Source: Solirubrobacteraceae bacterium
GTDB lineage: Bacteria; Actinomycetota; Thermoleophilia; Solirubrobacterales; Solirubrobacteraceae
Direction of reading: 5' to 3'
Length of the DNA stretch: 62,618 nucleotides
Assembly (NCBI GenBank): GCA_035706585.1
Contig: DASSUW010000451.1
Location: forward strand, 1-62,618
Shown here: positions 1-62,618 of the stretch, in pieces
How the letters are laid out: each line of letters begins with the position of its first letter
Numbering within the stretch: position 1 is the stretch's first letter
Translations under genes and position numbers: made by a program
Notes under the pieces: generated by a model
Databases searched by the model: none
The model's input: the letters and a program-made list of their open reading frames with translations, nothing else
What the model was told of the DNA's origin: nothing

Positions 1-1
1 G

Positions 2-24
2 AATCGGAATATCCGGTTCCGATT
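2..24. promoter_or_regulatory. Inverted repeat AATCGGAA-N7-TTCCGATT, candidate TetR operator
   Basis: The arms are perfect reverse complements. It lies ~110-135 nt upstream of the TetR start candidates. The window begins here, so context is incomplete. Confidence 0.2.
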
Positions 25-131
25 TGATCGCCCGCGACGGCGGCGCGCACATCGGACATGTGCCCACACATCGCTTCGCCAAGGCCTTACGCGCCGAACA
101 TAAAGGGGTCAGACCCCCTTATTCGCGCGGA

Positions 132-776
132 ATGTGGTGCTCCGATAGGATTGTCGAAGTGCGTGGCCGGCAGGCAGAGGCATCCCGCAACGACGCGCTG
201 GTGCTCGCCGCCGCGCGCGCGGTCCTGACGGCGGACCCGGCGGCGCCGATGGCCGACATCGCCCGGCGGGCGGGGGTCGGGATCGGCACCCTGTACCGGC
301 GCTATCCGAGCAAGGAGGCGCTCGTGCTCCAGCTGTCCCTGGACGGGATGCGGCAGCTCGAGGATGTCGCCCGGACGGCGCTCGTCCGCGTCGACGACGA
401 CGCCTGGGACGCGTTCGCGACGTTCATGCACGACGGGCTCGCCGCGGGCGCCGGCTCGCTCGGCGCCGCGCTCGCCGGGACGTTCACGCCCACGGAGGAG
501 CTGATCGCCGCCGCCCGCAGCCTCTACCGGACCGTGCAGGAGCTGATCGAGCGCGTCAAGACGGCGGGCGTGCTGCGCGCCGACATCACGCAGGAGGACG
601 TGAACCTGCTGTTCGAGCAATTGCGCGGCGTGCGGCTCGGCGACGACGAGCGCACCGCCGACCTGCAGCGGCGTTACCTCGCGCTGATGCTGCAGGCGCT
701 GCGCGCGCCCGGGGCCGCGCCGCTGCCGGGCTCTCCCCCGGGGTGGGCGGAGATCCAGGGACGCTGGCAGTCGTGA
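132..776 (+). CDS. TetR/AcrR family transcriptional regulator
   Basis: HTH signature MADIARRAGVGIGTLYRRYPSKEAL. ATG 132 or GTG 159 gives a normal N-terminus within ORF 24..776. The TGA stop overlaps the next gene's GTG (GTGA). Confidence 0.8.
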   Translation: MWCSDRIVEVRGRQAEASRNDALVLAAARAVLTADPAAPMADIARRAGVGIGTLYRRYPSKEALVLQLSLDGMRQLEDVARTALVRVDDDAWDAFATFMHDGLAAGAGSLGAALAGTFTPTEELIAAARSLYRTVQELIERVKTAGVLRADITQEDVNLLFEQLRGVRLGDDERTADLQRRYLALMLQALRAPGAAPLPGSPPGWAEIQGRWQS

Positions 777-1798
777 GCGTGCTGTCGCAGCGGGCGCTCA
801 ACCGGGCGCTGCTCGCGCGCCAGCTGCTGCTCGAGCGCCCGCGCGTCGCGCTCGCCGAGGCACTGGAGCGGACCGGCGGCATCCAGGCGCAGTACGCGCC
901 GGCGATGTACGTCGGCGCGTGGTCCCGCGTCGCGGGCCTCGAGCGCAGCGCGCTCACACGCGCGCTCGAGGACCGCAGCGTGATCCAGGCGACGCTGATG
1001 CGTTCGACGATCCACCTCGTCGCACCGGGCGACTACTGGCCGTTCGCGCGCGCGGTCCGCGCCGCGCGGCGCCGGTCGTGGCTGCGGTCGGTGAAGGACG
1101 CATCGGCGCCGAAGATGGCCGGGGCCGCGCGCACGGTGCGCACGGCGCTGGCCGACGGCCCGCTCACCCGTGCGCAGATCGAGCAGCTCGTCGGCAAGGA
1201 CCGCGCCCGCGGCGTCGGGTTGTGGGTCGACATGGTGCGCGTGCCGCCGTCGGGCACCTGGGAGCGCCGCCGCGCAGACCTGTACGCCCTGGCCGAGAAC
1301 TGGCTGCCGGGCGGCGAGATGGACGAGGCGCAGGCGATCGACCACCTCGTCCGCAGCTACCTGCGCGGCTTCGGGCCGGCGTCGCGGCACGACCTCGCGA
1401 GCTACACCGGCTTCCGCGTCGGCGAGTTGACCGCCGTCGTGAAGCGGCTCGAGCTCGACCGCCACGAGAGCGAGGACGGCAGCGAGCTGCTCGACGTCCC
1501 GGGATCGCCGCTGCCGCACCCGGACACGCCGGCGCCCGTGCGCTTCCTGCCGGTGTGGGACGCGACGCTCCTCGTCCACGCCCGCCGCACCGGCCTGCTG
1601 CCCGAGCCGCTGCGGCCGGAGGTCTTCAGCGTCAAGAAGCCGCATGGGACGCCGACGTTCCTCGTCGACGGCGCCGTCGCCGGAGCGTGGCGGTACGACG
1701 ACGGCCGGATCGCGCTCGAGCCGTGGACGAAGCTCGATCGCGCGGCGCGCCGCGCGCTCGATGCGGAGGCCGAGCGCCTGGCCGCGTTCCACGCCTGA
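773..1798 (+). CDS. HTH_42/DUF1006 winged-helix protein, AlkZ/YcaQ-like DNA glycosylase family
   Basis: N-terminus LSQRALNRALLARQLLLER...TGGIQAQYAPAMYVG...IQATLMRSTIHLV is typical of the family. GTG 773 overlaps the TetR stop. Confidence 0.7.
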   Translation: MSVLSQRALNRALLARQLLLERPRVALAEALERTGGIQAQYAPAMYVGAWSRVAGLERSALTRALEDRSVIQATLMRSTIHLVAPGDYWPFARAVRAARRRSWLRSVKDASAPKMAGAARTVRTALADGPLTRAQIEQLVGKDRARGVGLWVDMVRVPPSGTWERRRADLYALAENWLPGGEMDEAQAIDHLVRSYLRGFGPASRHDLASYTGFRVGELTAVVKRLELDRHESEDGSELLDVPGSPLPHPDTPAPVRFLPVWDATLLVHARRTGLLPEPLRPEVFSVKKPHGTPTFLVDGAVAGAWRYDDGRIALEPWTKLDRAARRALDAEAERLAAFHA

Positions 1799-1886
1799 GC
1801 CGGCGGCGCTGGAAGCCGGTCGCGCCGATGTCCCCCCGAGCCCAGCCGCTCGGTGTCGTCGTCCGAACGGATGACGTGGAGGTTCG

Positions 1887-1908
1887 TCCGCCGGGTCCTC
1901 CCGGCGGA
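1887..1908 (+). terminator. Perfect 9-bp stem / 4-nt loop hairpin (TCCGCCGGG TCCT CCCGGCGGA)
   Basis: Read directly, ~90 nt after the AlkZ-like stop. There is no U-tract. Confidence 0.3.
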
Positions 1909-1947
1909 TGATCCCGCGGCCGACGCGGCAGGCGGACGCTACCGGGC

Positions 1948-3609
1948 ATGTCTGCCACCGCCGAGAGCGTTCCCTTCGCCGCCGGCCGGCTCGCGAGCCG
2001 GCCCGGGCTCCGCCGCGAGATCGGGTTCATCGGACTGCTGTGGGCGTCCGGCGGCTCGATCATCGGGTCGGGCTGGCTGTTCGGCGCCCAGGGCGCCCTT
2101 GCCACCGCGGGCCCCGCCGCGCTCATCTCCTGGGTCGTCGGCGCAGTCGCGATCCTGCTGCTCGCGCTCGTGCACGCCGAGCTCGGCGCCATGTGGCCCG
2201 TGGCGGGCGGGACGGCGCGCTTCCCGCACTCGGCGTTCGGCGGCGCGGTCGGGGCGTCGTTCGGCTGGTTCTCGTGGCTGCAGGCCGCCACCGTCGCGCC
2301 GATCGAGGTCATGGCCGTCATCCAGTACGCGCAGCACTACTCGTTCGCGAGCGGCTGGATGAAGGTCAGCGGCGGCCAGAACGTGCTCACCACGGCGGGC
2401 ATCGTCGCCGCCGTCGCGCTGATGGCGATCTTCACGGCGGTCAACTTCCTCAGCGTCCGGCACCTTGCGCACACGAACAGCACGGCGACGTGGTGGAAGG
2501 TCGGCGTGCCGGTGCTGACGATCGTCGTGCTGGCGGCGAGCGGGCTCCACTGGGACAACTTCTCGGCCGCCGACGGGTTCGCGCCCGGCGGCGCGGGCGG
2601 CGTGCTGGCCGCGGTGTCGACGAGCGGCATCGTGTTCGCGCTGCTCGGCTTCGAGCAGGCCGACCAGCTCGCGGGCGAGAGCGCGAACCCCAAGCGCGAC
2701 ATCCCGCGCGCGGTGATCGGCGCGATCGCGATCGGCGCGGTGATCTACATCCTGCTGCAGGTCGTGTTCCTCGCCGCGATGCCGCCGTCGCAGATCTCGG
2801 GCACGTGGGCGGGCTCGCCGTTCGCGACGTTCAGCGGGCCGTTCGCGCAGCTCGCCACGCTCGTCGGCGCCGGCTGGCTCGCCACGGTCCTCTACATCGA
2901 CGCGGTGATCTCGCCGGGCGGGACCGGGCTGATCTACACGACCGCCTCCTCGCGCGTCTCCTACGGGCTGTCCCGCAACGGCTACGTGCCGACGATCTAC
3001 GAGCGCACCGACCGCCGCGGCGTGCCGTGGTTCGGCCTGATCACCGCGTTCGTGATCGGCTGCGTGTGCTTCTTGCCGTTCCCGAGCTGGCGGTCGCTGG
3101 TGGGCCTGATCACGAGCGCCAGCGTGCTCATGTACGCGGGCGCGCCGCTCGCGCTCGGCGTCTTCCGCAACCGCCTGCCGGAGGCGGAGCGGCCGTACCG
3201 GCTGCCGGCCGCGCGCGTGCTCTCCCCGCTCGCGTTCGTCGTCGCCAACCTGCTGATCCTGTGGTCGGGCTGGACGACCGACTACAAGCTCGGGATCGCG
3301 ATCCTGATCGGCTACGTGATCCTCGCGCTCAACCACGTGCTCAAGCTCAACCCGACGCGGCCGCAGTTCGAGCTGCGCTCTGCCGTGTGGCTGCCGGTCT
3401 ACCTCGTCGGGATGGGCCTGCTCGTCTACCTCAGCGATTTCGGGCCGCTCGCCAATCCGTGGTTCCCGCTGTGGTGGGACATGGTCGCGGTCACCGCGTT
3501 CACGCTCGCGATCTACTTCTGGGCGCTGCGCGTCGCGCTTCCGCACGACAAGATCGACGCGCTCATCCACGCCGGCGCAACGCAGCCTGCTGCCGCCGCC
3601 CTGGCGTAG
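1948..3609 (+). CDS. APC-superfamily amino acid permease
   Basis: 553 aa, about 12 hydrophobic segments, N-terminal GLLWASGGSIIGSGWLFGAQGA motif. The 1087-aa ORF in another frame over this region is rejected. Confidence 0.85.
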   Translation: MSATAESVPFAAGRLASRPGLRREIGFIGLLWASGGSIIGSGWLFGAQGALATAGPAALISWVVGAVAILLLALVHAELGAMWPVAGGTARFPHSAFGGAVGASFGWFSWLQAATVAPIEVMAVIQYAQHYSFASGWMKVSGGQNVLTTAGIVAAVALMAIFTAVNFLSVRHLAHTNSTATWWKVGVPVLTIVVLAASGLHWDNFSAADGFAPGGAGGVLAAVSTSGIVFALLGFEQADQLAGESANPKRDIPRAVIGAIAIGAVIYILLQVVFLAAMPPSQISGTWAGSPFATFSGPFAQLATLVGAGWLATVLYIDAVISPGGTGLIYTTASSRVSYGLSRNGYVPTIYERTDRRGVPWFGLITAFVIGCVCFLPFPSWRSLVGLITSASVLMYAGAPLALGVFRNRLPEAERPYRLPAARVLSPLAFVVANLLILWSGWTTDYKLGIAILIGYVILALNHVLKLNPTRPQFELRSAVWLPVYLVGMGLLVYLSDFGPLANPWFPLWWDMVAVTAFTLAIYFWALRVALPHDKIDALIHAGATQPAAAALA

Positions 3610-3620
3610 GCTTGCCGTTG

Positions 3621-5171
3621 GTGCGCTCAGCGAGCCAGGACAGGAGCGTTCGTCTCGCCGAGCTCGTGGCGGTGCTGTCCCTGGGAACGGACCTCGGGCT
3701 CGGCCAGCCGATGGAGCATGTCCTGCGCCAGAGCCTGATCGCGCTGCGGCTCGCGGAGCGGCTGGGCCTGGATGAGTCCGGGCGCGCGGTGGTCTACTAC
3801 TGCGGGCTGGTGGCGTGGGTGGGCTGCCATGTCGACGCGTACGAGCAGGCGAAGTGGTTCGGTGACGATCTCGCGCTCAAGGGCGATGCGCGCCGGGTCG
3901 ATCGCACGGGCCCTGCGTTCGTGTTGAGCCACCTCGGGGCGGGCCGCCCGCCGCTGGAGCGGGTGCGCCTCGGCTTCGCGTTCCTGGGCGCGGGCCGGCG
4001 CGCGGCGGCGGAGATGCTCGCGAACCACTGGCTGGCCACCGATGCGCTGGCGGCGCGGCTGAACCTGGGCGAAGAGGTTCGCGCGAACCTGGAGCAGACG
4101 TTCGAACGGTGGGACGGCAAGGGGGCGCCGGCCGGCCGCAAGGCCGAGGAGATCCTGGTCCCCGCGCGGCTGGTCAACCTCGCCGACGTGGTGGAGGTCT
4201 ACCACCGGACGGACGGCGTGGCGGCGGCGACGGCGGTGGCGCGCGAACGGAGCGGGACGCAGTTCGACCCGAACCTCGTGCAGGTCTTCTGCGAGGACGC
4301 CGCGGCCGTCTGCGGCGATCTGGACTCGGCGACGAGCTGGGAGGCGGTGCTCGCCGCCGAGCCCGGCCCCGAGGTCTGGATCGACGGCGCCGGACTCGAC
4401 GCCGCGCTGGAGGCCGTCGCCGAGTTCACGGACCTCAAGTCTCCGTGGACGATCGGCCATTCGCGCGGTGTGGCCGAGCTCGCGGCCGCGGCCGCGGGCG
4501 GCTACGGGCTGCCCGAGGGCGACGCCGTCATGCTCCGCCGCGCCGCGCTGGTCCACGACCTCGGCCGCCTCGGCGTGTCCAACGCGATCTGGGACAAGCG
4601 AGAGGCGCTGACCCTGGCCGAGCTCGAGCGGGTTCGACTGCATCCCTATCTGACGGAGCGCATGCTCGCCCCCTCAGCCGTGCTCGCGCCGCTCGGCGCG
4701 ATCGCCGTGCAGCACCACGAGCGCATGGACGGCTCCGGCTATCCCCGCGGCCTGTCGGGAGCGGCCATCTCCCCGGCCGGGCGGATCCTCGGCGCCGCCG
4801 ACGCCTACCAGGCGATGATCGAGCCGCGGCCGCACCGGCCCGCGCGGTCATCGGAGGAGGCGGCGTCCGCGCTGCGCGCCGAGGTGGCGGCCGGACGCCT
4901 CGAAGGGGACGCCGTCGACACGGTCCTGCGCGCTGCCGGCCATCGGGTCAAGCGCCGCCGCGAGGGCCCGGCCGGGTTGACTCCCCGCGAGGTGGAGGTG
5001 CTGAGGCTGCTCGCGCGCGGGCTCTCGAACCGGGAGATCGCCGAGCAGCTCGTGATCACGCCCAAGACCGCCGCCAACCACGTCGAGCACATCTACGCCA
5101 AGACCGGCGCCTCCAACCGGGCCCGGGCCAGCCTGTTCGCCGTCGAGCACGGCCTGATCGCGGAAAGATGA
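3621..5171 (+). CDS. HD-GYP domain protein fused to a LuxR-type HTH
   Basis: HDLGRLGV...HHERMDGSGYPRGL (HD-GYP), then C-terminal LTPREVEVLRLLARGLSNREIAEQLVITPKTAANHVEHIYAKTG (LuxR HTH). GTG 3621 (TTG 3618 is an alternative) lies just after the permease stop. Confidence 0.8.
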   Translation: MRSASQDRSVRLAELVAVLSLGTDLGLGQPMEHVLRQSLIALRLAERLGLDESGRAVVYYCGLVAWVGCHVDAYEQAKWFGDDLALKGDARRVDRTGPAFVLSHLGAGRPPLERVRLGFAFLGAGRRAAAEMLANHWLATDALAARLNLGEEVRANLEQTFERWDGKGAPAGRKAEEILVPARLVNLADVVEVYHRTDGVAAATAVARERSGTQFDPNLVQVFCEDAAAVCGDLDSATSWEAVLAAEPGPEVWIDGAGLDAALEAVAEFTDLKSPWTIGHSRGVAELAAAAAGGYGLPEGDAVMLRRAALVHDLGRLGVSNAIWDKREALTLAELERVRLHPYLTERMLAPSAVLAPLGAIAVQHHERMDGSGYPRGLSGAAISPAGRILGAADAYQAMIEPRPHRPARSSEEAASALRAEVAAGRLEGDAVDTVLRAAGHRVKRRREGPAGLTPREVEVLRLLARGLSNREIAEQLVITPKTAANHVEHIYAKTGASNRARASLFAVEHGLIAER

Positions 5172-5247
5172 GGCGAACGCCTCATGACCGCGGATCGCGC
5201 CGCCCCTACGTTCGCATCGACACGGTCAACGAGCACAGGAGGACACC

Positions 5248-6333
5248 GTGGCGACCGAGATGCGAGCTGCGCGCGGCGCGATCGACGACGCGAAGCTGGA
5301 GGCGTTCGTACACCAGGCGCTCGGCGAGCTGGGCGCGACGCTGAACTCCGCACTGGTGGTGCTCGGCGACCAGCTGGGGCTGTACCGGGCGATGGCCGCC
5401 GCCGGCGCACTCACGCCCGCCGAGCTGGCCGAGCGCACCGGCACGACGGAGCGCTACGTGCGCGAGTGGCTCAACGCCCAGGCGGCCGGTGGCTACGTCC
5501 ACTACGACCCGTCCGACGAGCGCTACACGCTGCCGGCTGAACAGGCGGTGGTGCTGGCCGACGAGGACAGCCCGTACTTCCTGCCGGGCGCCTTCCAGCT
5601 CATGACCGCGAGCGCCGCCGACCACCCGGCGATCGCCGCGGCGTTCCGCTCGGGCGCGGGCGTCGGCTGGCACGAGCACAACCACGGAGTCTTCGAGGGC
5701 TGCGAGCGCTTCTTCCGACCCGGCTACGCAGCGTTCTTGTGCTCGCAGTGGATCCCGGCGCTGGACGGCGTGGAGGCCAAGCTGCGCGCCGGCGCCCGGG
5801 TGGCCGACGTCGGGTGCGGCCACGGCGCCTCGACGATCCTCATGGCCCAGGCCTACCCCGCGTCGACGTTCACCGGGTTCGACTACCACGGCGACTCGAT
5901 CGCCGCCGCCCGCGAGCGCGCGCGGGCCGCCGGGCTCGGCGACCGGGTGCGCTTCGACGTCGCGCCCGCCGCCGGCTACCCGGGCGCGGGCTATGACCTG
6001 GTGTGCACGTTCGACTGCTTGCACGACATGGGCGACCCGGTCGGCGCGGCCCGCCACGTGCGCGCGAGCCTCGACGCCGACGGGACCTGGCTGATCGTGG
6101 AGCCGTTCGCCAACGACCGCACCGAGGACAACCTCAACCCGGTCGGCCGCATCTACTACGCGGCCTCCACGCTGCTGTGCACCCCCGCCTCGCTGTCGCA
6201 GGAGGTCGGTCTCGCGCTCGGCGCGCAGGCCGGCGAGACGCGACTGCACGACGTGATCACCGCGGGCGGGCTGACCCGCTTCCGGCGCGCCGCGCAGACG
6301 CCGTTCAACCTCATCTTCGAGGCGCGGCCGTGA
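5248..6333 (+). CDS. Class I SAM-dependent methyltransferase with N-terminal winged-helix (Rv2258c-like)
   Basis: Motif I VADVGCGHGASTILMAQ. AGGAGGA lies 4 nt before GTG 5248. Confidence 0.8.
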   Translation: MATEMRAARGAIDDAKLEAFVHQALGELGATLNSALVVLGDQLGLYRAMAAAGALTPAELAERTGTTERYVREWLNAQAAGGYVHYDPSDERYTLPAEQAVVLADEDSPYFLPGAFQLMTASAADHPAIAAAFRSGAGVGWHEHNHGVFEGCERFFRPGYAAFLCSQWIPALDGVEAKLRAGARVADVGCGHGASTILMAQAYPASTFTGFDYHGDSIAAARERARAAGLGDRVRFDVAPAAGYPGAGYDLVCTFDCLHDMGDPVGAARHVRASLDADGTWLIVEPFANDRTEDNLNPVGRIYYAASTLLCTPASLSQEVGLALGAQAGETRLHDVITAGGLTRFRRAAQTPFNLIFEARP

Positions 6334-7090
6334 GCGCGAAGCTCTACGCGATGGCCCATTCGCATCCGGCGATCGCGGTCCGGCTGATGCTCGATCGCAA
6401 AGGGATCGAGGCCGAGGTCTGGAACATCCTGCCGGGCCTGCACCCGATCGTCGTGCGGGCGGCGGGCTTTCCGGGACGCACGGTGCCGGCACTGCGCATC
6501 GACGGCGAGCGCATCCAGGGCACGCTCGACATCTCCCGGCGGCTGGACGGGATCCAGCCCGACCCGCCGCTGTTCCCACACGACCCGGACGAGCGCACCG
6601 CGGTGGAAGACGCCGAGCGCTGGGGCCACGACGTGCTCCAAGCGCTCGCCCGCCGCGTGTTCCGCTACGCAGCGCTCACGAGCAATCCGATCCGCGCGTG
6701 GATGGCGGGCGAGGTCGTCGGCATGCCGTTCCCCCGCGTGGCGGGCCTCGCCTACAAGCCGGTGATCGTCTACTTCGCGCACATCGTCGGCGCCTCCGGC
6801 GACGCGGTGCGGCGCGACCTCGAACAGCTTCCCGCGCTGCTGGACCGCTGCGACGAGCTGCTCGCCGCCGGCACGATCGGCGGCGAGCAGCCCAACGCCG
6901 CCGACTTCCAGATCCTGACCTCGATCCGCCTGCTGCTCTGCCACACCGAGCTGCGGCCGATCGTCGAGCGCTGGCGCTGCGCGCGGGCGGCGCTGGAGCT
7001 CGTGCCGGCCTACCCCGGGCCGATCCCGACCGCCCTGCCGCGCCGCTGGCTGCCCGCGGCCGGCCCGGCGGCCGCGATGGTCGCAGTGCC

Positions 7091-7094
<4 letters not shown>
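6330..7094 (+). CDS. Glutathione S-transferase-like / thioredoxin-fold protein
   Basis: KLYAMAHSHPAIAVRLMLDRKGIEAEVWNI...RTVPALRIDGERIQGTLDISRRL resembles a GST N-terminal domain. GTG 6330 overlaps the upstream stop (GTGA). Confidence 0.6.
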
Positions 7095-8864
<1,770 letters not shown>

Positions 8865-9014
8865 CGGGGCGTCGGCCCCCAGTATGGCACGCACAACGCG
8901 CCGTGAGTGGGACCCCAGCCCCCGTGCTGGAACCGGAGCCCGCGCAGTGCCGCAACTCGGCGGCGCGGCGAGGGTTTCCGGGGCGTCAACCGACCAGCCA
9001 GGAGGTGGGGCCCC

Positions 9015-9722
9015 GTGTCCCATTGTCTCAAGCGCCTGTGGGTGGCGCCGCTGATCGCGGCCGCGATCACGGTGGCGACCGCAGGAACGGCCGTCGCGCT
9101 GCTCATCACCGGCACCGATGGCCACGACCGGATCGTCGGCAGCCGGGCCGCCGACGCGATCGACGCCAAGGGCGGCCCCGACGCCGTCTTCGCGCTCGCG
9201 GGGAACGACCGGATCACGCTCGGCGACGGACCCGACCGCGCCCGGGCCGGCAACGGCGACGACGCCGTCGAGGGTGGCTTCGGCACCGACCGCATCCACG
9301 GCGGGCGGGGCGCCGACACGATCGCGGCCGGCGAGGGCGACGACCGCGTGTTCGCGGGCGCCGGCAACGACGTCGTCGACGCCGGGCCCGGGTACGACCG
9401 CGTCCGCGGGCGTCCCGGGAACGACACCGAGAGCGGCGGCGAGGGCTTCGACACGATGTTCGGCGGCCTCGGCTCCGACACGCTCTCGGGCGGCCCGGGC
9501 AACGACCGCCTGTTCGCCCGCGCCACCGACGGAGCGCCCGACACGGTCAACGGCGACGAGGGCGACGACCGCATCAACGTGCGCGACGGCACCCGTGACA
9601 TCGTGACCTGCGGCGAGGGCATCGACCGCGTACGCGCCGACTTCCAGGACGCCGTCGCGGCCGACTGCGAGCGGGTTCGGCGCCATGCGCCGCGTCCCGG
9701 CTACATCAACCGGTCGGAATAA
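9015..9722 (+). CDS. Secreted calcium-binding (RTX-like) repeat protein
   Basis: GGAGGT lies 8 nt before GTG 9015. Signal peptide LWVAPLIAAAITVATAGTAVA. Repeats GGxGxD run throughout (GGRGADTIAAGEGDDRVFAGAGNDVV...). Confidence 0.75.
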   Translation: MSHCLKRLWVAPLIAAAITVATAGTAVALLITGTDGHDRIVGSRAADAIDAKGGPDAVFALAGNDRITLGDGPDRARAGNGDDAVEGGFGTDRIHGGRGADTIAAGEGDDRVFAGAGNDVVDAGPGYDRVRGRPGNDTESGGEGFDTMFGGLGSDTLSGGPGNDRLFARATDGAPDTVNGDEGDDRINVRDGTRDIVTCGEGIDRVRADFQDAVAADCERVRRHAPRPGYINRSE

Positions 9723-9751
9723 CCCCGCAAAAACAGGGGTAGTCCGCCCGC

Positions 9752-9817
9752 ATGTACATCGGACTGGGCACGTTGCTCATCATCATCATCATCCTGCTGA
9801 TCATCCTGGTCTTCTAG
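9752..9817 (+). CDS. 21-codon hydrophobic, Ile-rich small ORF (MYIGLGTLLIIIIILLIILVF)
   Basis: ATG..TAG read by hand and not in the ORF track (under 60 aa). GC3 is 19/21, like real genes here. It lies 150 nt upstream of the MMPL gene. Confidence 0.4.
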   Translation: MYIGLGTLLIIIIILLIILVF

Positions 9818-9842
9818 GAACAGCAGGTCGCCGAAGCGGACG

Positions 9843-9862
9843 CCTCACCACCTCAGGTGAGG
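9843..9862 (+). terminator. Hairpin CCTCACC-ACCTCA-GGTGAGG followed by TTGT
   Basis: 7-bp perfect stem 26 nt after the small-ORF stop. It could be a terminator or attenuator. A second hairpin lies at 9918-9948. Confidence 0.3.
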
Positions 9863-9965
9863 TTGTCCGCACCGGCGGACACCGGGCGCCTCCCATGCCG
9901 CGCGGACCGCGCGGGCCGAAGCTAAGAGCGTCGTTCTCTCCCAGCTTCCCCGGAGGACCCCCCGC

Positions 9966-12170
9966 GTGCAATCAAGAAATCTCGCCTCTCGCGCAGCGCG
10001 CTGGAGCGCCGGTCACCGCAAGACCGCGATCTTCGGCTGGCTTGCGTTCGTCGTGATCGCGTTCGTCCTCGCGGGCGCCGTCGGCGGCCAGAAGACGATC
10101 GCCGACGAGGACTACGGCAACGGCTCCTCCAAGGTCGCCGACCAGGCGATCGCCAGGGCCGACTTCCCAGAGTCCGCCGACGAGCAGGTGCTCGTCCAGG
10201 GCAAGGGCTCCCTGAGGACCTCGGACGCCGAGTTCAAGGCCGCGGTCAGCGACACGGTTGCCCGGCTCGAGCGCACCAAGGGCGTCGACAAGGTCAAGTC
10301 GCCGTACGCGAACGGCAACGAGGGCCAGCTCTCCAAGGACGGCCGGTCGGCGCTGATCACGTTCGAGATCCCCGGCGACGACGATGTCGCCGAGGACCGG
10401 GTCGACACGACGCTGGCGGCCACCGCGGCCGCGCAGAAGGCCAACCCCAACGTCTTCATCGGCCAGTTCGGCGACGCCAGTGCCGACAAGGCGATCTCGA
10501 AGGCGTTCGAGGACGACTTCAAGAAGGCCGAGGTCCTGTCGCTGCCGATCACGCTGCTGATCCTCATCGTCGCGTTCGGCTCGCTCGTCGCCGCCGGCGT
10601 GCCGCTGCTGCTCGGCCTCACCGCCGTGGCGGCCGCGATCGGCCTGCTCGCGCCGATCAGCCAGCTGTTCCCGATGGACGAGTCGGTCAGCTCGGTCGTG
10701 CTGCTCGTCGGTCTCGCGGTCGGCGTCGACTATTCGATGTTCTACCTGCGCCGCAAGATGGAGGAGCGCGACGCCGGGCGATCGCCCGAGCAGGCGCTCG
10801 AGTTCGCGGCGGCGACGTCCGGCCAGGCCGTGCTCATCTCCGGCCTGACCGTGATGATCGCGATGGCCGGCATGTTCTTCGCCGGCAGCATCGTGTTCCA
10901 GTCGTTCGCGATCGGCACGATCCTCGTCGTCGGCATCGCGGTGCTCGGCTCGCTGACCGTGCTCCCGGCCGTGCTGTCCAAGCTCGGCGACAACGTCGAG
11001 AAGGGCCGCGTGCCGATCATCGGCCGCATGCGCCATCGCAACCACGGCGAGTCGCGCGTGTGGGGCTGGATCCTGGACCGCGTCCTGCGCCGTCCGGTCG
11101 TCTCGGCCGTCGTCTCGGCCGCGATCCTGATCGGCCTCGCCCTGCCGGCCGTCAACATGCACACCGCGAACGCGGGCACGTCGGGCCTGCCGCGTGACCT
11201 CACGGTCATGAAGGTCTACGACCGCATCCAGGCCGCGTTCCCCGGCGGTCCGATCCCGCTGCTCGTGGCGGTCCAGGCGGACGACGTGACCACGCCCGAG
11301 ATCCAGGCCGGCATCGACGCGATGGGCAAGGCCGCGATCGCGACCGGTCAGATGTCGCAGCCGGTGACGACCAACACGAGCCCCGACAAGAGCGTCGAGG
11401 TCGTCTCGATCCCGATGCAGGGCACCGGCACCGACGACGCGTCGAACACCGCGCTCGCCACGCTGCGCGAGCAGGTCATCCCGTCGACGATCGGCAGGGT
11501 CGCCGGCGTGCAGGCCGACGTGACCGGCATGACGGCCGGCTCGAAGGACTTCAACGATTCGATGACCTCCCACCTGCCGATCGTGTTCGGCTTCGTGCTC
11601 GGCCTGGCGTTCCTGCTCCTGCTGGTCACGTTCCGCTCGATCGTGATCCCGATCAAGGCGATCGTGCTCAACCTGCTGTCGGTCGGGGCGGCCTACGGGA
11701 TCCTCACGCTGGTCTTCCAGGAGGGCCACGGCGAGAGCCTGCTCGGGTTCGAGTCCTTCGGCGGGATCACGTCATGGCTGCCGCTGTTCCTGTTCGTGAT
11801 CCTGTTCGGCCTCTCGATGGACTACCACGTGTTCATCCTGAGCCGGATCCGCGAGGCGGTCGACCGCGGGATGAAGACCGACGACGCCGTCGCGTTCGGC
11901 ATCAAGCAGACGGCGGGCGTCGTGACGAGCGCGGCCGTCGTGATGGTCGCCGTGTTCTCGATCTTCGGATCGCTGAGCATGATCGAGTTCAAGATGATGG
12001 GCGTCGGCCTGGCGACCGCCGTGCTGCTCGACGCGACGCTCGTGCGCGGCGTCCTGCTGCCGGCGGCGATGAAGCTGCTCGGCGAGTGGAACTGGTACCT
12101 GCCGAAGCGGCTGAGCTGGCTCCCGAAGATCTCGCACGAGCACGCGCTGCCCGAGCCCTCGGGCGCCTAA
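9966..12170 (+). CDS. MMPL/RND-superfamily membrane transporter
   Basis: 734 aa with two hydrophobic bundles. Motifs GVDYSMFYLRRKMEE and GLSMDYHVFILSRIRE. GGAGGA lies 8 nt before GTG 9966. Confidence 0.85.
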   Translation: MQSRNLASRAARWSAGHRKTAIFGWLAFVVIAFVLAGAVGGQKTIADEDYGNGSSKVADQAIARADFPESADEQVLVQGKGSLRTSDAEFKAAVSDTVARLERTKGVDKVKSPYANGNEGQLSKDGRSALITFEIPGDDDVAEDRVDTTLAATAAAQKANPNVFIGQFGDASADKAISKAFEDDFKKAEVLSLPITLLILIVAFGSLVAAGVPLLLGLTAVAAAIGLLAPISQLFPMDESVSSVVLLVGLAVGVDYSMFYLRRKMEERDAGRSPEQALEFAAATSGQAVLISGLTVMIAMAGMFFAGSIVFQSFAIGTILVVGIAVLGSLTVLPAVLSKLGDNVEKGRVPIIGRMRHRNHGESRVWGWILDRVLRRPVVSAVVSAAILIGLALPAVNMHTANAGTSGLPRDLTVMKVYDRIQAAFPGGPIPLLVAVQADDVTTPEIQAGIDAMGKAAIATGQMSQPVTTNTSPDKSVEVVSIPMQGTGTDDASNTALATLREQVIPSTIGRVAGVQADVTGMTAGSKDFNDSMTSHLPIVFGFVLGLAFLLLLVTFRSIVIPIKAIVLNLLSVGAAYGILTLVFQEGHGESLLGFESFGGITSWLPLFLFVILFGLSMDYHVFILSRIREAVDRGMKTDDAVAFGIKQTAGVVTSAAVVMVAVFSIFGSLSMIEFKMMGVGLATAVLLDATLVRGVLLPAAMKLLGEWNWYLPKRLSWLPKISHEHALPEPSGA

Positions 12171-12217
12171 CCGCGCAGATACGGGTTTCGCCCTCCGATC
12201 ACCGCTTCGTCGACACA

Positions 12218-12257
12218 CGGAGATCTCCGCCGGCGCCCCTGTCGGCGGCGATCTCCG
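12218..12257 (+). terminator. Long hairpin: 14-bp stem with 1 mismatch (CGGAGATCTCCGCC ... GGCGGCGATCTCCG)
   Basis: Read directly between the MMPL stop and the pfkA start. No U-tract. Confidence 0.35.
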
Positions 12258-12277
12258 TGCGACGTTACATTCCCGCC

Positions 12278-13309
12278 ATGCGTTTCGGCGTCCTCACCGG
12301 AGGCGGAGACTGCCCCGGACTCAACGCGGTGATCCGCGGCATCGTCCGCAAGGGCATCAACCAGCACGGCCACGAGTTCGTGGGCTTCCGCTACGGGTGG
12401 GCGGGGGTGCTCAAGAACGAGGCCGTCGACCTCACCAACCAGACCACGCGGGGCATCCTGCACCGCGGCGGCACGATCCTCGGATCGTCGCGCACGAACC
12501 CGTACAAGATCGACGGCGGCGTCGAGCAGGTGCGCGCGGCGATCGCGGCGCGCGGTCTCGACGGGCTGATCCCGATCGGCGGCGAGGACACGCTCGGCGT
12601 GGCGCGCAGGCTCGTCGACGAGGGCATCAACGTCATCGGCGTGCCGAAGACGATCGACAACGACCTCAACGGCACGGACTTCACGTTCGGCTTCCAGACC
12701 GCCGTGCAGATCGCGACCGACGCGATCGACCGGCTGCACACGACGGCCGAGTCGCACAACCGCGTGATCATCGTCGAGGTGATGGGCCGCCATGCCGGCT
12801 GGATCGCCGCCTACTCGGGCATCGCCGGCGGCGCCGACGTCATCCTCGTGCCGGAGCGGCCGTTCGACATCGACGAGGTCTGCAACCTCATCAAGCGCCG
12901 CCACGAGTCGGGCTCGACGTTCTCGATCGTGGTCGTCGCGGAGGGTGCGACGCCCACGGACGGCGACATCGTCTCCGAGTTCGGTGGTGCCACCGACGCG
13001 TTCGGACACGTGCGGCTGGGCGGCATCGCGGTCGCGCTCGAGAAGGCGATCGAGGAGCGCACGGGGTACGAGTCGCGCATGACGATCCTCGGACACGTCC
13101 AGCGCGGCGGCACGCCGGTCGCCTACGACCGCGTGCTGGGCACCCGCTTCGGCGTCGAGGCGATCGACGCGGCGTCGGACGGCGACTGGGGCAAGATGGT
13201 CGCGCTGCGCGGCACCGAGATCGTGCGCGTCCCGCTCGACGAGGCGCTGGCCGAGCCGAAGCTGCTCGACAAGCGGCTGTACGAGACCGCGCGGGTGTTC
13301 TTCGGCTAG
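12278..13309 (+). CDS. pfkA: ATP-dependent 6-phosphofructokinase
   Basis: MRFGVLTGGGDCPGLNAVIRG, GGEDTLG, PKTIDNDL, MGRHAGWIA. 343 aa from ATG 12278. Confidence 0.9.
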   Translation: MRFGVLTGGGDCPGLNAVIRGIVRKGINQHGHEFVGFRYGWAGVLKNEAVDLTNQTTRGILHRGGTILGSSRTNPYKIDGGVEQVRAAIAARGLDGLIPIGGEDTLGVARRLVDEGINVIGVPKTIDNDLNGTDFTFGFQTAVQIATDAIDRLHTTAESHNRVIIVEVMGRHAGWIAAYSGIAGGADVILVPERPFDIDEVCNLIKRRHESGSTFSIVVVAEGATPTDGDIVSEFGGATDAFGHVRLGGIAVALEKAIEERTGYESRMTILGHVQRGGTPVAYDRVLGTRFGVEAIDAASDGDWGKMVALRGTEIVRVPLDEALAEPKLLDKRLYETARVFFG

Positions 13310-14700
13310 CGCGGCCGGATGCCCTGGGCGGGCCGGAAGCGGTTCGCCGGGTCGACCGCCGTCTTGATGTCGACGAGCCGCTCGTAGTTGGAGCCGTAGT
13401 AGGCGCGGCGCGCGCCGTCGAGGTCCGGGTCGGCGTAGTTCTGGTACGCCTGCCCGTTCCCGTGCGGCGCGATCAGCCGGCGGGCGCGGCGCACGCGGTC
13501 GCGGGCGGTCCCGATCGACGTGTACGAGAGGATCTGGACGCTGAAGCGCACGTCGCGGTGGACGAACGCGGTGGCGCTCGCGGCGGGGCGGCCGATCGCG
13601 CCGCCGTAGGCGTCGAGGATCAGCGTCGCCCCCGTCTCGGTCGCGGCGAGGAAGTCGCGGCGCGCGGCGGCGGACAGCTTGCGTGAGACGTAGACCGACG
13701 AGGCGGCGAACGTGGACCGGTTGTAGTCGCGGCACGCGGCCAGGCCGCCGTCGGCACATCCGGCCCAGCGCCGCTGGAGCGCGAGATAGTCGGACGTGCC
13801 GGTGGTCGGCGCGCCGCCGAGCGGCCGCACGATCCGCCGCAGGGCGCGCTCGGAGCCGAAGAACTGGCCGAACGCGGTGGCGCCGCTCGCGGTCAGCATG
13901 AGGATCGCGGTCAGGCCGTCCGGCGCCACCGGCGCGAGGTCGTCCCACGCCGCCAGTGCCTCGGCGCGCGAGCCGGCGGGATAGCTGATGCGGAACCACG
14001 CCGCCCGCCGCACGGGGCGCGCGCGCAGACGGACCGCCGTGACGATGCCGAAGCTCCCGCCGCCGCCGCGCAGTGCCCAGAACAGGTCGTCGTCGCCCTC
14101 CACGCGCTGCTTGCGCCCGTCGGCGGTCACGACGTCGAAGCTGCGCACGCGATCGATCGTCAGCCCGAGCTCGCGCCCGGCCAGGCCCATCCCGCCGCCG
14201 GTGGCGAGCCCGCCGAGGCCGACGGTCGGGCACGAGCCGGACGGGATCGTCGCCCCGTGGCGGGCGAGCTTGGCGTAGACGTCGATGTTGCGGGCGCCCG
14301 GGCCGACGGTGGCGATGCCGTCGCGCAGCCGCACGCCGTCGAGCCGCCGCAGGTCGACCACGACGGCGCGGTGGCTCGTGGACGCGCCGTTGTAGGCGTG
14401 GCCGCCGGAGCGGCTGACCAGCGGGACGTCGAACCGCTCGGCCCAGCGGACGACGGCGCGGACGTCCGCGACGTCGTGCACCTGCACCACCGCCGGCGGG
14501 CGGACGCCGTCGTAGCGCCGGTTGAACACGAGCCGCGCCTGGTCGTAGGCGTGCGTGCCCGGGGTCAGGACGCGGCCGCGGACGGCGTCGCGCAGCGCCC
14601 GGATCTGCGTGCGCGGCAGACGGTCGGACTCCGAGGCCGTGATCCGAAGACCGACGAGAGCCGCCACGGCGATCAGCTCCCGCCTCGACAGCGTCGTCAC
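13306..14700 (-). CDS. Secreted FAD-linked oxidase (FAD_binding_4 / berberine-bridge-like)
   Basis: TAT-like SRRELI leader, SRSGGHAY, LRGGGGSFGIVT, C-terminal YQNYADPDL...YYGSNYERLVDIK. GTG 14700. The upper part of the 1033-aa ORF is rejected. Confidence 0.8.
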   Translation of the reverse strand: MTTLSRRELIAVAALVGLRITASESDRLPRTQIRALRDAVRGRVLTPGTHAYDQARLVFNRRYDGVRPPAVVQVHDVADVRAVVRWAERFDVPLVSRSGGHAYNGASTSHRAVVVDLRRLDGVRLRDGIATVGPGARNIDVYAKLARHGATIPSGSCPTVGLGGLATGGGMGLAGRELGLTIDRVRSFDVVTADGRKQRVEGDDDLFWALRGGGGSFGIVTAVRLRARPVRRAAWFRISYPAGSRAEALAAWDDLAPVAPDGLTAILMLTASGATAFGQFFGSERALRRIVRPLGGAPTTGTSDYLALQRRWAGCADGGLAACRDYNRSTFAASSVYVSRKLSAAARRDFLAATETGATLILDAYGGAIGRPAASATAFVHRDVRFSVQILSYTSIGTARDRVRRARRLIAPHGNGQAYQNYADPDLDGARRAYYGSNYERLVDIKTAVDPANRFRPAQGIRPR

Positions 14701-14706
14701 AGCCTC

Positions 14707-16386
14707 ATGATGACGCCGGAATGCGGTGCCGCGTTGTCGTCTGCCGGACGACCTGCCGATTACCGGGACGTGTTCAAGGCCGCGCTCGTTCTCGCGTGCA
14801 CGCTCGTGCTTGCCTGCGCCGCGATCGTCGCGGTCGATCGCCAGCAGGCCGAATCGACCCAGGCGCGTGACGCCGAGCTCGCGCTGACCGGCCTGCGGCT
14901 CGACCTCTCGCAGATCCAGGACGTGCCGTGGGGCGCCTCGCCGGACGAGGGCGACAACGCCGACGAGGTGCGTGGAGAGCTGATGTGGCGGGAGGACCTG
15001 ATCACGTCGGCGCTGGCCAAGCTCGATCTGGCGACCGACGAGGACATCGCCGCCCCGTTCGCGCGCGGCATGGTCGCGCTGCGCCGGATCCTCGAGCTCG
15101 TCGCGAAGGGGCGCAGCGACGAGACCGACAAGGCGTCGCGCGTCGCCGCCCACGAGATCGCCAAGGCGGACGAGGCGCTGCAGCGCGCCGCCAAGCGCTA
15201 TCACGCCCACTCGCTGGCCGCGCTCACGCAGTCGCGCAACGGCTCGGCCGCCGTGATCGTTCTCCTGTTCGCCGCGTTCGCGGTCGTGTACCGGCGCGCC
15301 GCCGTCGCGCGCCGCCGCGCCGAGCGCCTCGCGGCCGAGAACCACGAGCTGCTCCGGGCAAGCCGCGAGGAAGCGCTGACCGACGCCCTGACCGGGCTCG
15401 GCAACCGCCGCGCGCTCATGGCCGACCTGGCCGCCGCCCGCCCCACGGTCGAAGGCGAGCAGCTCCTGCTCGTCCTGTTCGACCTCGACGGCTTCAAGCA
15501 GTACAACGACAGCTTCGGCCACCCGGCCGGTGACTCCCTGCTCGCCCGGCTCGGCGAGCGGCTCTCCGCGACGATGGACGGGATCGGCCACGCGTACCGC
15601 ATGGGCGGCGACGAGTTCTGCGTCACCGCACCGGTCGCCGCCGAGGGAGCGGAGGCGATCGCGAGGCTCGCGGCGGCCGCGCTCAGCGACGAGGGCACCG
15701 GCTTCAGCGTCGGCTGCTCGTACGGCTTCGCGCTGATGCCGGCCGACACGACGCGGGCCGAGGAGGCGCTGCTGATGGCCGACCAGCGGATGTACGCGCA
15801 GAAGCAGTCCGGCCGCGTCTCCCCGGGCCGCCAGAGCGCCGACGTCCTGCTCCGCCTGCTGGCCGAGCGCAGCCTCGACCTCGAGCACCACAGCGCCGAC
15901 GTCGCGCTCCTCGCCGCCCGGACGGCCGAGCGCCTCGGCCTGATGCCCGACGAGGTCGAGCGCATCCGGCTCGCCGCCGAGCTGCACGACGTCGGGAAGG
16001 CCGCGATCCCCGACGCGATCCTGCTCAAGCGCGGGCCGCTGAACGACGACGAATGGGCGTTCGTCCGCCGCCACACCGTGATCGGCGAGCGGATCGTGCG
16101 CGCCGCGCCGTCGCTCGCCCACACCGCGGACCTCGTCCGCTGGCATCACGAGCGCACGGACGGCACCGGCTACCCGGACGCGCTCCCGGGAGCCGCGATC
16201 CCGGTCGGCGCACGCATCATCGCCGTGTGCGACGTCTTCGACGCGATCGTCTCCGATCGCCCGTACCGCGACGGCCGCAGCGTCGAGGACGCGCTGGCCG
16301 AGCTGCGGCGCTGCGCCGGCACGCAGTTCGACCCCGCCGTGGTCGACGCGTTCACGGCCGTCGTGAGCCTCCGCGAACGCGTCTGA
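14707..16386 (+). CDS. Membrane-anchored GGDEF diguanylate cyclase fused to an HD-GYP domain
   Basis: LFDLDGFKQYNDSFGHPAGD, YRMGGDEF, then HDVGKAAIP and HHERTDGTGYPD. The start is uncertain (ATG 14707 or GTG ~14770). Confidence 0.8.
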   Translation: MMTPECGAALSSAGRPADYRDVFKAALVLACTLVLACAAIVAVDRQQAESTQARDAELALTGLRLDLSQIQDVPWGASPDEGDNADEVRGELMWREDLITSALAKLDLATDEDIAAPFARGMVALRRILELVAKGRSDETDKASRVAAHEIAKADEALQRAAKRYHAHSLAALTQSRNGSAAVIVLLFAAFAVVYRRAAVARRRAERLAAENHELLRASREEALTDALTGLGNRRALMADLAAARPTVEGEQLLLVLFDLDGFKQYNDSFGHPAGDSLLARLGERLSATMDGIGHAYRMGGDEFCVTAPVAAEGAEAIARLAAAALSDEGTGFSVGCSYGFALMPADTTRAEEALLMADQRMYAQKQSGRVSPGRQSADVLLRLLAERSLDLEHHSADVALLAARTAERLGLMPDEVERIRLAAELHDVGKAAIPDAILLKRGPLNDDEWAFVRRHTVIGERIVRAAPSLAHTADLVRWHHERTDGTGYPDALPGAAIPVGARIIAVCDVFDAIVSDRPYRDGRSVEDALAELRRCAGTQFDPAVVDAFTAVVSLRERV

Positions 16387-16393
16387 GAGCGCG

Positions 16394-16888
16394 CTAGGCA
16401 GCGGCAACGTTCAGCGCGCGGATCGCGCGGCGGCGCTCGGCAGGCGTCGCGCGATCGAGCGTGAGGATGCCGTCGAGGTGGTCGATCTCGTGCTGGAGCA
16501 GGCTCGCGCCAAACCCTTCGACCTCGAGCGTGCGCGCGTTGCCGTCGATGTCATAGCCCTCGACGCGGACCGCCCGCGGCCGCTCGACCGCGACGGTGAT
16601 CGTGTTGAAGCTCAGGCAGCCCTCGCGGAACGTCTCACGCTCGTCGGAGCGCGCGACGACGCGCGGGTTGCACAGCGCCTCGATCTCGCACTCGGGCGCG
16701 AGCCGGAACACGAAGACCCGCCGCAGCAGCCCGACCTGCGTGGCCGCGAGCCCGGCCCCGTCGGCGGCCGCGAGCCGCCGCTGCATGCGCACGACCTGGC
16801 GGCGCAGGACGTCGTCGATCTCCTCGACGTCGCGGGCGGCGAGCCGGAGCGTGGGATCGCCCCATTGGCGGATCCAACCGTCGGGCAC
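16394..16888 (-). CDS. def: Peptide deformylase
   Basis: GLAATQVG, EGCLS and HEIDHLDG motifs. GTG start 16888. Confidence 0.9.
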   Translation of the reverse strand: MPDGWIRQWGDPTLRLAARDVEEIDDVLRRQVVRMQRRLAAADGAGLAATQVGLLRRVFVFRLAPECEIEALCNPRVVARSDERETFREGCLSFNTITVAVERPRAVRVEGYDIDGNARTLEVEGFGASLLQHEIDHLDGILTLDRATPAERRRAIRALNVAAA

Positions 16889-16903
16889 GCGTGCAGGCTA
16901 CCG

Positions 16904-16930
16904 GTGGGCGGTCGCAGGCTCGAACCGCGG
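16904..16930 (-). repeat. 27-nt copy (26/27) of the tRNA-Val 3' end (discriminator, acceptor 3' strand, T-arm)
   Basis: GTGGGCGGTCGCAGGCTCGAACCGCGG versus GTGGGCGGTCGCGGGCTCGAACCGCGG at 30493-30519, same orientation. No matching 5' tRNA half is adjacent. Confidence 0.75.
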
Positions 16931-17035
16931 GTCGAACGGGGGAATCTCCCATGCTCGTCGCGGGGAAGCCCCCTGGACTGCGGCGCGTCCGGCGGCCTAC
17001 GGTCATCCGGGACCTCGATCGAAGGAGACAGACGC

Positions 17036-19048
17036 GTGGGTGCCGCGGTCGCCCAGGATCTGAACGTGCTGTGGCAGCCGGTGCAGATCGGCGCCGTGAC
17101 GGTCGCCAATCGCATCTGCGTGTCGGCGCACCAGACGCACTATCCAGCGCGCGAGGGCGAGGTGATCGGCGACCGCTACGTCGCGTACATGGAGGCGCGC
17201 GCACGCGGCGGCGCCGGGCTGCTCGTCGTCGAAGCCGGTGCCGTGCACGAGAGCACCGCGAAGGTGGGCCTGATCGACCTCTACCGGGAGACGATCGTCC
17301 CCGGGCTGCGAACGCTCGGCGAGGCCGTCCACGCTCATGGCGCGAAGCTGTTCGCACAGCTCTCCCACCTCGGATCGCAGGACTTCGGCACGAGCGACCT
17401 CGACCGCTGGCACCCGGTGGTCGCGCCGACGCCCCTGCCGTCGACCGTCTATGGCCGGGTCGCCAAGGCGATCGACGAAGACGAGATCGCGGACATCGTC
17501 GCCGGGTACGGCCAGGCCGCCGCGCACGCGCGCGATGCAGGACTGGACGGTGCGGAGATCTCGGCCGGCCACGGGTACCTGATGTGCCAGTTCCTGTCGC
17601 CGCTGACGAACCGCCGGGACGACCGCTACGGCGGCAGCGTCGACAACCGCTGTCGGTTCGCGATCGAGGCGGCACGCGAGGTTCGGCGGCGTTGCGGGCG
17701 CGCCTTCGCGCTCGGGATCCGACTCAGCTTCGACGAGTTCGTCGGCGACGCGGGCCTGACGCCCGAGCTGTCCGAGGACATCGTGCGGACGTTGCACGCG
17801 AGCGGGATGTTCGACTACTTCAGCATCACCGGCGGCAACTACCACACGATTCACGAGTGGGCGCCGAACATCGCCGGCGGTCGCGACGGGCACCTCGCCC
17901 CACACGCCGAACGGGCGCGCGCTGCCTGCGCACAGGAGGTCCCCGTCATGGTCGCAGCGGCGATCCGGACCATCGACCGGGCAGCCGAGATCGTCTCGCG
18001 CGGGCAGGCGGATCTCGTCGCCATGATGCGCGCTCACATCGCCGATCCGGACATCGTCGCCAAGGCGCGCGCCGGTCGGCGGGAGGAGATCCGCCGCTGC
18101 GTCGGCGCCAACCAGGGCTGCCTGCGGCGGGCGTTCGCGAACGAGGGGATCACCTGCACGGTGAACCCGGCCGCCGGGCGCGAACGGACGCTCCCCGGCG
18201 CTGGCGGGGCCCTCGCTCCGCGAGACGTTCTCGTCGTGGGCGGCGGCCCTGCCGGGATGATGCTCGCCGAGACCGCCGCGCGGCGCGGCCACCGCGTGAC
18301 GCTGCTCGAGCAGGCCGAGCGGCTCGGCGGTCAGCTGCTACTGGCGGGGCGGCTCCCCGGCCGCGCGACATGGCTCGAGCTGGCGGACGACCTCGCCGCG
18401 TCACTCGAGCGACTCGGCGTCGACGTCCGCCTCGGCGTCGCGGCCGACGCGGAGCGCGTCGTCGCGGCGGGTCCAGACGCGGTCTACGTCGCCACGGGCT
18501 CGACGTTCGACGCTTCGGGCTACTCGATCTCGGCACCGCACCGCGACACGATCCCTGGCCTCAGCGGCGCCCATGTCCTTGACGCGGGGGCCGCGATCGC
18601 CGCGCCCGAGCACTGCGGCGCGCATGTCGTCGTGGTGGATGACAACAGCGACTACGTGCCGCTCGGCCTCGCGCTGCTGCTGGCCCGGACCGGCCGGACC
18701 GTCGAGCTGGTCACGCGGCACCTGCACGTCGGGAGCCGGCTGACGGCCACCGGCGACCTACCGTTCGCGCTGCCGCAGCTCGCAGCCGCCGGGGTCCGCG
18801 TCCACGCGCAGACCGTCGTCGTGCGGATCGAACCGGGCACCGTCACGGTCGCCGACGCGTGGGGCGGCGAGGAGGCCTCGCTGGTGGCGAACACCGTGGT
18901 TCTGTCGATGATGCGCAGGTCCGACGCCGCACTGGCGAGAGCCCTGGCGGAGCGCGGCGTCGCGGCGACGCTGGTGGGCGACTGCGTCGCCCCGCGGGAA
19001 GTCGACGACGCGATGTACGAAGGGCTCCGGCTGGGGCTGGCCGTCTAG
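17036..19048 (+). CDS. OYE-type NADH:flavin oxidoreductase fused to an FAD/NAD(P)-binding domain (2,4-dienoyl-CoA reductase-like)
   Basis: AQLSHLGSQ, GAEISAGHGYLMCQFLSPLTNRRDDRYGGS, Cys cluster RRCVGANQGC...[22 protein letters not shown] lies 8 nt before GTG 17036. Confidence 0.8.
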   Translation: MGAAVAQDLNVLWQPVQIGAVTVANRICVSAHQTHYPAREGEVIGDRYVAYMEARARGGAGLLVVEAGAVHESTAKVGLIDLYRETIVPGLRTLGEAVHAHGAKLFAQLSHLGSQDFGTSDLDRWHPVVAPTPLPSTVYGRVAKAIDEDEIADIVAGYGQAAAHARDAGLDGAEISAGHGYLMCQFLSPLTNRRDDRYGGSVDNRCRFAIEAAREVRRRCGRAFALGIRLSFDEFVGDAGLTPELSEDIVRTLHASGMFDYFSITGGNYHTIHEWAPNIAGGRDGHLAPHAERARAACAQEVPVMVAAAIRTIDRAAEIVSRGQADLVAMMRAHIADPDIVAKARAGRREEIRRCVGANQGCLRRAFANEGITCTVNPAAGRERTLPGAGGALAPRDVLVVGGGPAGMMLAETAARRGHRVTLLEQAERLGGQLLLAGRLPGRATWLELADDLAASLERLGVDVRLGVAADAERVVAAGPDAVYVATGSTFDASGYSISAPHRDTIPGLSGAHVLDAGAAIAAPEHCGAHVVVVDDNSDYVPLGLALLLARTGRTVELVTRHLHVGSRLTATGDLPFALPQLAAAGVRVHAQTVVVRIEPGTVTVADAWGGEEASLVANTVVLSMMRRSDAALARALAERGVAATLVGDCVAPREVDDAMYEGLRLGLAV

Positions 19049-19074
19049 CGAGCGTGCCCGGAGAGAGTCCCGCC

Positions 19075-21333
19075 GTGTCAAGGACAGAGACGCTTGCCGA
19101 CGAGCGGCTCGAGGGCCGGTATCTCGCGTTCGCCGGGCTGGCCAGCGCGCTACTGACGTGCTCGGACTGGTCGCGGCTGGCCACTGCCGTCTCGCGATCG
19201 CTGGGCGTGATCGGCGAGACGCCGCCGGTCCGCCTCTGGGCGATGACGCCGGATGGCCCGAGCGAGCTGGCGCGCCACCCGGGCGACCATCGGTTCGGCC
19301 GCCTGGCGCCCGGCGTCGTGAACCGCGCGGCGGCACTGGGTGATTCAACCGAGGCGGGCGGCGGCGGGCTTCTCGTCGGCCTTTATGCCGACGGCGTGAC
19401 GCTGGGCGTGCTCGAGGTCGGTGAGCTCCCGGACCGCGAGCTGCTCGAGCAGATCGCGCCGATCGTGGGACTCCGCTTCAGCGTGCTGGCCGGCCGAGGA
19501 GTGGGAGGCATCGCGTTCTCGCCACGAGCGATCGAGGAGTCGGGTGACGCGTCGGCGGTCATCTCCCAGTTCGCCCGCCAGGCGAAGCGACTCCTCGACC
19601 ACGATCGCCTGAGCGTGTACCTGATCACGCCGGACGGCCGGGCGTTCGAGCGCTTCGCCGTCGCGACTTCCGGCATCGTTCCCGGCGAGGGTGTGCTGAT
19701 CCCGTTCGAGGACGTCGGCCTGCGGCACATCGTCCTCACGAACCGGCCGCTCGTCTCCGAGGACATCGCCGCCGACGGGCGCATCGTCGGCCGCGAGGAT
19801 CGCGTGATCGCGCAGGCCGGCTTCCACAGTCTCGTGAGTGTCCCGCTGCGCCGCGACACACGTCCATTCGGGCTCCTGAACTTCGTGAGCCGCCAGCCGG
19901 GCTTCTACGGAACCCAGGACATTCCCGTCGCCCAGCAGATCGCCGACCAGATCGCCGCATTCGTCGAGCATCTGGGGTTCCAGCGACGCATGAGCACGTT
20001 CATCCGTCACGAGGCGACGGAGTGGACGCGAGCGCGTGTCACCCGCGATCTCTACCACCCGGTCGCGCAGGCGACGCCGGAGATCGCACGCGCGGCGTCC
20101 GAGCTCGAGCGCATGCTCGGGGACACCGCCGCCGCCGAGCAGGCGCGCCGGATCCGGGATCTCGCGCAGTTCGAGCTGGCCGACATCCGTCGCGCAGTGG
20201 TCGACCTCGACCCGCCGGGGCTGGAGACGCACACGCTCACCGAGATGATCGAGCTCGCGGTCGAGCGCTTCCGCGAGCGCGGGGACGCCACGCCGCGGCT
20301 GCGCATCCAGGGCGACACGGCGGGACTGGCGGCGATCGTGCCGCGCGCGACGTACCGGATCCTGCAGGAGACGCTGATGAACGTGGCGCTCCACGCACAC
20401 GCGACGACCGTCGACGTCCGCCTCAAAGTGGATCGCGATCTGCTCCTCACGATCGAGGACGACGGCGTCGGCTTCGACACGGCGGCGGCCGAGCAGGGCG
20501 ACGGTCTCGGCCTGCGGCACATGCACGAGCGTGCCGAGGCGCTCGGCGGGTTCCTGACCATCGAGAGCGAGCCGGCCGCGGGAACGCGGGTGGCCCTGAC
20601 GGTGCCGAGCGTCCGCGATGCCGTCGAGGCGGCGCCCGTCTCCGCCCCGCAGCTCGTCGCGACCACAAACGGCGAGCCGACGCTGCGCGTGTTCGTGGCC
20701 GCCGCGAACGCGCTGATGCGGGCGGGACTGTGCCGCGTGCTGGAGCACGACGAGCTGATGCGCGTCGTGGGCGAGGCGTCGACCGTTGACGAGTTGCGAG
20801 GCCAGGTTCGCCGGCTGCATCCCGACGTCATCGTGCTCGCGACGACGGCGACGAGCGACGGCGTGCGCGAGGTGCTCGAGGCGATCCGCGGCGACGTGCC
20901 GAACTCCGCCGTGCTGGCGGTCGTCGACGGCGACCGCCGGCACGCACGCGAGGTCGTAGACGCCGGCGCGAGCGGCGTCGTGCGCGCGACCACCGACGCC
21001 GGCGACCTTGTCCAGGCGGTGCGGACGGTGGCCACCGGAACCCGCGTCGTCCTGGGAGACGAGCCATCCGCGGGCGAGCCGTGTGAGCGGCTGAGCGCAC
21101 GTGAGCGCGAGATCCTCACCCTGCTCGCCGATGGGCGCACGAACGCGGAGATCGGCGACCGCCTGTTCCTGGCGGCGAAGACGGTCGAGCGGCACGTGTC
21201 GGTGATCGCACGCAAGCTGAACGCGCGCAACCGAGCGCACGCCGCGGCCATCGGCGTCGCACGCCAGCTCGTGTTGACAGATATGCTGGTATACCAAAAC
21301 GCCAAAATGCACGATGAGCGGAGGATCCGATGA
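19075..21333 (+). CDS. GAF-GAF-HisKA_3/HATPase-pseudoreceiver-LuxR HTH fusion protein
   Basis: GAF-like N-terminal halves. ATPase boxes ILQETLMNVALHAHA, EDDGVGFD, GLGLRHMHERAE. REC-like fold lacking the acidic pocket (VFVAAANALM; VIVLATTATSDG). LuxR HTH LSAREREILTLLADGRTNAEIGDRLFLAAKTVERHV. GTG 19075 follows GGAGAGAG. Confidence 0.75.
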   Translation: MSRTETLADERLEGRYLAFAGLASALLTCSDWSRLATAVSRSLGVIGETPPVRLWAMTPDGPSELARHPGDHRFGRLAPGVVNRAAALGDSTEAGGGGLLVGLYADGVTLGVLEVGELPDRELLEQIAPIVGLRFSVLAGRGVGGIAFSPRAIEESGDASAVISQFARQAKRLLDHDRLSVYLITPDGRAFERFAVATSGIVPGEGVLIPFEDVGLRHIVLTNRPLVSEDIAADGRIVGREDRVIAQAGFHSLVSVPLRRDTRPFGLLNFVSRQPGFYGTQDIPVAQQIADQIAAFVEHLGFQRRMSTFIRHEATEWTRARVTRDLYHPVAQATPEIARAASELERMLGDTAAAEQARRIRDLAQFELADIRRAVVDLDPPGLETHTLTEMIELAVERFRERGDATPRLRIQGDTAGLAAIVPRATYRILQETLMNVALHAHATTVDVRLKVDRDLLLTIEDDGVGFDTAAAEQGDGLGLRHMHERAEALGGFLTIESEPAAGTRVALTVPSVRDAVEAAPVSAPQLVATTNGEPTLRVFVAAANALMRAGLCRVLEHDELMRVVGEASTVDELRGQVRRLHPDVIVLATTATSDGVREVLEAIRGDVPNSAVLAVVDGDRRHAREVVDAGASGVVRATTDAGDLVQAVRTVATGTRVVLGDEPSAGEPCERLSAREREILTLLADGRTNAEIGDRLFLAAKTVERHVSVIARKLNARNRAHAAAIGVARQLVLTDMLVYQNAKMHDERRIR
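21287..21296. promoter_or_regulatory. Perfect palindrome TGGTATACCA, candidate GntR/FadR-type operator
   Basis: It lies 33 nt upstream of the VOC dioxygenase ATG, in an AT-rich stretch with TTGACA at 21274-21279. Confidence 0.4.
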
Positions 21334-22310
21334 GCGGCACTCAGCAGCAGGCGACGGGCATCTTCTGTCCACGACGTCTCGCGCATGCCAACCTCTTCGT
21401 GTCCGACCTCGAGGCGGCCCAGCGATTCTGGACCAGGACGGCGGGGTTGACCAAGGTGTTCGACGAGCCCGGCATCGGGGCGGTGTTCCTCTCGAACGGA
21501 GCGACGCACCACGACGTGGCGCTCATGGAGGTCTCCGATAAGCCGCGTATCGGCATCGGCGGTCATGTCCAGGTCTCGTCGGAGCGAGGGTCGCGGCCCG
21601 GCCTCAACCACCTGGGCTTCGAGATGGAGTCCGAGGCGGATCTCGTCGCCGCCTACCGGCGGTGCCAGGAGGCCGGCGTCGAGCTGCACCGTACGACCGA
21701 CCACAAGATCTCGCGCAGCATCTACCTGTTCGACCCCGACGGGAACTACGTCGAGTTCTACGCCGACGCGACCGACGACTGGCGCGAGACCTACCGCCGG
21801 AACGAAGGGAGCCTGATCAGCGAGCACTGGGACCCGCTGGCGCAGGACCCCGCCCGGTCTCCGCGCTATCAGGAGGACCCCGACATCGAGGCGCCTGAGG
21901 ACGCCGTCTTCAGGCCACGCCGGCTCGTGCACGCGGTGCTCGTCGTGTCTGACCTCGAGCGCCTCCTGACGTTCTATACCCAGGTCGCCGGGATGCGGCT
22001 CGTCCACGACCACCGGGACGACGGCTATGCCGTGCTCGCCGGGGCGAAGGGCGGGGTCGACCTCGCCCTCTTCTCCGCGACGGAGGGCCAGCCGCCCGGG
22101 CTGCACCATCTCGGCTTCGAGGTCGCGGACGCGGATGAGCTGTCCGCCTCGATCCGCCGCGCCCGCGAGCAGCTCGGCGACGACGCAGTCGACGATCTCG
22201 GCACCGGCGCCGCGGCCGCCGTCATCCGTGACCCCGACGGCATCGCGTGCAAGTTCTTCGCCCGCCGGCCCGACGACGGGGCGCCGGCGCCGGCGCCGTT
22301 CCTGCTCTAG
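21330..22310 (+). CDS. Two-domain VOC-family extradiol ring-cleavage dioxygenase-like protein
   Basis: HANLFVSDLE..., HHDVALME, NHLGFEM, IYLFDPDGNYVEFYAD, and a second repeat HHLGFEV. ATG overlaps the upstream stop (ATGA). Confidence 0.75.
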   Translation: MSGTQQQATGIFCPRRLAHANLFVSDLEAAQRFWTRTAGLTKVFDEPGIGAVFLSNGATHHDVALMEVSDKPRIGIGGHVQVSSERGSRPGLNHLGFEMESEADLVAAYRRCQEAGVELHRTTDHKISRSIYLFDPDGNYVEFYADATDDWRETYRRNEGSLISEHWDPLAQDPARSPRYQEDPDIEAPEDAVFRPRRLVHAVLVVSDLERLLTFYTQVAGMRLVHDHRDDGYAVLAGAKGGVDLALFSATEGQPPGLHHLGFEVADADELSASIRRAREQLGDDAVDDLGTGAAAAVIRDPDGIACKFFARRPDDGAPAPAPFLL

Positions 22311-23051
22311 ATGCGCTTCGGACGAATCGAGACCGCGGCCGGCGAGCGCCATGACGTCCGCTTCGTGGACGGCGTCGCACGGGCGAGTGACCGTGAGTGG
22401 CCGCTGGCCGACGTGCGGATCCTGCCGCCGGTCGAGCCCGGGAAGCTGATCTACGTCGGCATGAACTACCGCGATCACGCCGCCGAGCTCAACGCCCCCG
22501 TGCCGCAGGAGCCGCTGCTCTTCTTCAAACCGCGCACGGCCCTCATCAGCCACGAGCAGGCCGTCGTACGACCGCCGGGCACCACGCAGCTCGAGTACGA
22601 GGGCGAGCTGGCGGTCGTGATCGGCTCGCGCTGCCGGAACGTCGCGGAGGCCGACGCCGCCGGCGTCATCGCCGGCTACACGATCGCCAACGACATCACT
22701 GCGCGCGACTGGCAGCGGCTCGACAGCCAGTGGACCAAGGCCAAGAGCTGGGACACGTTCGCGCCGATCGGCCCGTGGATCGAGACCGAGCTCGATCCGC
22801 GGGACGTCGCGATCACGACCGTCGTCAACGGTCGGAAGCGCCAGCAGGGGTCGACGCGGCACCTGATCTTCGGGGTGCCGGAGCTCGTGGCCTACGCCTC
22901 GCGCGTGATGACGCTGGAGCCCGGAGACGTGATCTCGACCGGCACGCCACCCGGCGTCGGGCCCCTGGAGGTCGGCGACGCGGTCGAGGTGACGGTCGAC
23001 GGCATCGGCACGCTGCGCAACGTCATCGTGACCGAACCCGCAGAGGAGTGA
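22311..23051 (+). CDS. Fumarylacetoacetate hydrolase (FAH) family hydratase/hydrolase
   Basis: GMNYRDHA, EYEGELAVVIG, TKAKSWDTFAPIGPW, PGDVISTGTPPGVG. Confidence 0.85.
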   Translation: MRFGRIETAAGERHDVRFVDGVARASDREWPLADVRILPPVEPGKLIYVGMNYRDHAAELNAPVPQEPLLFFKPRTALISHEQAVVRPPGTTQLEYEGELAVVIGSRCRNVAEADAAGVIAGYTIANDITARDWQRLDSQWTKAKSWDTFAPIGPWIETELDPRDVAITTVVNGRKRQQGSTRHLIFGVPELVAYASRVMTLEPGDVISTGTPPGVGPLEVGDAVEVTVDGIGTLRNVIVTEPAEE

Positions 23052-23053
23052 AC

Positions 23054-23458
23054 ATGGCAGCATCAGTCCACAACCCCGACACGCTCGCCGCGCCGCTCGG
23101 GCTGTACTCCCACGTCGCCGAGGCGCGCGGCGCGCGGACGGTCACCATCGCGGGACAGGTCGGCGCTGACGCGTCGGGCGCGCTCGCCGGCCACGACGTC
23201 GGCGCGCAGACGCGACGCGCGTACGAGAACCTCGGCCTCGCCCTCGCGTCGGCGGGCGCGACGTGGCGGGACGTGGTGAAAATGACGACGTTCCTCGTCT
23301 CCGAGGAGCTCATCGAGCCGTTCATGGCCGCCCGGCGCGAGGTGTTCGCCGAGCTGTTTCCGGACGCCGCGTACCCGACGAACACGCTGCTCGTCGTCAG
23401 CCGGCTCGTGCATGCGGAGTTCCTCGTGGAGATCGAAGCCACGGCGGTGACCGACTGA
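23054..23458 (+). CDS. RidA/YjgF family enamine-imine deaminase-like protein
   Basis: 134 aa with TIAGQVG...VVKMTTFL...VEIEATA. GAGGAG precedes ATG 23054. Confidence 0.8.
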   Translation: MAASVHNPDTLAAPLGLYSHVAEARGARTVTIAGQVGADASGALAGHDVGAQTRRAYENLGLALASAGATWRDVVKMTTFLVSEELIEPFMAARREVFAELFPDAAYPTNTLLVVSRLVHAEFLVEIEATAVTD

Positions 23459-23459
23459 C

Positions 23460-24614
23460 ATGCGGCGGCGAGCCGCCGTAGCGGGAGGCGGGATCGCCGG
23501 GATGGCGGCCGCCGGCGCGCTTGCGCGGCACGGCTTCGAGGTCTGCGTGCACGAGCGGGCGCCCGGACTGCGCGAGCTCGGCGCCGGCATCTATCTCAAG
23601 GAGAACAGCCTGCGCGTCCTCGATCAGCTCGACGTCTACGAACGGCTCGAGGCGCGCGCCGTCCGGTTGGCCGAGACCCGTCTGCGGACCGAGGGCGGGC
23701 GACTGGTCCTGACCAGACGCGTCGCCCGCGAGCGCACGCTCGTGGCTCTGCGGGAGGACCTGCATGCGCTGCTCACAGAGGCCGCGGAGGCCGCCGGAGC
23801 GGAGATCCGCACACGCTCGCGCGTCGAGACCGCCGCCCCGAGCGGCGCGCTGACCCTGCAGGGCGGCCGCGAGGCCGACCGGCCGGACCTCGTCGTCGGC
23901 GCTGACGGGCTGCACTCGCGCGTTCGCACGACGGCGGGCATCGACGGCCGCGTGCGCATCCTCGCCGACGGCGCGACGCGGCTGCTGATCCCCCGCACGG
24001 AGACGCAGCCGGTGAGCACGGAGCACTGGTCGGGGCGCCTGCGGGTGGGCGTGACCCCGTGCTCGCCGGACCAGACGTACGTGTTCCTCATCGGCCCGGA
24101 GTCCGACGAGCACGCCCGGCGGCTCCCCGTCGACACGGAGTACTGGCTGCGCTCGTTCCCGTACCTCGGTGAGGTCTTCGAACGCGTCGTCGGAGCCGAG
24201 GGGACGCACCATCCGCACGCGCTCGTCGAGTGCTCGCGCTGGACGCGCGGACGCATCGCGCTCGTCGGCGACGCCGCGCACGCACAGCCGCCGAACCTCG
24301 GCCAGGGAGCCGGCCTGGCGATCGCCAACGCGTGGGCGCTCGCCCGGACGCTCCAGCCGAGCGACACCGTCGAGGCCGGGCTCGCCGCATGGGAGGCGCA
24401 GAACTTCCCGCTCAGTCGGCGCGTGCAGCGCTGGTCGCACCGCTACGGGCTGGCCGGGCATCGGTGGCCGCCGCGCCTGCACGGCGCCCGCACGGCGACC
24501 CTCTGGGTGATCGGGCACTCCCCATACACTCGTGACCAATGGGCATGGCTCTGGCGTGGCGGCGTCTCCGACGGGGACCAGCCGGCTCGGTCAACATGGA
24601 CTGAAACCGCATGA
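23460..24614 (+). CDS. FAD-dependent aromatic-ring monooxygenase (hydroxylase)
   Basis: GGGIAGMAAAGALARHG dinucleotide fold. ALVGDAAHAQPPNLGQGAGLAIANA. Confidence 0.8.
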   Translation: MRRRAAVAGGGIAGMAAAGALARHGFEVCVHERAPGLRELGAGIYLKENSLRVLDQLDVYERLEARAVRLAETRLRTEGGRLVLTRRVARERTLVALREDLHALLTEAAEAAGAEIRTRSRVETAAPSGALTLQGGREADRPDLVVGADGLHSRVRTTAGIDGRVRILADGATRLLIPRTETQPVSTEHWSGRLRVGVTPCSPDQTYVFLIGPESDEHARRLPVDTEYWLRSFPYLGEVFERVVGAEGTHHPHALVECSRWTRGRIALVGDAAHAQPPNLGQGAGLAIANAWALARTLQPSDTVEAGLAAWEAQNFPLSRRVQRWSHRYGLAGHRWPPRLHGARTATLWVIGHSPYTRDQWAWLWRGGVSDGDQPARSTWTETA

Positions 24615-25303
24615 CTTCCGAGATCCCGTCACCGGCGTCCCCGCGCCCCGAGCCGAGGCAGCTCGCGCGCGTGACGCTCGCGCAGGCGGCCGCCGACGCG
24701 GTGCGCGAGATGATCATGCTCGGCGAGCTGCCGGTCGGCTCGCGCATCCGCCAGCGCGAGCTGGCGGCTCAGCTGCGCGTGAGCCGTACGCCGATGCGAG
24801 AGGCGCTGAGCAAGCTGGCGAGCGAAGGGCTGATAAGGACGGACCCCAGCGGCCAGGCGATCGTCTGCCGTCCGTCGGTCGAAGAGCTCGAGGAGCTCTA
24901 CGAGATCCGCCAGTTGCTCGAGGGGCAGGCGGCCGCGCACGCGGCCGAGCACCGGCGCCCCGAGGACGTCGAGCGCTTGCGGCGCATCGTCGCCAGCCTC
25001 GACCATGCGCCGTCGGCGGATGCCTGGGTCCGCCTCAACGCGGAGTTCCACACCGCGCTGTACCGGCTGGCGCAGCGGGCCGAGCTCGTCCGCCTGATCG
25101 ACTCACTGCGGATCCGCACGGAGGTCTACGTCCGGATCCTCGTCGAGACCGGCAGCTCGGACGAGGCCCAGCAGGACCACCGCGACATCGTCGCGGCGCT
25201 CGACGCCGGTGACGCAGACAAGATCCGCTCGCTCGTCCACAAGCACCTGCGCCACACGCGCGACCGGGTCGCAGCCGTGATCCGGTCGCAGGGCGGCAGC
25301 TGA
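24611..25303 (+). CDS. GntR family regulator, FadR/FCD subfamily
   Basis: HTH RELAAQLRVSRTPMREALSKLASEGLI plus an all-helical C-terminal domain. ATGA overlap with the upstream gene. Confidence 0.85.
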   Translation: MTSEIPSPASPRPEPRQLARVTLAQAAADAVREMIMLGELPVGSRIRQRELAAQLRVSRTPMREALSKLASEGLIRTDPSGQAIVCRPSVEELEELYEIRQLLEGQAAAHAAEHRRPEDVERLRRIVASLDHAPSADAWVRLNAEFHTALYRLAQRAELVRLIDSLRIRTEVYVRILVETGSSDEAQQDHRDIVAALDAGDADKIRSLVHKHLRHTRDRVAAVIRSQGGS

Positions 25304-25309
25304 CCGGCC

Positions 25310-26212
25310 ATGACCGGCGTCGCTTCCCTGCCGGCGGCCGCGCACGGCCTGTGGCCCGCGGTGATGTGCGCGGGGCTGTCGTTCCGGCAGTGGTGGATCG
25401 AGGTCGACGGCGTGGCGACCCGCTGCCTCGAGGCCGGCTCGCCCGATGCGCCACCGGTCGTGTTCCTTCACGGCGTCGGCGGCCACCTCGAGGCGTTCCA
25501 CCGCAACCTCGCGGTCCACGCGGCGCGCTATCGGGTGGTCGCGTACGACCTGCCGGGCCACGGGCTGAGCACGTTCGATCCCGGACGGTCGTACGAGATC
25601 GACGGCTACGTGCGCCACCTCGAGGCGCTGCTCGACGCGCTCGACATCAGCTCGGTGGCGCTGAGCGGACTCTCGCTCGGGGGGTGGATCGCGGCGCGCT
25701 TCGCCGCCTCCCGCACCGACCGCGTCGCGGCGCTCGTGCTCAACGGGACCGGGGGAGCGACGTTCGACGAGCGCGTCATGGCAGACATCAAGCGGCTCTC
25801 GAGCGCCGCAACGACGACGCCGGACGGCGACGCCGTGACCGCACGGCTGCGCTGGCTGATGGCGGACCCGGCCAGCGTGTCAGTGGACCTCGTCGAGGCC
25901 CGGCGCGTCATCTATGCGCAGCCGCACATGGGCGCCGCGATGCGCCGCATCCTCTGCCTACAGGAGCCGGCCGTCCGCCGCCGCAACCTGATCGCACCCG
26001 AGGAGTGGGCCGCCATCGCCGCGCCCACGCTCATCATCTGGGGCGATCGCGACCCGACGGGCCTGCCGGCGATCGCGCACGGCATCGCCGAGGGGATCCC
26101 GGACGCGCGCGTCGAGGTACTGGCCGACTGCGGGCACTGGGCCCAGTTCGAGCGGGCCGACCGCTTCAACGCCCTCCAGCTCGAGTTCCTGGGCGCGGCG
26201 TATCCCAGCTAG
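25310..26212 (+). CDS. Alpha/beta hydrolase, meta-cleavage-product hydrolase-like
   Basis: VVFLHGVGGH, nucleophile elbow GLSLGG, GDRDP, CGHWAQFE. Confidence 0.75.
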   Translation: MTGVASLPAAAHGLWPAVMCAGLSFRQWWIEVDGVATRCLEAGSPDAPPVVFLHGVGGHLEAFHRNLAVHAARYRVVAYDLPGHGLSTFDPGRSYEIDGYVRHLEALLDALDISSVALSGLSLGGWIAARFAASRTDRVAALVLNGTGGATFDERVMADIKRLSSAATTTPDGDAVTARLRWLMADPASVSVDLVEARRVIYAQPHMGAAMRRILCLQEPAVRRRNLIAPEEWAAIAAPTLIIWGDRDPTGLPAIAHGIAEGIPDARVEVLADCGHWAQFERADRFNALQLEFLGAAYPS

Positions 26213-27259
26213 CTAGGCGGCAGCGCCCTGCAGCTTGCATAGCCGCGCGAGGTTGCCGCTCCAGATCTGCTCCGCTTCCTCCTCGGTCACGTCCATCGCC
26301 GCGACGGCATCGCGCGAGCGCTCGATCAACCAGCGGCCGTCCTGGGCGTCGTACGGGGCGTCGCTGCCGAACACGATCTGGCCGGCACCGAAGAACGACT
26401 CGACGTTCATCAGCGTGTTGACGTTGCCGATCCCGGCCGTATCGGCGTAGATCCGCCGGAATCCCTCGAGCAGGGGACGCGTGTCCGTGGCCGGCTCGTA
26501 GTGCGTGTAGGGCAGCCAGTCGTCGGCGTACAGGACCTCGATCCGCGGGACGAAGAACGGGATCATCCCGCCGCCGTGGTGAGCGATCACGTTGAGCTTC
26601 GGGTACTTCTCGAGCACGCCGCCGAGCACCAGCGCCGTCAGCGCGACGGAGGTCTCGTACGGCCAGCCGAACGTGTACCAGCTCAGGTGGGACGAGGTCC
26701 GGTCCGGCCCGATCCCGGGGAGGACGGTGGAGCGCCACGGATGCACCCAGATCGGCGCCTCCAGTTCGTTCGCGGCCGCGAACACGCCGTCGAGCTCCGG
26801 CGCGTCGAACGCCGGCGAGCTCGGCGCGGCGAACAGGACGACGCCGACCAGGCCGAGCTCCTCGACGCAGCGCCGCAGCTCGCGCGCAGCCACGTCGGGG
26901 TCGTGCATCGAGAGCATGCCGACGCCGAGGAACCGGTCCGAGTGCTCCCGCACCGCGGCCGAGAGCGTCTCGTTGGCGATCGCCGCGAGCTCGACGCTGT
27001 GGTCGCCGTGGAAGAAGGCCTCGAGCGGGGGCACGGGGGGCGTGACCACCTGCATGTCGATCCCGAGGTCGTCGAGGTCCGCGATGCGCTTCTCGATGTC
27101 CGTGAGCCCACGCAACGTCTCCCACATCTCGAACGCCGACCGGGCGCCGGCCATCGCGGCCTCGGTCTCGGCCAGCAGCGTGCCGTCGCGGCGCACGCGC
27201 TCGAGGACGGCGCTGCGGTACTCCAGCGGCAGCAGGTGGGCAAACGCGTCGATCTTCAT
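26213..27259 (-). CDS. Amidohydrolase_2 family protein (ACMSD / non-oxidative aromatic decarboxylase-like)
   Basis: MKIDAFAHLLP..., VIAHHGGGMIPFF, FGSDAPY. AAGGGGA lies 7 nt before ATG 27259. Confidence 0.7.
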   Translation of the reverse strand: MKIDAFAHLLPLEYRSAVLERVRRDGTLLAETEAAMAGARSAFEMWETLRGLTDIEKRIADLDDLGIDMQVVTPPVPPLEAFFHGDHSVELAAIANETLSAAVREHSDRFLGVGMLSMHDPDVAARELRRCVEELGLVGVVLFAAPSSPAFDAPELDGVFAAANELEAPIWVHPWRSTVLPGIGPDRTSSHLSWYTFGWPYETSVALTALVLGGVLEKYPKLNVIAHHGGGMIPFFVPRIEVLYADDWLPYTHYEPATDTRPLLEGFRRIYADTAGIGNVNTLMNVESFFGAGQIVFGSDAPYDAQDGRWLIERSRDAVAAMDVTEEEAEQIWSGNLARLCKLQGAAA

Positions 27260-27287
27260 GAGCAGATCCCCTTGTCAAGCGGCATCT

Positions 27288-27309
27288 TGGTATGCCAGAA
27301 TGCTGGCAT
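27288..27309. promoter_or_regulatory. TGGTATGCCA (9/10 to TGGTATACCA) overlapping the inverted repeat ATGCCAG-AATG-CTGGCAT
   Basis: It lies 29 nt upstream of the amidohydrolase start, the same geometry as the 21287 site. Confidence 0.35.
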
Positions 27310-27468
27310 TCCCCGGTGGCACCGGCCTCGCGGCCGCCGCGAGGCGTTTGTCACAGTCCGTGTCGGTGACATGTTCACTGACCTCGTTGCCCTGTCATCA
27401 AAAATGCGGACGGCGAGTCACAGTGATGGTGTGGTCCGCTGCGCTTTCACCCAAGGGTGAATATGCGC

Positions 27469-27945
27469 TCAGCGCACCTTCCACACTGATGTAATCGCCG
27501 TCGGCACACCCATCGGAAGCTCTGCGACACCGACAGTGATCCGTGCGCAGAGCGCGACGTCCTCGCCCCACAAATCTGACCAGAGATCCGTGCTGCCGTT
27601 GCCGACCTCGATGAACTCGGCCGGGTAGCCCTCGACGAGGTTCACATAGTTCACCTGCGAGAGCGGCCGGACGACGCGCTCGAGCGACCCGAGCTCGTCC
27701 TTGAGCGTGCGCAGGATCGCAAGCGCCGTGACGCGGTTGGCCTCGTAGCCCTGTTCGATCGTCAGGTCGCGCCCGACCTTGCCCTGGAAGCGAGGGGATC
27801 CGTCGACGAACGGGCCGTGGCCGGCGAGGTGGACCACGTCCCCGTCGCGGACGGCCCAGCGGTACTTCGTCACCGTGGCCTGCGAGCGGGGGAGCTCGAA
27901 GCCGAGCTCCCCCAACCGGCCGACCACTGCGTCGGCGTCAGCCAC
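27469..27945 (-). CDS. RidA/YjgF-like family protein (second copy)
   Basis: 158 aa from GTG 27945, which overlaps the SBP stop by 8 nt. HLAGHGPF...GKVGRDLTIEQGYEANR...ITVGVAELPMG resembles the YjgF fold. Confidence 0.6.
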   Translation of the reverse strand: MADADAVVGRLGELGFELPRSQATVTKYRWAVRDGDVVHLAGHGPFVDGSPRFQGKVGRDLTIEQGYEANRVTALAILRTLKDELGSLERVVRPLSQVNYVNLVEGYPAEFIEVGNGSTDLWSDLWGEDVALCARITVGVAELPMGVPTAITSVWKVR

Positions 27946-29074
27946 TCCAGGCCTCCGCCTGCTGCTTGATCTCGTCGCGGTCGTAGTCCGACCACTCGGC
28001 GATGATGTCCTTGACCTGCTGCGTGCCGATGATCTCGTTGACGTCGAGCGGTTCCTTGAGCTGCTTCGTCTCCGCGAGGATGTCGGCGGCGGTCTGCCAG
28101 CCCTCGACGGATGGCTCGCCGTACGGAGTGTCCGTCTGCCCGAGCTCGGCCCCGACCGGCGTGAGCAGCTCGAGCCGCTTGTCCATGTAGGACTTGGCGA
28201 AGTCGCGGTCGGTGCAGTCCTCCGGGAACTGGTTGCAGCCGATCTCGAGCGCAGCGTCTGGATTGGACGTGGCGAACAGGTTGCCCTTCGACCACGCACG
28301 CGCGATCCGGATGACGATGTCGCGCTGCTCGGGGTCGTTCAGCGTCTCCTCCTTCGCGTGGAGGCAGTCGCCGGGGATCGCGGCGTACTTCTCCGGGGTG
28401 ATGTCCACGAGGTCGGCACCCGATGCCTGGAGGCCCAGGATGTCGGTGTAGGCCGACGCGTAGCCGGCCACCCTGCCGGTATCGATCGCCCGCCGGGCCG
28501 CCGGGCCCGACCCGCCGATCGCGAGCAGCTTGACGTCCTCGCCGGCCTTGAGGCCGGCGTCCTGGAGCGCCGACTCCACCATCGGGCCCTCGCCGCCTCC
28601 CACCTCCGAGATGCCGAGCTCCTGGCCGGCGAATCCGGCGACTTCCGTGATGCCGCTCGGCCTGGACGCCGTGATGCCGAAGATGTTGCGCGAGGTCATG
28701 CAGAACACGGCGCGGATCGACGGGTCGGCCTGATGCGCCAGCATCACCGCGGTGGCGGCGGCCATGCCATAGGGCGCGTTGCCGGCGATGATCTGCTGGG
28801 TGACGAAGTCCGAACCGTCCGTGGCCTGCGACTCCACCTCGAGCTTCTCCTGCTCGAGGAAGCCCTCTGAGCGAGCGGTCGGCAGGCCGATCCAGGCGGG
28901 GCCTTCCGGCGACGACAGCAGGAGCGTCGTCTCAGCGGGCTGCGGCGCGCCGTTCTGCGCGGCGCCACTGGCCTTGTCCCCCTCTCCGGCGTCGTCATCT
29001 CCACAGGCTGCGAGCACGAGCACGCAGCCGCTGAGCACTGCGAAGAGGTAGCGGCGTATCGACATCCCTCCCAC
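27938..29074 (-). CDS. Lipoprotein, NMT1/THI5-like ABC-type substrate-binding protein (orphan)
   Basis: Lipobox VLVLAAC after MSIRRYLFAVLSG. Periplasmic-binding-like body. No permease or ATPase gene is nearby. Confidence 0.6.
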   Translation of the reverse strand: MGGMSIRRYLFAVLSGCVLVLAACGDDDAGEGDKASGAAQNGAPQPAETTLLLSSPEGPAWIGLPTARSEGFLEQEKLEVESQATDGSDFVTQQIIAGNAPYGMAAATAVMLAHQADPSIRAVFCMTSRNIFGITASRPSGITEVAGFAGQELGISEVGGGEGPMVESALQDAGLKAGEDVKLLAIGGSGPAARRAIDTGRVAGYASAYTDILGLQASGADLVDITPEKYAAIPGDCLHAKEETLNDPEQRDIVIRIARAWSKGNLFATSNPDAALEIGCNQFPEDCTDRDFAKSYMDKRLELLTPVGAELGQTDTPYGEPSVEGWQTAADILAETKQLKEPLDVNEIIGTQQVKDIIAEWSDYDRDEIKQQAEAWSG

Positions 29075-29090
29075 CTTTCGGTGTGAACTC

Positions 29091-29131
29091 CATGCTTCTC
29101 ACCGTAAATGCATGCGCGATGAGAAGACATG
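29091..29131. promoter_or_regulatory. Inverted repeat CATGCTTCTCA-N18-TGAGAAGACATG in an AT-rich divergent intergenic region
   Basis: Read directly. 11-bp arms with a 1-nt bulge. The spacer contains ATGCATGC. Confidence 0.25.
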
Positions 29132-29246
29132 CAGGAAACGAGTTGACAGCGATCCGATGCTACGGTTCTGACCCGGTCACCGCACCGGGAGATTCCCTCA
29201 TGTTTTCGAGGGTTTCACCCCGGGCGCTGCCGCGTACTATTGCGGC

Positions 29247-30470
29247 CTGACGACGGCGGTCTTCACTCCGGCGACGATCGGGCGGCTCGAGGTCCGCAAC
29301 CGCTTTGTGCGGTCGGCGACCGCCGAGGCGATGGCCGACGAGCACGGTGCCGTGACACCGGGACTGATCGCGCTGCACCAGACCCTGGCCGGCGCCGATG
29401 TCGGGCTGATCATCTTCGGGCACCTGTTCTGCCACCCGCGCGGGCGCTATGGGCCGGGCCATGTCGGGATCCACGACGACGCGATGCTGCCGGGCCTGGC
29501 TGCGCTCGCGCATGAGGTGCGCACGCGCGGTGCTCGCATCTTCGCGCAGCTGACGCATGCCGGCAGCCAGTCGCGACTCGCCGCCGTGGACCCGCTCGCG
29601 CCGTCGCCGGTGCCCAACGCGCTCACCGGGCGCCCGGTCTCCGGCGCATCGGAGGACGAGATCGGCGAGGCCATCGCCTCGTTCGGCGCCGGCGCCCGCC
29701 GTGCCGTCGAGGCGGGATTTGACGGTGTCCACATCCATGCGGCCAACGGCTACCTGATCAGCGAGTTCTCGTCGCCGCTCGCCAACCGGCGCACCGACCG
29801 GTGGGGCGGCTCGGCCGAGAACCGCGACCGCTTCGTGCTCGAGGTCCTCCGCGCCGTTCGCCGTGCGGTGCCCGCGGGCTTCCCGGTCAGCGTCAAGCTC
29901 GGTCTCGCCGACGCCGTCCCCGGCGGCCTCGACCTGGACGAGACGCTGCCCCGCGCCCGCCGGCTCGTCGAGGCGGGCGCCGACGCGATCGAGGTCTCGG
30001 TGAACGTCATGGCGCGTCCGGCGGACTCGGCGCGCACGTACGTGGCCGTGGATCGCCGGCGCGCGATCATGGACCTCCTGCCGCACCGGGTGCTGGCCGG
30101 GCCCGTCGCCGAGGCCTACAACGCGCCGCTGGCGCGGGCGCTGCGCGGCGCCGTCGACACGCGCATCATCCTCGTCGGCGGGCTGCGCACCACGGCGACG
30201 CTGAGCCGTGTCATCGAGTCGGGCGACGCCGACTTCGTCGCCATGGCGCGGCCGTTCATCCGCGAGCCCGACATCGTCCGGCAGATCGCGAACGGGCGGA
30301 CTGGACGCGTGGACTGCACGTCATGCAACCTGTGCCTGGCGCACGGTGGCCACCACACGCTGCGCTGCTGGCGGACGCCGCGCCGGCATCTGCTCGACCA
30401 CGCGTTCTACCGGCTCAAGGGCGGCCTGCGGCCGACGCTGTTCCGCGGGCACCCTCCAGATCAAGACTGA
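29247..30470 (+). CDS. Old Yellow Enzyme family NADH:flavin oxidoreductase
   Basis: FTPATIGRLEVRNRFVRSATAE, AQLTHAGSQ, GFDGVHIHAANGYLISEFSSPLANRRTDRWGGS, MARPFIREPD. The conserved N-terminus lies upstream of the first canonical start (GTG 29307). CTG 29247 is only a proposal. Confidence 0.7.
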   Translation: MTTAVFTPATIGRLEVRNRFVRSATAEAMADEHGAVTPGLIALHQTLAGADVGLIIFGHLFCHPRGRYGPGHVGIHDDAMLPGLAALAHEVRTRGARIFAQLTHAGSQSRLAAVDPLAPSPVPNALTGRPVSGASEDEIGEAIASFGAGARRAVEAGFDGVHIHAANGYLISEFSSPLANRRTDRWGGSAENRDRFVLEVLRAVRRAVPAGFPVSVKLGLADAVPGGLDLDETLPRARRLVEAGADAIEVSVNVMARPADSARTYVAVDRRRAIMDLLPHRVLAGPVAEAYNAPLARALRGAVDTRIILVGGLRTTATLSRVIESGDADFVAMARPFIREPDIVRQIANGRTGRVDCTSCNLCLAHGGHHTLRCWRTPRRHLLDHAFYRLKGGLRPTLFRGHPPDQD

Positions 30471-30493
30471 AGGCGCGCAGGCTGTGCGATCAG

Positions 30494-30567
30494 TGGGCGG
30501 TCGCGGGCTCGAACCGCGGACCTCCTGCTTGTAAGGCAGGCGCTCTGACCAGCTGAGCTAACCGCCC
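30494..30567 (-). tRNA. tRNA-Val (TAC)
   Basis: Hand-folded: acceptor GGGCGGT/ACCGCCC, anticodon arm CCTGC-CTTACAA-GCAGG, T-arm CGCGG-TTCGAGC-CCGCG. Confidence 0.9.
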
Positions 30568-30580
30568 GGGTTCGCCCATG

Positions 30581-31669
30581 CTAGAGCGCTCCGGCGAGGA
30601 CGTCGGCGAGCGCGAACGGCGCCGGCTGCTCGAGCTGGGCGTAGTTGCACGAGGCGGGGTCGCGGTCGGGGCGCCAGCGGACGAACTGCGGCGGGTGGCG
30701 GAAGCGCGCTCCCTCGAGGTAGTCGTAGCGGACCTCGACCACGCGCTCGGGACGCAGCGGGACGAACGAGAGGTCCTTCTTCGGGTTCCAGCGGCTGCCG
30801 CCCTCGGGTCCCTGGCTCATCTCCGCGGCCCAGTGCCACGGGTGGTCGGCGAACGAGATCACGAGCGGCTGGAGCTCGGCGAGCAGCTCGCGCCGGCGAG
30901 CCATCGGGAACGCGCCGATGACGCCGACCGGGGCAAGGTGGCCCATGTGCTGGTCCATCCACTGCGACGGCGGCGCGGCCTCGTCGACGTAGAGGCCGAG
31001 CAGCAGCGAACCGATCGCGTCCTTGTGCGCCTTGTGCACGCGGTAGCCGGCGACGACGCAGTCGGCCGTGCGGACGTGCTTGATCTTCGCCATCACGCGC
31101 TTGTCCGGTTGGTAGGTGAGGTCCGCGCGCTTGGCGATCAGCCCGTCGAGGCCGGCGCCCTCGAACCGCTCGAACCAGCGCCGGGCGACGGCCTCGTCGC
31201 GCGTGAGCGGCGTCACGTGGATCGGTGCGCGCGCGTCGGCCAGCGCGGCCTCGAGCGCCGCGCGGCGGTGCGCGAACGGCGTGCCCGTGAGGTCGTCGTC
31301 GCCGAGCGCCAGCAGGTCGAACGCGACGAAGCTCGCCGGCGTCCTGGCGGCGAGCATCGTCACGCGGCTGTTCGCCGGGTGGATGCGCTGCTGGAGCGCC
31401 CAGAAGTCGAGCCCGCCGTCGCCGGCGATCACGATCTCGCCGTCGATCACCGCCCGTTCCGGGAAGCTGCGCTTGACCGCCTCCACCACCTCGGGGAAGT
31501 AGCGCGTCATCGGCCGCTCGTTGCGGCTGCCGATCTCGACCTCGTCGCCGTCGCGGAACACGATCGAGCGGAACCCGTCCCACTTGGGCTCGTAGAGCTG
31601 GCCGGGCGGGATCGCGCCGACGGGCTTCGCGAGCATCGGCGCGACGGGCGGCATGACGGGCAGGTTCAT
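30581..31669 (-). CDS. ligC: Stand-alone ATP-dependent DNA ligase (LigC type)
   Basis: MNLPVMPPVAPMLAKP...YEPKWDGFR (motif I KxDG), GLDGLIAKR, KIKHVRTADCVV. 362 aa. Confidence 0.85.
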   Translation of the reverse strand: MNLPVMPPVAPMLAKPVGAIPPGQLYEPKWDGFRSIVFRDGDEVEIGSRNERPMTRYFPEVVEAVKRSFPERAVIDGEIVIAGDGGLDFWALQQRIHPANSRVTMLAARTPASFVAFDLLALGDDDLTGTPFAHRRAALEAALADARAPIHVTPLTRDEAVARRWFERFEGAGLDGLIAKRADLTYQPDKRVMAKIKHVRTADCVVAGYRVHKAHKDAIGSLLLGLYVDEAAPPSQWMDQHMGHLAPVGVIGAFPMARRRELLAELQPLVISFADHPWHWAAEMSQGPEGGSRWNPKKDLSFVPLRPERVVEVRYDYLEGARFRHPPQFVRWRPDRDPASCNYAQLEQPAPFALADVLAGAL

Positions 31670-31757
31670 CGCATGGCGATTGTGCCGCCCACGAGCGGCA
31701 GGCGGAGCGTGCCGCGCGACGGGTCGTGCGCCGGCGCACAGCGTTGCGGCTGCCATC

Positions 31758-32102
31758 ATGCGCGCGATGGATCGCTCGATCGCCTGGCGCTCGGCGCTGC
31801 TGCAGGCGCTGCTGGTGGGGTGTGTCGCGGTGGTGCTCGGGCTGGCCCTGCCGCGATCGTTCTTCGAGGACTGGGGCTGGCTCGCCGGACCGGCCGCGTG
31901 GGGCGGCTGCGCGCTGGTGGTCGCCGGCGCGCTGCGGCTGCCGTGGGCGCTGGTCGTCGTCGGCGCGGGGCTGTCGGGCCTGCTGATGCTGCCGGGCGTG
32001 CTGGTGGGAGCCCACTGGCTCGGCGCGCCGTTGGGCCTGGCGGCGTTCGGCGCCTGGTGCGGATGGCTCGCGGGGCGGCGACGGGTCGTGGCGGTCGCCT
32101 GA
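31758..32102 (+). CDS. Hypothetical integral membrane protein (~114 aa)
   Basis: Three or four hydrophobic segments. The TGA overlaps the next ATG (TGATG). Confidence 0.5.
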   Translation: MRAMDRSIAWRSALLQALLVGCVAVVLGLALPRSFFEDWGWLAGPAAWGGCALVVAGALRLPWALVVVGAGLSGLLMLPGVLVGAHWLGAPLGLAAFGAWCGWLAGRRRVVAVA

Positions 32103-32854
32103 TGGATCTTGGCCTGCGCGATCGTGTCGCGCTCGTCACCGGCGCGTCCAAGGGCATCGGGCGCGGGATCGCCGGCACGCTGATCGCCGAGGGAGCGCGA
32201 GTGGCGATCGCGTCGAGCTCGGCCGACCGGATCGCGGCGACGGCGGGGGAGCTCGGCGCGCGCGGGTATGTCCATGACTCGGGGGACCTCGACGCCGTCC
32301 CGGCGCTCGTGGCGCAGGTGCAGGCCGACCTCGGCCCGGTCGATATCTACGTCGCCAACACCGGCGGGCCGCCGAGCGGCGACGACCCGCTCGGCTTCAC
32401 GCGCGAGCAGTGGGAGGCGGCCCACCGGACGCTCGTGCTCTCGCCGATGACGTTCCTCGAGCACCTGCTGCCGGCGATGGCCGAGCGCGGCTTCGGCCGC
32501 GTCGTCGCGATCGGGTCGATCGCCGTGCGCGAACCGCCCGACCACCTGCAGCTCTCCAACTCCCACCGCCCCGGGCTGGTCACGGCGTTCAAGGTGCTCG
32601 CGCGCCGCTACGCAGGCGCGGGCGTGACGCTCAACCACGTCCACCCGGGAGCGATCGCGACCGACCGCATCTACGACACGTCCGGCGGCCGCGAAGCCGC
32701 CGAGCGCAGTGCCCGCGAGCGCATCCCGGCCGGCCGCCTGGGCACCGTCGACGAGCTGGCCGCGGCCGCGGTGTTCCTCTGCTCGGTCCCGGCCGGATAC
32801 ATCACCGGCACGTCGCTGCTCGTGGACGGCGGCGCGAGCCGCAGCGTCTCCTAG
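32102..32854 (+). CDS. Short-chain dehydrogenase/reductase (SDR)
   Basis: VALVTGASKGIGRGIA, NTGG. 250 aa. Confidence 0.8.
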   Translation: MDLGLRDRVALVTGASKGIGRGIAGTLIAEGARVAIASSSADRIAATAGELGARGYVHDSGDLDAVPALVAQVQADLGPVDIYVANTGGPPSGDDPLGFTREQWEAAHRTLVLSPMTFLEHLLPAMAERGFGRVVAIGSIAVREPPDHLQLSNSHRPGLVTAFKVLARRYAGAGVTLNHVHPGAIATDRIYDTSGGREAAERSARERIPAGRLGTVDELAAAAVFLCSVPAGYITGTSLLVDGGASRSVS

Positions 32855-32870
32855 CCGGAACGACTGTAGA

Positions 32871-32942
32871 TACCCCCAGGGGGAATCGAACCCCCGCTAC
32901 CAGCGTGAAAGGCTGGCGTGCTAACCGCTACACCATGGGGGC
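32871..32942 (-). tRNA. tRNA-Glu (TTC)
   Basis: Hand-folded: anticodon arm CCAGC-CTTTCAC-GCTGG, T-arm GGGGG-TTCGATT-CCCCC. G1-U72 wobble in the acceptor stem. Confidence 0.85.
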
Positions 32943-32976
32943 GAGCGAACTGTCGATTCTAGGCGCTCGCCGACGC

Positions 32977-33144
32977 TCAGCCGGGCGACGACTCGTCGGG
33001 CCAGTGGCCGTGCTCGTCGTAGAAGCGGCGGGCCTCCTCTTCGCGGTCGCGATCCTCGCGGCCGGTGATCAGGAAGTAGAAGATCACGCCCACCATGAGC
33101 AGGCCGCCGACGACTCCGATGATGCTCCAGACGAGCTCCGCCAT
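32977..33144 (-). CDS. 55-aa single-TM small protein between tRNA-Lys and tRNA-Glu
   Basis: MAELVWSIIGVVGGLLMVGVIFYFLITGREDRDREEEARRFYDEHGHWPDESSPG, read by hand (under the track cutoff). GC3 about 52/55. Confidence 0.5.
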   Translation of the reverse strand: MAELVWSIIGVVGGLLMVGVIFYFLITGREDRDREEEARRFYDEHGHWPDESSPG

Positions 33145-33150
33145 GGTCAG

Positions 33151-33223
33151 TGCCCCCGGCAGGACTCGAACCTGCGTCGCGCGGAGTAAAAGTCCGCCGC
33201 TCTAACCGCTGAGCTACGAGGGC
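33151..33223 (-). tRNA. tRNA-Lys (TTT)
   Basis: Hand-folded: acceptor GCCCTCG/CGGGGGC, anticodon arm GCGGA-CTTTTAC-TCCGC, T-arm GCAGG-TTCGAGT-CCTGC. Confidence 0.9.
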
Positions 33224-33258
33224 TGGGACATGGTAATTCGCCGGGCTACTCTGGCTCC

Positions 33259-33885
33259 GTGCACCCGGAGGGCGAGGGTCGGTCGGTCCCCGCACGGCGG
33301 CGCAGGAGGACCCCTGAGGTAGCGGAGCGCGAGATCATTTCCGCGGCCGAGTCGTTCCTGCGGGAGCGCCCGTTCCGGGAGCTGACCGTCGACGAGGTGA
33401 TGCGGCGCACCGACCTCTCGCGGCCGTCGTTCTACGTGTACTTCCGCGACCGTCATCAGCTCGTGCTGCGGGTGGTCGAGCACCTCGGGTCCGAGCTGTT
33501 CACGATGTCCGACCGCTGGCTGAAGGGCACCGGCGAGGGACCCGAGCTGGCGCGGGCGGCCCTCGACGGCATCGTCGCCGTGTACGTCGAGCACGGGCCG
33601 GTGATGCGGGCGCTGGCCGACGCGGCGGTCGACGACCCCGGCGTCGAGGCCGCGTACACCGCCCTCGTCCAGAGCTTCATCGGTGCGACGGCCCGGCACA
33701 TCGAGGAGGAGATCGCCGCCGGGCGAGTGCTCAAGCTGTCGGCGCACGAGACCGCGACGGCGCTCGTGTGGATGATGGAGCGCTACCTCACGCTCAGTCT
33801 CGGCCGCGAGCCGACGACGCCGGCGCCGCATGTGGCCGACACGCTGGCGACGATCTGGAACCGCGTGCTCTACGGAGCGCGGTAG
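33259..33885 (+). CDS. TetR/AcrR family transcriptional regulator
   Basis: REIISAAESFLRERPFRELTVDEVMRRTDLSRPSFYVYFRDRHQL. TACTCT lies 6 nt before GTG 33259, which suggests a leaderless mRNA. Confidence 0.8.
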   Translation: MHPEGEGRSVPARRRRRTPEVAEREIISAAESFLRERPFRELTVDEVMRRTDLSRPSFYVYFRDRHQLVLRVVEHLGSELFTMSDRWLKGTGEGPELARAALDGIVAVYVEHGPVMRALADAAVDDPGVEAAYTALVQSFIGATARHIEEEIAAGRVLKLSAHETATALVWMMERYLTLSLGREPTTPAPHVADTLATIWNRVLYGAR

Positions 33886-33886
33886 G

Positions 33887-33914
33887 CGCGCGGACCGCCA
33901 GGAGTCGCCGCGCG
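33887..33914. terminator. Hairpin CGCGCGG-N14-CCGCGCG between convergent genes
   Basis: Read directly between the TetR stop and the purH stop. Confidence 0.25.
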
Positions 33915-33920
33915 AACGGG

Positions 33921-35489
33921 TCAGTGGCGGAAGTGGCGGCGGTGGGTGAACACCATCGAGATGCCGGCGGCGTCGGCCGCCTCGACCACCTCGTGGTCGC
34001 GGACCGAGCCACCGGGCTGGATGACCGCGGTGATCCCCACGTCGACCGCGAGCTGCGGCCCGTCGGAGAACGGGAAGAACGCGTCGGACGCCATCGCGCC
34101 GCCCGCCAGGTCCGTGCCGGTCGCGCGCGCCTTGTCGATCGCCAGCCGCACGGAGTCGACCCGGCTCATCTGCCCGGCGCCGATGCCGACCGACGCGAGG
34201 TCGCGCGCCAGCACGATCGCGTTCGAGCGCACGTGCTTGCAGACCTTCCAGGCGAACAGCATCTCGCCCCATTCGGCCTCGGACGGCTTGCGCTCGGTCA
34301 CGACCTCCATCTCCGAGCGATCCTCGAGATCGATGTCGCGGTCCTGCACGAGCAGGCCGCCCATGACGCGCTTGACGTCCCACTCCGTGATGTTCATCCG
34401 CCGCCGCTCGTTGTCCTCGAGGATGCGCAGGTTCGGCTTGGTCGCGAGCGCGTCGACCGCGTCGTCGCTGAACTGGGGCGCGAGCACGACCTCCGCGAAC
34501 TGCTCGAGCAGCGCGGCGGCCAGCTCGCGGTCGACCGGGCGGTTGAAGCAGATGACGCCGCCGAACGCCGACAGCGGGTCGCACGCGAACGCGCGGCGGT
34601 ACGCCTCCAGCGCCGAGCCGCCGACGGCCGCCCCGCACGGATTGTTGTGCTTGATGATCACGCACGCCGGAACCTCGAACTCGGACACGAGCAGGCGCCC
34701 CGAGTTGATGTCGAGCACGTTGTTGAACGACAGGTCCTTGCCGCCGAGCTGGCGGACCTGCGAGAGCACGTGCATGCGGGCGCCGACCTGCGAGTAGTAC
34801 GCGGCGCGCTGGTGCGGGTTCTCGCCGTACGAGAGGTCGGTGACCTTCTCGTAGGCGGACATCATCACGTCGGGGAAATCGCCCTGCTTCTCGGCGAACC
34901 AGCGCGAGATCGCGGTGTCGTACCGCGCGGTGTAGGCGAACGCCTCGGCCGCCAGGTTCTCGCGCGTGGGCAGGGAGAGCTTGAGGTCGCCGTCGCGGAG
35001 CTCCTGCAGGACCGCGTCGTAGCTCTCCGGCTTGACCACGACCGCGGTGAACGCGAAGTTCTTCGCCGCCGCGCGGATCATCGTCGGCCCGCCGATGTCG
35101 ATGTGCTCGAGCACCTCGTGCTCGGTGACGCCGCGACGGCTCGCCCACGCCTCGAACGGGTACAGGTTCACGCACACGAGGTCGACGAACTCGACCTCGT
35201 GCTCCTGGGCGGCGGCCATGTGCGCGGGCTCGTCGCGCAGCGCGAGCACGCCGGCGTAGAGCTTCGGGTGCAGCGTCTTGACGCGGCCGCCCATGATCTC
35301 CGGGAAGCCGGTGAAGTCCGCGATGTCGCGGACCTCGAGGCCCGCGTCGCGCAGCGCCGTGGCGGTGCCGCCGGTCGACACGAGCTCGATGCCGAGGTCG
35401 GCGAGCCCGCGCGCGAACTCCGCGATCCCGGTCTTGTCGGACACGGACAGCAACGCCCGCCGGACGCGGACCTCCCCCGGCTGGGTCAT
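33921..35489 (-). CDS. purH: Bifunctional AICAR transformylase / IMP cyclohydrolase
   Basis: RALLSVSDKTGIAEFARGL, full-length match to PurH. GGGAGGA precedes ATG 35489. The alternative ATG 35537 forms an ATGA overlap with the purN stop. Confidence 0.9.
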   Translation of the reverse strand: MTQPGEVRVRRALLSVSDKTGIAEFARGLADLGIELVSTGGTATALRDAGLEVRDIADFTGFPEIMGGRVKTLHPKLYAGVLALRDEPAHMAAAQEHEVEFVDLVCVNLYPFEAWASRRGVTEHEVLEHIDIGGPTMIRAAAKNFAFTAVVVKPESYDAVLQELRDGDLKLSLPTRENLAAEAFAYTARYDTAISRWFAEKQGDFPDVMMSAYEKVTDLSYGENPHQRAAYYSQVGARMHVLSQVRQLGGKDLSFNNVLDINSGRLLVSEFEVPACVIIKHNNPCGAAVGGSALEAYRRAFACDPLSAFGGVICFNRPVDRELAAALLEQFAEVVLAPQFSDDAVDALATKPNLRILEDNERRRMNITEWDVKRVMGGLLVQDRDIDLEDRSEMEVVTERKPSEAEWGEMLFAWKVCKHVRSNAIVLARDLASVGIGAGQMSRVDSVRLAIDKARATGTDLAGGAMASDAFFPFSDGPQLAVDVGITAVIQPGGSVRDHEVVEAADAAGISMVFTHRRHFRH

Positions 35490-35533
35490 CGCGGTCCTCC
35501 CATCCGGCGGGGACGATACCTGTGGGACGCTGG

Positions 35534-36136
35534 TCATCGCTCAACCGTCACTTGTCTCGGGTGGGCAGGGTCGACATGCACGGCGCCGCGCGCGATCTGC
35601 ACGACGGCATCGCAGAGCAGGTCGTGCTCGAGCGGGCGCAGGGCGATGCGCACCGCGGCGGCGTCGCGCGCGTCGGGCAGCTCGAGCGCGCGCTGCGCGA
35701 TGATCGGCCCGGTGTCGACGCCCTCGTCGACGAAGTGGACCGTGACGCCGAAGACCTTGACGCCGTAGTCGAGCGCCTGCTCGACCGCCCGCAGGCCGGG
35801 GAACGCCGGCAGCAGCGCGGGATGCACGTTGATGACCCGGCCCGGGAAGCGCTGCAGGAAGCCGGGCGAGAGCAGCGCCATGTAGCCGGCGAGCACGACG
35901 AGCTCGGTGTCGTGGCCGGCGAGGAAGTCGGCGATGGCACGATCACGGTCGGCTCGCACGCCGGCGAGCGGGAACGTGCCGGTCGGCACGCCGACGTGCT
36001 CGGCGCGCTCGAGCGCCGGCGCGTTCGGCTTGTCGCTGGCCACGGCGACAACCTCCACGCCGTGGCGGCCGTGGACCCGATCGAGGATGGCCTGGAGGTT
36101 CGTGCCGGTGCCGGACGCGAGCACACCGACCCTCAT
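35534..36136 (-). CDS. purN: Phosphoribosylglycinamide formyltransferase
   Basis: MRVGVLASGTGTNLQAI, NVHPALLPAFPG. GGAGGTG SD. The ATG overlaps the recQ stop (ATGA). Confidence 0.9.
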   Translation of the reverse strand: MRVGVLASGTGTNLQAILDRVHGRHGVEVVAVASDKPNAPALERAEHVGVPTGTFPLAGVRADRDRAIADFLAGHDTELVVLAGYMALLSPGFLQRFPGRVINVHPALLPAFPGLRAVEQALDYGVKVFGVTVHFVDEGVDTGPIIAQRALELPDARDAAAVRIALRPLEHDLLCDAVVQIARGAVHVDPAHPRQVTVER

Positions 36137-38067
36137 GTCACCTCCAGCTTCGGGAACCGCCCGCCGGTCGAGCGCAGGGTGCCGGCGGCGATCAGCGCGT
36201 CGACCCGTTCCAGGACCGCCGGCGCCGGCAGGTGCGACCAGGCGCCGTAGTGCGGCAGGCCGTCGTAGGAGTGCTTCTTGACGACCTTCGACTGCCCGCC
36301 GCGGAGAATCTCGACGGTGCGTGTGCGCCCGACCTCGGGCTCGGCCGATGCCACGACGTCGAGGATCGCCTCGTCGAGTGCGTCGAGGTCGCCGGCGTTC
36401 GGGCGGTGGGCGAGCTGGGCGGGGCGCCTGGACGCGGCGCGACGCTCGGGCGCGGGTGGCGGCGCGGGGGCGATCCCCGGATCGCAGATGTCGCAGCACG
36501 GGCCGGCGGGCGCGGGCGCGGCGCGATCGCCGAAGTGGCGCAGGATGCCCTCGCGCCGGCATTGCGTGCCCTCCACCCAGGCCCATACCGCGCGGTACTG
36601 GCGCCAGCGGACGCGCGTGCCCTCCTGGGCCGCGTTGCGGCACAGCGCGAGCGCGCGCCCGTCCCACGCGCCCACGAGCCGCCCGGCGACGCGGTCGGGC
36701 GCCGAGGGAGCGGGCTGGATGACGCCCGCCCGCGCGAGGTGCCCGACGATCGCGCGCACGACCTCCTCGTCGCCCGCGACGCGCACGAGCTCCTCGACCG
36801 CGAGATCGAACCGGGCGGGCGCTCCCGGCGCGGTCGCGCCGGCGGCGGCCGGCGGCGTCGCCCGGGCGGGCGTCGCCTCCCGGGCGCGCTCGGCGACGGT
36901 GACGATGCGGCGGGCGACGGCCTTCAGCGCGTCGTCGTCGACGGTGGACCGCTCGATGAAGAAGACATGGAGGCCCTTGTCCTTGCCGGTGGCGAAGACG
37001 AGGCAGCGGGCGGGCCGGCCGTCGCGACCCGCGCGGCCGGCCTCCTGGTAGTAGGCCTCGAGCGAGCTCGGAACGCTCTCATGGCAGACCGTGCGCACGT
37101 CCGCCTTGTCGATCCCCATGCCGAACGCGTTGGTGGCGACGACGACCGGCGCCTCGCCGGCCATGAACCGCCTCTGCGCCTCGGCGCGGGCCTCGCGCGG
37201 GAGGCCGGCGTGATAGACGATCGCCTCGACGCCGAGCTGGGAGGACAGGCGGTCGGCGAGCCGCTCGCTGTCGGCGCGGGTGCCGGCGTAGACGATCCCG
37301 GGCAGCGCGCCGGGCTCGGCGAGCGCGGCGGCGATCCCGCGATGGACCGCGGGCTTGTTCGCGCACCGCACGACCGCGAAGCTCAGGTTCGGGCGGTCGA
37401 ACCCGGTCGCGACGCGCACCGGGTCGCGCAGGCCGAGCCGGCCGACGATGTCCGACGCCACCTGCGGGGTCGCCGTCGCGGTCGATGCCACGATCGCCTC
37501 GGCGCCGAGCCAGCGCGCGGCGTCGGCGAGGCGGAAGTAGTCCGGCCGGAAGTCGTGCCCCCACTGGGACACGCAATGCGCCTCGTCGACGACGAACAGC
37601 CCGATCCGTGCGTGGCGGATGCGATCCAGGAACCCCGGCGAGGAGAACCGCTCGGGCGCGACGTAGAGCAACCGCAGGTCGCCGCGGGCGGCGCGCTCGA
37701 GCGTGCGGCGGTTGGTCGCCGTGTCCTGCTGGGCGTTGATGAGCCCGACGTAGCCGGGCGCCACCCGCTCGACCGCCTGCACCTGGTCCTGCATCAGCGA
37801 CACCAGCGGCGAGACGACGACCGTGAGGTCGGCCCGCATGAGCGCCGGCAGCTGGTAGCAGAGCGACTTGCCCGAGCCGGTCGGCATCACGACCAGGACG
37901 TCGCGACCGGCGACGGCCGCCGCGACCGCCTCGCGCTGGCCGGGCCGGAACGCCGGGAACCCGAACAGGTCGTGCAGCGCGCCCTCGGGATCACGCGCGC
38001 GTGCGACCGGCTCGGGCGGCGGTGGGCCCAGCCCCGGGAGCGCGACGTTCTCGACGGCGACCGACAT
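36133..38067 (-). CDS. recQ: RecQ family ATP-dependent DNA helicase
   Basis: MPTGSGKSLCYQLPAL, DEAHCVSQWGHDFRPDY, ATNAFGMGIDKADVR, QEAGRAGRDG. Confidence 0.9.
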   Translation of the reverse strand: MSVAVENVALPGLGPPPPEPVARARDPEGALHDLFGFPAFRPGQREAVAAAVAGRDVLVVMPTGSGKSLCYQLPALMRADLTVVVSPLVSLMQDQVQAVERVAPGYVGLINAQQDTATNRRTLERAARGDLRLLYVAPERFSSPGFLDRIRHARIGLFVVDEAHCVSQWGHDFRPDYFRLADAARWLGAEAIVASTATATPQVASDIVGRLGLRDPVRVATGFDRPNLSFAVVRCANKPAVHRGIAAALAEPGALPGIVYAGTRADSERLADRLSSQLGVEAIVYHAGLPREARAEAQRRFMAGEAPVVVATNAFGMGIDKADVRTVCHESVPSSLEAYYQEAGRAGRDGRPARCLVFATGKDKGLHVFFIERSTVDDDALKAVARRIVTVAERAREATPARATPPAAAGATAPGAPARFDLAVEELVRVAGDEEVVRAIVGHLARAGVIQPAPSAPDRVAGRLVGAWDGRALALCRNAAQEGTRVRWRQYRAVWAWVEGTQCRREGILRHFGDRAAPAPAGPCCDICDPGIAPAPPPAPERRAASRRPAQLAHRPNAGDLDALDEAILDVVASAEPEVGRTRTVEILRGGQSKVVKKHSYDGLPHYGAWSHLPAPAVLERVDALIAAGTLRSTGGRFPKLEVT

Positions 38068-38098
38068 GGACGGGCGACCATACCGGCGGGTCCGGAGG

Positions 38099-38114
38099 GC
38101 AAACGCGCGTTTGC
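38099..38114. promoter_or_regulatory. Perfect 16-bp palindrome GCAAACGCGCGTTTGC
   Basis: It lies 32 nt upstream of the recQ-purN-purH start. TATGGT (TANNNT) lies 9 nt before the ATG, so the palindrome sits at about the -35 position. Confidence 0.4.
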
Positions 38115-38175
38115 GCAGTGTTGTGACAGTCCCGTGCGCGCGGTGACGCGAACGAAACGTCAACTGCCGCATTTA

Positions 38176-38298
38176 GGGGGTGGCCGAGAGGGGGTGGCTA
38201 ACGAACGTGAACCTCTGGTTGACAAACGTAGTCCACCCCGTCCGGTCGCCGCCCTAAGTGCCGCCGTGCGCCGGCGCCGCGAGCCGCGCGGGGGTGGC
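38176..38298. repeat. Three direct GGGGGTGGC copies (38176, 38190, 38290) plus an inverted CCACCCC (38233)
   Basis: Read directly in the 268-nt purF-recQ spacer. Confidence 0.5.
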
Positions 38299-38334
38299 GG
38301 CGCGAACCGCGCGAGGGGCGCAGGAGCGGCGGCG

Positions 38335-39765
38335 CTACGCCCCCACGAGCGGGAGCGCGGTCTCGAACGCGTCCTTGCGCTGGGCCGCGGCGGTCCCGCC
38401 GAGCGGGTACTCGCCCGAGAAACAGGCGTCGCAGTGGGTCTCGCGGGTGCCGTCGATCGCCTCGTACACGCCGCGCAGCGACAGGTAGGCCAGCGAGTCG
38501 CAGCCGAGCTCGGCGGCGACCTCGGCCTCGCTGCGGCCGTGGGCGATCATCTCCTCGCGCGTGGACATGTCGATCCCGTAGAAGCACGGGTGGCGGATCG
38601 GCGGGGCGCTGATCCGCATGTGCACCTCGGACGCCCCCGCGTCCCGGAGCATCGCGACGATCTGACGGGTGGTGTTGCCGCGCACGATCGAGTCGTCGAC
38701 CACGACGAGGCGCTTGCCGGCGACGACCTCGGGCAGCGGGTTGAACTTCATCCGCAGGCCGTGCTTGCGCAGCTCCTGGCCCGGCTGGATGAACGTGCGC
38801 GCGACGTAGCGGTTCTTGATCAGCCCGTCGTCCTGCGGCAGCCCGGTGGCGCGGGCGAAGCCGCGCGCGGCGGGATTGCCCGAGTCGGGCACCGGGATCA
38901 CGAGATCGGCGGACACCGGCGCCTCGCGCGCGAGGATCTCGCCCATCCGCCCGCGCGCCACCTGCAGCACCTGGCCGCCGAGCCGCGAGTCCGGCCGCGC
39001 GAAGTAGATGTGCTCGAACACGCACAGTGCGCGCCGCGCGCCCTCGACCGCCATTCGCGTCTGCACCCCTTCCGGCGTCAGCGACACGATCTCGCCCGGC
39101 TGCACGTCACGCAGGAAGCGCCCGCCGATGATGTCGAACGCGCAGGTCTCAGACGCGACGCAGTAGCGATCCCCCAACATCCCCAGCGACAGCGGCCGCA
39201 GCCCGGCCGGGTCGCGGAACGCGACCACGCGATCCTTGGTCATCACGACCGTCGAGTAGGCGCCCTCGAGCCGCGTCATCACGGCGGCCAGCGCGTCCTC
39301 GATCGTGTCGGCCGCGTGCGTGGACAGCAGCGCCGCGATGATCTCCGAATCCGACGTCGACCGGAACGCGACGCCCGCCTCGCGCAGCGACGAGTGCAGC
39401 TCGACCGCGTTCACGAGATTGCCGTTGTGGGCGAGAGCGACCTCGCGGCGATCGGCGCGCCAGACGGGCTGCGAGTTCTCCCACGAGGAGGCGCCGGTGG
39501 TCGAGTAGCGGACGTGGCCGACCGCCATGTCGCCCTGCAGCGCCCGCAGCTTCTGCTCGTCGAAGACCTGGTTGACGAGCCCCTGGTCGCGCATCGCCAT
39601 GATGTGGCCGCGCTGGGCGGTCGCGATGCCCGCCGACTCCTGCCCGCGATGCTGCAGTGCGTACAGCGCGAAGTAGCTCAGCCGGGCGACATCGCGACCC
39701 GGCGCGCAGATGCCGAACACCCCGCACTCATCGCGCGGACCGTCGCGAAAGTCGGAGGGCTCCAC
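38335..39765 (-). CDS. purF: Amidophosphoribosyltransferase
   Basis: CGVFGICAP..., LQHRGQESAGIA, VVDDSIVRGNT. GTG 39765. Confidence 0.9.
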   Translation of the reverse strand: MEPSDFRDGPRDECGVFGICAPGRDVARLSYFALYALQHRGQESAGIATAQRGHIMAMRDQGLVNQVFDEQKLRALQGDMAVGHVRYSTTGASSWENSQPVWRADRREVALAHNGNLVNAVELHSSLREAGVAFRSTSDSEIIAALLSTHAADTIEDALAAVMTRLEGAYSTVVMTKDRVVAFRDPAGLRPLSLGMLGDRYCVASETCAFDIIGGRFLRDVQPGEIVSLTPEGVQTRMAVEGARRALCVFEHIYFARPDSRLGGQVLQVARGRMGEILAREAPVSADLVIPVPDSGNPAARGFARATGLPQDDGLIKNRYVARTFIQPGQELRKHGLRMKFNPLPEVVAGKRLVVVDDSIVRGNTTRQIVAMLRDAGASEVHMRISAPPIRHPCFYGIDMSTREEMIAHGRSEAEVAAELGCDSLAYLSLRGVYEAIDGTRETHCDACFSGEYPLGGTAAAQRKDAFETALPLVGA

Positions 39766-39777
39766 GTCCCGGCCAGC

Positions 39778-39794
39778 CTAGCAACGGCTCCGGC
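39778..39794 (-). promoter_or_regulatory. 17-nt motif CTAGCAACGGCTCCGGC (copy 1), 12 nt upstream of the purF start
   Basis: Identical to 47134-47150. On the coding strand it reads GCCGGAGCCGTTGCTAG, with TGCTAGGCT resembling an extended -10. Confidence 0.45.
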
Positions 39795-39890
39795 GTCCGC
39801 CGCCCCGGCAAACCGCAACCAGCGCGCTGCTCCGCTCCGGCGGCAGGCGGCCAAGTACCCTCCCTGCCACATAGTCCCCAGGAGCTGATA

Positions 39891-41279
39891 ATGGCTATCA
39901 ACGCCACCCCCGCCCAGATCGACCGGGCGAAGATCAAGGAGCTCATCGAGCGCGAGGAGAAGGCGCTCAACGACCGCACGCGCAAGTCGGAGCAGATGTA
40001 CAAGCGCGCGCACGCCGTCCTGTCCGGCGGCGTCGCCTCGTCCTACCAGCTGCGCGACCCGTGGCCGATCTACCTCGAGCGGGGCTCCGGCCCGCGCGTC
40101 TGGGACGTCGACGGCAACGAGATGTACGACTTCCACAACGGCTTCGGCTCGATGGTGCAGGGCCACGCGCACCCGGCGATCGGTCGCGCGCTGCAGGAGC
40201 GCTACAGCCAGGGCACGCACTTTGCCGCGCCGACCGAGGACGCCGTCGTCGTGGCCGAGGAGCTGCACCGCCGCTGGGATCTTCCGCGCTGGCGCTACAC
40301 GAACTCCGGCTCGGAGTCGACGATGGACGCGATCCGGATCGCGCGGGCGTACACGAAGCGCGACACCGTGATGAAGATCTTCGGCTCCTACCACGGCCAC
40401 CACGACACCGTGATGGTCTCGATCGGCGTCGAGTACGACAAGATCGGCGACCGCGAGAACCTCGCGTCGCTGCCGTACGGCGCCGGCATCCCGCAGGCGA
40501 CCGTGGACAACACCGTCGCCGTGCCGTTCAACGACGCGGGCGCCATGGAGCGCCGGATCGAGCGGCTCGGCAACGAGGGCCGGCTGCCCGCCGTGGTGAT
40601 CATGGAGGCGGCCATGATGAACCTCGGCGTCGTCCTCCCGAAGCCGGGCTACCTCGAGGAGGTCCGCGAGATCACGCGGCGCCACGGCATCGTCCTGATC
40701 TTCGACGAGGTCAAGACCGGCCTCACGATCGCCGCCGGCGGCGCCACCGAGAAGTGGGGCGTCAAGCCCGACATGGTCACGCTCGCCAAGGCGCTCGGCG
40801 GCGGCGTGCCGACCGGCGCGATCGGCGGCACCGACGAGGTCATGTCGGTCGTCGAGGACGGCTCCGTCTATCAGGTCGGCACCTACAACGGGAACCCGCT
40901 CGGCATGGCGGCCACGCGCGCGAACCTGCTCGAGGTCCTGACCCCGGACGCGTACGAGCACTTCGACCACCTCAACGACCGCATCCTCACCGGCTGCCAG
41001 GGCGTGATCGACAAGTACAACCTCCCCGGCTACGCCGTGGGTGTCGGCACCAAGGGCTGCGTGACGTTCTCGCCGGTCGAGATCGTCGACTACGAGACCT
41101 TCAAGGCCAACCAGGACGCCGACATGGCTGAGCTGGCGTGGCTGTTCAACATGAACCGCGGGATCTTCATGACGCCCGGCCGCGAGGAGGAGTGGACGCT
41201 CTCGGTCACGCACGACGACGCGTCGGTCGACCAGTACGTCCAGGTCTTCGACGCGATGGCCGAGGAGCTGACCAGCTGA
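39891..41279 (+). CDS. Class III PLP-dependent aminotransferase (GSA aminomutase-like)
   Basis: DVDGNEMYDFHNGFGSMVQGHAHP, NSGSESTMDAIRIARAYT, DEVKTG, TLAKALGGG. GGAG lies 6 nt before ATG 39891. Confidence 0.8.
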   Translation: MAINATPAQIDRAKIKELIEREEKALNDRTRKSEQMYKRAHAVLSGGVASSYQLRDPWPIYLERGSGPRVWDVDGNEMYDFHNGFGSMVQGHAHPAIGRALQERYSQGTHFAAPTEDAVVVAEELHRRWDLPRWRYTNSGSESTMDAIRIARAYTKRDTVMKIFGSYHGHHDTVMVSIGVEYDKIGDRENLASLPYGAGIPQATVDNTVAVPFNDAGAMERRIERLGNEGRLPAVVIMEAAMMNLGVVLPKPGYLEEVREITRRHGIVLIFDEVKTGLTIAAGGATEKWGVKPDMVTLAKALGGGVPTGAIGGTDEVMSVVEDGSVYQVGTYNGNPLGMAATRANLLEVLTPDAYEHFDHLNDRILTGCQGVIDKYNLPGYAVGVGTKGCVTFSPVEIVDYETFKANQDADMAELAWLFNMNRGIFMTPGREEEWTLSVTHDDASVDQYVQVFDAMAEELTS

Positions 41280-41285
41280 GGCGAA

Positions 41286-41303
41286 GGCCACCCCGTCGTG
41301 GCC
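41286..41303 (+). terminator. Hairpin GGCCAC-CCCGTC-GTGGCC
   Basis: It begins 7 nt after the aminotransferase stop. No U-tract. Confidence 0.25.
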
Positions 41304-41376
41304 GCTCATCAATCAACGGCGCTGGCTTTTCGACGCGGATCGTGAGAGGGTCGGGTGCCCCGGCCCCACGCAATCC

Positions 41377-43227
41377 GTGGACGCGTTCGATCACCCACGA
41401 CGATGGCGCCGTCGCGATGGCGCCGCCGCCGCGCGCGGCGCGATCGTCGCGTCGGTGATCGCGTTTCCGGGTCCCGGCTGGGACTTCGCGTCACCGCAGA
41501 CGGCGATCACGTTCAGCGCGGGTGATCCCGGTGCCGTCCAGGTGGTCGGCTCGGACAGCGGGCCGCACACCGGTCGGCTGCACGGGCTGCGCGGCCGGCC
41601 CGGCGCCGTCTTCACCCCCGATCGGGCCTTCGAGCCGGGCGAGCGCGTCACCGTCACGGCCGGCACGCGCGTGGTCGGCGCCGGCGGGCGCACGTTCTCG
41701 TTCGGGGTGTCGCGTCCGGCCTACGCGCCGCACCCGACGCCCGACTTCAGCGGCCTGCCCGGCCTGACGCCGGGACCGCGCCGGGCCGCCGGTCTCGGCA
41801 CCTGCCGCCTTCACCGGCCGCGCCTGCGGACGCTCCCGCGTCTCCGGCCCGCCGGCTTCTGCGTCAACCGCCGGACGACCCGCCGCGGCGGCCGTCGCCA
41901 CATCCTCGTGGCGCCACGCTCGCACCCGGAGCGGCAGGCGCGCGACCAGCACGGCGTCATGCTGTTCTCCGCCGCAGGGCGCCTGCAGTGGTACAGCCGG
42001 CGCCCGGCCGTCGCACGCGACTTCAAGGTCGTCAGGTACCGCGGCCGGCGCCTGCTCGCGTTCCACGAGGACCCGCCCGGCGACGACGACCGCTATGTGC
42101 TGCTGAACCACCGCTACCGGCCCGTGCTGCGGCTGCGCGCGCGCTACGGCTACCCGACGAACCTGCACGAGCTCCAGATCACGCGCCGGGGGACGGCGTA
42201 CCTGTCGTCCTACGTGCCGGTGTTCATGCCGCGTTCGCTGCGGATCGTGACCGACTATGTGATCCAGGAGATCGACATCGCGACGCGCGACGTGCTGTTC
42301 GAGTGGCACTCGCTCGACCACGTGCCGCCGTCGGCGACCTACCAGCCCCGGCCGGCGCCCGGCTACTCGTGGGACTACTTCCACGGGAACTCGATCGAGC
42401 CGCCCGACCGCCGCGGCACGCTGATCGTCTCGGGCCGCAACACGTCGGCGATCTACGGCATCGCTCGCCGCACCGGCCGGCTGCGCTGGACGTTCGGCGG
42501 CCGCCGCGACCAGTTCGGGCTCGTCCGCCGCCACCCGGAGCGGCAGTTCTGCGCCCAGCACGACGCCCGCCACGCGGCGGGCGGGACGATCACGCTGTTC
42601 GACAACGGCGGGCCGGTGCTGGGGACCTGCCCGATCCATCGCGCGCGCGTGCAGCAGTTCCGCCTCCACATCCGCGCGCGCCGGGCGCAGCTCGTGCGGA
42701 CGGTCCCGTCGTACGCGTCGTCCCCTGACGGCCGCGGGCTCTACGCGTGGGCGATGGGGAGCGTGCGCGGGGAGCGCGGCGGGACCCGGCTGATCAACTG
42801 GGGAACCACTGGCTACGTCACCGAGGTCGCGCCCGACGGTCGCGTCGTCTTCGGTCTGCGGCTCCAGTACTACACGTACCGCGCGATCCCCGCCCGCTGG
42901 CGCGGCTTCCCCACCGGGCGCCCCGCGATCGCCGTCCGGCGAGCCGGGCCGGCCGTCCGCGTCTGGGCGAGCTGGAACGGCGCGACCGAGATCCGTTCGT
43001 GGCAGGTCCTGGCGGGCAGGACCCCGGACGCTCTGCGGCCGCTCGGGCGCCGTCGCTTCCGCGGCCTCGAGACGGCGATGCGCGTGAGGACGCGCAGACC
43101 GTACGTGGCGGTGCGCGCGCTCGACCGCCGTGGCGCGGGATTGGGCCGCTCCGCCGCGGTCCACGTTCGCGCGGCGCCGACTGGAGCAGGCGCGCCAGCC
43201 CGTCGGCGTGCACGAGGCGCCGGCTAG
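41377..43227 (+). CDS. Arylsulfotransferase (ASST) family protein
   Basis: YSWDYFHGNSIEPPDRRGTLIVSGRNTSAIYGI and the overall beta-propeller-like pattern. The start is uncertain (GTG 41377, RRWRRR TAT-like). The last ~17 codons lie in a duplicated purL 3' end. Confidence 0.65.
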   Translation: MDAFDHPRRWRRRDGAAAARGAIVASVIAFPGPGWDFASPQTAITFSAGDPGAVQVVGSDSGPHTGRLHGLRGRPGAVFTPDRAFEPGERVTVTAGTRVVGAGGRTFSFGVSRPAYAPHPTPDFSGLPGLTPGPRRAAGLGTCRLHRPRLRTLPRLRPAGFCVNRRTTRRGGRRHILVAPRSHPERQARDQHGVMLFSAAGRLQWYSRRPAVARDFKVVRYRGRRLLAFHEDPPGDDDRYVLLNHRYRPVLRLRARYGYPTNLHELQITRRGTAYLSSYVPVFMPRSLRIVTDYVIQEIDIATRDVLFEWHSLDHVPPSATYQPRPAPGYSWDYFHGNSIEPPDRRGTLIVSGRNTSAIYGIARRTGRLRWTFGGRRDQFGLVRRHPERQFCAQHDARHAAGGTITLFDNGGPVLGTCPIHRARVQQFRLHIRARRAQLVRTVPSYASSPDGRGLYAWAMGSVRGERGGTRLINWGTTGYVTEVAPDGRVVFGLRLQYYTYRAIPARWRGFPTGRPAIAVRRAGPAVRVWASWNGATEIRSWQVLAGRTPDALRPLGRRRFRGLETAMRVRTRRPYVAVRALDRRGAGLGRSAAVHVRAAPTGAGAPARRRARGAG

Positions 43228-43259
43228 AGCAGGCGCGCCAGCCCGTCGGCGTGCACGCG
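43174..43259. repeat. 43-bp tandem duplication (40/43) of the purL 3' end
   Basis: GCGCCGACTGGAGCAGGCGCGCCAGCCCGTCGGCGTGCACGAG / GCGCCGGCTAGAGCAGGCGCGCCAGCCCGTCGGCGTGCACGCG, read directly. Confidence 0.85.
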
Positions 43260-45377
43260 GGTGAGCTCGGAGACCGGCAGCTCGAGCGCTCCGGCGATCG
43301 CGAGCGCGGCGCCGCCGACCGCGCCGATCACGCGCGCGGCGGCGCCGAACGCGGACATCGCCTCGCGCGGGCCGGAGACGAGGAACGCTCCCGGCCCTTC
43401 CGCGAACAGCAGCAGGTCGCCGACGTCCACGCGCGCGCCGAGACCGCCGGCGATGCAGCACTCGGCGAGCGCAACCGCGACCCCACCCTCGGCGATGTCG
43501 TGCGCGCTGCGCAGCGCGCCGGAGCGCACGGCCTGGCGGACCGCGGCATGCAGCGCCTTCAGCGCCCCCAGGTCGGCGGACGGGAGTGCGCCCTCCAGCG
43601 CGTCGCCGCGCAGCTTCGCCAGCTCGGAGCCGACCTCGCTGGGGCGCCAGGAGGCGCTGATCAGCGCGACCGCGTCACCCTCGACCGAGAAGCCGAGCCG
43701 GCCGGAGCGCGCCGGGTCGGGTAGCTCGCCGACCATGCCGACCACCGGCGTCGGATAGATCGGCCCGCCGCCGCCCTCGTTGTAGAGCGACACGTTGCCG
43801 CCGACGACCGGCACGCCGAGCGCGCGGCACGCATCGCCGAGGCCGGCGACCGCACGCGTGAGCTGCCACGCGATGTGCGGCTTCTCGGGATTGCCGAAGT
43901 TCAGGCAGTTCGTGAGGCCGAGCGGCTCGGCGCCGACGCACGCCAGGTTCGCGCTGCACTCGAGCACGGCCTCGACGGCGCCGCGGTAGGGGTCGACCGC
44001 GACGCGGCGGCCGTTGCCGTCGATCGACACCGCGATCGCGCCGCCGTGATCGAGCACCAGCACCGCCGCGTCGGCCTGCTCGGGCCGCCGGACGGTGCGC
44101 GAGCCGACGACGCAGTCGTACTGCTCGAACGCCCACCGGCGTGACGCCAGGTTGGCCGATCCCAGGAGGGCGAGCAGGGCGTCGCCCGGCGCGAGATCGC
44201 CGGCGATCGCCGGCGGCGGCGCCGGGTAGATCGCCCGGCTGGGCTCGAGCGGCTCGAGCTCGTACGTCGGGCACTCGTCGACCAGCGCGTCCACCGGCAG
44301 ATCGCCGACCAGCGTCTCGCCGTCGAACACCCGCAGCCGCCCGCTGCCCGTGACCTCGCCGATCGCGGTCGCGTTGACCTCCCACTTCCGGCACACGGCG
44401 AGCACCGCGTCGAGCCGCTCCGGCTCGACCACGCACAGCATCCGCTCCTGCGACTCGGAGATCTTGATCTCGAACGGCTCCATGTCGGCCTCGCGCAGGG
44501 GAACCTGCCGCACGTCGAGGTCGATCCCGACGCCGCCCTTCGCCGCCATCTCCGCCGACGATGACGTCAGGCCCGCCGCGCCGAGGTCCTGCAGCGCCAC
44601 CAGCAGGCCGGCCTCGAGCAGCTCGAGCGAGCACTCGAGCAGCTTGCTCTCCTCGAACGGGTCGCCGATCTGCACGGTCGGGCGCTTGGCCGCGTCCTCG
44701 TCGCCGAGCTCCGCCGACGCCAGCACCGACGCGCCGCCGATCCCGTCGCGCCCGGTCCGCGCCCCGAACAGCACGACCACGTTGCCGACGCCGGCGGCGG
44801 CGGACCGGATCAGCTTGCCGGTCTCGATCAGCCCGACGCACATCGCGTTGACCAGGCAGTTCTGCTCGTACGGGCCCTCGAAGTAGATCTCGCCGCCGAC
44901 CGTCGCGACGCCGATCGAGTTGCCGTAGTGCCCGATGCCGCCGACCGCGTGCTCGAGCAGGTAGCGCGAGCGCGGCGACGACAGCTCGCCGAACCGCAGC
45001 GAGTCGAGGATCGCGATCGGCCGCGCGCCGATCGCGAACACGTCGCGCAGGATGCCGCCGACGCCGGTCGCCGCCCCCTGGAACGGCTCGACGGCGCTCG
45101 GGTGGTTGTGCGACTCGACCTTGAACGCGCACGCCATCCCGCCGCCGACGTCGACCGCGCCGGCGTTCTCGCCCGGGCCGAGCACGAGCCGGGCGCCCTC
45201 GGTCGGCAGCGTCCTCAGCAACGGCCGGGAGTGCTTGTAACCGCAGTGCTCGGACCACATCAGCGAGAAGACCGCGAGCTCGACCTCGTTCGGGTCGCGC
45301 CCCAGCTTGCCGACGATCAGCTCGTACTCGGCGTCGGTGAGCCCGAGCTCGCGATGACGCGGCGACGACACGGTCAC
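43224..45377 (-). CDS. purL: FGAM synthase subunit II
   Basis: LMWSEHCGYKHS, KVESHNHPSAVEP. GTG 45377 overlaps the purQ stop (GTGA). 717 aa. Confidence 0.9.
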   Translation of the reverse strand: MTVSSPRHRELGLTDAEYELIVGKLGRDPNEVELAVFSLMWSEHCGYKHSRPLLRTLPTEGARLVLGPGENAGAVDVGGGMACAFKVESHNHPSAVEPFQGAATGVGGILRDVFAIGARPIAILDSLRFGELSSPRSRYLLEHAVGGIGHYGNSIGVATVGGEIYFEGPYEQNCLVNAMCVGLIETGKLIRSAAAGVGNVVVLFGARTGRDGIGGASVLASAELGDEDAAKRPTVQIGDPFEESKLLECSLELLEAGLLVALQDLGAAGLTSSSAEMAAKGGVGIDLDVRQVPLREADMEPFEIKISESQERMLCVVEPERLDAVLAVCRKWEVNATAIGEVTGSGRLRVFDGETLVGDLPVDALVDECPTYELEPLEPSRAIYPAPPPAIAGDLAPGDALLALLGSANLASRRWAFEQYDCVVGSRTVRRPEQADAAVLVLDHGGAIAVSIDGNGRRVAVDPYRGAVEAVLECSANLACVGAEPLGLTNCLNFGNPEKPHIAWQLTRAVAGLGDACRALGVPVVGGNVSLYNEGGGGPIYPTPVVGMVGELPDPARSGRLGFSVEGDAVALISASWRPSEVGSELAKLRGDALEGALPSADLGALKALHAAVRQAVRSGALRSAHDIAEGGVAVALAECCIAGGLGARVDVGDLLLFAEGPGAFLVSGPREAMSAFGAAARVIGAVGGAALAIAGALELPVSELTRVHADGLARLL

Positions 45378-46009
45378 ACCGGACCGCCGATCAGCGCCAG
45401 CCCGTCGACCGATCCGGTCAGCACGTCGACCGCGTGCTCGGGATGCGGCATCAGGCCCATCACGTTGCCGCCCGCGTTGCAGACGCCCGCGATGTCGCGG
45501 GCCGAGCCGTTGAAGTTGTGCCCGGGCGCGTAGCGCAGCACGATCTGCTCCTCCGGCAGGTCGTCGGGCGCCCAGTAGCGGCCGCTCATGTGCTTGGCCG
45601 GGATCGACAGGATCTGGCCGGCCTCGCACGCGCGCGTCCACGGGATCGACGCGTTGACGACCTCGATGTCGACCTGCCGGCAGACGAAGCGCAGCGACGT
45701 GTTGGGCAGCAGCGCGCCCGGGAGCAGGCCCGCCTCGCACAGGACCTGGAACCCGTTGCAGATCCCCAGCACGAGCCCGCCGTCGCGCGCAAACCGCTCG
45801 ACCTCCGCCATCACGGGAGAGAACCGCGCGATCGCGCCGGCGCGCAGATAGTCCCCGTACGAGAAGCCGCCCGGGACGATCACCGCGTCGACCCCCTTGA
45901 GGTCGTGGTCGGCGTGCCACAGCAGCTCGGCGTCCCCGACCCGGCGTGCCGCCGCCAGCGCGTCGCGCTCGTCGCACGAGCCCGGAAATTGCACGACGCC
46001 GAATCGCAC
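45374..46009 (-). CDS. purQ: FGAM synthase glutamine amidotransferase subunit
   Basis: VVQFPGSCDE, GICNGFQVL, MPHPEHA. GTG 46009. Confidence 0.85.
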   Translation of the reverse strand: MRFGVVQFPGSCDERDALAAARRVGDAELLWHADHDLKGVDAVIVPGGFSYGDYLRAGAIARFSPVMAEVERFARDGGLVLGICNGFQVLCEAGLLPGALLPNTSLRFVCRQVDIEVVNASIPWTRACEAGQILSIPAKHMSGRYWAPDDLPEEQIVLRYAPGHNFNGSARDIAGVCNAGGNVMGLMPHPEHAVDVLTGSVDGLALIGGPV

Positions 46010-46014
46010 GATGC

Positions 46015-46257
46015 CTAGCCGCCGAGATGGGCCGGAGTCGCGGGCTGGATCTCGTAGTCCTCGATCAGCGGGTTCGCGAGCAGCCGCTCGCACATCTCCC
46101 CGACCTGCGACGGGTCGTCGACGTCGAGCTCCACCAGCCGGCCGACGTGCACGTTCTCGACGCCGCCGAAGCCGAGCGCCGGCAGCGCCCGCTCGACGGC
46201 CTGGCCCTGCGGGTCCAGGATCCCGGCCTTGGGCCGGATCAGGACCCGCACCCTCAA
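46015..46257 (-). CDS. purS: FGAM synthase subunit PurS
   Basis: MRVRVLIRPKAGILDPQGQAVERAL. 80 aa. TTG 46257 overlaps the purC stop (TTGA). Confidence 0.8.
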   Translation of the reverse strand: MRVRVLIRPKAGILDPQGQAVERALPALGFGGVENVHVGRLVELDVDDPSQVGEMCERLLANPLIEDYEIQPATPAHLGG

Positions 46258-47123
46258 GGCGCCGTCCGCTCGATCCACGCCGAGAACGGCTCGCCGGACA
46301 GCCGCTCGTACGCGGTCACGTACCGCTCGCGCGTCTGCGCCACCACGTCGTCGGGGATCGCTGGCGCCGGCGGCGCCTTGTCCCAGCCGGTGCCCGACGC
46401 CCAGTCGCGCACGTACTGCTTGTCGAAGCTCGGCTGCCCGCGGCCGACCTCGTACTGGTCGGCCGGCCAGAAGCGCGACGAGTCGGGCGTGCACACCTCG
46501 TCGCCGAGCACGAGCTCGTCGCCGGCGTCGAGCCCGAACTCGAACTTCGTGTCGGCGAGGATGATCCCGCGCTGCCGCGCGTGCTCGGCGACCGCCTGGT
46601 AGACCGCGATCGACACGTCGCGCAGCCGCTCGCCGAGCTCGCGCGAGCCGGCCAGCGCGGACGCCTCGTCGAAGTCGATCGCCTCGTCGTGGCCGACCTC
46701 GGCCTTCGTCGACGGCGTGAAGATCGGCTCCGGCAGCTGCTCGGACTCCTGCAGGCCCGGCGGCAGCTCGATGCCCGAGACGCGGCCGGTCGCCTGATAG
46801 TCCTTCCATCCCGAGCCGGTGATGTAGCCGCGCACGACGCACTCCACCGGCAGCATGTCCAGGCGCTTGACCCGCATGCCGCGGCCGCGGAACTCGTCCG
46901 GAACCCCGTCGGTCACCGAGAGCATGTGGTTGGGGACGATGTCGCGCGTGAGGTCGAACCACAGCACGGACAGCGCCGTCAGCACCTTCCCCTTGTCCGG
47001 GATCGGGGTCGGGTGCACGACGTCGTAGGTGGAGATGCGGTCGGAGGCCACCATCAGCAGGTCGTCGCCGAGGTCGTAGAGCTCGCGGACCTTGCCGGAG
47101 GCCAGCAGGGTGAGGCCGGTCAC
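46254..47123 (-). CDS. purC: SAICAR synthetase
   Basis: LLASGKVRELYD, VASDRISTYD. GTG 47123 is preferred, with TAGCCT 7 nt upstream. A longer start at 47171 is possible. Confidence 0.9.
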   Translation of the reverse strand: MTGLTLLASGKVRELYDLGDDLLMVASDRISTYDVVHPTPIPDKGKVLTALSVLWFDLTRDIVPNHMLSVTDGVPDEFRGRGMRVKRLDMLPVECVVRGYITGSGWKDYQATGRVSGIELPPGLQESEQLPEPIFTPSTKAEVGHDEAIDFDEASALAGSRELGERLRDVSIAVYQAVAEHARQRGIILADTKFEFGLDAGDELVLGDEVCTPDSSRFWPADQYEVGRGQPSFDKQYVRDWASGTGWDKAPPAPAIPDDVVAQTRERYVTAYERLSGEPFSAWIERTAP

Positions 47124-47133
47124 GCGCCGGAGG

Positions 47134-47150
47134 CTAGCAACGGCTCCGGC
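47134..47150 (-). promoter_or_regulatory. 17-nt motif CTAGCAACGGCTCCGGC (copy 2), 10 nt upstream of the purC start
   Basis: Identical to 39778-39794. The coding strand reads GCCGGAGCCGTTGCTAGCCTCCGGCGC-GTG, and GCCGGAG/CTCCGGC can pair. Confidence 0.45.
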
Positions 47151-47206
47151 CGCGAAAACCGGGGACCACAAGCTTCCCGCAACGTGCGCATGCGAGTGTT
47201 GTCCGC

Positions 47207-47941
47207 ATGCTCCAGTTCGACGCCAAGCAAGCCAAGCAGGTCGAGTCCACGTACATGACGCCGGATGTGGTCGACCAGCGCCGCGCGACGCGTGCGCTGC
47301 TCGACCTGCGGCCCGGCGAGACGGTCCTCGACATCGGCTCGGGCCCGGGCTTCCTGGCCGACGAGATGGCCGCGGAGGTCGGGCCGGAGGGCGCCGTCCA
47401 CGGCGTCGACCCGAGCGAGAGCATGCTCGCGATCGCGCGCCGGCGCGAGACGCGTGTCGCGTACGCGACCGGCGACGCGCTCGCGCTGCCGTTCGCGGAC
47501 GAGACGTTCGACGCCGTCGTCTCGACCCAGGTGTACGAGTACGTGACCGACATGCCGGCGGCGCTGGCCGAAGCGCGCCGCGTGCTGCGCCCGGGCGGCC
47601 GCGTGCTCGTCCTCGACACCGACTGGGACGCGGTCGTGTGGCACTCGAACGATCGCGACCGGATGATGCGCGTGCTCGAGAAGTGGAACGACCACCTCGC
47701 CGATCCGTACCTGCCGCGCCGGCTCCCGCGGCTGCTGCGCGACGCCGGCTTCGAGCTCACCTCCACGACCGTGATCCCGATCGTCAATCAGGGCTCGCGG
47801 ACCGACACGCTGAGCCACGGCGTCATGCCGCTGATCGCCGACTTCGTCGACGACCAGGGGTGGAAGGACGACCTCCTCGCGATGGGCGAGGACTACTTCT
47901 TCAGCCTCAACCGGTACGTGTTCGTGGCCTACAGGTCGTAG
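47207..47941 (+). CDS. Class I SAM-dependent methyltransferase (Methyltransf_11-like)
   Basis: VLDIGSGPGFLADEMA, LPFADETFDAVVSTQVYEY, LRPGGRVLVLD. Confidence 0.8.
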   Translation: MLQFDAKQAKQVESTYMTPDVVDQRRATRALLDLRPGETVLDIGSGPGFLADEMAAEVGPEGAVHGVDPSESMLAIARRRETRVAYATGDALALPFADETFDAVVSTQVYEYVTDMPAALAEARRVLRPGGRVLVLDTDWDAVVWHSNDRDRMMRVLEKWNDHLADPYLPRRLPRLLRDAGFELTSTTVIPIVNQGSRTDTLSHGVMPLIADFVDDQGWKDDLLAMGEDYFFSLNRYVFVAYRS

Positions 47942-49029
47942 GGGAACCTCGTCAGCAGCTCGGCGCCGTCGTCGGTGACGAGGACGAGGTCCTCGAGGCG
48001 GACGCCGCCGAGGTCCTTGCGGTAGCACCCGGGCTCGAGCGTGATCACGTCGCCCGCGATCAGCGTGTCCGGCGTGCGGCCGAGGTTGGGCCGCTCATGC
48101 ACCTCCAGGCCGACGCCGTGGCCGAGCGAGTGGTAGTAGCCCTCGTCGAGCCTGGAGCCCGCCGGCTTGCTGCGTTGCGTCGGCAGCCCCGCGGCCTCGA
48201 ACGGCTCGCACGAGACGCCGTAGATCGCCTGGCCGTCGGCGCCGGCGCGGACGGCCGCGAACGAGGCCTCGAGCGACTCGCGCGTCAGCTCCCACCACCG
48301 CCGCAGCTCGCTCGGCGGCTCCACGCCGCCCGCCACGAACGTGCGCGTCATGTCGGCCCAGCAGCGCGAGGAGCGGTCGCGCGGCCAGATGTCGACGATC
48401 ACCGGTTCGCCCGCCGCGATCTCGCCGTGCCCGGCCTCGTGGCCGATCGCGCCCTGCGGGCCGTGGGAGACGATCGAGTCGTCGGGCAGGTCGCAGCCGT
48501 GCTCGTCGCAGACCGCCTGCATCGCCGCGCGCACCTGCTCGCTGGTCAGCCCCACGCGCAGCTCCCGGATCAGCGCCGCGCCGACCGCCATCGCCGCGTC
48601 GGCGGCCGCCTGGGCGCGGCGGATGCCGGCGAGCTCGGCCGCGGTCTTCGCGCGCCGGCGCGAGACGAACGCCTCCGGGTCGACGGTCAGCTCGATGCCG
48701 GCGCCGCGCAGATGGTCGGCGACGCCGACGGGGAAGTCGGACGGCACGCTCGCGCTGCGGACGCCGAAGCGCTCGCAGGCGCGCAGGCAGAGCTCGAGCT
48801 CCACCTGCTCGCGCGTGATGCCCTGCGCGAACAGCTCGTCCACGCCGAGGTCATAGGGGTCGACGATCTCGACGCCGTACGGCGAGACCTTGTGGGCGTC
48901 GAGCATCGTGACCGTGGCGCCGCGCCGCCCGTTGGACTCGATGTACAGGAACGGGTCGATGATCGGCGTCGGGATCGCGTGGAAGAGGTCCGGCGAGCCG
49001 TCGGGTGAGCCGTACAAGAGAAGAGTCAC
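47929..49029 (-). CDS. M24 family Xaa-Pro peptidase
   Basis: VIVDIWP..., YYHSLGHGVGLEVHERP, VITLEPG, GVRLEDLVLVT. GTG 49029 overlaps the purB stop (GTGA). Confidence 0.8.
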   Translation of the reverse strand: MTLLLYGSPDGSPDLFHAIPTPIIDPFLYIESNGRRGATVTMLDAHKVSPYGVEIVDPYDLGVDELFAQGITREQVELELCLRACERFGVRSASVPSDFPVGVADHLRGAGIELTVDPEAFVSRRRAKTAAELAGIRRAQAAADAAMAVGAALIRELRVGLTSEQVRAAMQAVCDEHGCDLPDDSIVSHGPQGAIGHEAGHGEIAAGEPVIVDIWPRDRSSRCWADMTRTFVAGGVEPPSELRRWWELTRESLEASFAAVRAGADGQAIYGVSCEPFEAAGLPTQRSKPAGSRLDEGYYHSLGHGVGLEVHERPNLGRTPDTLIAGDVITLEPGCYRKDLGGVRLEDLVLVTDDGAELLTRFPYDL

Positions 49030-50294
49030 AACGCCTCCAAACGACGTAGCACCTCGGGGACGAAGCGCACGTAGTGTCCGTAGTCGAAGACCGCGTCGAG
49101 ATCGATGTCGACGTCCGGTTCGCGCTCCAGCAATGTACGCAGCGGCGTGCGCGTGTCCCACGCCTCCTGCGCGAGCCGCTGCACGATCCGGTACGCGTCG
49201 TCGCGCTGCATCCCACCTTCGACGAGCGCCAGCAGGACCCGCTGGGAGAACAGCGCGCCGCTCGTGAGCTCGAGGTTGGCGGCCATGCGGTCGGCGTGCA
49301 CCACCATGCCGCGCGCGACCCGCAGCGCGAGCTGCTGCATGTAGTCGAGCAGGATCGTGGCGTCCGGCAGGATCACGCGCTCGGCGCCCGAGTGCGAGAT
49401 GTCGCGCTCGTGCCAGAGTGCCACGTTCTCGAGCCCGGCCTGCGCGTAGCCGCGCAGCACGCGGGCGAGGCCGCAGATGCGCTCGCTGACGATCGGGTTG
49501 CGCTTGTGGGGCATCGCGCTCGACCCCTTCTGGCCGGCGCGGAACGGCTCCTCGACCTCGCGCACCTCGGTGCGCTGCAGGTGGCGGATCTCCTGCGCGA
49601 AGCGCTCGAGCCCGGCGCCGGCGAGCGCGATCGCGCTCAGCAGCTCGGCGTGGCGATCGCGCGGCACGACCTGGGTGGAGACCGGCTCGGCCGCGAGCCC
49701 CAGCCGGTCCAGGACGCGGCGCTCGAAGTCCGGCCCGAGCGAGGCGTACGTGCCGACCGCGCCCGAGAGCGCGCCGTGCGCGGCCTGGGCGAACGCGGCG
49801 CGCAGGCGCTGCGCGTTGCGGTGCGCCTCCAGGGCGAAGCCCGCGAGCTTGAGACCGAACGACGTCGGCTCGGCGTGCACGCCGTGGGTGCGCCCGACGC
49901 ACAGCGCGCCGGCGTGCGCGCGCGCCTGGCCGGCCAGCGCGGCGGCGAGCTCGCGCGCGCCGGGGACGATCACGGCGCCCGCGCGCTTGAGCTGGAGCGC
50001 GAGCGCGGTGTCGAGCACGTCGGACGAGGTGAGGCCGAAGTGGATCCAGCGCCCGGCCGGTCCGGCCGACGCGCCCAGCACGTCGACGAACGCGGCGACG
50101 TCGTGGTCGGTGACCTGCTCGCGCTCCTTGACCGCCGCGACCGTGAACGTCGCGCCGCGGATCGCCGCCAGCTCCTCCTCGGTCGGCCCCTCGAGCCCTT
50201 CGGCGGCGGCGACCTCGACGTCCCGCCACGCGGTCATCCGGGCCTCGTCGGTCCAGATCTCGCCGAGCTCGGGGCGCGTGTAGCGCGCGATCAC
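49026..50294 (-). CDS. purB: Adenylosuccinate lyase
   Basis: [14 protein letters not shown]..., [14 protein letters not shown] 50294 overlaps the purE stop. Confidence 0.9.
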
Positions 50295-50761
50295 GCGTCA
50301 AGTATGCGGGCGGCGAGCACGGCGGCGTTGCGCGCGTTGTCGACGCCGACGCAGGCGACCGGTACGCCGGGCGGCATCTGCGCGATCGACAGCAGCGCGT
50401 CGAGCCCGCCGGCGACCGACTTGGAGGACGTCAGCGGGACGCCGATCACCGGCAGCTGCGTGTGCGCGGCGACCACGCCCGGCAGCGCGGCGGACAGCCC
50501 GGCGCCGGCGATGATCACGCGCAGGCCGCGCAGCTTCGCGTTCTTGGCGTACTCGGCGACGGTCTCGGGATCGCGGTGCGCGGACATCACGCGCATCTCG
50601 TTGCGGATCCCGCGCTCGTCGAGCTCCTTGGCCGCGGCCTCCATCGCCGGCATGTCGCTCTTGGAGCCCATCACGATGCCGACGAGCGGAGCGTCGACCT
50701 CGAGGCCCTCGAACTCGGCCTCCACCCGCGCCTCGGCGACCGGGGCGTCTTCCTGGCTCAT
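50291..50761 (-). CDS. purE: N5-CAIR mutase / PurE
   Basis: [42 protein letters not shown] 50761 overlaps the purD stop (ATGA). Confidence 0.9.
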
Positions 50762-51972
50762 GCGGCGATGTCCCGGCGCAGCTGCCGGCCGTCGAAGCGG
50801 ATCACGTCCGCGGCAGCATACGCATGGTCCCGGGCGGCACGCGTGGTCTCCCCCAGCGCGGTCACGTTCAAGACGCGCCCGCCGGCCGTGACGATCTCGC
50901 CGGCGACCTCCGCGGTGCCGGCGTGCAGGACCTCGACTTCCTCGTCGGCGACCAGGTCGAGCCCGTGGATGACGTCGCCCTTCGACGACGTCTGCGGATA
51001 CCCGCGCGACGCGAGCACGACCGTCACCGCGCTGCGCGCGTCCCACTCGAGCACGGCGCCGCTCAGCCCGCCCGGCCGGGTCGCCCGCTGCAGCAGGTCG
51101 AGCAGGTCCGAGCGCAGCCGCGGCAGCACCGCCTGCGTCTCGGGATCGCCGAAGCGCACGTTGAACTCGAGCACCTTCGGGCCGTCCGCAGTGAGCATCA
51201 GCCCCGCGTACAGGACGCCGTGGAACGGCGTGCCGCGGCGGGCGAGCTCGTCCACGACGGGCTGGTGCACCTCGGCGCGGATCCGCTCCACGAACGCGTC
51301 GTCGACCTCCGGAACGGGCGAATAGCACCCCATGCCGCCCGTGTTGGGACCCGTGTCGCCGTCGCCGATGCGCTTGTAGTCGCGCGCCGGAGCCAGCGGG
51401 AGCGCGGTCTCGCCGTCGCAGATCGCGAGCAGCGACAGCTCGTCGCCGGCGAGGAACTCCTCCACGACGACCGGGGTGTCGCCGAAGCGCTTCTCGACGA
51501 GCATCGCGGTCAGCGCCTCGCGCGCCTGCGCCGCGTCGGCCGCGATCACGACGCCCTTGCCGGCCGCCAGGCCGTCGGCCTTGATGACGGCCGGAAAGCC
51601 GGCGATCGCCGCCATCCCGTCGTCGACCGACTCGACGACCGCGTAGCCGGCGGTCGGCACGCCCGCAGCCGCCATCACCTCCTTGGCGAACGCCTTCGAT
51701 CCCTCCAGCCGCGCGCTCGCCGCCTTCGGGCCGAAGCACGCGATGCCGGCGGTCGCGCACTCGTCGGCAAGGCCGGCGACGAGCGGCGCCTCGGGCCCGA
51801 CGACGACGAGATCCATGCCCGCGAACTCGCCCGCGGGCAGGATCGCGGCGTCCTGCGCGATGCCCGCGTTGCCCGGGGTCGCGAAGACCTCCGGCCGCTG
51901 CGGCGAGCGCTTGAGCGCGCGCACGATCGCGTGCTCGCGGCCGCCGCCGCCGACCACGAGGACGCGCGTCAC
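50758..51972 (-). CDS. purD: Phosphoribosylamine-glycine ligase
   Basis: [32 protein letters not shown] 51972 overlaps the GYD gene stop (GTGA). Confidence 0.9.
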
Positions 51973-52250
51973 AGGGCGGCGATGAAGTCGTCGATCGGGA
52001 TCGCGGCGAGCGATTCGTAGTGGGCGGTGCCGCGCGAGCCGAGTTCGAGCGAGACGCGCGCCATCGTCTTCTCGTCCGGCGCCTCGACGATGTTCACGAA
52101 GTCGAAGTGGCCGAGCGTTGCCCACTGCGCCTTGACCGTGGCGCCGAGCTGCTCGACCTCCTTGTTCACCTCGCGAATTCGCGCCGGGTTGTTCTTGACG
52201 GTCTGTACGCCCTCGGGTGTGAGGGTTGAGAGCATGATGTAGGTCGGCAT
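51969..52250 (-). CDS. GYD domain protein (93 aa)
   Basis: [25 protein letters not shown]...[31 protein letters not shown], which is the GYD family pattern. Confidence 0.75.
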
Positions 52251-52293
52251 GAGGGCGTTGTATCCGATCCTTTCCGCCGTATGCGGTGTTGTC

Positions 52294-52948
52294 GTGAGCG
52301 TGCGCGCACTGCTCCTCACCGCTGCGCTGACGCTCGTCCTGGCCGCACCGGCGCAGGCGGCCGTCGTCATGGACCCGCTCAAGCCGTGCTACGTCTCCGA
52401 CGGCGACCTGCCCAACCAGCGCGAGACGATCCACGTGCACGCGACCGGGTTCACGCCGGTGTCGGGCGTGACGCTGACGCTCGACGGCGTCGCGGTCGCC
52501 CACGGCATATCGGACGCGTTCGGGGCGATCACGGCGGACGTGCCGGCGCCGTTCCAGGGGCAGGGTGAGCGCGACTTCCTGCTCGTCATCGTCGAGGACC
52601 AGAACCAGCAGAACACGGACAACGCGACCGCGCGGGTGACGAACCTCGGGGTCAGGCTGCGGCCGAAGCGGGCGCGGCCCTCGCGGCGGATCCGCTTCGT
52701 CGGGCGCGGGTTCACGCGCGACGCCCCGGTGTTCGGCCATTACCTGCACGGCGGCAAGGTGCGCAAGACCGTGCGCTTCAAGCGCCGGACCAAGCTGCCG
52801 TGCGGGGTCTTCCGCGCCAAGCGCCGGCAGATCCCGGTCAAGCGCCCCGGGACCGGCGAGTGGCTGCTGCAGGTCGACCAGCAGCGCCGCTATGCGGCGC
52901 TGCCGGCCTCCAACGCGCAGCGCGTGATCATCCGCGTCACGGAGACGT

Positions 52949-52962
<14 letters not shown>
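52294..52962 (+). CDS. Secreted hypothetical protein, basic C-terminal half
   Basis: Signal peptide [21 protein letters not shown] from GTG 52294. ORF start 52249 would overlap the divergent GYD start. Confidence 0.55.
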
Positions 52963-55468
<2,506 letters not shown>

Positions 55469-55474
55469 GTCCCT

Positions 55475-55526
55475 AAATCTCAGTCGGTTGGACTAAGATT
55501 TTAGCGTCACTGCTGGTGTTTGCGAA
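55475..55526 (-). promoter_or_regulatory. clpB promoter (-35 TTCGCA, 17 nt, -10 TAAAAT) with a HAIR-like inverted repeat AAATCTTAGTC-N5-GACTGAGATTT
   Basis: Read on the minus strand. The IR is 10/11 and contains CTTAGT-N7-ACTGAG, compared with the HspR consensus CTTGAGT-N7-ACTCAAG. hspR is encoded in this window. Confidence 0.5.
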
Positions 55527-55734
55527 GGCCGTCGCCGTCGGGCAGCAGCAGCGCGAAGGACTCGACCGCGCAGTACAGCGCCGCGATCAGGAACACGTAG
55601 GCGACGAGAGCCGGCACCAGGTTCGCGGATCCGAGCAGGACGAGCGTCAGGATGGGCCAGCGCAGCCGGGACCAGTTCAGCGGTGAGCGATCGGGTTCCG
55701 GCTCAGGTGGTGGCCAGCGGGCATCGACCAGCAT
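55507..55734 (-). CDS. Hypothetical 75-aa two-TM membrane protein
   Basis: MLVDARWPPPEPEPDRSPLNWSRLRWPILTLVLLGSANLVPALVAYVFLIAALYCAVESFALLL.... Moderate GC3 bias. Confidence 0.4.
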   Translation of the reverse strand: MLVDARWPPPEPEPDRSPLNWSRLRWPILTLVLLGSANLVPALVAYVFLIAALYCAVESFALLLPDGDGLRKHQQ

Positions 55735-55772
55735 CGGTACTGCTACGGATGGTACGCCACCGCGATCGCCGG

Positions 55773-56150
55773 CTAGTCGTCGTCGCCGCCGCCGTGACCC
55801 GAGTGGTCGTCGCCGCCGCCGTCGTCGCCGCCGCGGCCGCGTCCGCGCCCGGAGCTGTCGTCGTCGCCGCCGTGGTCGTCGACCGTCGGCGCGGGGGTCG
55901 GGGCGGCGGTGGGCGTCGCGGTCGGCGTCGGCGTCGCGCGCTTCTTCTTCTTGTTCTTCGGCGGGGGCGTGGGCGTCGCGGTGGGCGTGCGGCTCGGGGT
56001 CGCGGTCGGCACGAGGTCCTCGCCGGCGCTCAGCGGCTCGGACGACAGGCCGACCGGCTGTGACGTCAGCGACGACGCCGCGTACGTCACGCCTGCCACC
56101 AGCAGGACGCCGGCGACGGCGGCAAGCACCCACAGCGCGGAGCGACGCAT
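55773..56150 (-). CDS. Membrane-anchored Pro/Thr-rich protein with a His/Asp/Gly (HGGDDD) tail
   Basis: Signal anchor ALWVLAAVAGVLLVAGV, PTATPTPPPKNKKKKRATPTPTA linker, tail DDHGGDDDSSGRGRGRGGDDGGGDDHSGHGGGDDD. High GC3. Confidence 0.65.
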   Translation of the reverse strand: MRRSALWVLAAVAGVLLVAGVTYAASSLTSQPVGLSSEPLSAGEDLVPTATPSRTPTATPTPPPKNKKKKRATPTPTATPTAAPTPAPTVDDHGGDDDSSGRGRGRGGDDGGGDDHSGHGGGDDD

Positions 56151-56174
56151 GGCTGCACCGTAGCCGGGCCCCGG

Positions 56175-56761
56175 TTAAGCGCCGGGAAAGGCGCCGAGCA
56201 GCGTGCGGAACCGCGCCGCCTCGCGCTCGGGCTGCGTGGTGAGCCGTCGCCAGCTCAGGCGCACGACCTGCAGCCCGGCCTCGAGCAGGTCGGCGTTCCT
56301 TGGCGCGGTCGGCCTGAAAGTCGTCGTGGTAGTCCTCGCCGCCGACCTCGTAGCCCGCCACGACCGCGTTGATCTCCGGCTGCGGCAGGCGATGACGCGC
56401 GCAGAACCACGGGAACGCGTCCTCGAACGCCGACCGCGTCGGCCGCGGCGGCAGCTCATCGAGGCTCAGATGGCCGGCGAGCCGCGCGTCGTTGACCGCG
56501 CGGGTAAGGGCGGCCGGGTCCAGGGTGTGGGCGGTGATCTCGACCGGCCCGGCGTAGCGGATCACGCCCCACAGCTGCGCCGCCGACCGGTGGCTCAGCA
56601 CCGCGCCCGAGCGCGAAGACACCTCGATGCAGGCGGATCAACCGCCCGCTCGTGATCCAGTGATCGATCGCGTCCGGCCCGACCCCGGCATCGAGAAGCT
56701 GGCGTCGGGTGGCGATGCCGTGCTGGGCGGCCGCGAGACGTCGAACGAGCTCCGTGGTCAC
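56175..56761 (-). pseudogene. Frameshifted DUF559 / AbiEi-N-like family gene remnant
   Basis: Family-typical segments sit in three frames: VTTELVRRLAAAQHGIATRRQLLDAGV...RLHRGVFALG, then LSHRSAAQLWGV...RSAFEDAFPWFCARHRLPQPEINAVVAGYEV, then DLLEAGLQVVRLSWRRL. There are also internal deletions. Confidence 0.65.
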
Positions 56762-56854
56762 TTTGGTGCGTATAGAGCCCCAAAACGACCAAACTCGCCC
56801 CCCAACGCCCGCGGCAGACCACCAGGCCAACCCTCACCCACCCCACCCAGCCGA

Positions 56855-56940
56855 AGTTCGCCTGCCGTGCCAGGACGGCCGGCGGAGACCGAGACGCCGC
56901 AGTTCGCCTGCCGTGCCAGCGCGGCCGGCGGAGACGACTA
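56855..56940. repeat. 46-bp-period tandem repeat, 35-nt core AGTTCGCCTGCCGTGCCAGNNCGGCCGGCGGAGAC x2 (33/35)
   Basis: Read directly, immediately 3' of the histidine kinase. The HK stop codon lies at the end of copy 2. Confidence 0.8.
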
Positions 56941-58431
56941 AGCCGCCGGCGGCACCGTCACCACCGCCCGCGCGCCCGCGCCGTCCGCGCGGTTGTCGAG
57001 CGTGACCTCGCCGCCCCAGCGGCGGGCGAGCTCGCGCGCGATCGGGAGCCCGAGGCCGGTGCCGGCCGGGCCGCTGCGGCCCGCGCGGCCGCGGTGGAAG
57101 CGCTCGAACACCGCGGCGAGCTCGTCGTCTCCCAGGCCCGGGCCGCGGTCGAGCACCTCGAGCGTCCCCGGGGCGGAGCGGAGCATCACCTCGCCGTTGC
57201 CGTAGTGCAGGGCGTTCTCGACCAGCGCATCCAGGACCCGGTCGAGGTCGGCGGGCGGGCAGAACCCCTCGGCGGCGACGCCGTCGGCGCGCACGCGGCC
57301 GCCGCCGGTCCCGTCCCAGCGGGCCGCGGCCCGATGCGCCGCGTCCTCGAGGTCCACGTGCTCGGGCGGCGCGTCGACCTCGCCCGCCTGCGAGAGCACG
57401 AGCAGCTCGGAGATGATCGCCGACAGGCGGTCGAGCTCGGCCAGCCCCGCGTCGATCTCCGTGTGCGCGTCCGGATCGCTCGTCGCCGCGCGCGCCTCCT
57501 CGAGCCGCAGGCGCAGGCCCGAGAGCGGCGTGCGCAGCTGGTGCGACGCGTCGGCGATGAACTCGCGCTGGCTCGCGACGAGGCGCTCGATCCGCGCCGT
57601 CATGTCGTTGAACGTGCGCGCGAGGCGCCGCTGCTCGGCGCTGCCCTCGACCCTGGCGCGCGCCGACAGGTCACCGCCCGCGAACCGGTGCACGGCGTCG
57701 TCGAGCCGGTGGACCGGGCCCGCGACCTGGCGGGCGATCAGCGCCCCGGCGAGCAGCCCGAGCACGAGCACGAGCAGGCCGATCGCGATCAGCCCGAGCG
57801 TCGCGCGCCGCGTGGCGCGGCTCACGGCCTGCACGCTCTGGGTGATGCGCACGGCGCCGACGACGTCGCTGCCGTCGGCGATCGGGACCGCGGTGGCGAG
57901 GATCTCCTGCCCGAGCGACTGGCTCGGGCGGCGCTCCTGGTAGACGCGTCGATTCAGCGCGTCGGCGATCTCCGGCCGCGAGCTGTAGTCGACCCCCACG
58001 CGCTCGTCGCCGGCCGAGTCGCTCAGCAGCCGGCCGTTCGGGCCGACCACGATCACGCGGCCGCGCAGGCGATCGGCGGCGACGCGGACGACGCTGTCGA
58101 GCTCGCGGCGATCGCCCGGGTCGACGGTCGCGGCCAGCAGCGCCGCCTGGGTACGGGCCTCGTTGCGGATCTCGTTGTCGACCCGGTCCCGCAGGCTGAT
58201 GATCAGCGGAACCTCCAGCGCGATGATCGCCAGCACGAGCACGTAGGCGAGCGCCAGCAGCAGGCGGAGCCGGAGGCTTACGAGAACTCCTCGGGAGCGG
58301 TGAAGCGGAAGCCGACGCCGCGGACCGTGTGCAGGTAGCGCGGGCGCGACGGATCGTCGCCGAGCTTCTGGCGCAGCCAGCGCACGTGCACGTCGAGCGT
58401 CTTGGTCGAGCCGAACCAGTTCTCGTCCCAC
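56938..58431 (-). CDS. Sensor histidine kinase (TM-sensor-TM-HAMP-HisKA-HATPase)
   Basis: H-box ADASHQLRTPL, NALHYG, DRGPGL, GTGLGLPIAREL. The only canonical start in the ORF is GTG 58431, which overlaps the RR gene by 154 nt. The TM helix begins right at the RR stop. Confidence 0.8.
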   Translation of the reverse strand: MGRELVRLDQDARRARALAAPEARRRSVAPALPAHGPRRRLPLHRSRGVLVSLRLRLLLALAYVLVLAIIALEVPLIISLRDRVDNEIRNEARTQAALLAATVDPGDRRELDSVVRVAADRLRGRVIVVGPNGRLLSDSAGDERVGVDYSSRPEIADALNRRVYQERRPSQSLGQEILATAVPIADGSDVVGAVRITQSVQAVSRATRRATLGLIAIGLLVLVLGLLAGALIARQVAGPVHRLDDAVHRFAGGDLSARARVEGSAEQRRLARTFNDMTARIERLVASQREFIADASHQLRTPLSGLRLRLEEARAATSDPDAHTEIDAGLAELDRLSAIISELLVLSQAGEVDAPPEHVDLEDAAHRAAARWDGTGGGRVRADGVAAEGFCPPADLDRVLDALVENALHYGNGEVMLRSAPGTLEVLDRGPGLGDDELAAVFERFHRGRAGRSGPAGTGLGLPIARELARRWGGEVTLDNRADGAGARAVVTVPPAA

Positions 58432-58985
58432 ACGCGGTCCATCAGCTGCTCGCGCGTGACGACGCGGCCGGCGTGGCGGATCAGCTCGGCCAGCAGGTCG
58501 AACTCCTTGCGGCTGAGCTGGAGCTCCTCCTCGCCCAGACGGGCGCGGCGGGCAGCGAGATCGACGTCGAGGTCGCCGACCACGATCGGCTCCGGCGGCG
58601 CCTCGCGCTCGCCCGGGCCGGGCTTGGCGCGGCGCAGGATCGCGCGGATGCGGGCGATCACCTCGCCGCCGCTGAACGGCTTGACCACGTAGTCGTCGGC
58701 ACCGAGCTCGAGCCCGACGATCCGGTCGGCCTCGGTCCCGCGCGCGGTCAGCATGAGGATCGGGACCGACGAGCTGCGGCGCAGCGCGCGGCAGACGTCG
58801 CGACCGTCGCCGTCGGGCAGCGTGAGGTCGAGCAGCACGATCGCGAAGTCGCCGTCCTCGGCGAGCTCGAGCGCCCGCGTGGCCGTCCGCGCGACGACCG
58901 GCTCGAAGCCCTCGCGCGCGAGCGCCTTCGAGAACGGCTCGTAGATGCTCGCCTCGTCCTCCACGAACAGCACGCGCGGTTTCAC
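58278..58985 (-). CDS. OmpR/PhoB family response regulator
   Basis: VLFVEDE, LLDLTLPDGDG, MLTARG, GADDYVVKPF, C-terminal winged helix LDVHVRWLRQKL...TVRGVGFRF. GTG 58985. Confidence 0.9.
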   Translation of the reverse strand: MKPRVLFVEDEASIYEPFSKALAREGFEPVVARTATRALELAEDGDFAIVLLDLTLPDGDGRDVCRALRRSSSVPILMLTARGTEADRIVGLELGADDYVVKPFSGGEVIARIRAILRRAKPGPGEREAPPEPIVVGDLDVDLAARRARLGEEELQLSRKEFDLLAELIRHAGRVVTREQLMDRVWDENWFGSTKTLDVHVRWLRQKLGDDPSRPRYLHTVRGVGFRFTAPEEFS

Positions 58986-59077
58986 GCCGACAAAGCTAGC
59001 CGCGTGCGCGCGGGCTTTCCCAAGGTTTAACCCGGCGTTGCCGGGCACTTGGCCGCCCGGCGGCGACGCTGGGGAGC

Positions 59078-59527
59078 ATGTTCTCCCGATCCACCATCGC
59101 CGTCGGCGCCGTGCTCGCCGCCCTCGGCGGCCTCGCCGCCGTCGCACTCGCGTCCGGCGGCGACGCCGCACCGACCACGGCCCCGGCGCCGAGCGCCGAG
59201 ACCGACCCACCGGTCCAGGTCCGGACCAAGGTGATCCGCCGCACCGTCCACGTGCGGCCGCACGCCGCCGCCGCCGCGTCGCCGTCCGGCGACGACGACG
59301 GCACGCTCGACCAGGGCCCGGGCGACCGCCCGCAGATCCCGGTGACCGCCGCGCCGCCGGTGAGCGGACACGACGTCGGCGACGACCGCGGCCGGCACCA
59401 CGGCGGGGACGACGACGACTTCGACGACGACCGTTCGGGCCACGGCGGAGGCGACGATGACTCAGGCCACGGCCACGGCGGAGACGACGACCACTCCGGC
59501 CACGGCCACGGCGGAGACGACGACTAG
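59078..59527 (+). CDS. Membrane-anchored/secreted protein with SGHGHGGDDD repeats (paralog of 55773-56150)
   Basis: Signal TIAVGAVLAALGGLAAVALA. Tail RSGHGGGDDDSGHGHGGDDDHSGHGHGGDDD is encoded by an exact 27-nt repeat (59465-59491 and 59498-59524). High GC3. Confidence 0.65.
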   Translation: MFSRSTIAVGAVLAALGGLAAVALASGGDAAPTTAPAPSAETDPPVQVRTKVIRRTVHVRPHAAAAASPSGDDDGTLDQGPGDRPQIPVTAAPPVSGHDVGDDRGRHHGGDDDDFDDDRSGHGGGDDDSGHGHGGDDDHSGHGHGGDDD

Positions 59528-59967
59528 CCGGACCGCCGCCGCACGTGGCGGATGGGGATGAGCGCCGTGCCGGGCGCCTCGTAGCGCACGATCTCGGCGC
59601 GCACCTCGCGCCGCACCTCCTCGAGCCGCGCGATCTCGGCCTGCAGGTCCTTCGCGCGGCGCTCGAGGTGGTCGACCTTGCTCTGGAGCCGGGTGAGCTT
59701 GTCCTCGAGCTCGAACACCCGCTCGACGCCGGCCAGGTTCATCCCCAGCTCGGTCGTCATCTCCTGGATGCGCCGGAGCCGGTCGACGTCGTCCTGCGAG
59801 TACAGCCGCGTGCCCTTCGGCGAGCGCTTGGGCTCGATCAGCCCGCGCGCCTCGTACATGCGCAGCGTCTGCGGGTGCATGTCGGCCAGCTCGGCGGCGA
59901 CCGAGATCATGAACACGCCGCGGTTGTTCGCCACGCGGGCGGTGACGCGGGTGGTGCGACGCGCCAT
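59524..59967 (-). CDS. hspR: MerR-family heat-shock repressor HspR
   Basis: FMISVAAELADMHPQTLRMYEARGLIEPKRSPKGTRLYSQDDVDRLRRI. It is the last gene after dnaJ. GGAGG lies 6 nt before ATG 59967. Confidence 0.9.
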   Translation of the reverse strand: MARRTTRVTARVANNRGVFMISVAAELADMHPQTLRMYEARGLIEPKRSPKGTRLYSQDDVDRLRRIQEMTTELGMNLAGVERVFELEDKLTRLQSKVDHLERRAKDLQAEIARLEEVRREVRAEIVRYEAPGTALIPIRHVRRRSG

Positions 59968-59969
59968 CA

Positions 59970-61085
59970 CTAGCCTCCGGCCGCCTGACGCAGCAGGGAC
60001 TCGCGCGGGTTGCCGTTGATGACGCTCGAGAGCGCCTCGACCGCCTCGCGCTGCGCGTCGGTCAGCTCGCCCGGGACGTCGATGACGAAGCGGTAGTGGA
60101 TGTCGCCGCGGCCCGAGCCGGACAGCGCCGGCGGCCCCTCGCCGCGCAGCCGCTGGACGGTGCCGTGCTTGGTCCCGCCCGGCACGCGCAGCTTCTTGGT
60201 GCCGTGCAGCGTCGGAACCTCGACGTCGGCGCCGCGCAGTGCCTCGGCGACCGTGATCGGCACCTCGACCTCGAAGTTGTCGCCCTTGCGGCGGAACACC
60301 GGCGACTCGCTCACGTGCGTGATGACGTACAGGTCGCCGGGCGGGCCGCCGCGCAGGCCGGCCTCGCCCTTGCCGGGCAGCCGGATCCGCGAGCCGTCCT
60401 TGACGCCGGCGGGGATGTTCACGCGGTACTTCTTGAGCTCGCGCAGCCGGCCCTGGCCGCCGCACGTCGGGCACGGGTCCTCGATGACGGTCCCGGAGCC
60501 GCCGCAGCGCGAGCACGGCCGCGTGATCGAGAACACGCCCTGGCCCTGTGACTCCACGCCGCGACCCTGACAGACGGGACAGACGATCGGCGCGCTGCCG
60601 GGCCGCGCGCCGGTGCCGCGGCAGGTGGTGCAGGCCGCGTGCGTGGAGACCGAGACCGGCACCTGCGCGCCCTCGACCGCCTGCTCGAACGAGAGCGACA
60701 CCGTGGTCTCCAGGTCGCGCCCGCGCTCGGCGGCCGGCCGCGTGCGCGCGCCGCCACGCCCCGCGGTCGTGTTGAAGATGTTCGACAGGATGTCCGAGAA
60801 CGAGCCGAAGTCGGCGCCCGCGCCGCCCGCCGCGCCGCCACCGCCGCCGAACGGGTTGCTCCCGCCGAACACGGACTGCCCGCGGTCGTACTTCTTGCGC
60901 TTCTCGGGGTCGCCGAGGACGTCGTAGGCCTCGGAGATCTGCTTGAAGCGCTCCTCGGCGCCGGCGTCCTTGTTCGTGTCCGGGTGGTACTGGCGCGCGA
61001 GCTTGCGGTACGCCTTCTTGATCTCGTCCTGGGAGGCCTTCTTGTCGACCCCCAGGGTCTTGTAGTAGTCGCCCGAACGAGCCAC
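59970..61085 (-). CDS. dnaJ: Chaperone DnaJ
   Basis: J-domain DYYKTLGV...[14 protein letters not shown] region, four CxxCxG zinc motifs. Confidence 0.95.
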
Positions 61086-61094
61086 GCCGGTCTC

Positions 61095-62618
<1,524 letters not shown>

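Follow-up and report, generated by a model that had tools for sequence, protein, structure and literature searches.

Organization of the tRNA-Val locus

The window, by which we mean the whole stretch of DNA analysed (62,618 nucleotides; a 62.6-kb contig), contains a core housekeeping region with pur genes, def, pfk and the dnaK operon. The tRNA genes of this region (Lys, Glu, Val and Asp) form a cluster, all on one strand. Twelve genes lie between an intact tRNA-Val gene and a second copy of its 3' end:

16394..16888, minus strand: def (peptide deformylase), flanking core gene; GTG start, 15 nt from the fragment at 16904-16930
16904..16930, minus strand: displaced original tRNA-Val 3' end, putative attR (26/27 match, then the ancestral downstream flank CGGTAGCCT)
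16931..30492: inserted island, 13,562 bp, 12 genes (BLAST breakpoints 30491/30492 and 16913/16901; Pfam)
17036..19048, plus strand: OYE/FMN oxidoreductase fused to a FAD/NAD(P)-binding domain (FadH-like), 670 aa (Pfam Oxidored_FMN and Pyr_redox_2)
19054..21333, plus strand: fused regulator with GAF, histidine-kinase ATPase, receiver and LuxR (GerE) domains (Pfam)
21330-22310, plus strand: two-domain VOC extradiol-type dioxygenase (Pfam), first of the six-gene run 21330..26212
22311-23051, plus strand: FAH-family hydrolase (Pfam), six-gene run
23048-23458, plus strand: RidA (Pfam), six-gene run
23460-24614, plus strand: FAD monooxygenase (Pfam), six-gene run
24611-25303, plus strand: GntR/FCD regulator (Pfam), six-gene run
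25310-26212, plus strand: alpha/beta hydrolase (Pfam), last of the six-gene run
26213-27259, minus strand: Amidohydro_2 decarboxylase-like protein (Pfam)
27469-27945, minus strand: YjgF-like protein (Pfam)
27938-29074, minus strand: NMT1/THI5-type solute-binding protein without permease or ATPase partner (Pfam)
29307..30470, plus strand: second OYE-type flavoprotein (Pfam); stop codon 22 nt from the tRNA-Val 3' end
30493..30567, minus strand: intact tRNA-Val(TAC) (ARAGORN; Rfam 30494-30567, 71.9 bits)
30581..31669, minus strand: LigC-like ATP-dependent DNA ligase, core gene on the other side of tRNA-Val (upper coordinate approximate, from the 362-aa gene in the relative L081)

The two copies of the repeat read GTGGGCGGTCGCAGGCTCGAACCGCGG (16904-16930) and GTGGGCGGTCGCGGGCTCGAACCGCGG (30493-30519). 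They lie on the same strand and agree at 26 of 27 positions, with the sole mismatch (16916 versus 30505) located in the 3' strand of the T-stem, and they cover T-arm, 3' acceptor strand and discriminator plus one more base. The fragment at 16904-16930 is not accompanied by a 5' tRNA half. With up to three mismatches allowed, the window holds no further copy of the 27-mer; dinucleotide-preserving shuffles yielded no match (0 of 100), and a short-word BLAST with the whole tRNA detected no additional tRNA-Val fragment. The repeat is confirmed, and chance does not account for it. This agrees with a preliminary description of the locus, made from the letters alone, which had reported the identity and orientation of the copies and the missing 5' half and had not taken the 27-mer for a dispersed repeat. 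Its two 27-nt copies stand; the interval between them, given there as 13,563 bp, measures 13,562 bp (16931-30492).

Gene content of the island

According to Pfam all twelve island genes are catabolic or regulatory, and the assignments match the gene list given previously. NCBIfam matches of the 670-aa FadH-like protein all remain under the cut-off, and the real start of the fused regulator may be located downstream of 19054. No specific pathway could be assigned to the cargo, for which NCBIfam returned no match above cut-off. The cargo is a coherent but trimmed catabolic cluster, whose substrate is probably a hydroxylated aromatic or N-heteroaromatic acid.

The cargo cluster recurs elsewhere at 77-84% identity, in contexts unlike that of the window. 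The six-gene run is syntenic with L093 (77% DNA identity). Judged from their gene tables, it is also syntenic with the closest relatives of the cargo, the JGI contigs of P0122 and P0123; the P0123 contig likewise has the FadH-like gene as the first of its cluster and an orthologue of the GAF-kinase-LuxR regulator. In related clusters hydantoinase A/B separates the Amidohydro_2 gene from the YjgF-like gene, and the binding-protein gene has an ABC permease and an ATPase gene as neighbours. In L093 this binding-protein gene is followed by a ferredoxin-domain gene, not by the second OYE flavoprotein, and the visible end of the cluster has no tRNA-Val boundary. The same island was not found at the same or another tRNA-Val in other genomes. 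When JGI metagenomes were scanned for the central monooxygenase, all matches were paralogues (26-33% identity), and in a plasmid search with 7.7 kb of the cargo only the FAH gene was matched, at 65-69% identity.

Among the 12 island genes Pfam recognizes no integrase, excisionase, transposase or transfer protein, as had been stated before for the block, and no mobility gene is found across the whole 62.6-kb contig. The gene set of pSAM2-type AICEs (a tyrosine integrase with or without Xis, RepSA/RepAM/Prim-Pol, an FtsK-like Tra) is represented by none of the 12 genes; L086 carries such a set at the same site. A tBLASTn search of the window with two integrases that are associated with att sites in tRNA-Val gave no match. 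Since the largest intergenic gap in the island measures 232 bp, there is no space for a hidden integrase pseudogene. The cargo genes approach the island ends to 22 nt on the tRNA side and 105 nt on the fragment side, which leaves scant space for integrase arm-binding sites.

The composition of the island does not deviate from its flanks or its host. Its GC content (71.3% versus 72.7% in the flanks) lies within the flank range, and the tetranucleotide distances of island windows (13.9-21.4) are close to those of flank windows (9.8-21.3). A compositional deviation, proposed earlier as a check on foreign origin, is thus not seen.

The same site in related genomes

In L082 and L083, two relatives with about 90% DNA identity to the window, ligase, tRNA-Val and def are directly adjacent, and def starts 17 nt after tRNA-Val. 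The tRNA 3' end and def of both relatives align with window positions 16930-16393 at 88-90% identity, and the window shares with them the flank CCCA(T/C)CGGTAGCCT, also given as TCGGTAGCCT. The fragment therefore represents the original tRNA end, which an insertion has displaced. The window tRNA-Val sequence is itself identical to that of L081 and L082. An empty site in relatives had been set beforehand as a test of acquisition of the block as one unit, and L082 and L083 provide it.

A further contig, L081, shares 99.4% identity with the window across 6.0 kb of one flank and 5.9 kb of the other but lacks window positions 16914-30490, which likewise bears out the reading as an island. An unrelated 64-nt scar takes the place of the block, and the site is not cleanly empty. 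This insert has no counterpart in the island or in the other loci compared, so a simple deletion of the island did not give rise to L081. Homology to L001 breaks off precisely where the tRNA ends on its 3' side and starts again at a distance of 3 nt from the fragment, with other content in between. The island is therefore absent from L081, L082, L083 and L001.

Other relatives carry different insertions. At the same site L086 has a GntR regulator, RepSA, an HTH_17 Xis-like protein and a tyrosine integrase, i.e., a pSAM2-type AICE. Its integrase, when stitched across a frameshift, scores 30.7 bits against PF00589 (cut-off 27.1 bits), while single-frame ORFs of the region have no Pfam match. The integrase is followed by a 42-nt tRNA-Val fragment and, after 3 kb, by a second, degenerate fragment; these tandem fragments represent accretion at the site that the island occupies. 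A 5.7-kb integrase-less island is located between tRNA-Val and a perfect 43-nt fragment in L084. The high-GC viral contig L095 encodes a 438-aa tyrosine integrase with a tRNA-Val fragment of about 30 nt located 228 nt downstream, which has the core sequence of the window repeat and covers almost the same part of the tRNA; the P-arm regions of window and viral contig share only 8-nt matches. The genome scan also yielded L002-L029, whose def reaches 68% identity at best; tRNA-Val is missing from the surrounding 10 kb in these relatives, and they are uninformative on the site.

Taken together, the tRNA-Val/def junction has at least five different states among close relatives, which makes it a hotspot of integration with fast turnover.

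The start of def lies 15 nt from the fragment, as first described, and the def proteins of the window and L081 are identical except for the translation of the start codon. That the fragment lies immediately before the def start is the ancestral condition, as relatives carry the whole tRNA there. Its description as part of the def promoter region is plausible; a scan of 16700-17200 for sigma-70 promoters and terminators found none, a negative that carries little weight at a genomic GC content of 72%.

Origin of the island

The block is a genuine insertion in the tRNA-Val end, and we consider it probable that 16931-30492 is a horizontally acquired genomic island, a CIME-like remnant left by the decay of an element that a tyrosine integrase had inserted. 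Integration would have occurred by site-specific recombination between the chromosomal tRNA-Val 3' end (attB) and an attP with the same 26-27 nt, the shared segment comprising the T-arm, acceptor strand and discriminator. This would have restored a complete tRNA gene on one side (attL, 30493-30567) and pushed the original tRNA 3' end, together with its native flank and def, 13.6 kb away (attR, 16904-16930). On such a model the last 27 nt of tRNA-Val (30493-30519) presumably act as attL, the 3' part of the gene being derived from the incoming element. A tyrosine integrase like those of temperate phages and actinomycete integrative elements most likely catalysed this step. The module for integration and transfer may since have been lost, or may have left with the excision of a tandem helper element, so that the remnant would consist of cargo between recognisable att sites, immobile unless a compatible integrase acts in trans. 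Att identity segments at tRNA 3' ends, AICE decay, accretion and CIMEs have all been described (PMC2440964, PMC9513070, PMC5704250).

The block has presumably lost, or never had, its own insertion enzyme. Because the island contains no int, xis, replication or transfer relic, we can only infer its descent from a self-mobile element, by analogy with L086 and L084 at the same site. The AICE in L086 is not the direct parent, as its att repeats measure 42 nt (anticodon-loop type) compared to 27 nt in the window. A clean excision product or circular junction was not found in the loci of relatives or in viral contigs, and the predicted attP junctions (P-arm plus core; core plus P'-arm) had no match in the viral contigs. 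The preliminary description had left open whether the block is a decayed island or one mobilised in trans by an unknown mechanism. Its reading as an island holds; the mystery was overstated, since CIMEs are known and accretion is apparent in L086.

It is also conceivable, if unlikely, that the island is an active hitchhiking CIME that never needed its own integrase and still excises and transfers by means of a tandem helper AICE, ICE or phage or a helper integrase in trans. The nearly intact att sites (26/27), the accretion of an AICE with integrase-less segments in L086, the second integrase-less island with perfect repeats in L084, the integrase with a matching T-arm-type att site in L095 and the quick turnover of the site (two states at 99.4% flank identity) are all consistent with such a mode of life, and cis-mobilisation is documented in other bacteria (PMC5704250, PMC9513070). 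However, no helper integrase is present in the 62.6-kb contig, neither a circular junction nor a precise within-species empty site was found, and the arm regions are very short. Likewise, no other genome was found to contain the island, and its nearest cargo homologues (77-84%) lie in different contexts.

We find it rather improbable that the island is a still-mobile, purely metabolic cassette without recombinase, shuttled among strains of the Solirubrobacteraceae, an actinobacterial family that has received little study, by AICE or phage integrases of the tRNA-Val T-arm type. The tRNA-Val/def junction would then be a "landing pad" for at least five cargoes, at which def is cut off from an ancestrally co-transcribed tRNA and driven by the island end. 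If this were true, the junction would be a natural site of cargo exchange among close relatives.

Arrival of the block by homologous recombination with a conspecific carrier, anchored in the conserved ligase/tRNA-Val side and the def side, with no site-specific event in this lineage and the repeat dating from an older one in the donor line, is very improbable. The 99.4% flank identity between carriers and non-carriers would make allelic replacement easy, and the composition is indistinguishable from the host, but the process accounts for the spread and not for the origin of the island: attL and attR would still need an original site-specific integration, and no second carrier genome was found as donor.

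We see next to no chance that the 27-mer is unrelated to the island, as a duplicated or pseudo-tRNA-Val relic, a dispersed tRNA-derived repeat or a misassembly at the repeat: tRNA genes are indeed clustered on one strand, but only two copies exist, other tRNA fragments are absent, both homology breakpoints coincide with the repeat, and the fragment, with the same downstream flank, occupies the exact place of the real tRNA 3' end in L082 and L083; on the copy number and this position we reject the dispersed repeat and the duplicated pseudo-tRNA. An assembly chimera is rejected likewise: the final k-mer of assemblers usually exceeds 27 nt, and the copies here also differ by a mismatch, while the missing tRNA 5' half of the fragment indicates a true junction. 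A composite transposon or IS insertion is rejected because no transposase is present and the 27-nt duplication equals the tRNA 3' end, a signature of att recombination.

Comparison with known systems

The locus shows a catabolic cluster grafted into the core housekeeping region of an uncultured soil Solirubrobacteraceae lineage. As a probably decayed genomic island at an insertion hotspot it makes a clean but ordinary case, of a known kind and without a new mechanism. It offers a worked example of an integrase-less island with surviving att sites and a known ancestral empty site, useful for the annotation of MAGs and for tests of cis- and trans-mobilisation in Actinomycetota beyond Streptomyces.

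CIMEs form an integrase-less class that keeps attL and attR and moves by accretion with a helper element (PMC5704250, PMC9513070). The island resembles them in its borders, formed by the 3' end of the target gene and a direct repeat of that end, in the lack of integrase, excisionase and transfer genes with attL and attR kept, and in a site at which, in a relative (L086), tandem accretion occurs beside a functional-looking element. It differs in having no residual ICE or AICE gene that would mark conjugative descent, and in its host, a Solirubrobacteraceae actinobacterium and not a firmicute.

Streptomyces populations contain decayed AICEs and "traces of ancient elements" at their tRNA hotspots (PMC9513070); at tRNA-Arg, remnants of AICEs as well as AICEs in tandem are known (PMC2440964). 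The island parallels these in its actinobacterial host, in targeting a tRNA 3' end with direct repeats of tens of nt, in the different occupants or empty sites of close strains, and in the loss of mobility genes with adaptive cargo. In contrast, AICE remnants usually keep a signature gene (traB, rep, int or kor), whereas the island has none and is purely catabolic, and the repeats in these papers span 44-93 nt compared to 27 nt, of T-arm type, in the island (PMC9513070, PMC2440964).

Among classical tRNA islands, PMC9513070 cites catabolic islands as well as the symbiosis island of Mesorhizobium at tRNA-Phe. The present island differs from them in its small size (13.6 kb), in the lack of an integrase beside the tRNA and in its inconspicuous composition; it shares the tRNA insertion, the 3'-end direct repeat, a metabolic cluster and variability among close relatives. 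Accordingly, of the features by which tRNA-integrated islands are recognized, variable presence at the locus and a tRNA 3'-end repeat with an intact tRNA are found here, an integrase or mobility gene and a deviant composition are not.

Compared to the pSAM2-type AICE of L086, the island lacks Int, Xis, RepSA, Kor and Tra, and its att identity starts from the T-stem (27 nt) and not from the anticodon loop (42 nt). Both share the same tRNA-Val target and orientation, with the displaced fragment on the def side.

Displaced tRNA end and empty site

In agreement with the preliminary description, the displaced tRNA-Val fragment matches the 3' end of the intact gene, in the same orientation, at 26 of 27 positions. 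The interval between the two copies (16931-30492) measures 13,562 bp. The features at the two ends are:

16394-16888, minus strand, def (GTG start)
16904-16930, displaced 3' end, GTGGGCGGTCGCAGGCTCGAACCGCGG as read from the sequence
30493-30519, 3' end of the intact tRNA-Val, GTGGGCGGTCGCGGGCTCGAACCGCGG as read from the sequence
30493-30567, minus strand, tRNA-Val(TAC) as called by ARAGORN
30494-30567, minus strand, tRNA-Val as called by Rfam (71.9 bits)

In tRNA orientation the repeat begins with the final base of the variable loop, runs through the entire T-arm and the 3' acceptor strand and ends one base past the discriminator. The sole mismatch falls in the 3' strand of the T-stem, where the tRNA has C and the fragment T. 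Only these two copies of the 27-mer occur in the whole window at up to three mismatches, and no match arose in 100 dinucleotide-preserving shuffles. Short-word BLAST with the whole tRNA as query found no further tRNA-Val fragments in the window, which likewise holds no second copies of the 3' parts of tRNA-Asp, tRNA-Glu or tRNA-Lys; its remaining direct repeats are GC-rich low-identity noise. Just inside the fragment (16931-16950), as at the integrase-linked att site of the viral contig L095 (4848-4880), lie additional GTTCGA/TTCGAC motifs that resemble the T-loop core; they could be core-type binding sites of an integrase or occur by chance.

A species-level genome scan with def placed the window in Solirubrobacteraceae. 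Among species representatives L001 is the closest (def 84% identical); its gene order is purH, TetR, tRNA-Lys, tRNA-Glu, tRNA-Val and def, with tRNA-Asp further along. Its tRNA-Val/def gap holds only 2.2 kb of unrelated DNA, called as patatin and acyltransferase in the related L084. Homology to the window ends exactly at the tRNA 3' end (30492) and restarts at 16901, 3 nt from the fragment.

Three further loci (L081-L083) were reached by protein search and gene-context look-ups. L082 (NCBI GCA_036278035.1) and L083 (ENA ERZ25039511), with ~88-92% DNA identity to the window, carry the empty site, in which ligase, tRNA-Val, 17 nt and def follow one another; the junction reads ...GACCGCCCA TCGGTAGCCT...GTG. 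BLAST aligns the terminal 26 nt of this tRNA together with def to window 16930-16393, and CGGTAGCCTGCACGCGTG directly follows the window fragment. The fragment thus represents the ancestral tRNA 3' terminus, native flank included, and the present 3' end of tRNA-Val, on the integration model, came in with the insert. The resulting arrangement, B-O-P' ... P-O-B', is that expected from attP x attB recombination, both from established knowledge and from the description of actinomycete integrative elements (AICEs; PMC2440964).

The island is also polymorphic at roughly the species level. L081, an 11,998-bp contig from a JGI metagenome, shares its def protein with the window and matches the window's flanks at 99.45% over 6,017 bp and 99.36% over 5,917 bp, and the island is missing from it. 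There, 64 nt (6018-6081) replace window 16914-30490; the tRNA-Val on one side of them is intact, and on the other side only 10 nt of the displaced end survive, GACCGCCCAC. The 64 nt match neither the island nor any of the fetched loci, which points to an independent insertion that was almost wholly erased. L081 is not what clean excision would leave; its scar is a different one. Taken together, these comparisons support the reading of the interval as an island.

Cargo of the island

GC3-guided ORF calling combined with Pfam gives 12 genes:

17036-19048, plus strand, OYE fused to an FAD/NAD-binding domain
19054-21333, plus strand, GAF, HATPase, receiver and LuxR fusion
21330-22310, plus strand, two-domain VOC dioxygenase
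22311-23051, plus strand, FAH-family hydrolase
23048-23458, plus strand, RidA
23460-24614, plus strand, FAD monooxygenase
24611-25303, plus strand, GntR/FCD regulator
25310-26212, plus strand, alpha/beta hydrolase
26213-27259, minus strand, Amidohydro_2
27469-27945, minus strand, YjgF-like
27938-29074, minus strand, NMT1-type binding protein
29307-30470, plus strand, OYE

None of these genes has an above-cut-off NCBIfam match, so that the function call is limited to "aromatic or heteroaromatic catabolism". The intergenic gaps measure 105, 209, 232 and 22 bp, and a hidden integrase pseudogene is therefore impossible there. The absence of mobility genes noted earlier extends, by Pfam, to integrase, transposase and transfer genes throughout the 62.6 kb, and no homologues of the L086 or L095 integrases (see below) occur in the window.

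The central monooxygenase shares only 75-84% identity with its nearest homologues, around which the gene order is that of the window cluster. One such contig (L093) shares 77-81% DNA identity with window 21349-27258 and 27469-29083; the gene tables of the P0122 and P0123 contigs have the same order as the window. Related clusters (L093 7139-12662; L096 3082-5968) contain two gene sets that are missing from the window. Hydantoinase A/B (~5.5 kb) separate the Amidohydro_2 gene from the YjgF-like gene, where the window has only 27260-27468, and an ABC permease and ATPase adjoin the NMT1 binding-protein gene, which is orphaned in the window (27938-29074). These gene contents suggest that the window cargo is a trimmed copy. 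No tRNA gene occurs in the 14.5 kb of L093 that was covered, and a ferredoxin-domain gene comes after its binding-protein gene; in the window OYE and tRNA-Val stand there.

Set against its flanks, as the preliminary description had proposed, the island shows no deviation in GC (71.3% vs 72.7%) or in tetranucleotide usage, for which island and flank windows have overlapping distances. The island is a coherent yet trimmed catabolic cluster from a donor of similar composition, and such a donor fits the absence of a compositional deviation.

Other occupants of the site

Elements with an integrase of their own also use the tRNA-Val/def site, which is a hotspot. In L084 (def 85% identical) tRNA-Val is followed by a 5.7-kb integrase-less island, a perfect 43-nt tRNA fragment, patatin, acyltransferase and def. 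Upstream of def, L086 (def 80% identical) carries a module of the pSAM2 type, made up of a GntR regulator, RepSA (PF20199), an HTH_17 Xis-like protein and a tyrosine integrase. The integrase gene (4467-5832) contains at least three frameshifts, which could be long-read assembly errors or mark a true pseudogene; after stitching it scores 30.7 bits against PF00589 (cut-off 27.1 bits). Past it lie a 42-nt tRNA-Val fragment, 3 kb, a degenerate ~50-nt fragment, ~1 kb and def, a layout of tandem accretion. The occupant in L085 is different again (1.1 kb). L095, a 71%-GC IMG/VR contig, encodes a 438-aa tyrosine integrase (PF00589, E = 3e-14) with a tRNA-Val fragment of ~30 nt 228 nt downstream; the core of this fragment is identical to that of the window repeat, and the fragment begins close to the T-stem and covers nearly the same part of the tRNA.

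In one clade of relatives an acyltransferase lies directly upstream of def (L001 7762-9990, L084 7790-10020, L086 ~9277-9990), in L001 and L084 together with patatin. Its stop codon TAG falls within GTAGCCT, the conserved motif after the tRNA in empty-site genomes. This insert lacks a tRNA duplication and therefore represents a different kind of event.

def and the remaining contig

The spacing of 15 nt between the fragment and the GTG start of def was confirmed, but closeness to a tRNA-Val 3' end is ancestral: def starts 17 nt past it in L082 (2337-2430) and L083 (4221-4314), compared with 16886-16930 in the window. The 17-nt spacing suggests that tRNA-Val and def were ancestrally co-transcribed, and we infer that the island insertion severed def from this unit. 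The neighbouring island genes are divergent from def; any new def promoter would therefore have to lie within 16889-17035, fragment included. A consensus scan, weak as a test at 72% GC, found none for def. Directly downstream of def comes a second variable segment, with a GGDEF/HD-GYP gene in the window (14691-16413) and likewise in L081, and 3.9-5.3 kb of unrelated genes in L001 (10476-14357), L082 (2923-8211) and L083 (4811-9105). Thus def is a conserved gene between two variable segments.

Core genes identified by Pfam outside the island are purD, purE, purB, purC, purL, purF, purN, purH, dnaK, grpE, dnaJ, a MerR-type regulator, clpB, recQ and pfk. The 687-aa ORF at 30581-32644 (minus strand) is over-extended; the real LigC-like ATP-dependent ligase has ~362 aa, as in L081, and two plus-strand genes, encoding a 114-aa protein (31758-32102) and an SDR (~32100-32854), overlap the upstream part of the ORF. 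Two RTX calcium-binding-repeat ORFs (7253-9722) flank tRNA-Asp (8790-8864). The first extends into the tRNA gene, its 3' end probably being miscalled, and the second contains the tandem 54-nt repeat family D1.

Mechanism of insertion

On the best explanation, an element whose attP carried the 26-27-nt tRNA-Val 3' end integrated via a tyrosine integrase and later lost its mobility module, through a deletion or because a tandem helper excised, which would leave an island resembling a cis-mobilizable element (CIME). The predicted circular attP junction would read ...CCCCCGTTCGAC-CCGCGGTTCGAGCCYGCGACCGCCCAC-TGATCGCACAGCC..., and the repaired attB tRNA-Val followed by CGGTAGCCTGCACGCGTG.

A less likely alternative is an active hitchhiker mobilised in trans or in cis. 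We consider it improbable that the island is an integrase-less metabolic cassette still mobile and exchanged at the tRNA-Val/def landing pad. Allelic replacement through homologous recombination ranks lower; the attP x attB arrangement of the ends would still call for an earlier site-specific integration. An unrelated tRNA relic or an assembly artefact is the weakest reading beside the native flank on the fragment and the empty site in two relatives.

Known systems offer counterparts to integration followed by loss of the module. In AICEs the att identity segments overlap tRNA 3' ends and tandem elements occur (PMC2440964). Such elements are also described as decaying and accreting, with sister strains that have the site empty and remnants that may be mobilised in cis (PMC9513070). 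Against the details of the mechanism stand the lack of any surviving relic mobility gene in the island, its two very short arms and the att identity, which is 42 nt in the L086 AICE and 27 nt in the window island. The "unknown mechanism" of the preliminary description has a known name; such an island resembles the CIME as defined in PMC5704250.

Follow-up and report, generated by a model that had tools for sequence, protein, structure and literature searches.

Two small proteins ending in acidic Asp/His/Gly tails flank a two-component system in an uncultured soil actinobacterium (Solirubrobacteraceae), raising the question of what such proteins might contribute to signaling. We addressed it in a 62.6-kb stretch of DNA (hereafter, the window) and in related loci. 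The two-component sensor appears to switch on the two proteins, which are predicted to be disordered and tethered to the membrane, and, as far as the sequence allows us to judge, the role of the set is probably to deal with metal ions or with charge on the outside of the cell. The gene set itself is real and conserved: its synteny is identical in 22 of the 22 related loci, with the small open reading frames (ORFs) at the same positions beside the two-component genes, and it constitutes a conserved multicomponent signaling module of uncultured soil Solirubrobacteraceae.

The response regulator of the OmpR/PhoB family (235 aa; positions 58278–58985, minus strand, GTG start at 58985) contains the Response_reg and Trans_reg_C domains and is 86%–93% identical to its orthologs. 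The sensor histidine kinase (~449 aa; 56938–58287, minus strand) is composed of TM1, an extracytoplasmic domain of ~132 aa, TM2, and the HAMP, HisKA and HATPase_c domains, so that the first-pass annotation of the pair as an OmpR-type regulator and a HAMP kinase is borne out. The regulator reached the cut-off of none of the NCBIfam equivalogs, and the kinase and regulator remained below the curated heavy-metal cut-offs (125.9 versus 292.55 bits and 177.4 versus 279.2 bits). PDB sequence matches to the kinase were confined to its cytoplasmic part, and conserved His or Cys residues are missing from its sensor domain.

The first tail protein, p149 (149 aa; 59078–59527, plus strand), starts with a signal or anchor helix and a cleavage-like site between AAVALA and SGG, carries the motifs PPVQVRTKVIRRTVHV and DDDGTLDQGPGD, and terminates in a tail of 52 aa with 19 Asp/Glu, 9 His and 16 Gly (ending HSGHGHGGDDD). 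The second, p125 (125 aa; 55773–56150, minus strand), was delineated, like p149, from the ORF and alignment with its homologs, and consists of an N-terminal anchor helix, a conserved AASSL(S/T)xQxxGLSSEPLSAG motif, a Pro/Thr linker, a basic KNKKKKR patch, a second linker and a tail of 36 aa with 12 Asp, 3 His and 14 Gly (ending HSGHGGGDDD). The coordinates and tail ends given for these ORFs in the first-pass annotation were correct, as were the coordinates of a third, 75-aa ORF, and the PPPKNKKKKR patch noted there belongs to p125. In both proteins, N-terminal positive charge precedes the hydrophobic helix, which upholds the proposed extracytoplasmic location; in AlphaFold2 models this helix (residues 5–25 of p149 and 2–24 of p125) is the sole predicted element, the remainder being disordered. 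Neither protein is covered by Pfam or NCBIfam models, in agreement with their description as an uncharacterized family. The suggestion that the two are paralogs holds for the tails, of which the last residues are almost always GG(D/E)DD, but not for the N-terminal parts: p125 matches p149 with a BLASTP E-value of 26, and HHalign aligned only 23 low-complexity tail columns. Being alike only in the tail, p125 and p149 are not paralogs over the whole length, and by these comparisons their N-terminal parts represent two different families.

The p149 family encompasses 260 cluster representatives (E ≤ 1e-3) among 1.84 billion proteins. Among 145 members, the last 40 residues contain a median of 4 His, 13 Asp/Glu and 10 Gly, with at least 2 His in 110 tails and none in 16, and His is retained together with Asp/Glu across deep divergence. 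Many p125 orthologs are devoid of any His, the C-terminal (GH)n being swapped for (GR)n. Within each of the related loci, acidic tails of this type are encoded only by the p149 and p125 genes. The tail-coding part of p149 contains a tandem repeat (59438–59524, plus strand; 33-nt period and 2.6 copies according to Tandem Repeats Finder), the last two units of which share the previously noted exact 27-nt core (59465–59491 and 59498–59524); the closest relatives read (P0002, P0003, P0005 and P0013) have 3–4 units. GC3 is high in the three small ORFs (0.92, 0.94 and 0.84), as first reported for the two larger ones, and comparison of the lineages of the window, L022, L001 and L002 yielded dN/dS values of 0.15–0.54 for the small ORFs (0.17–0.51 for p149 and 0.15–0.54 for p125). 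Judging from these values, p149 and p125 are conserved families under purifying selection. The 75-aa ORF, tm75 (55507–55734, minus strand), lies 38 nt downstream of p125, and its hydrophobic stretch of ~40 residues probably forms a helical hairpin. It has a dN/dS of 0.26–0.38 and is confined to a subclade (8 of the 22 loci), which weakens its claim to membership of the module.

The homologs of p125 are located directly 3′ of the kinase gene, in remote loci too. In L001, L002 and other relatives, the stretch between the 2 genes is only ~25 nt long, indicating that the window has undergone an insertion, which it shares with its closest relative, L022. As the first-pass annotation had recognized, the insertion comprises an AbiEi_4/DUF559-type pseudogene in at least two frames and interrupted by stop codons (56175–56830, minus strand; AbiEi_4 at 56456–56830, E = 3.6e-12; no domain detected in a search of 56175–56459) and a tandem repeat, namely, a 46-nt duplication (56850–56941; 2 copies, 83% identical) that abuts the present stop codon of the kinase. 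The copy of the inserted gene in L022 matches DUF559 and AbiEi_1. The gene is absent from 20 of the 22 related loci, and the 46-nt duplication is mostly missing from L022. The insertion remodeled the C-terminus of the kinase, which now ends in VTVPPAA*; in relatives the end is ..FPxx*, with the stop codon located inside the box preceding p125.

This box belongs to an operator-like direct repeat newly found here in front of both tail genes. The pattern TTTCCC-N4-YTTAAC has exactly 2 matches in the window, where 0 are expected by chance. One, box 1 (TTTCCCAAGGTTTAACC; 59016–59032, plus strand; direct repeat TTTSCC-N4-YTTAAC), is conserved upstream of every p149 ortholog examined. It is followed by box 2 (GTTGCCGGGCACTTGGC; 59037–59053, plus strand), a putative, weaker second copy picked out by eye within a conserved block of the upstream alignment and separated by 11 nt from a presumed −10 element of p149, the same spacing as at the p125 box. 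In this hexamer, GACGCT (59065–59070, plus strand), the second-position A and the sixth-position T are kept in every orthologous upstream region, and its distance of 7 nt from the ATG points to a leaderless mRNA; remote relatives show GACAAT or AACAAT equally far from box 2, followed there by a long leader with an AGGAGG ribosome-binding site. The other match, the p125 box (TTTCCCGGCGCTTAACC; 56173–56189, minus strand), directly precedes p125 in almost every locus, including the remote locus L023, and is followed after 10–11 nt by a putative −10 hexamer, TACGGT (56157–56162, minus strand), 6 nt before the ATG; the sequence CTACGGTG at this promoter varies little or not at all among loci. Some 25 related loci share the conserved boxes, which occur there only at the 2 orthologous positions and keep the 11-nt distance to the conserved −10 hexamers. 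The regulator gene is preceded, 7 nt upstream of its start, by a −10-like TAGCTT (58993–58998, minus strand) in the upstream alignment, so its transcript, like those of p149 and p125, is probably leaderless. The common box, with its pho-box-like placement at the −10 elements of both tail genes, lends good support to the initial proposal of a sensor-regulated module. The box is a putative binding site of the adjacent regulator, although another factor could bind it instead.

The operon that p149 heads in most relatives, and in each of the remote loci examined, goes on with p108, ApbE and an MsrQ-like cytochrome (Ferric_reduct), to which a ferredoxin reductase and ferredoxin are added in some cases. 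By profile comparison, p108 is a small protein homologous to p149 (HHalign probability 74%, E = 2.8e-5). The lineage of the window has lost the p108, ApbE and MsrQ-like genes and retained both tail proteins along with the sensor. According to a published proposal, the MsrQ-like ApbE clusters of Actinobacteria encode assimilatory iron reductases (Meheust et al. 2021, PMC8238504). In two contexts among the relatives, SCO1 and a PCuAC-type chaperone, or a multicopper oxidase, are encoded nearby; these copper/iron neighbors, limited to a few contexts, may be a coincidence.

Among the possible explanations, we tentatively favor the one in which the tail proteins are regulator-activated, surface-tethered polyanionic binders of cations or metals, perhaps feeding back on the kinase. 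The extracytoplasmic domain of the kinase would sense a ligand, and the kinase would phosphorylate the regulator, which would bind the TTTSCC-N4-YTTAAC box that stands in for a −35 element and precedes the −10 hexamers by 11 nt, and thereby switch on the two leaderless genes, p149 and p125. Through the single N-terminal helix, the products would stay anchored on the external side of the membrane, or else be released there, and extend as disordered chains into polyanionic Asp/Gly/His (or Asp/Gly/Arg) tails. These may bind cations, most likely either hard or borderline metals (for example, Fe, Cu or Zn) or bulk divalent cations, and retain them in a layer on the membrane surface that captures or buffers the ions. 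Since the tails adjoin the kinase, the extent of their loading may exert feedback on it, as for ZraP and CpxP in Escherichia coli. Ancestrally, p149 headed an operon with p108, the flavin transferase ApbE and the MsrQ-like di-heme membrane cytochrome, together an electron-export device. Metal buffering by the tails is plausible; the p125 family has not conserved its His, which leaves the case for metal binding circumstantial. The retention of His and Asp/Glu in p149-family tails, the ApbE/MsrQ-like operon partners and the occasional copper-chaperone or multicopper oxidase neighbors speak for metals; the His-free p125 orthologs, a sensor lacking conserved His and Cys, and the sub-cut-off heavy-metal scores speak against them.

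A serious, if somewhat unlikely, competitor is that the tail proteins have no metal role and are pure signaling accessories, tethered polyelectrolytes reporting to the kinase the charge state of the envelope, as set by pH, ionic strength, or cationic peptides or polymers. They would resemble the acidic patch of PhoQ supplied in trans, or the inhibitors SaeP/SaeQ, CpxP and LiaF. The basic patch of p125 might pair with the acidic tails, or both might associate with wall polymers. This would fit the invariable position of p125 directly 3′ of the kinase gene, with an overlap of the kinase stop codon in L027, the combination of a strong basic patch and an acidic tail in a single disordered chain, and the conservation in p125 of net charge and the terminal GGDDD rather than of His. 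Likewise, lineages without ApbE and MsrQ keep p149, p125 and the boxes under purifying selection. In 19 of 20 genomes, p149 and p125 agree in the type of tail end (GH versus GR), which would be compatible with a common partner, yet on the tree this co-variation reduces to about one change per gene, and a search for concerted evolution of p149 and p125 at the nucleotide level detected none. Moreover, the sensor domain of the kinase, with a net charge near zero, is not notably basic, and the His enrichment persisting in the deeply diverged p149 family would be superfluous in a pure charge sensor.

It is improbable that p149 and p125 are instead dedicated parts of the ApbE/MsrQ-like electron-export machine, serving as docking partners or substrates of ApbE or, once modified, as electron acceptors, and persisting in the window as leftovers whose purpose was lost when the reductase genes were deleted. 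The leading position of p149 in the operon of relatives, its homology to p108 and the p108-type P(L/V)TTxSS motif retained ahead of the tail in several p149-family members are consistent with such a role. However, the flavinylation motif [S/T]GA[S/T] (PMC8238504) is absent from p149, p125 and p108, and at least 6 species-level lineages without ApbE/MsrQ (the window, L001, L002, L015, L019 and L022) have both genes intact, with conserved promoter boxes and, in the 4 lineages compared, the above dN/dS values despite the loss. Finally, the notion that the small ORFs are not genes and arose by chance in DNA rich in GC and repeats, to which their low complexity, the lack of a database family, metatranscriptome contigs offering no usable transcript evidence and the absence of the window's own p125 from the predicted proteins of a large collection might lend some credence, is effectively refuted by non-repetitive motifs conserved across 46%–90% identity, tail length variation that keeps the reading frame, dN/dS below 0.55, GC3 above 0.9, dedicated promoter and operator elements, and hundreds of homologs.

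The module resembles several known systems in part. As in the MsrQ-like flavinylation clusters (PMC8238504), the relatives of the window have ApbE and a PF01794 MsrQ-like cytochrome immediately after p149; those clusters typically include an FMN-binding-domain protein, however, whereas the relatives have p108 and p149 in its stead, both of which lack the FMN-bind domain. The two-component system and tail proteins are not described in PMC8238504, and the window itself is without ApbE and MsrQ. Some relatives also encode a cytosolic ferredoxin reductase and ferredoxin, likely electron donors.

In the pho box bound by PhoB of E. coli, a direct repeat with a period of ~10–11 bp replaces the −35 hexamer and ends ~10–11 bp upstream of the −10 element. 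The box of the window is likewise a direct repeat with a ~10–11 bp period in place of a −35 hexamer, although its half-sites are TTTSCC and YTTAAC and its binding by the adjacent regulator is putative. SilE and PcoE, disordered periplasmic metal "sponges," are under the control of the two-component systems SilRS and PcoRS. The tail proteins are similarly small, intrinsically disordered and presumably secreted, with genes beside an OmpR-type system, and metal binding is proposed for them; however, SilE and PcoE bind Ag(I)/Cu(I) through His/Met motifs, whereas the Asp/Gly/His tails contain neither Met nor Cys, and the kinase and regulator fall under the heavy-metal family cut-offs.

In the ZraP-ZraSR and CpxP-CpxAR systems of E. 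coli, the gene for a small periplasmic protein is divergent from, and controlled by, its two-component system, and ZraP binds Zn through His/Gly-rich termini and represses its own kinase. ZraPSR is also covered in PMC12314577. The p149 gene has the same divergent arrangement relative to the regulator-kinase operon that apparently activates it, and the Zn binding and kinase repression of ZraP embody the logic proposed here for the tail proteins. Unlike the folded, helical ZraP and CpxP of the LTXXQ/Spy family, the tail proteins are disordered, match no Pfam family and have an N-terminal helix as their tether; ZraR belongs to the sigma-54 activators, whereas the window has an OmpR-type regulator with two tail proteins.

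HbpS-SenS-SenR of Streptomyces reticuli, MtrAB-LpqB and SaePQRS exemplify Gram-positive "three-component" systems, in which the kinase is modulated by an extracytoplasmic accessory protein encoded next to it. No sequence relationship was found between p149 or p125 and the accessory proteins of these systems, and the heme-binding HbpS octamer and the lipoprotein LpqB are folded, whereas those of the window are disordered polyanions. The arrangement is nevertheless similar, p125 occupying an LpqB-like position directly 3′ of the kinase gene and p149 a divergent, HbpS-like position, from which the two proteins may modulate the kinase.

Within the window (G+C content of approximately 72%), the minus strand carries clpB (52949-55468), a 75-aa hydrophobic ORF (55507-55734), the 125-aa ORF p125 (55773-56150), a frame-broken gene of the AbiEi_4/DUF559 type (about 56175-56830), and, past a 46-nt tandem duplication (56850-56941), genes for a HAMP/HisKA/HATPase_c kinase (56938-58287) and an OmpR-type regulator (58278-58985), from which the 149-aa ORF p149 (59078-59527, plus strand) diverges. 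The stop codons of p149 and hspR abut, and dnaJ, grpE, and dnaK lie beyond hspR. All 22 related loci share one order, with clpB, the optional 75-aa gene (present in 8 of the 22), p125, the kinase and regulator genes, the divergent p149 and, further on, hspR-dnaJ-grpE. The 18 loci from species-representative genomes all derive from Solirubrobacteraceae MAGs, and the stretch is shared by sequencing runs from soil and rhizosphere metagenomes.

Four kinds of evidence establish the small ORFs as genes. A word-indexed search recovered 48 relatives of p149 and 463 of p125, and an exhaustive profile search of 1.84 billion proteins assembled a p149 family of 260 cluster representatives. The alignments contain conserved non-repetitive motifs, namely LAAVALA|SGG, ETDPPxQVRTxVxRRTVH, and DDDGTLDQGPGD in p149 and LWxLAAVAGVLLVAGVT and AASSLSTQTIGLSSEPLSAG in p125, and the tails differ in length with the reading frame kept. 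The dN/dS values against orthologues are 0.15-0.54 for p149, p125, and the 75-aa ORF. The first-pass annotation had made its candidate module dependent on the small ORFs being kept beside two-component systems, and both p149 and p125 are there in 22 of the 22 related loci; the possibility that the small ORFs are spurious is effectively excluded. What it had read from the sequence was borne out as well: the sequences of the tails, the presence of PPPKNKKKKR, the exact 27-nt repeat at a period of 33 nt, and the high GC3 (0.92 and 0.94). It did not recognize the protein family, and consistently, Pfam and NCBIfam scans assigned none to p149, p125, or the 75-aa ORF. The window's own p125 is missing from a large predicted-protein collection, in which its best match is 80% identical and p149 is found at 100%; the ORF seems to have been missed or called differently by automatic gene calling. 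An uncalled p125-like ORF is also present in the related locus L023 (about 5300-5680, minus strand). In soil metatranscriptome contigs, only conserved segments of the kinase and regulator were matched, at 90-95% identity, and these matches, coming from other organisms, are uninformative on p149 and p125 expression.

AlphaFold2, supplied with family alignments, predicted an N-terminal helix as the sole structure of p149 (residues 5-25) and p125 (residues 2-24), so that a fold search was not worthwhile. The positive N-terminus and the predicted helix would place the remainder of both proteins outside the membrane. Each helix is followed by an AxA-like site (ALA|SG in p149, TYA|AS in p125), and the proteins may be either released or kept anchored. 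Several known protein types were considered and rejected: lipoprotein accessory factors of the LpqB/CseA type, because neither protein has a Cys and hence a lipobox; RTX-type Ca-binding repeats, because the GGxGxDxUx register is absent from the tails; sortase-type sorting signals, on sequence grounds, because there is no hydrophobic C-terminal segment; and CpxP/ZraP/Spy (LTXXQ) proteins, because there was no Pfam or NCBIfam match and AlphaFold2 predicts disorder past the N-terminal helix.

Within any one locus, such tails are confined to p149 and p125. The two proteins had been described as paralogous, which holds for the tail but not for the whole length: BLASTP returned E = 26, HHalign aligned 23 tail columns and nothing else, and full-length paralogy is thus rejected. 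The style of the terminal residues agrees between the p149 and p125 of one genome (one genome being mixed), with both proteins ending in ...SGHGGGDDD in one clade and in ...SG(H/Q)GRGRGRGRGGDDD(D) in the other. On the tree, this agreement amounts to about one change per gene, and there was no nucleotide-level signal of gene conversion between the two tails of a genome (identity of 0.59 within versus 0.57 between genomes, permutation p = 0.26, with two loci mis-picked); thus, the match is suggestive of a common constraint, short of proof. Several p125 orthologues lack His altogether, and GR-type tails show that His is dispensable in this protein. His is kept in the p149 family, which is sampled more broadly: median counts in the last 40 residues are 4 for His, 13 for Asp/Glu, and 10 for Gly, with at least 2 His in 110 of 145 members, and remote members have EHEYEHE-like tails.

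The regulatory wiring is the best-supported part of the picture. The sequence TTTCCC-N4-YTTAACC has exactly two matches in the 62.6-kb window, with 0 expected by chance: box 1 upstream of p149 (59016-59032) and the p125 box upstream of p125 (56173-56189, minus strand). In the related loci, the motif was found at the two orthologous positions only. At p125, the box is followed by 10-11 nt, an invariant TACGGT, 6-7 nt, and the start codon, and at p149, box 1 is followed by a weaker box 2 (GTTGCC-N5-CTTGGC), 11 nt, a hexamer (GACGCT in the window) in which A2 and T6 are conserved, 7 nt, and ATG. Remote loci keep box 1, box 2, and the 11-nt spacing and have a better -10 hexamer (GACAAT or AACAAT), followed in remote p149 relatives by a leader of approximately 35-50 nt with an AGGAGG site. 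The boxes form a direct repeat with a 10-11-bp period, which takes the place of the -35 element and ends one helical turn before the -10. PhoB-type activation uses a direct repeat in the -35 position, one turn from the -10, and the geometry at both tail genes is alike. By this analogy, we infer that the adjacent OmpR-type regulator activates p149 and p125 through the putative boxes. The L017 locus contains a duplication of the p149 upstream region including the box (9671-9830), with two TTTCCCAAGCCTTAAC copies 143 bp apart.

In each of the three units (regulator-kinase, p149, and p125), the start codon (58985, 59078, and 56150, respectively) is preceded at 6-8 nt by a -10-like hexamer and lacks a Shine-Dalgarno sequence; all three units are thus probably leaderless. 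For p149 and p125, we infer leaderless mRNAs in the clade of the window, and the regulator gene, where TAGCTT precedes the GTG (58985) by 7 nt, looks leaderless too. A scan with the sigma-70 consensus found no classical promoter for the module, which fits activator-dependent, -35-less promoters. The scan did find one for clpB (TTCGCA-17-TAAAAT, 55526 to 55498, minus strand), between the stop codon of the 75-aa gene and the clpB start. Directly after it, an inverted repeat (CTTAGT-N7-ACTGAG, 55479-55497), which 13 related loci also keep in front of clpB, resembles the HspR operator HAIR (CTTGAGT-N7-ACTCAAG). Given its own promoter and this HAIR-like repeat, clpB is under separate, HspR-type control, outside the transcript of the module.

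In the relatives, the p125 box coincides with the end of the kinase coding sequence, namely its final four codons and stop (TTT CCC NNN NCT TAA, ..F-P-x-x-stop; orthologous sites 5860-5876 in L001 and 7841-7857 in L012), so that one sequence is constrained as both coding and regulatory. In the window, an insertion fell between the kinase gene and the p125 box, creating a new kinase C-terminus and leaving the p125 promoter intact. The initial view that the AbiEi/DUF559 gene had been inserted here proved correct, since it is present only in the window and its closest relative, L022. The window copy retains an AbiEi_4 domain (3.6e-12), but its frame is broken and DUF559 was not detected, indicating a pseudogene; the L022 copy matches DUF559 (4.8e-6). 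The broken gene now terminates within the p125 box (..GAFPGA-stop; 56173-56189). L022 has another insertion, of approximately 1.85 kb (6442-8287), at the p149/hspR junction, encoding a secreted protein with a signal peptide that is frameshifted in the assembly; genes seem to be gained and lost especially often at this junction.

The regulator combines a receiver domain (PF00072, 4.2e-22) with a winged-helix Trans_reg_C domain (PF00486, 6.9e-30), as in the OmpR/PhoB type, and the kinase contains HAMP (PF00672, 4.9e-9), HisKA (PF00512, 2.5e-12), and HATPase_c (PF02518, 7.6e-17) domains and a loop of approximately 132 aa between two hydrophobic segments. Judged by profile scores, neither has an equivalog-level match. 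Against the heavy-metal families (CusRS/CopRS/CzcRS; TIGR01386, TIGR01387), the kinase scored 125.9 bits versus a cut-off of 292.55 and the regulator 177.4 versus 279.2; among the other NCBIfam equivalogs, covering CreBC and the named actinobacterial systems MtrAB and CseBC, the regulator remained below the cut-offs of MtrA (203.6 versus 300), CseB (189.2 versus 350), and CreB (209.1 versus 273), and the kinase below those of MtrB (124.3 versus 450) and CreC (109.3 versus 356). A PDB sequence search matched only the cytoplasmic part of the kinase and not the sensor domain, which in 8 orthologues contains 0-1 His and 0 Cys and is devoid of conserved metal ligands of the His, Met, or Cys type.

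In most relatives, approximately 2 kb between p149 and hspR encode p108, a small bitopic protein absent from the window, together with ApbE and an MsrQ-like cytochrome (PF01794) (L004 10320-12228, L012 10458-12452, L003 8695-10530, L023 8416-10453, and L027 9404-11336). The combination of a PF01794 gene with apbE that marks MsrQ-like flavinylation clusters is thus found in most relatives and not in the window; p108, ApbE, and MsrQ-like genes have been lost from the window, L001, L002/L009, L015, and L019. The p108 proteins (105-130 aa) have a TM helix, a VIVRRVIKRxVV motif, and a linker of Pro and Ala, and they invariably end in (L/V)T(T/A/S)xSS; their gene overlaps or abuts the apbE start. 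For homology of p108 with p149, covering the helix and basic-hydrophobic motif, HHalign gave a probability of 74% (E 2.8e-5); homology with p125, suspected by eye from (L)(G/S)xxEP(L/V)(S/A)A, was unsupported (HHalign probability 0.9%). No [S/T]GA[S/T] flavinylation motif or FMN-bind domain was found in p149, p125, or p108. The invariant p108 C-terminus deviates from the flavinylation motif, and the protein, itself uncharacterized, is possibly a new partner of ApbE or a new substrate. Remote members, on contigs of 65-68% G+C, have the same core, with kinase and regulator genes divergent from p149-like, p108-like, ApbE, and MsrQ-like genes and a p125-like gene again directly after the kinase; genes for ferredoxin and its reductase are present in some of them, and FtsEX, a multicopper oxidase, or SCO1 paired with a PCuAC-type chaperone are further neighbors. 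The shared core and the approximately 2-kb gene block of the relatives indicate that an older module of seven genes survives in the window in reduced form, without p108, ApbE, and MsrQ. MsrQ-like ApbE clusters have already been described (PMC8238504, PMC11334425) and proposed to function as an assimilatory iron reductase (PMC8238504); the literature searched, including these papers, contained no description of the tail proteins, p108, or this two-component system. SCO1/SenC, PCuAC-type (LpqE-like) chaperone, and cytochrome c genes adjoin the remote module in L023 (12322-13608), and a multicopper oxidase gene lies near it on the contig of P0306, a p149-family member; these neighbors could hint at copper over iron or be coincidental.

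The first-pass annotation envisaged a sensor-regulated extracytoplasmic metal-buffering or envelope-stress module. Sensor control of the tail genes is backed by the boxes and their geometry, and the evidence supports the view of the tail proteins as extracytoplasmic disordered polyanions whose expression is controlled by the sensor; a metal role is plausible. Overall, the initial interpretation is supported in part. The tentatively favored reading is that the tails bind cations or metal, possibly with feedback on the kinase. Three observations speak for it: the Asp/His/Gly chemistry persists in p149, an electron-exporting ApbE/MsrQ-like system was ancestrally coupled to the module, and copper genes lie near the module in two contexts. 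Against this stand the lack of conserved His in p125 and of conserved His/Cys in the sensor domain, and the sub-threshold heavy-metal family scores. The main rival, a metal-independent accessory role in which the tail proteins sense envelope charge, is rather unlikely on our assessment, although three points speak for it: p125 always follows the kinase gene, it has a basic patch, and both tail proteins were retained once the reductase was gone. An improbable but more novel reading is that p149, p108, and p125 form a new class of membrane-tethered, disordered "fishing-line" proteins. In the wall zone, their polyanionic tails would catch Fe(III) or Cu(II) and pass it to a flavin- and haem-based electron exporter (ApbE plus MsrQ-like), with the dedicated kinase reading tail occupancy and window-like lineages having kept the sensing half after reductase loss. 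That the tail proteins act strictly with ApbE and MsrQ is improbable, as p149 and p125 are conserved in at least 6 lineages without them.

Accessory proteins of histidine kinases are usually folded domains. If the fishing-line scheme were true, the sensor would bind its ligand through a separate protein, disordered in place of folded. The module brings together a clearly delimited putative operator and two previously undescribed families of disordered proteins: conserved, almost fully disordered, polyanionic, and surface-tethered, these families are under apparent direct two-component control. Should the tails bind metals or sense charge, a disordered-protein mechanism would be added to bacterial envelope sensing, and a handle gained on the widespread, uncharacterized MsrQ-like/ApbE clusters of Actinobacteria. 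The well-defined operator, leaderless promoters, and small gene set make the system easily testable; because its hosts are uncultured soil Solirubrobacteraceae, its significance lies in a new regulatory module and not in the solution of a long-standing problem. The module follows a logic similar to that of ZraP-ZraSR, CpxP-CpxAR, SilE-SilRS, HbpS-SenSR, MtrAB-LpqB, and SaePQRS, but it belongs to none of these families, its small proteins matching theirs in neither sequence nor fold and its kinase and regulator having no equivalog-level match.
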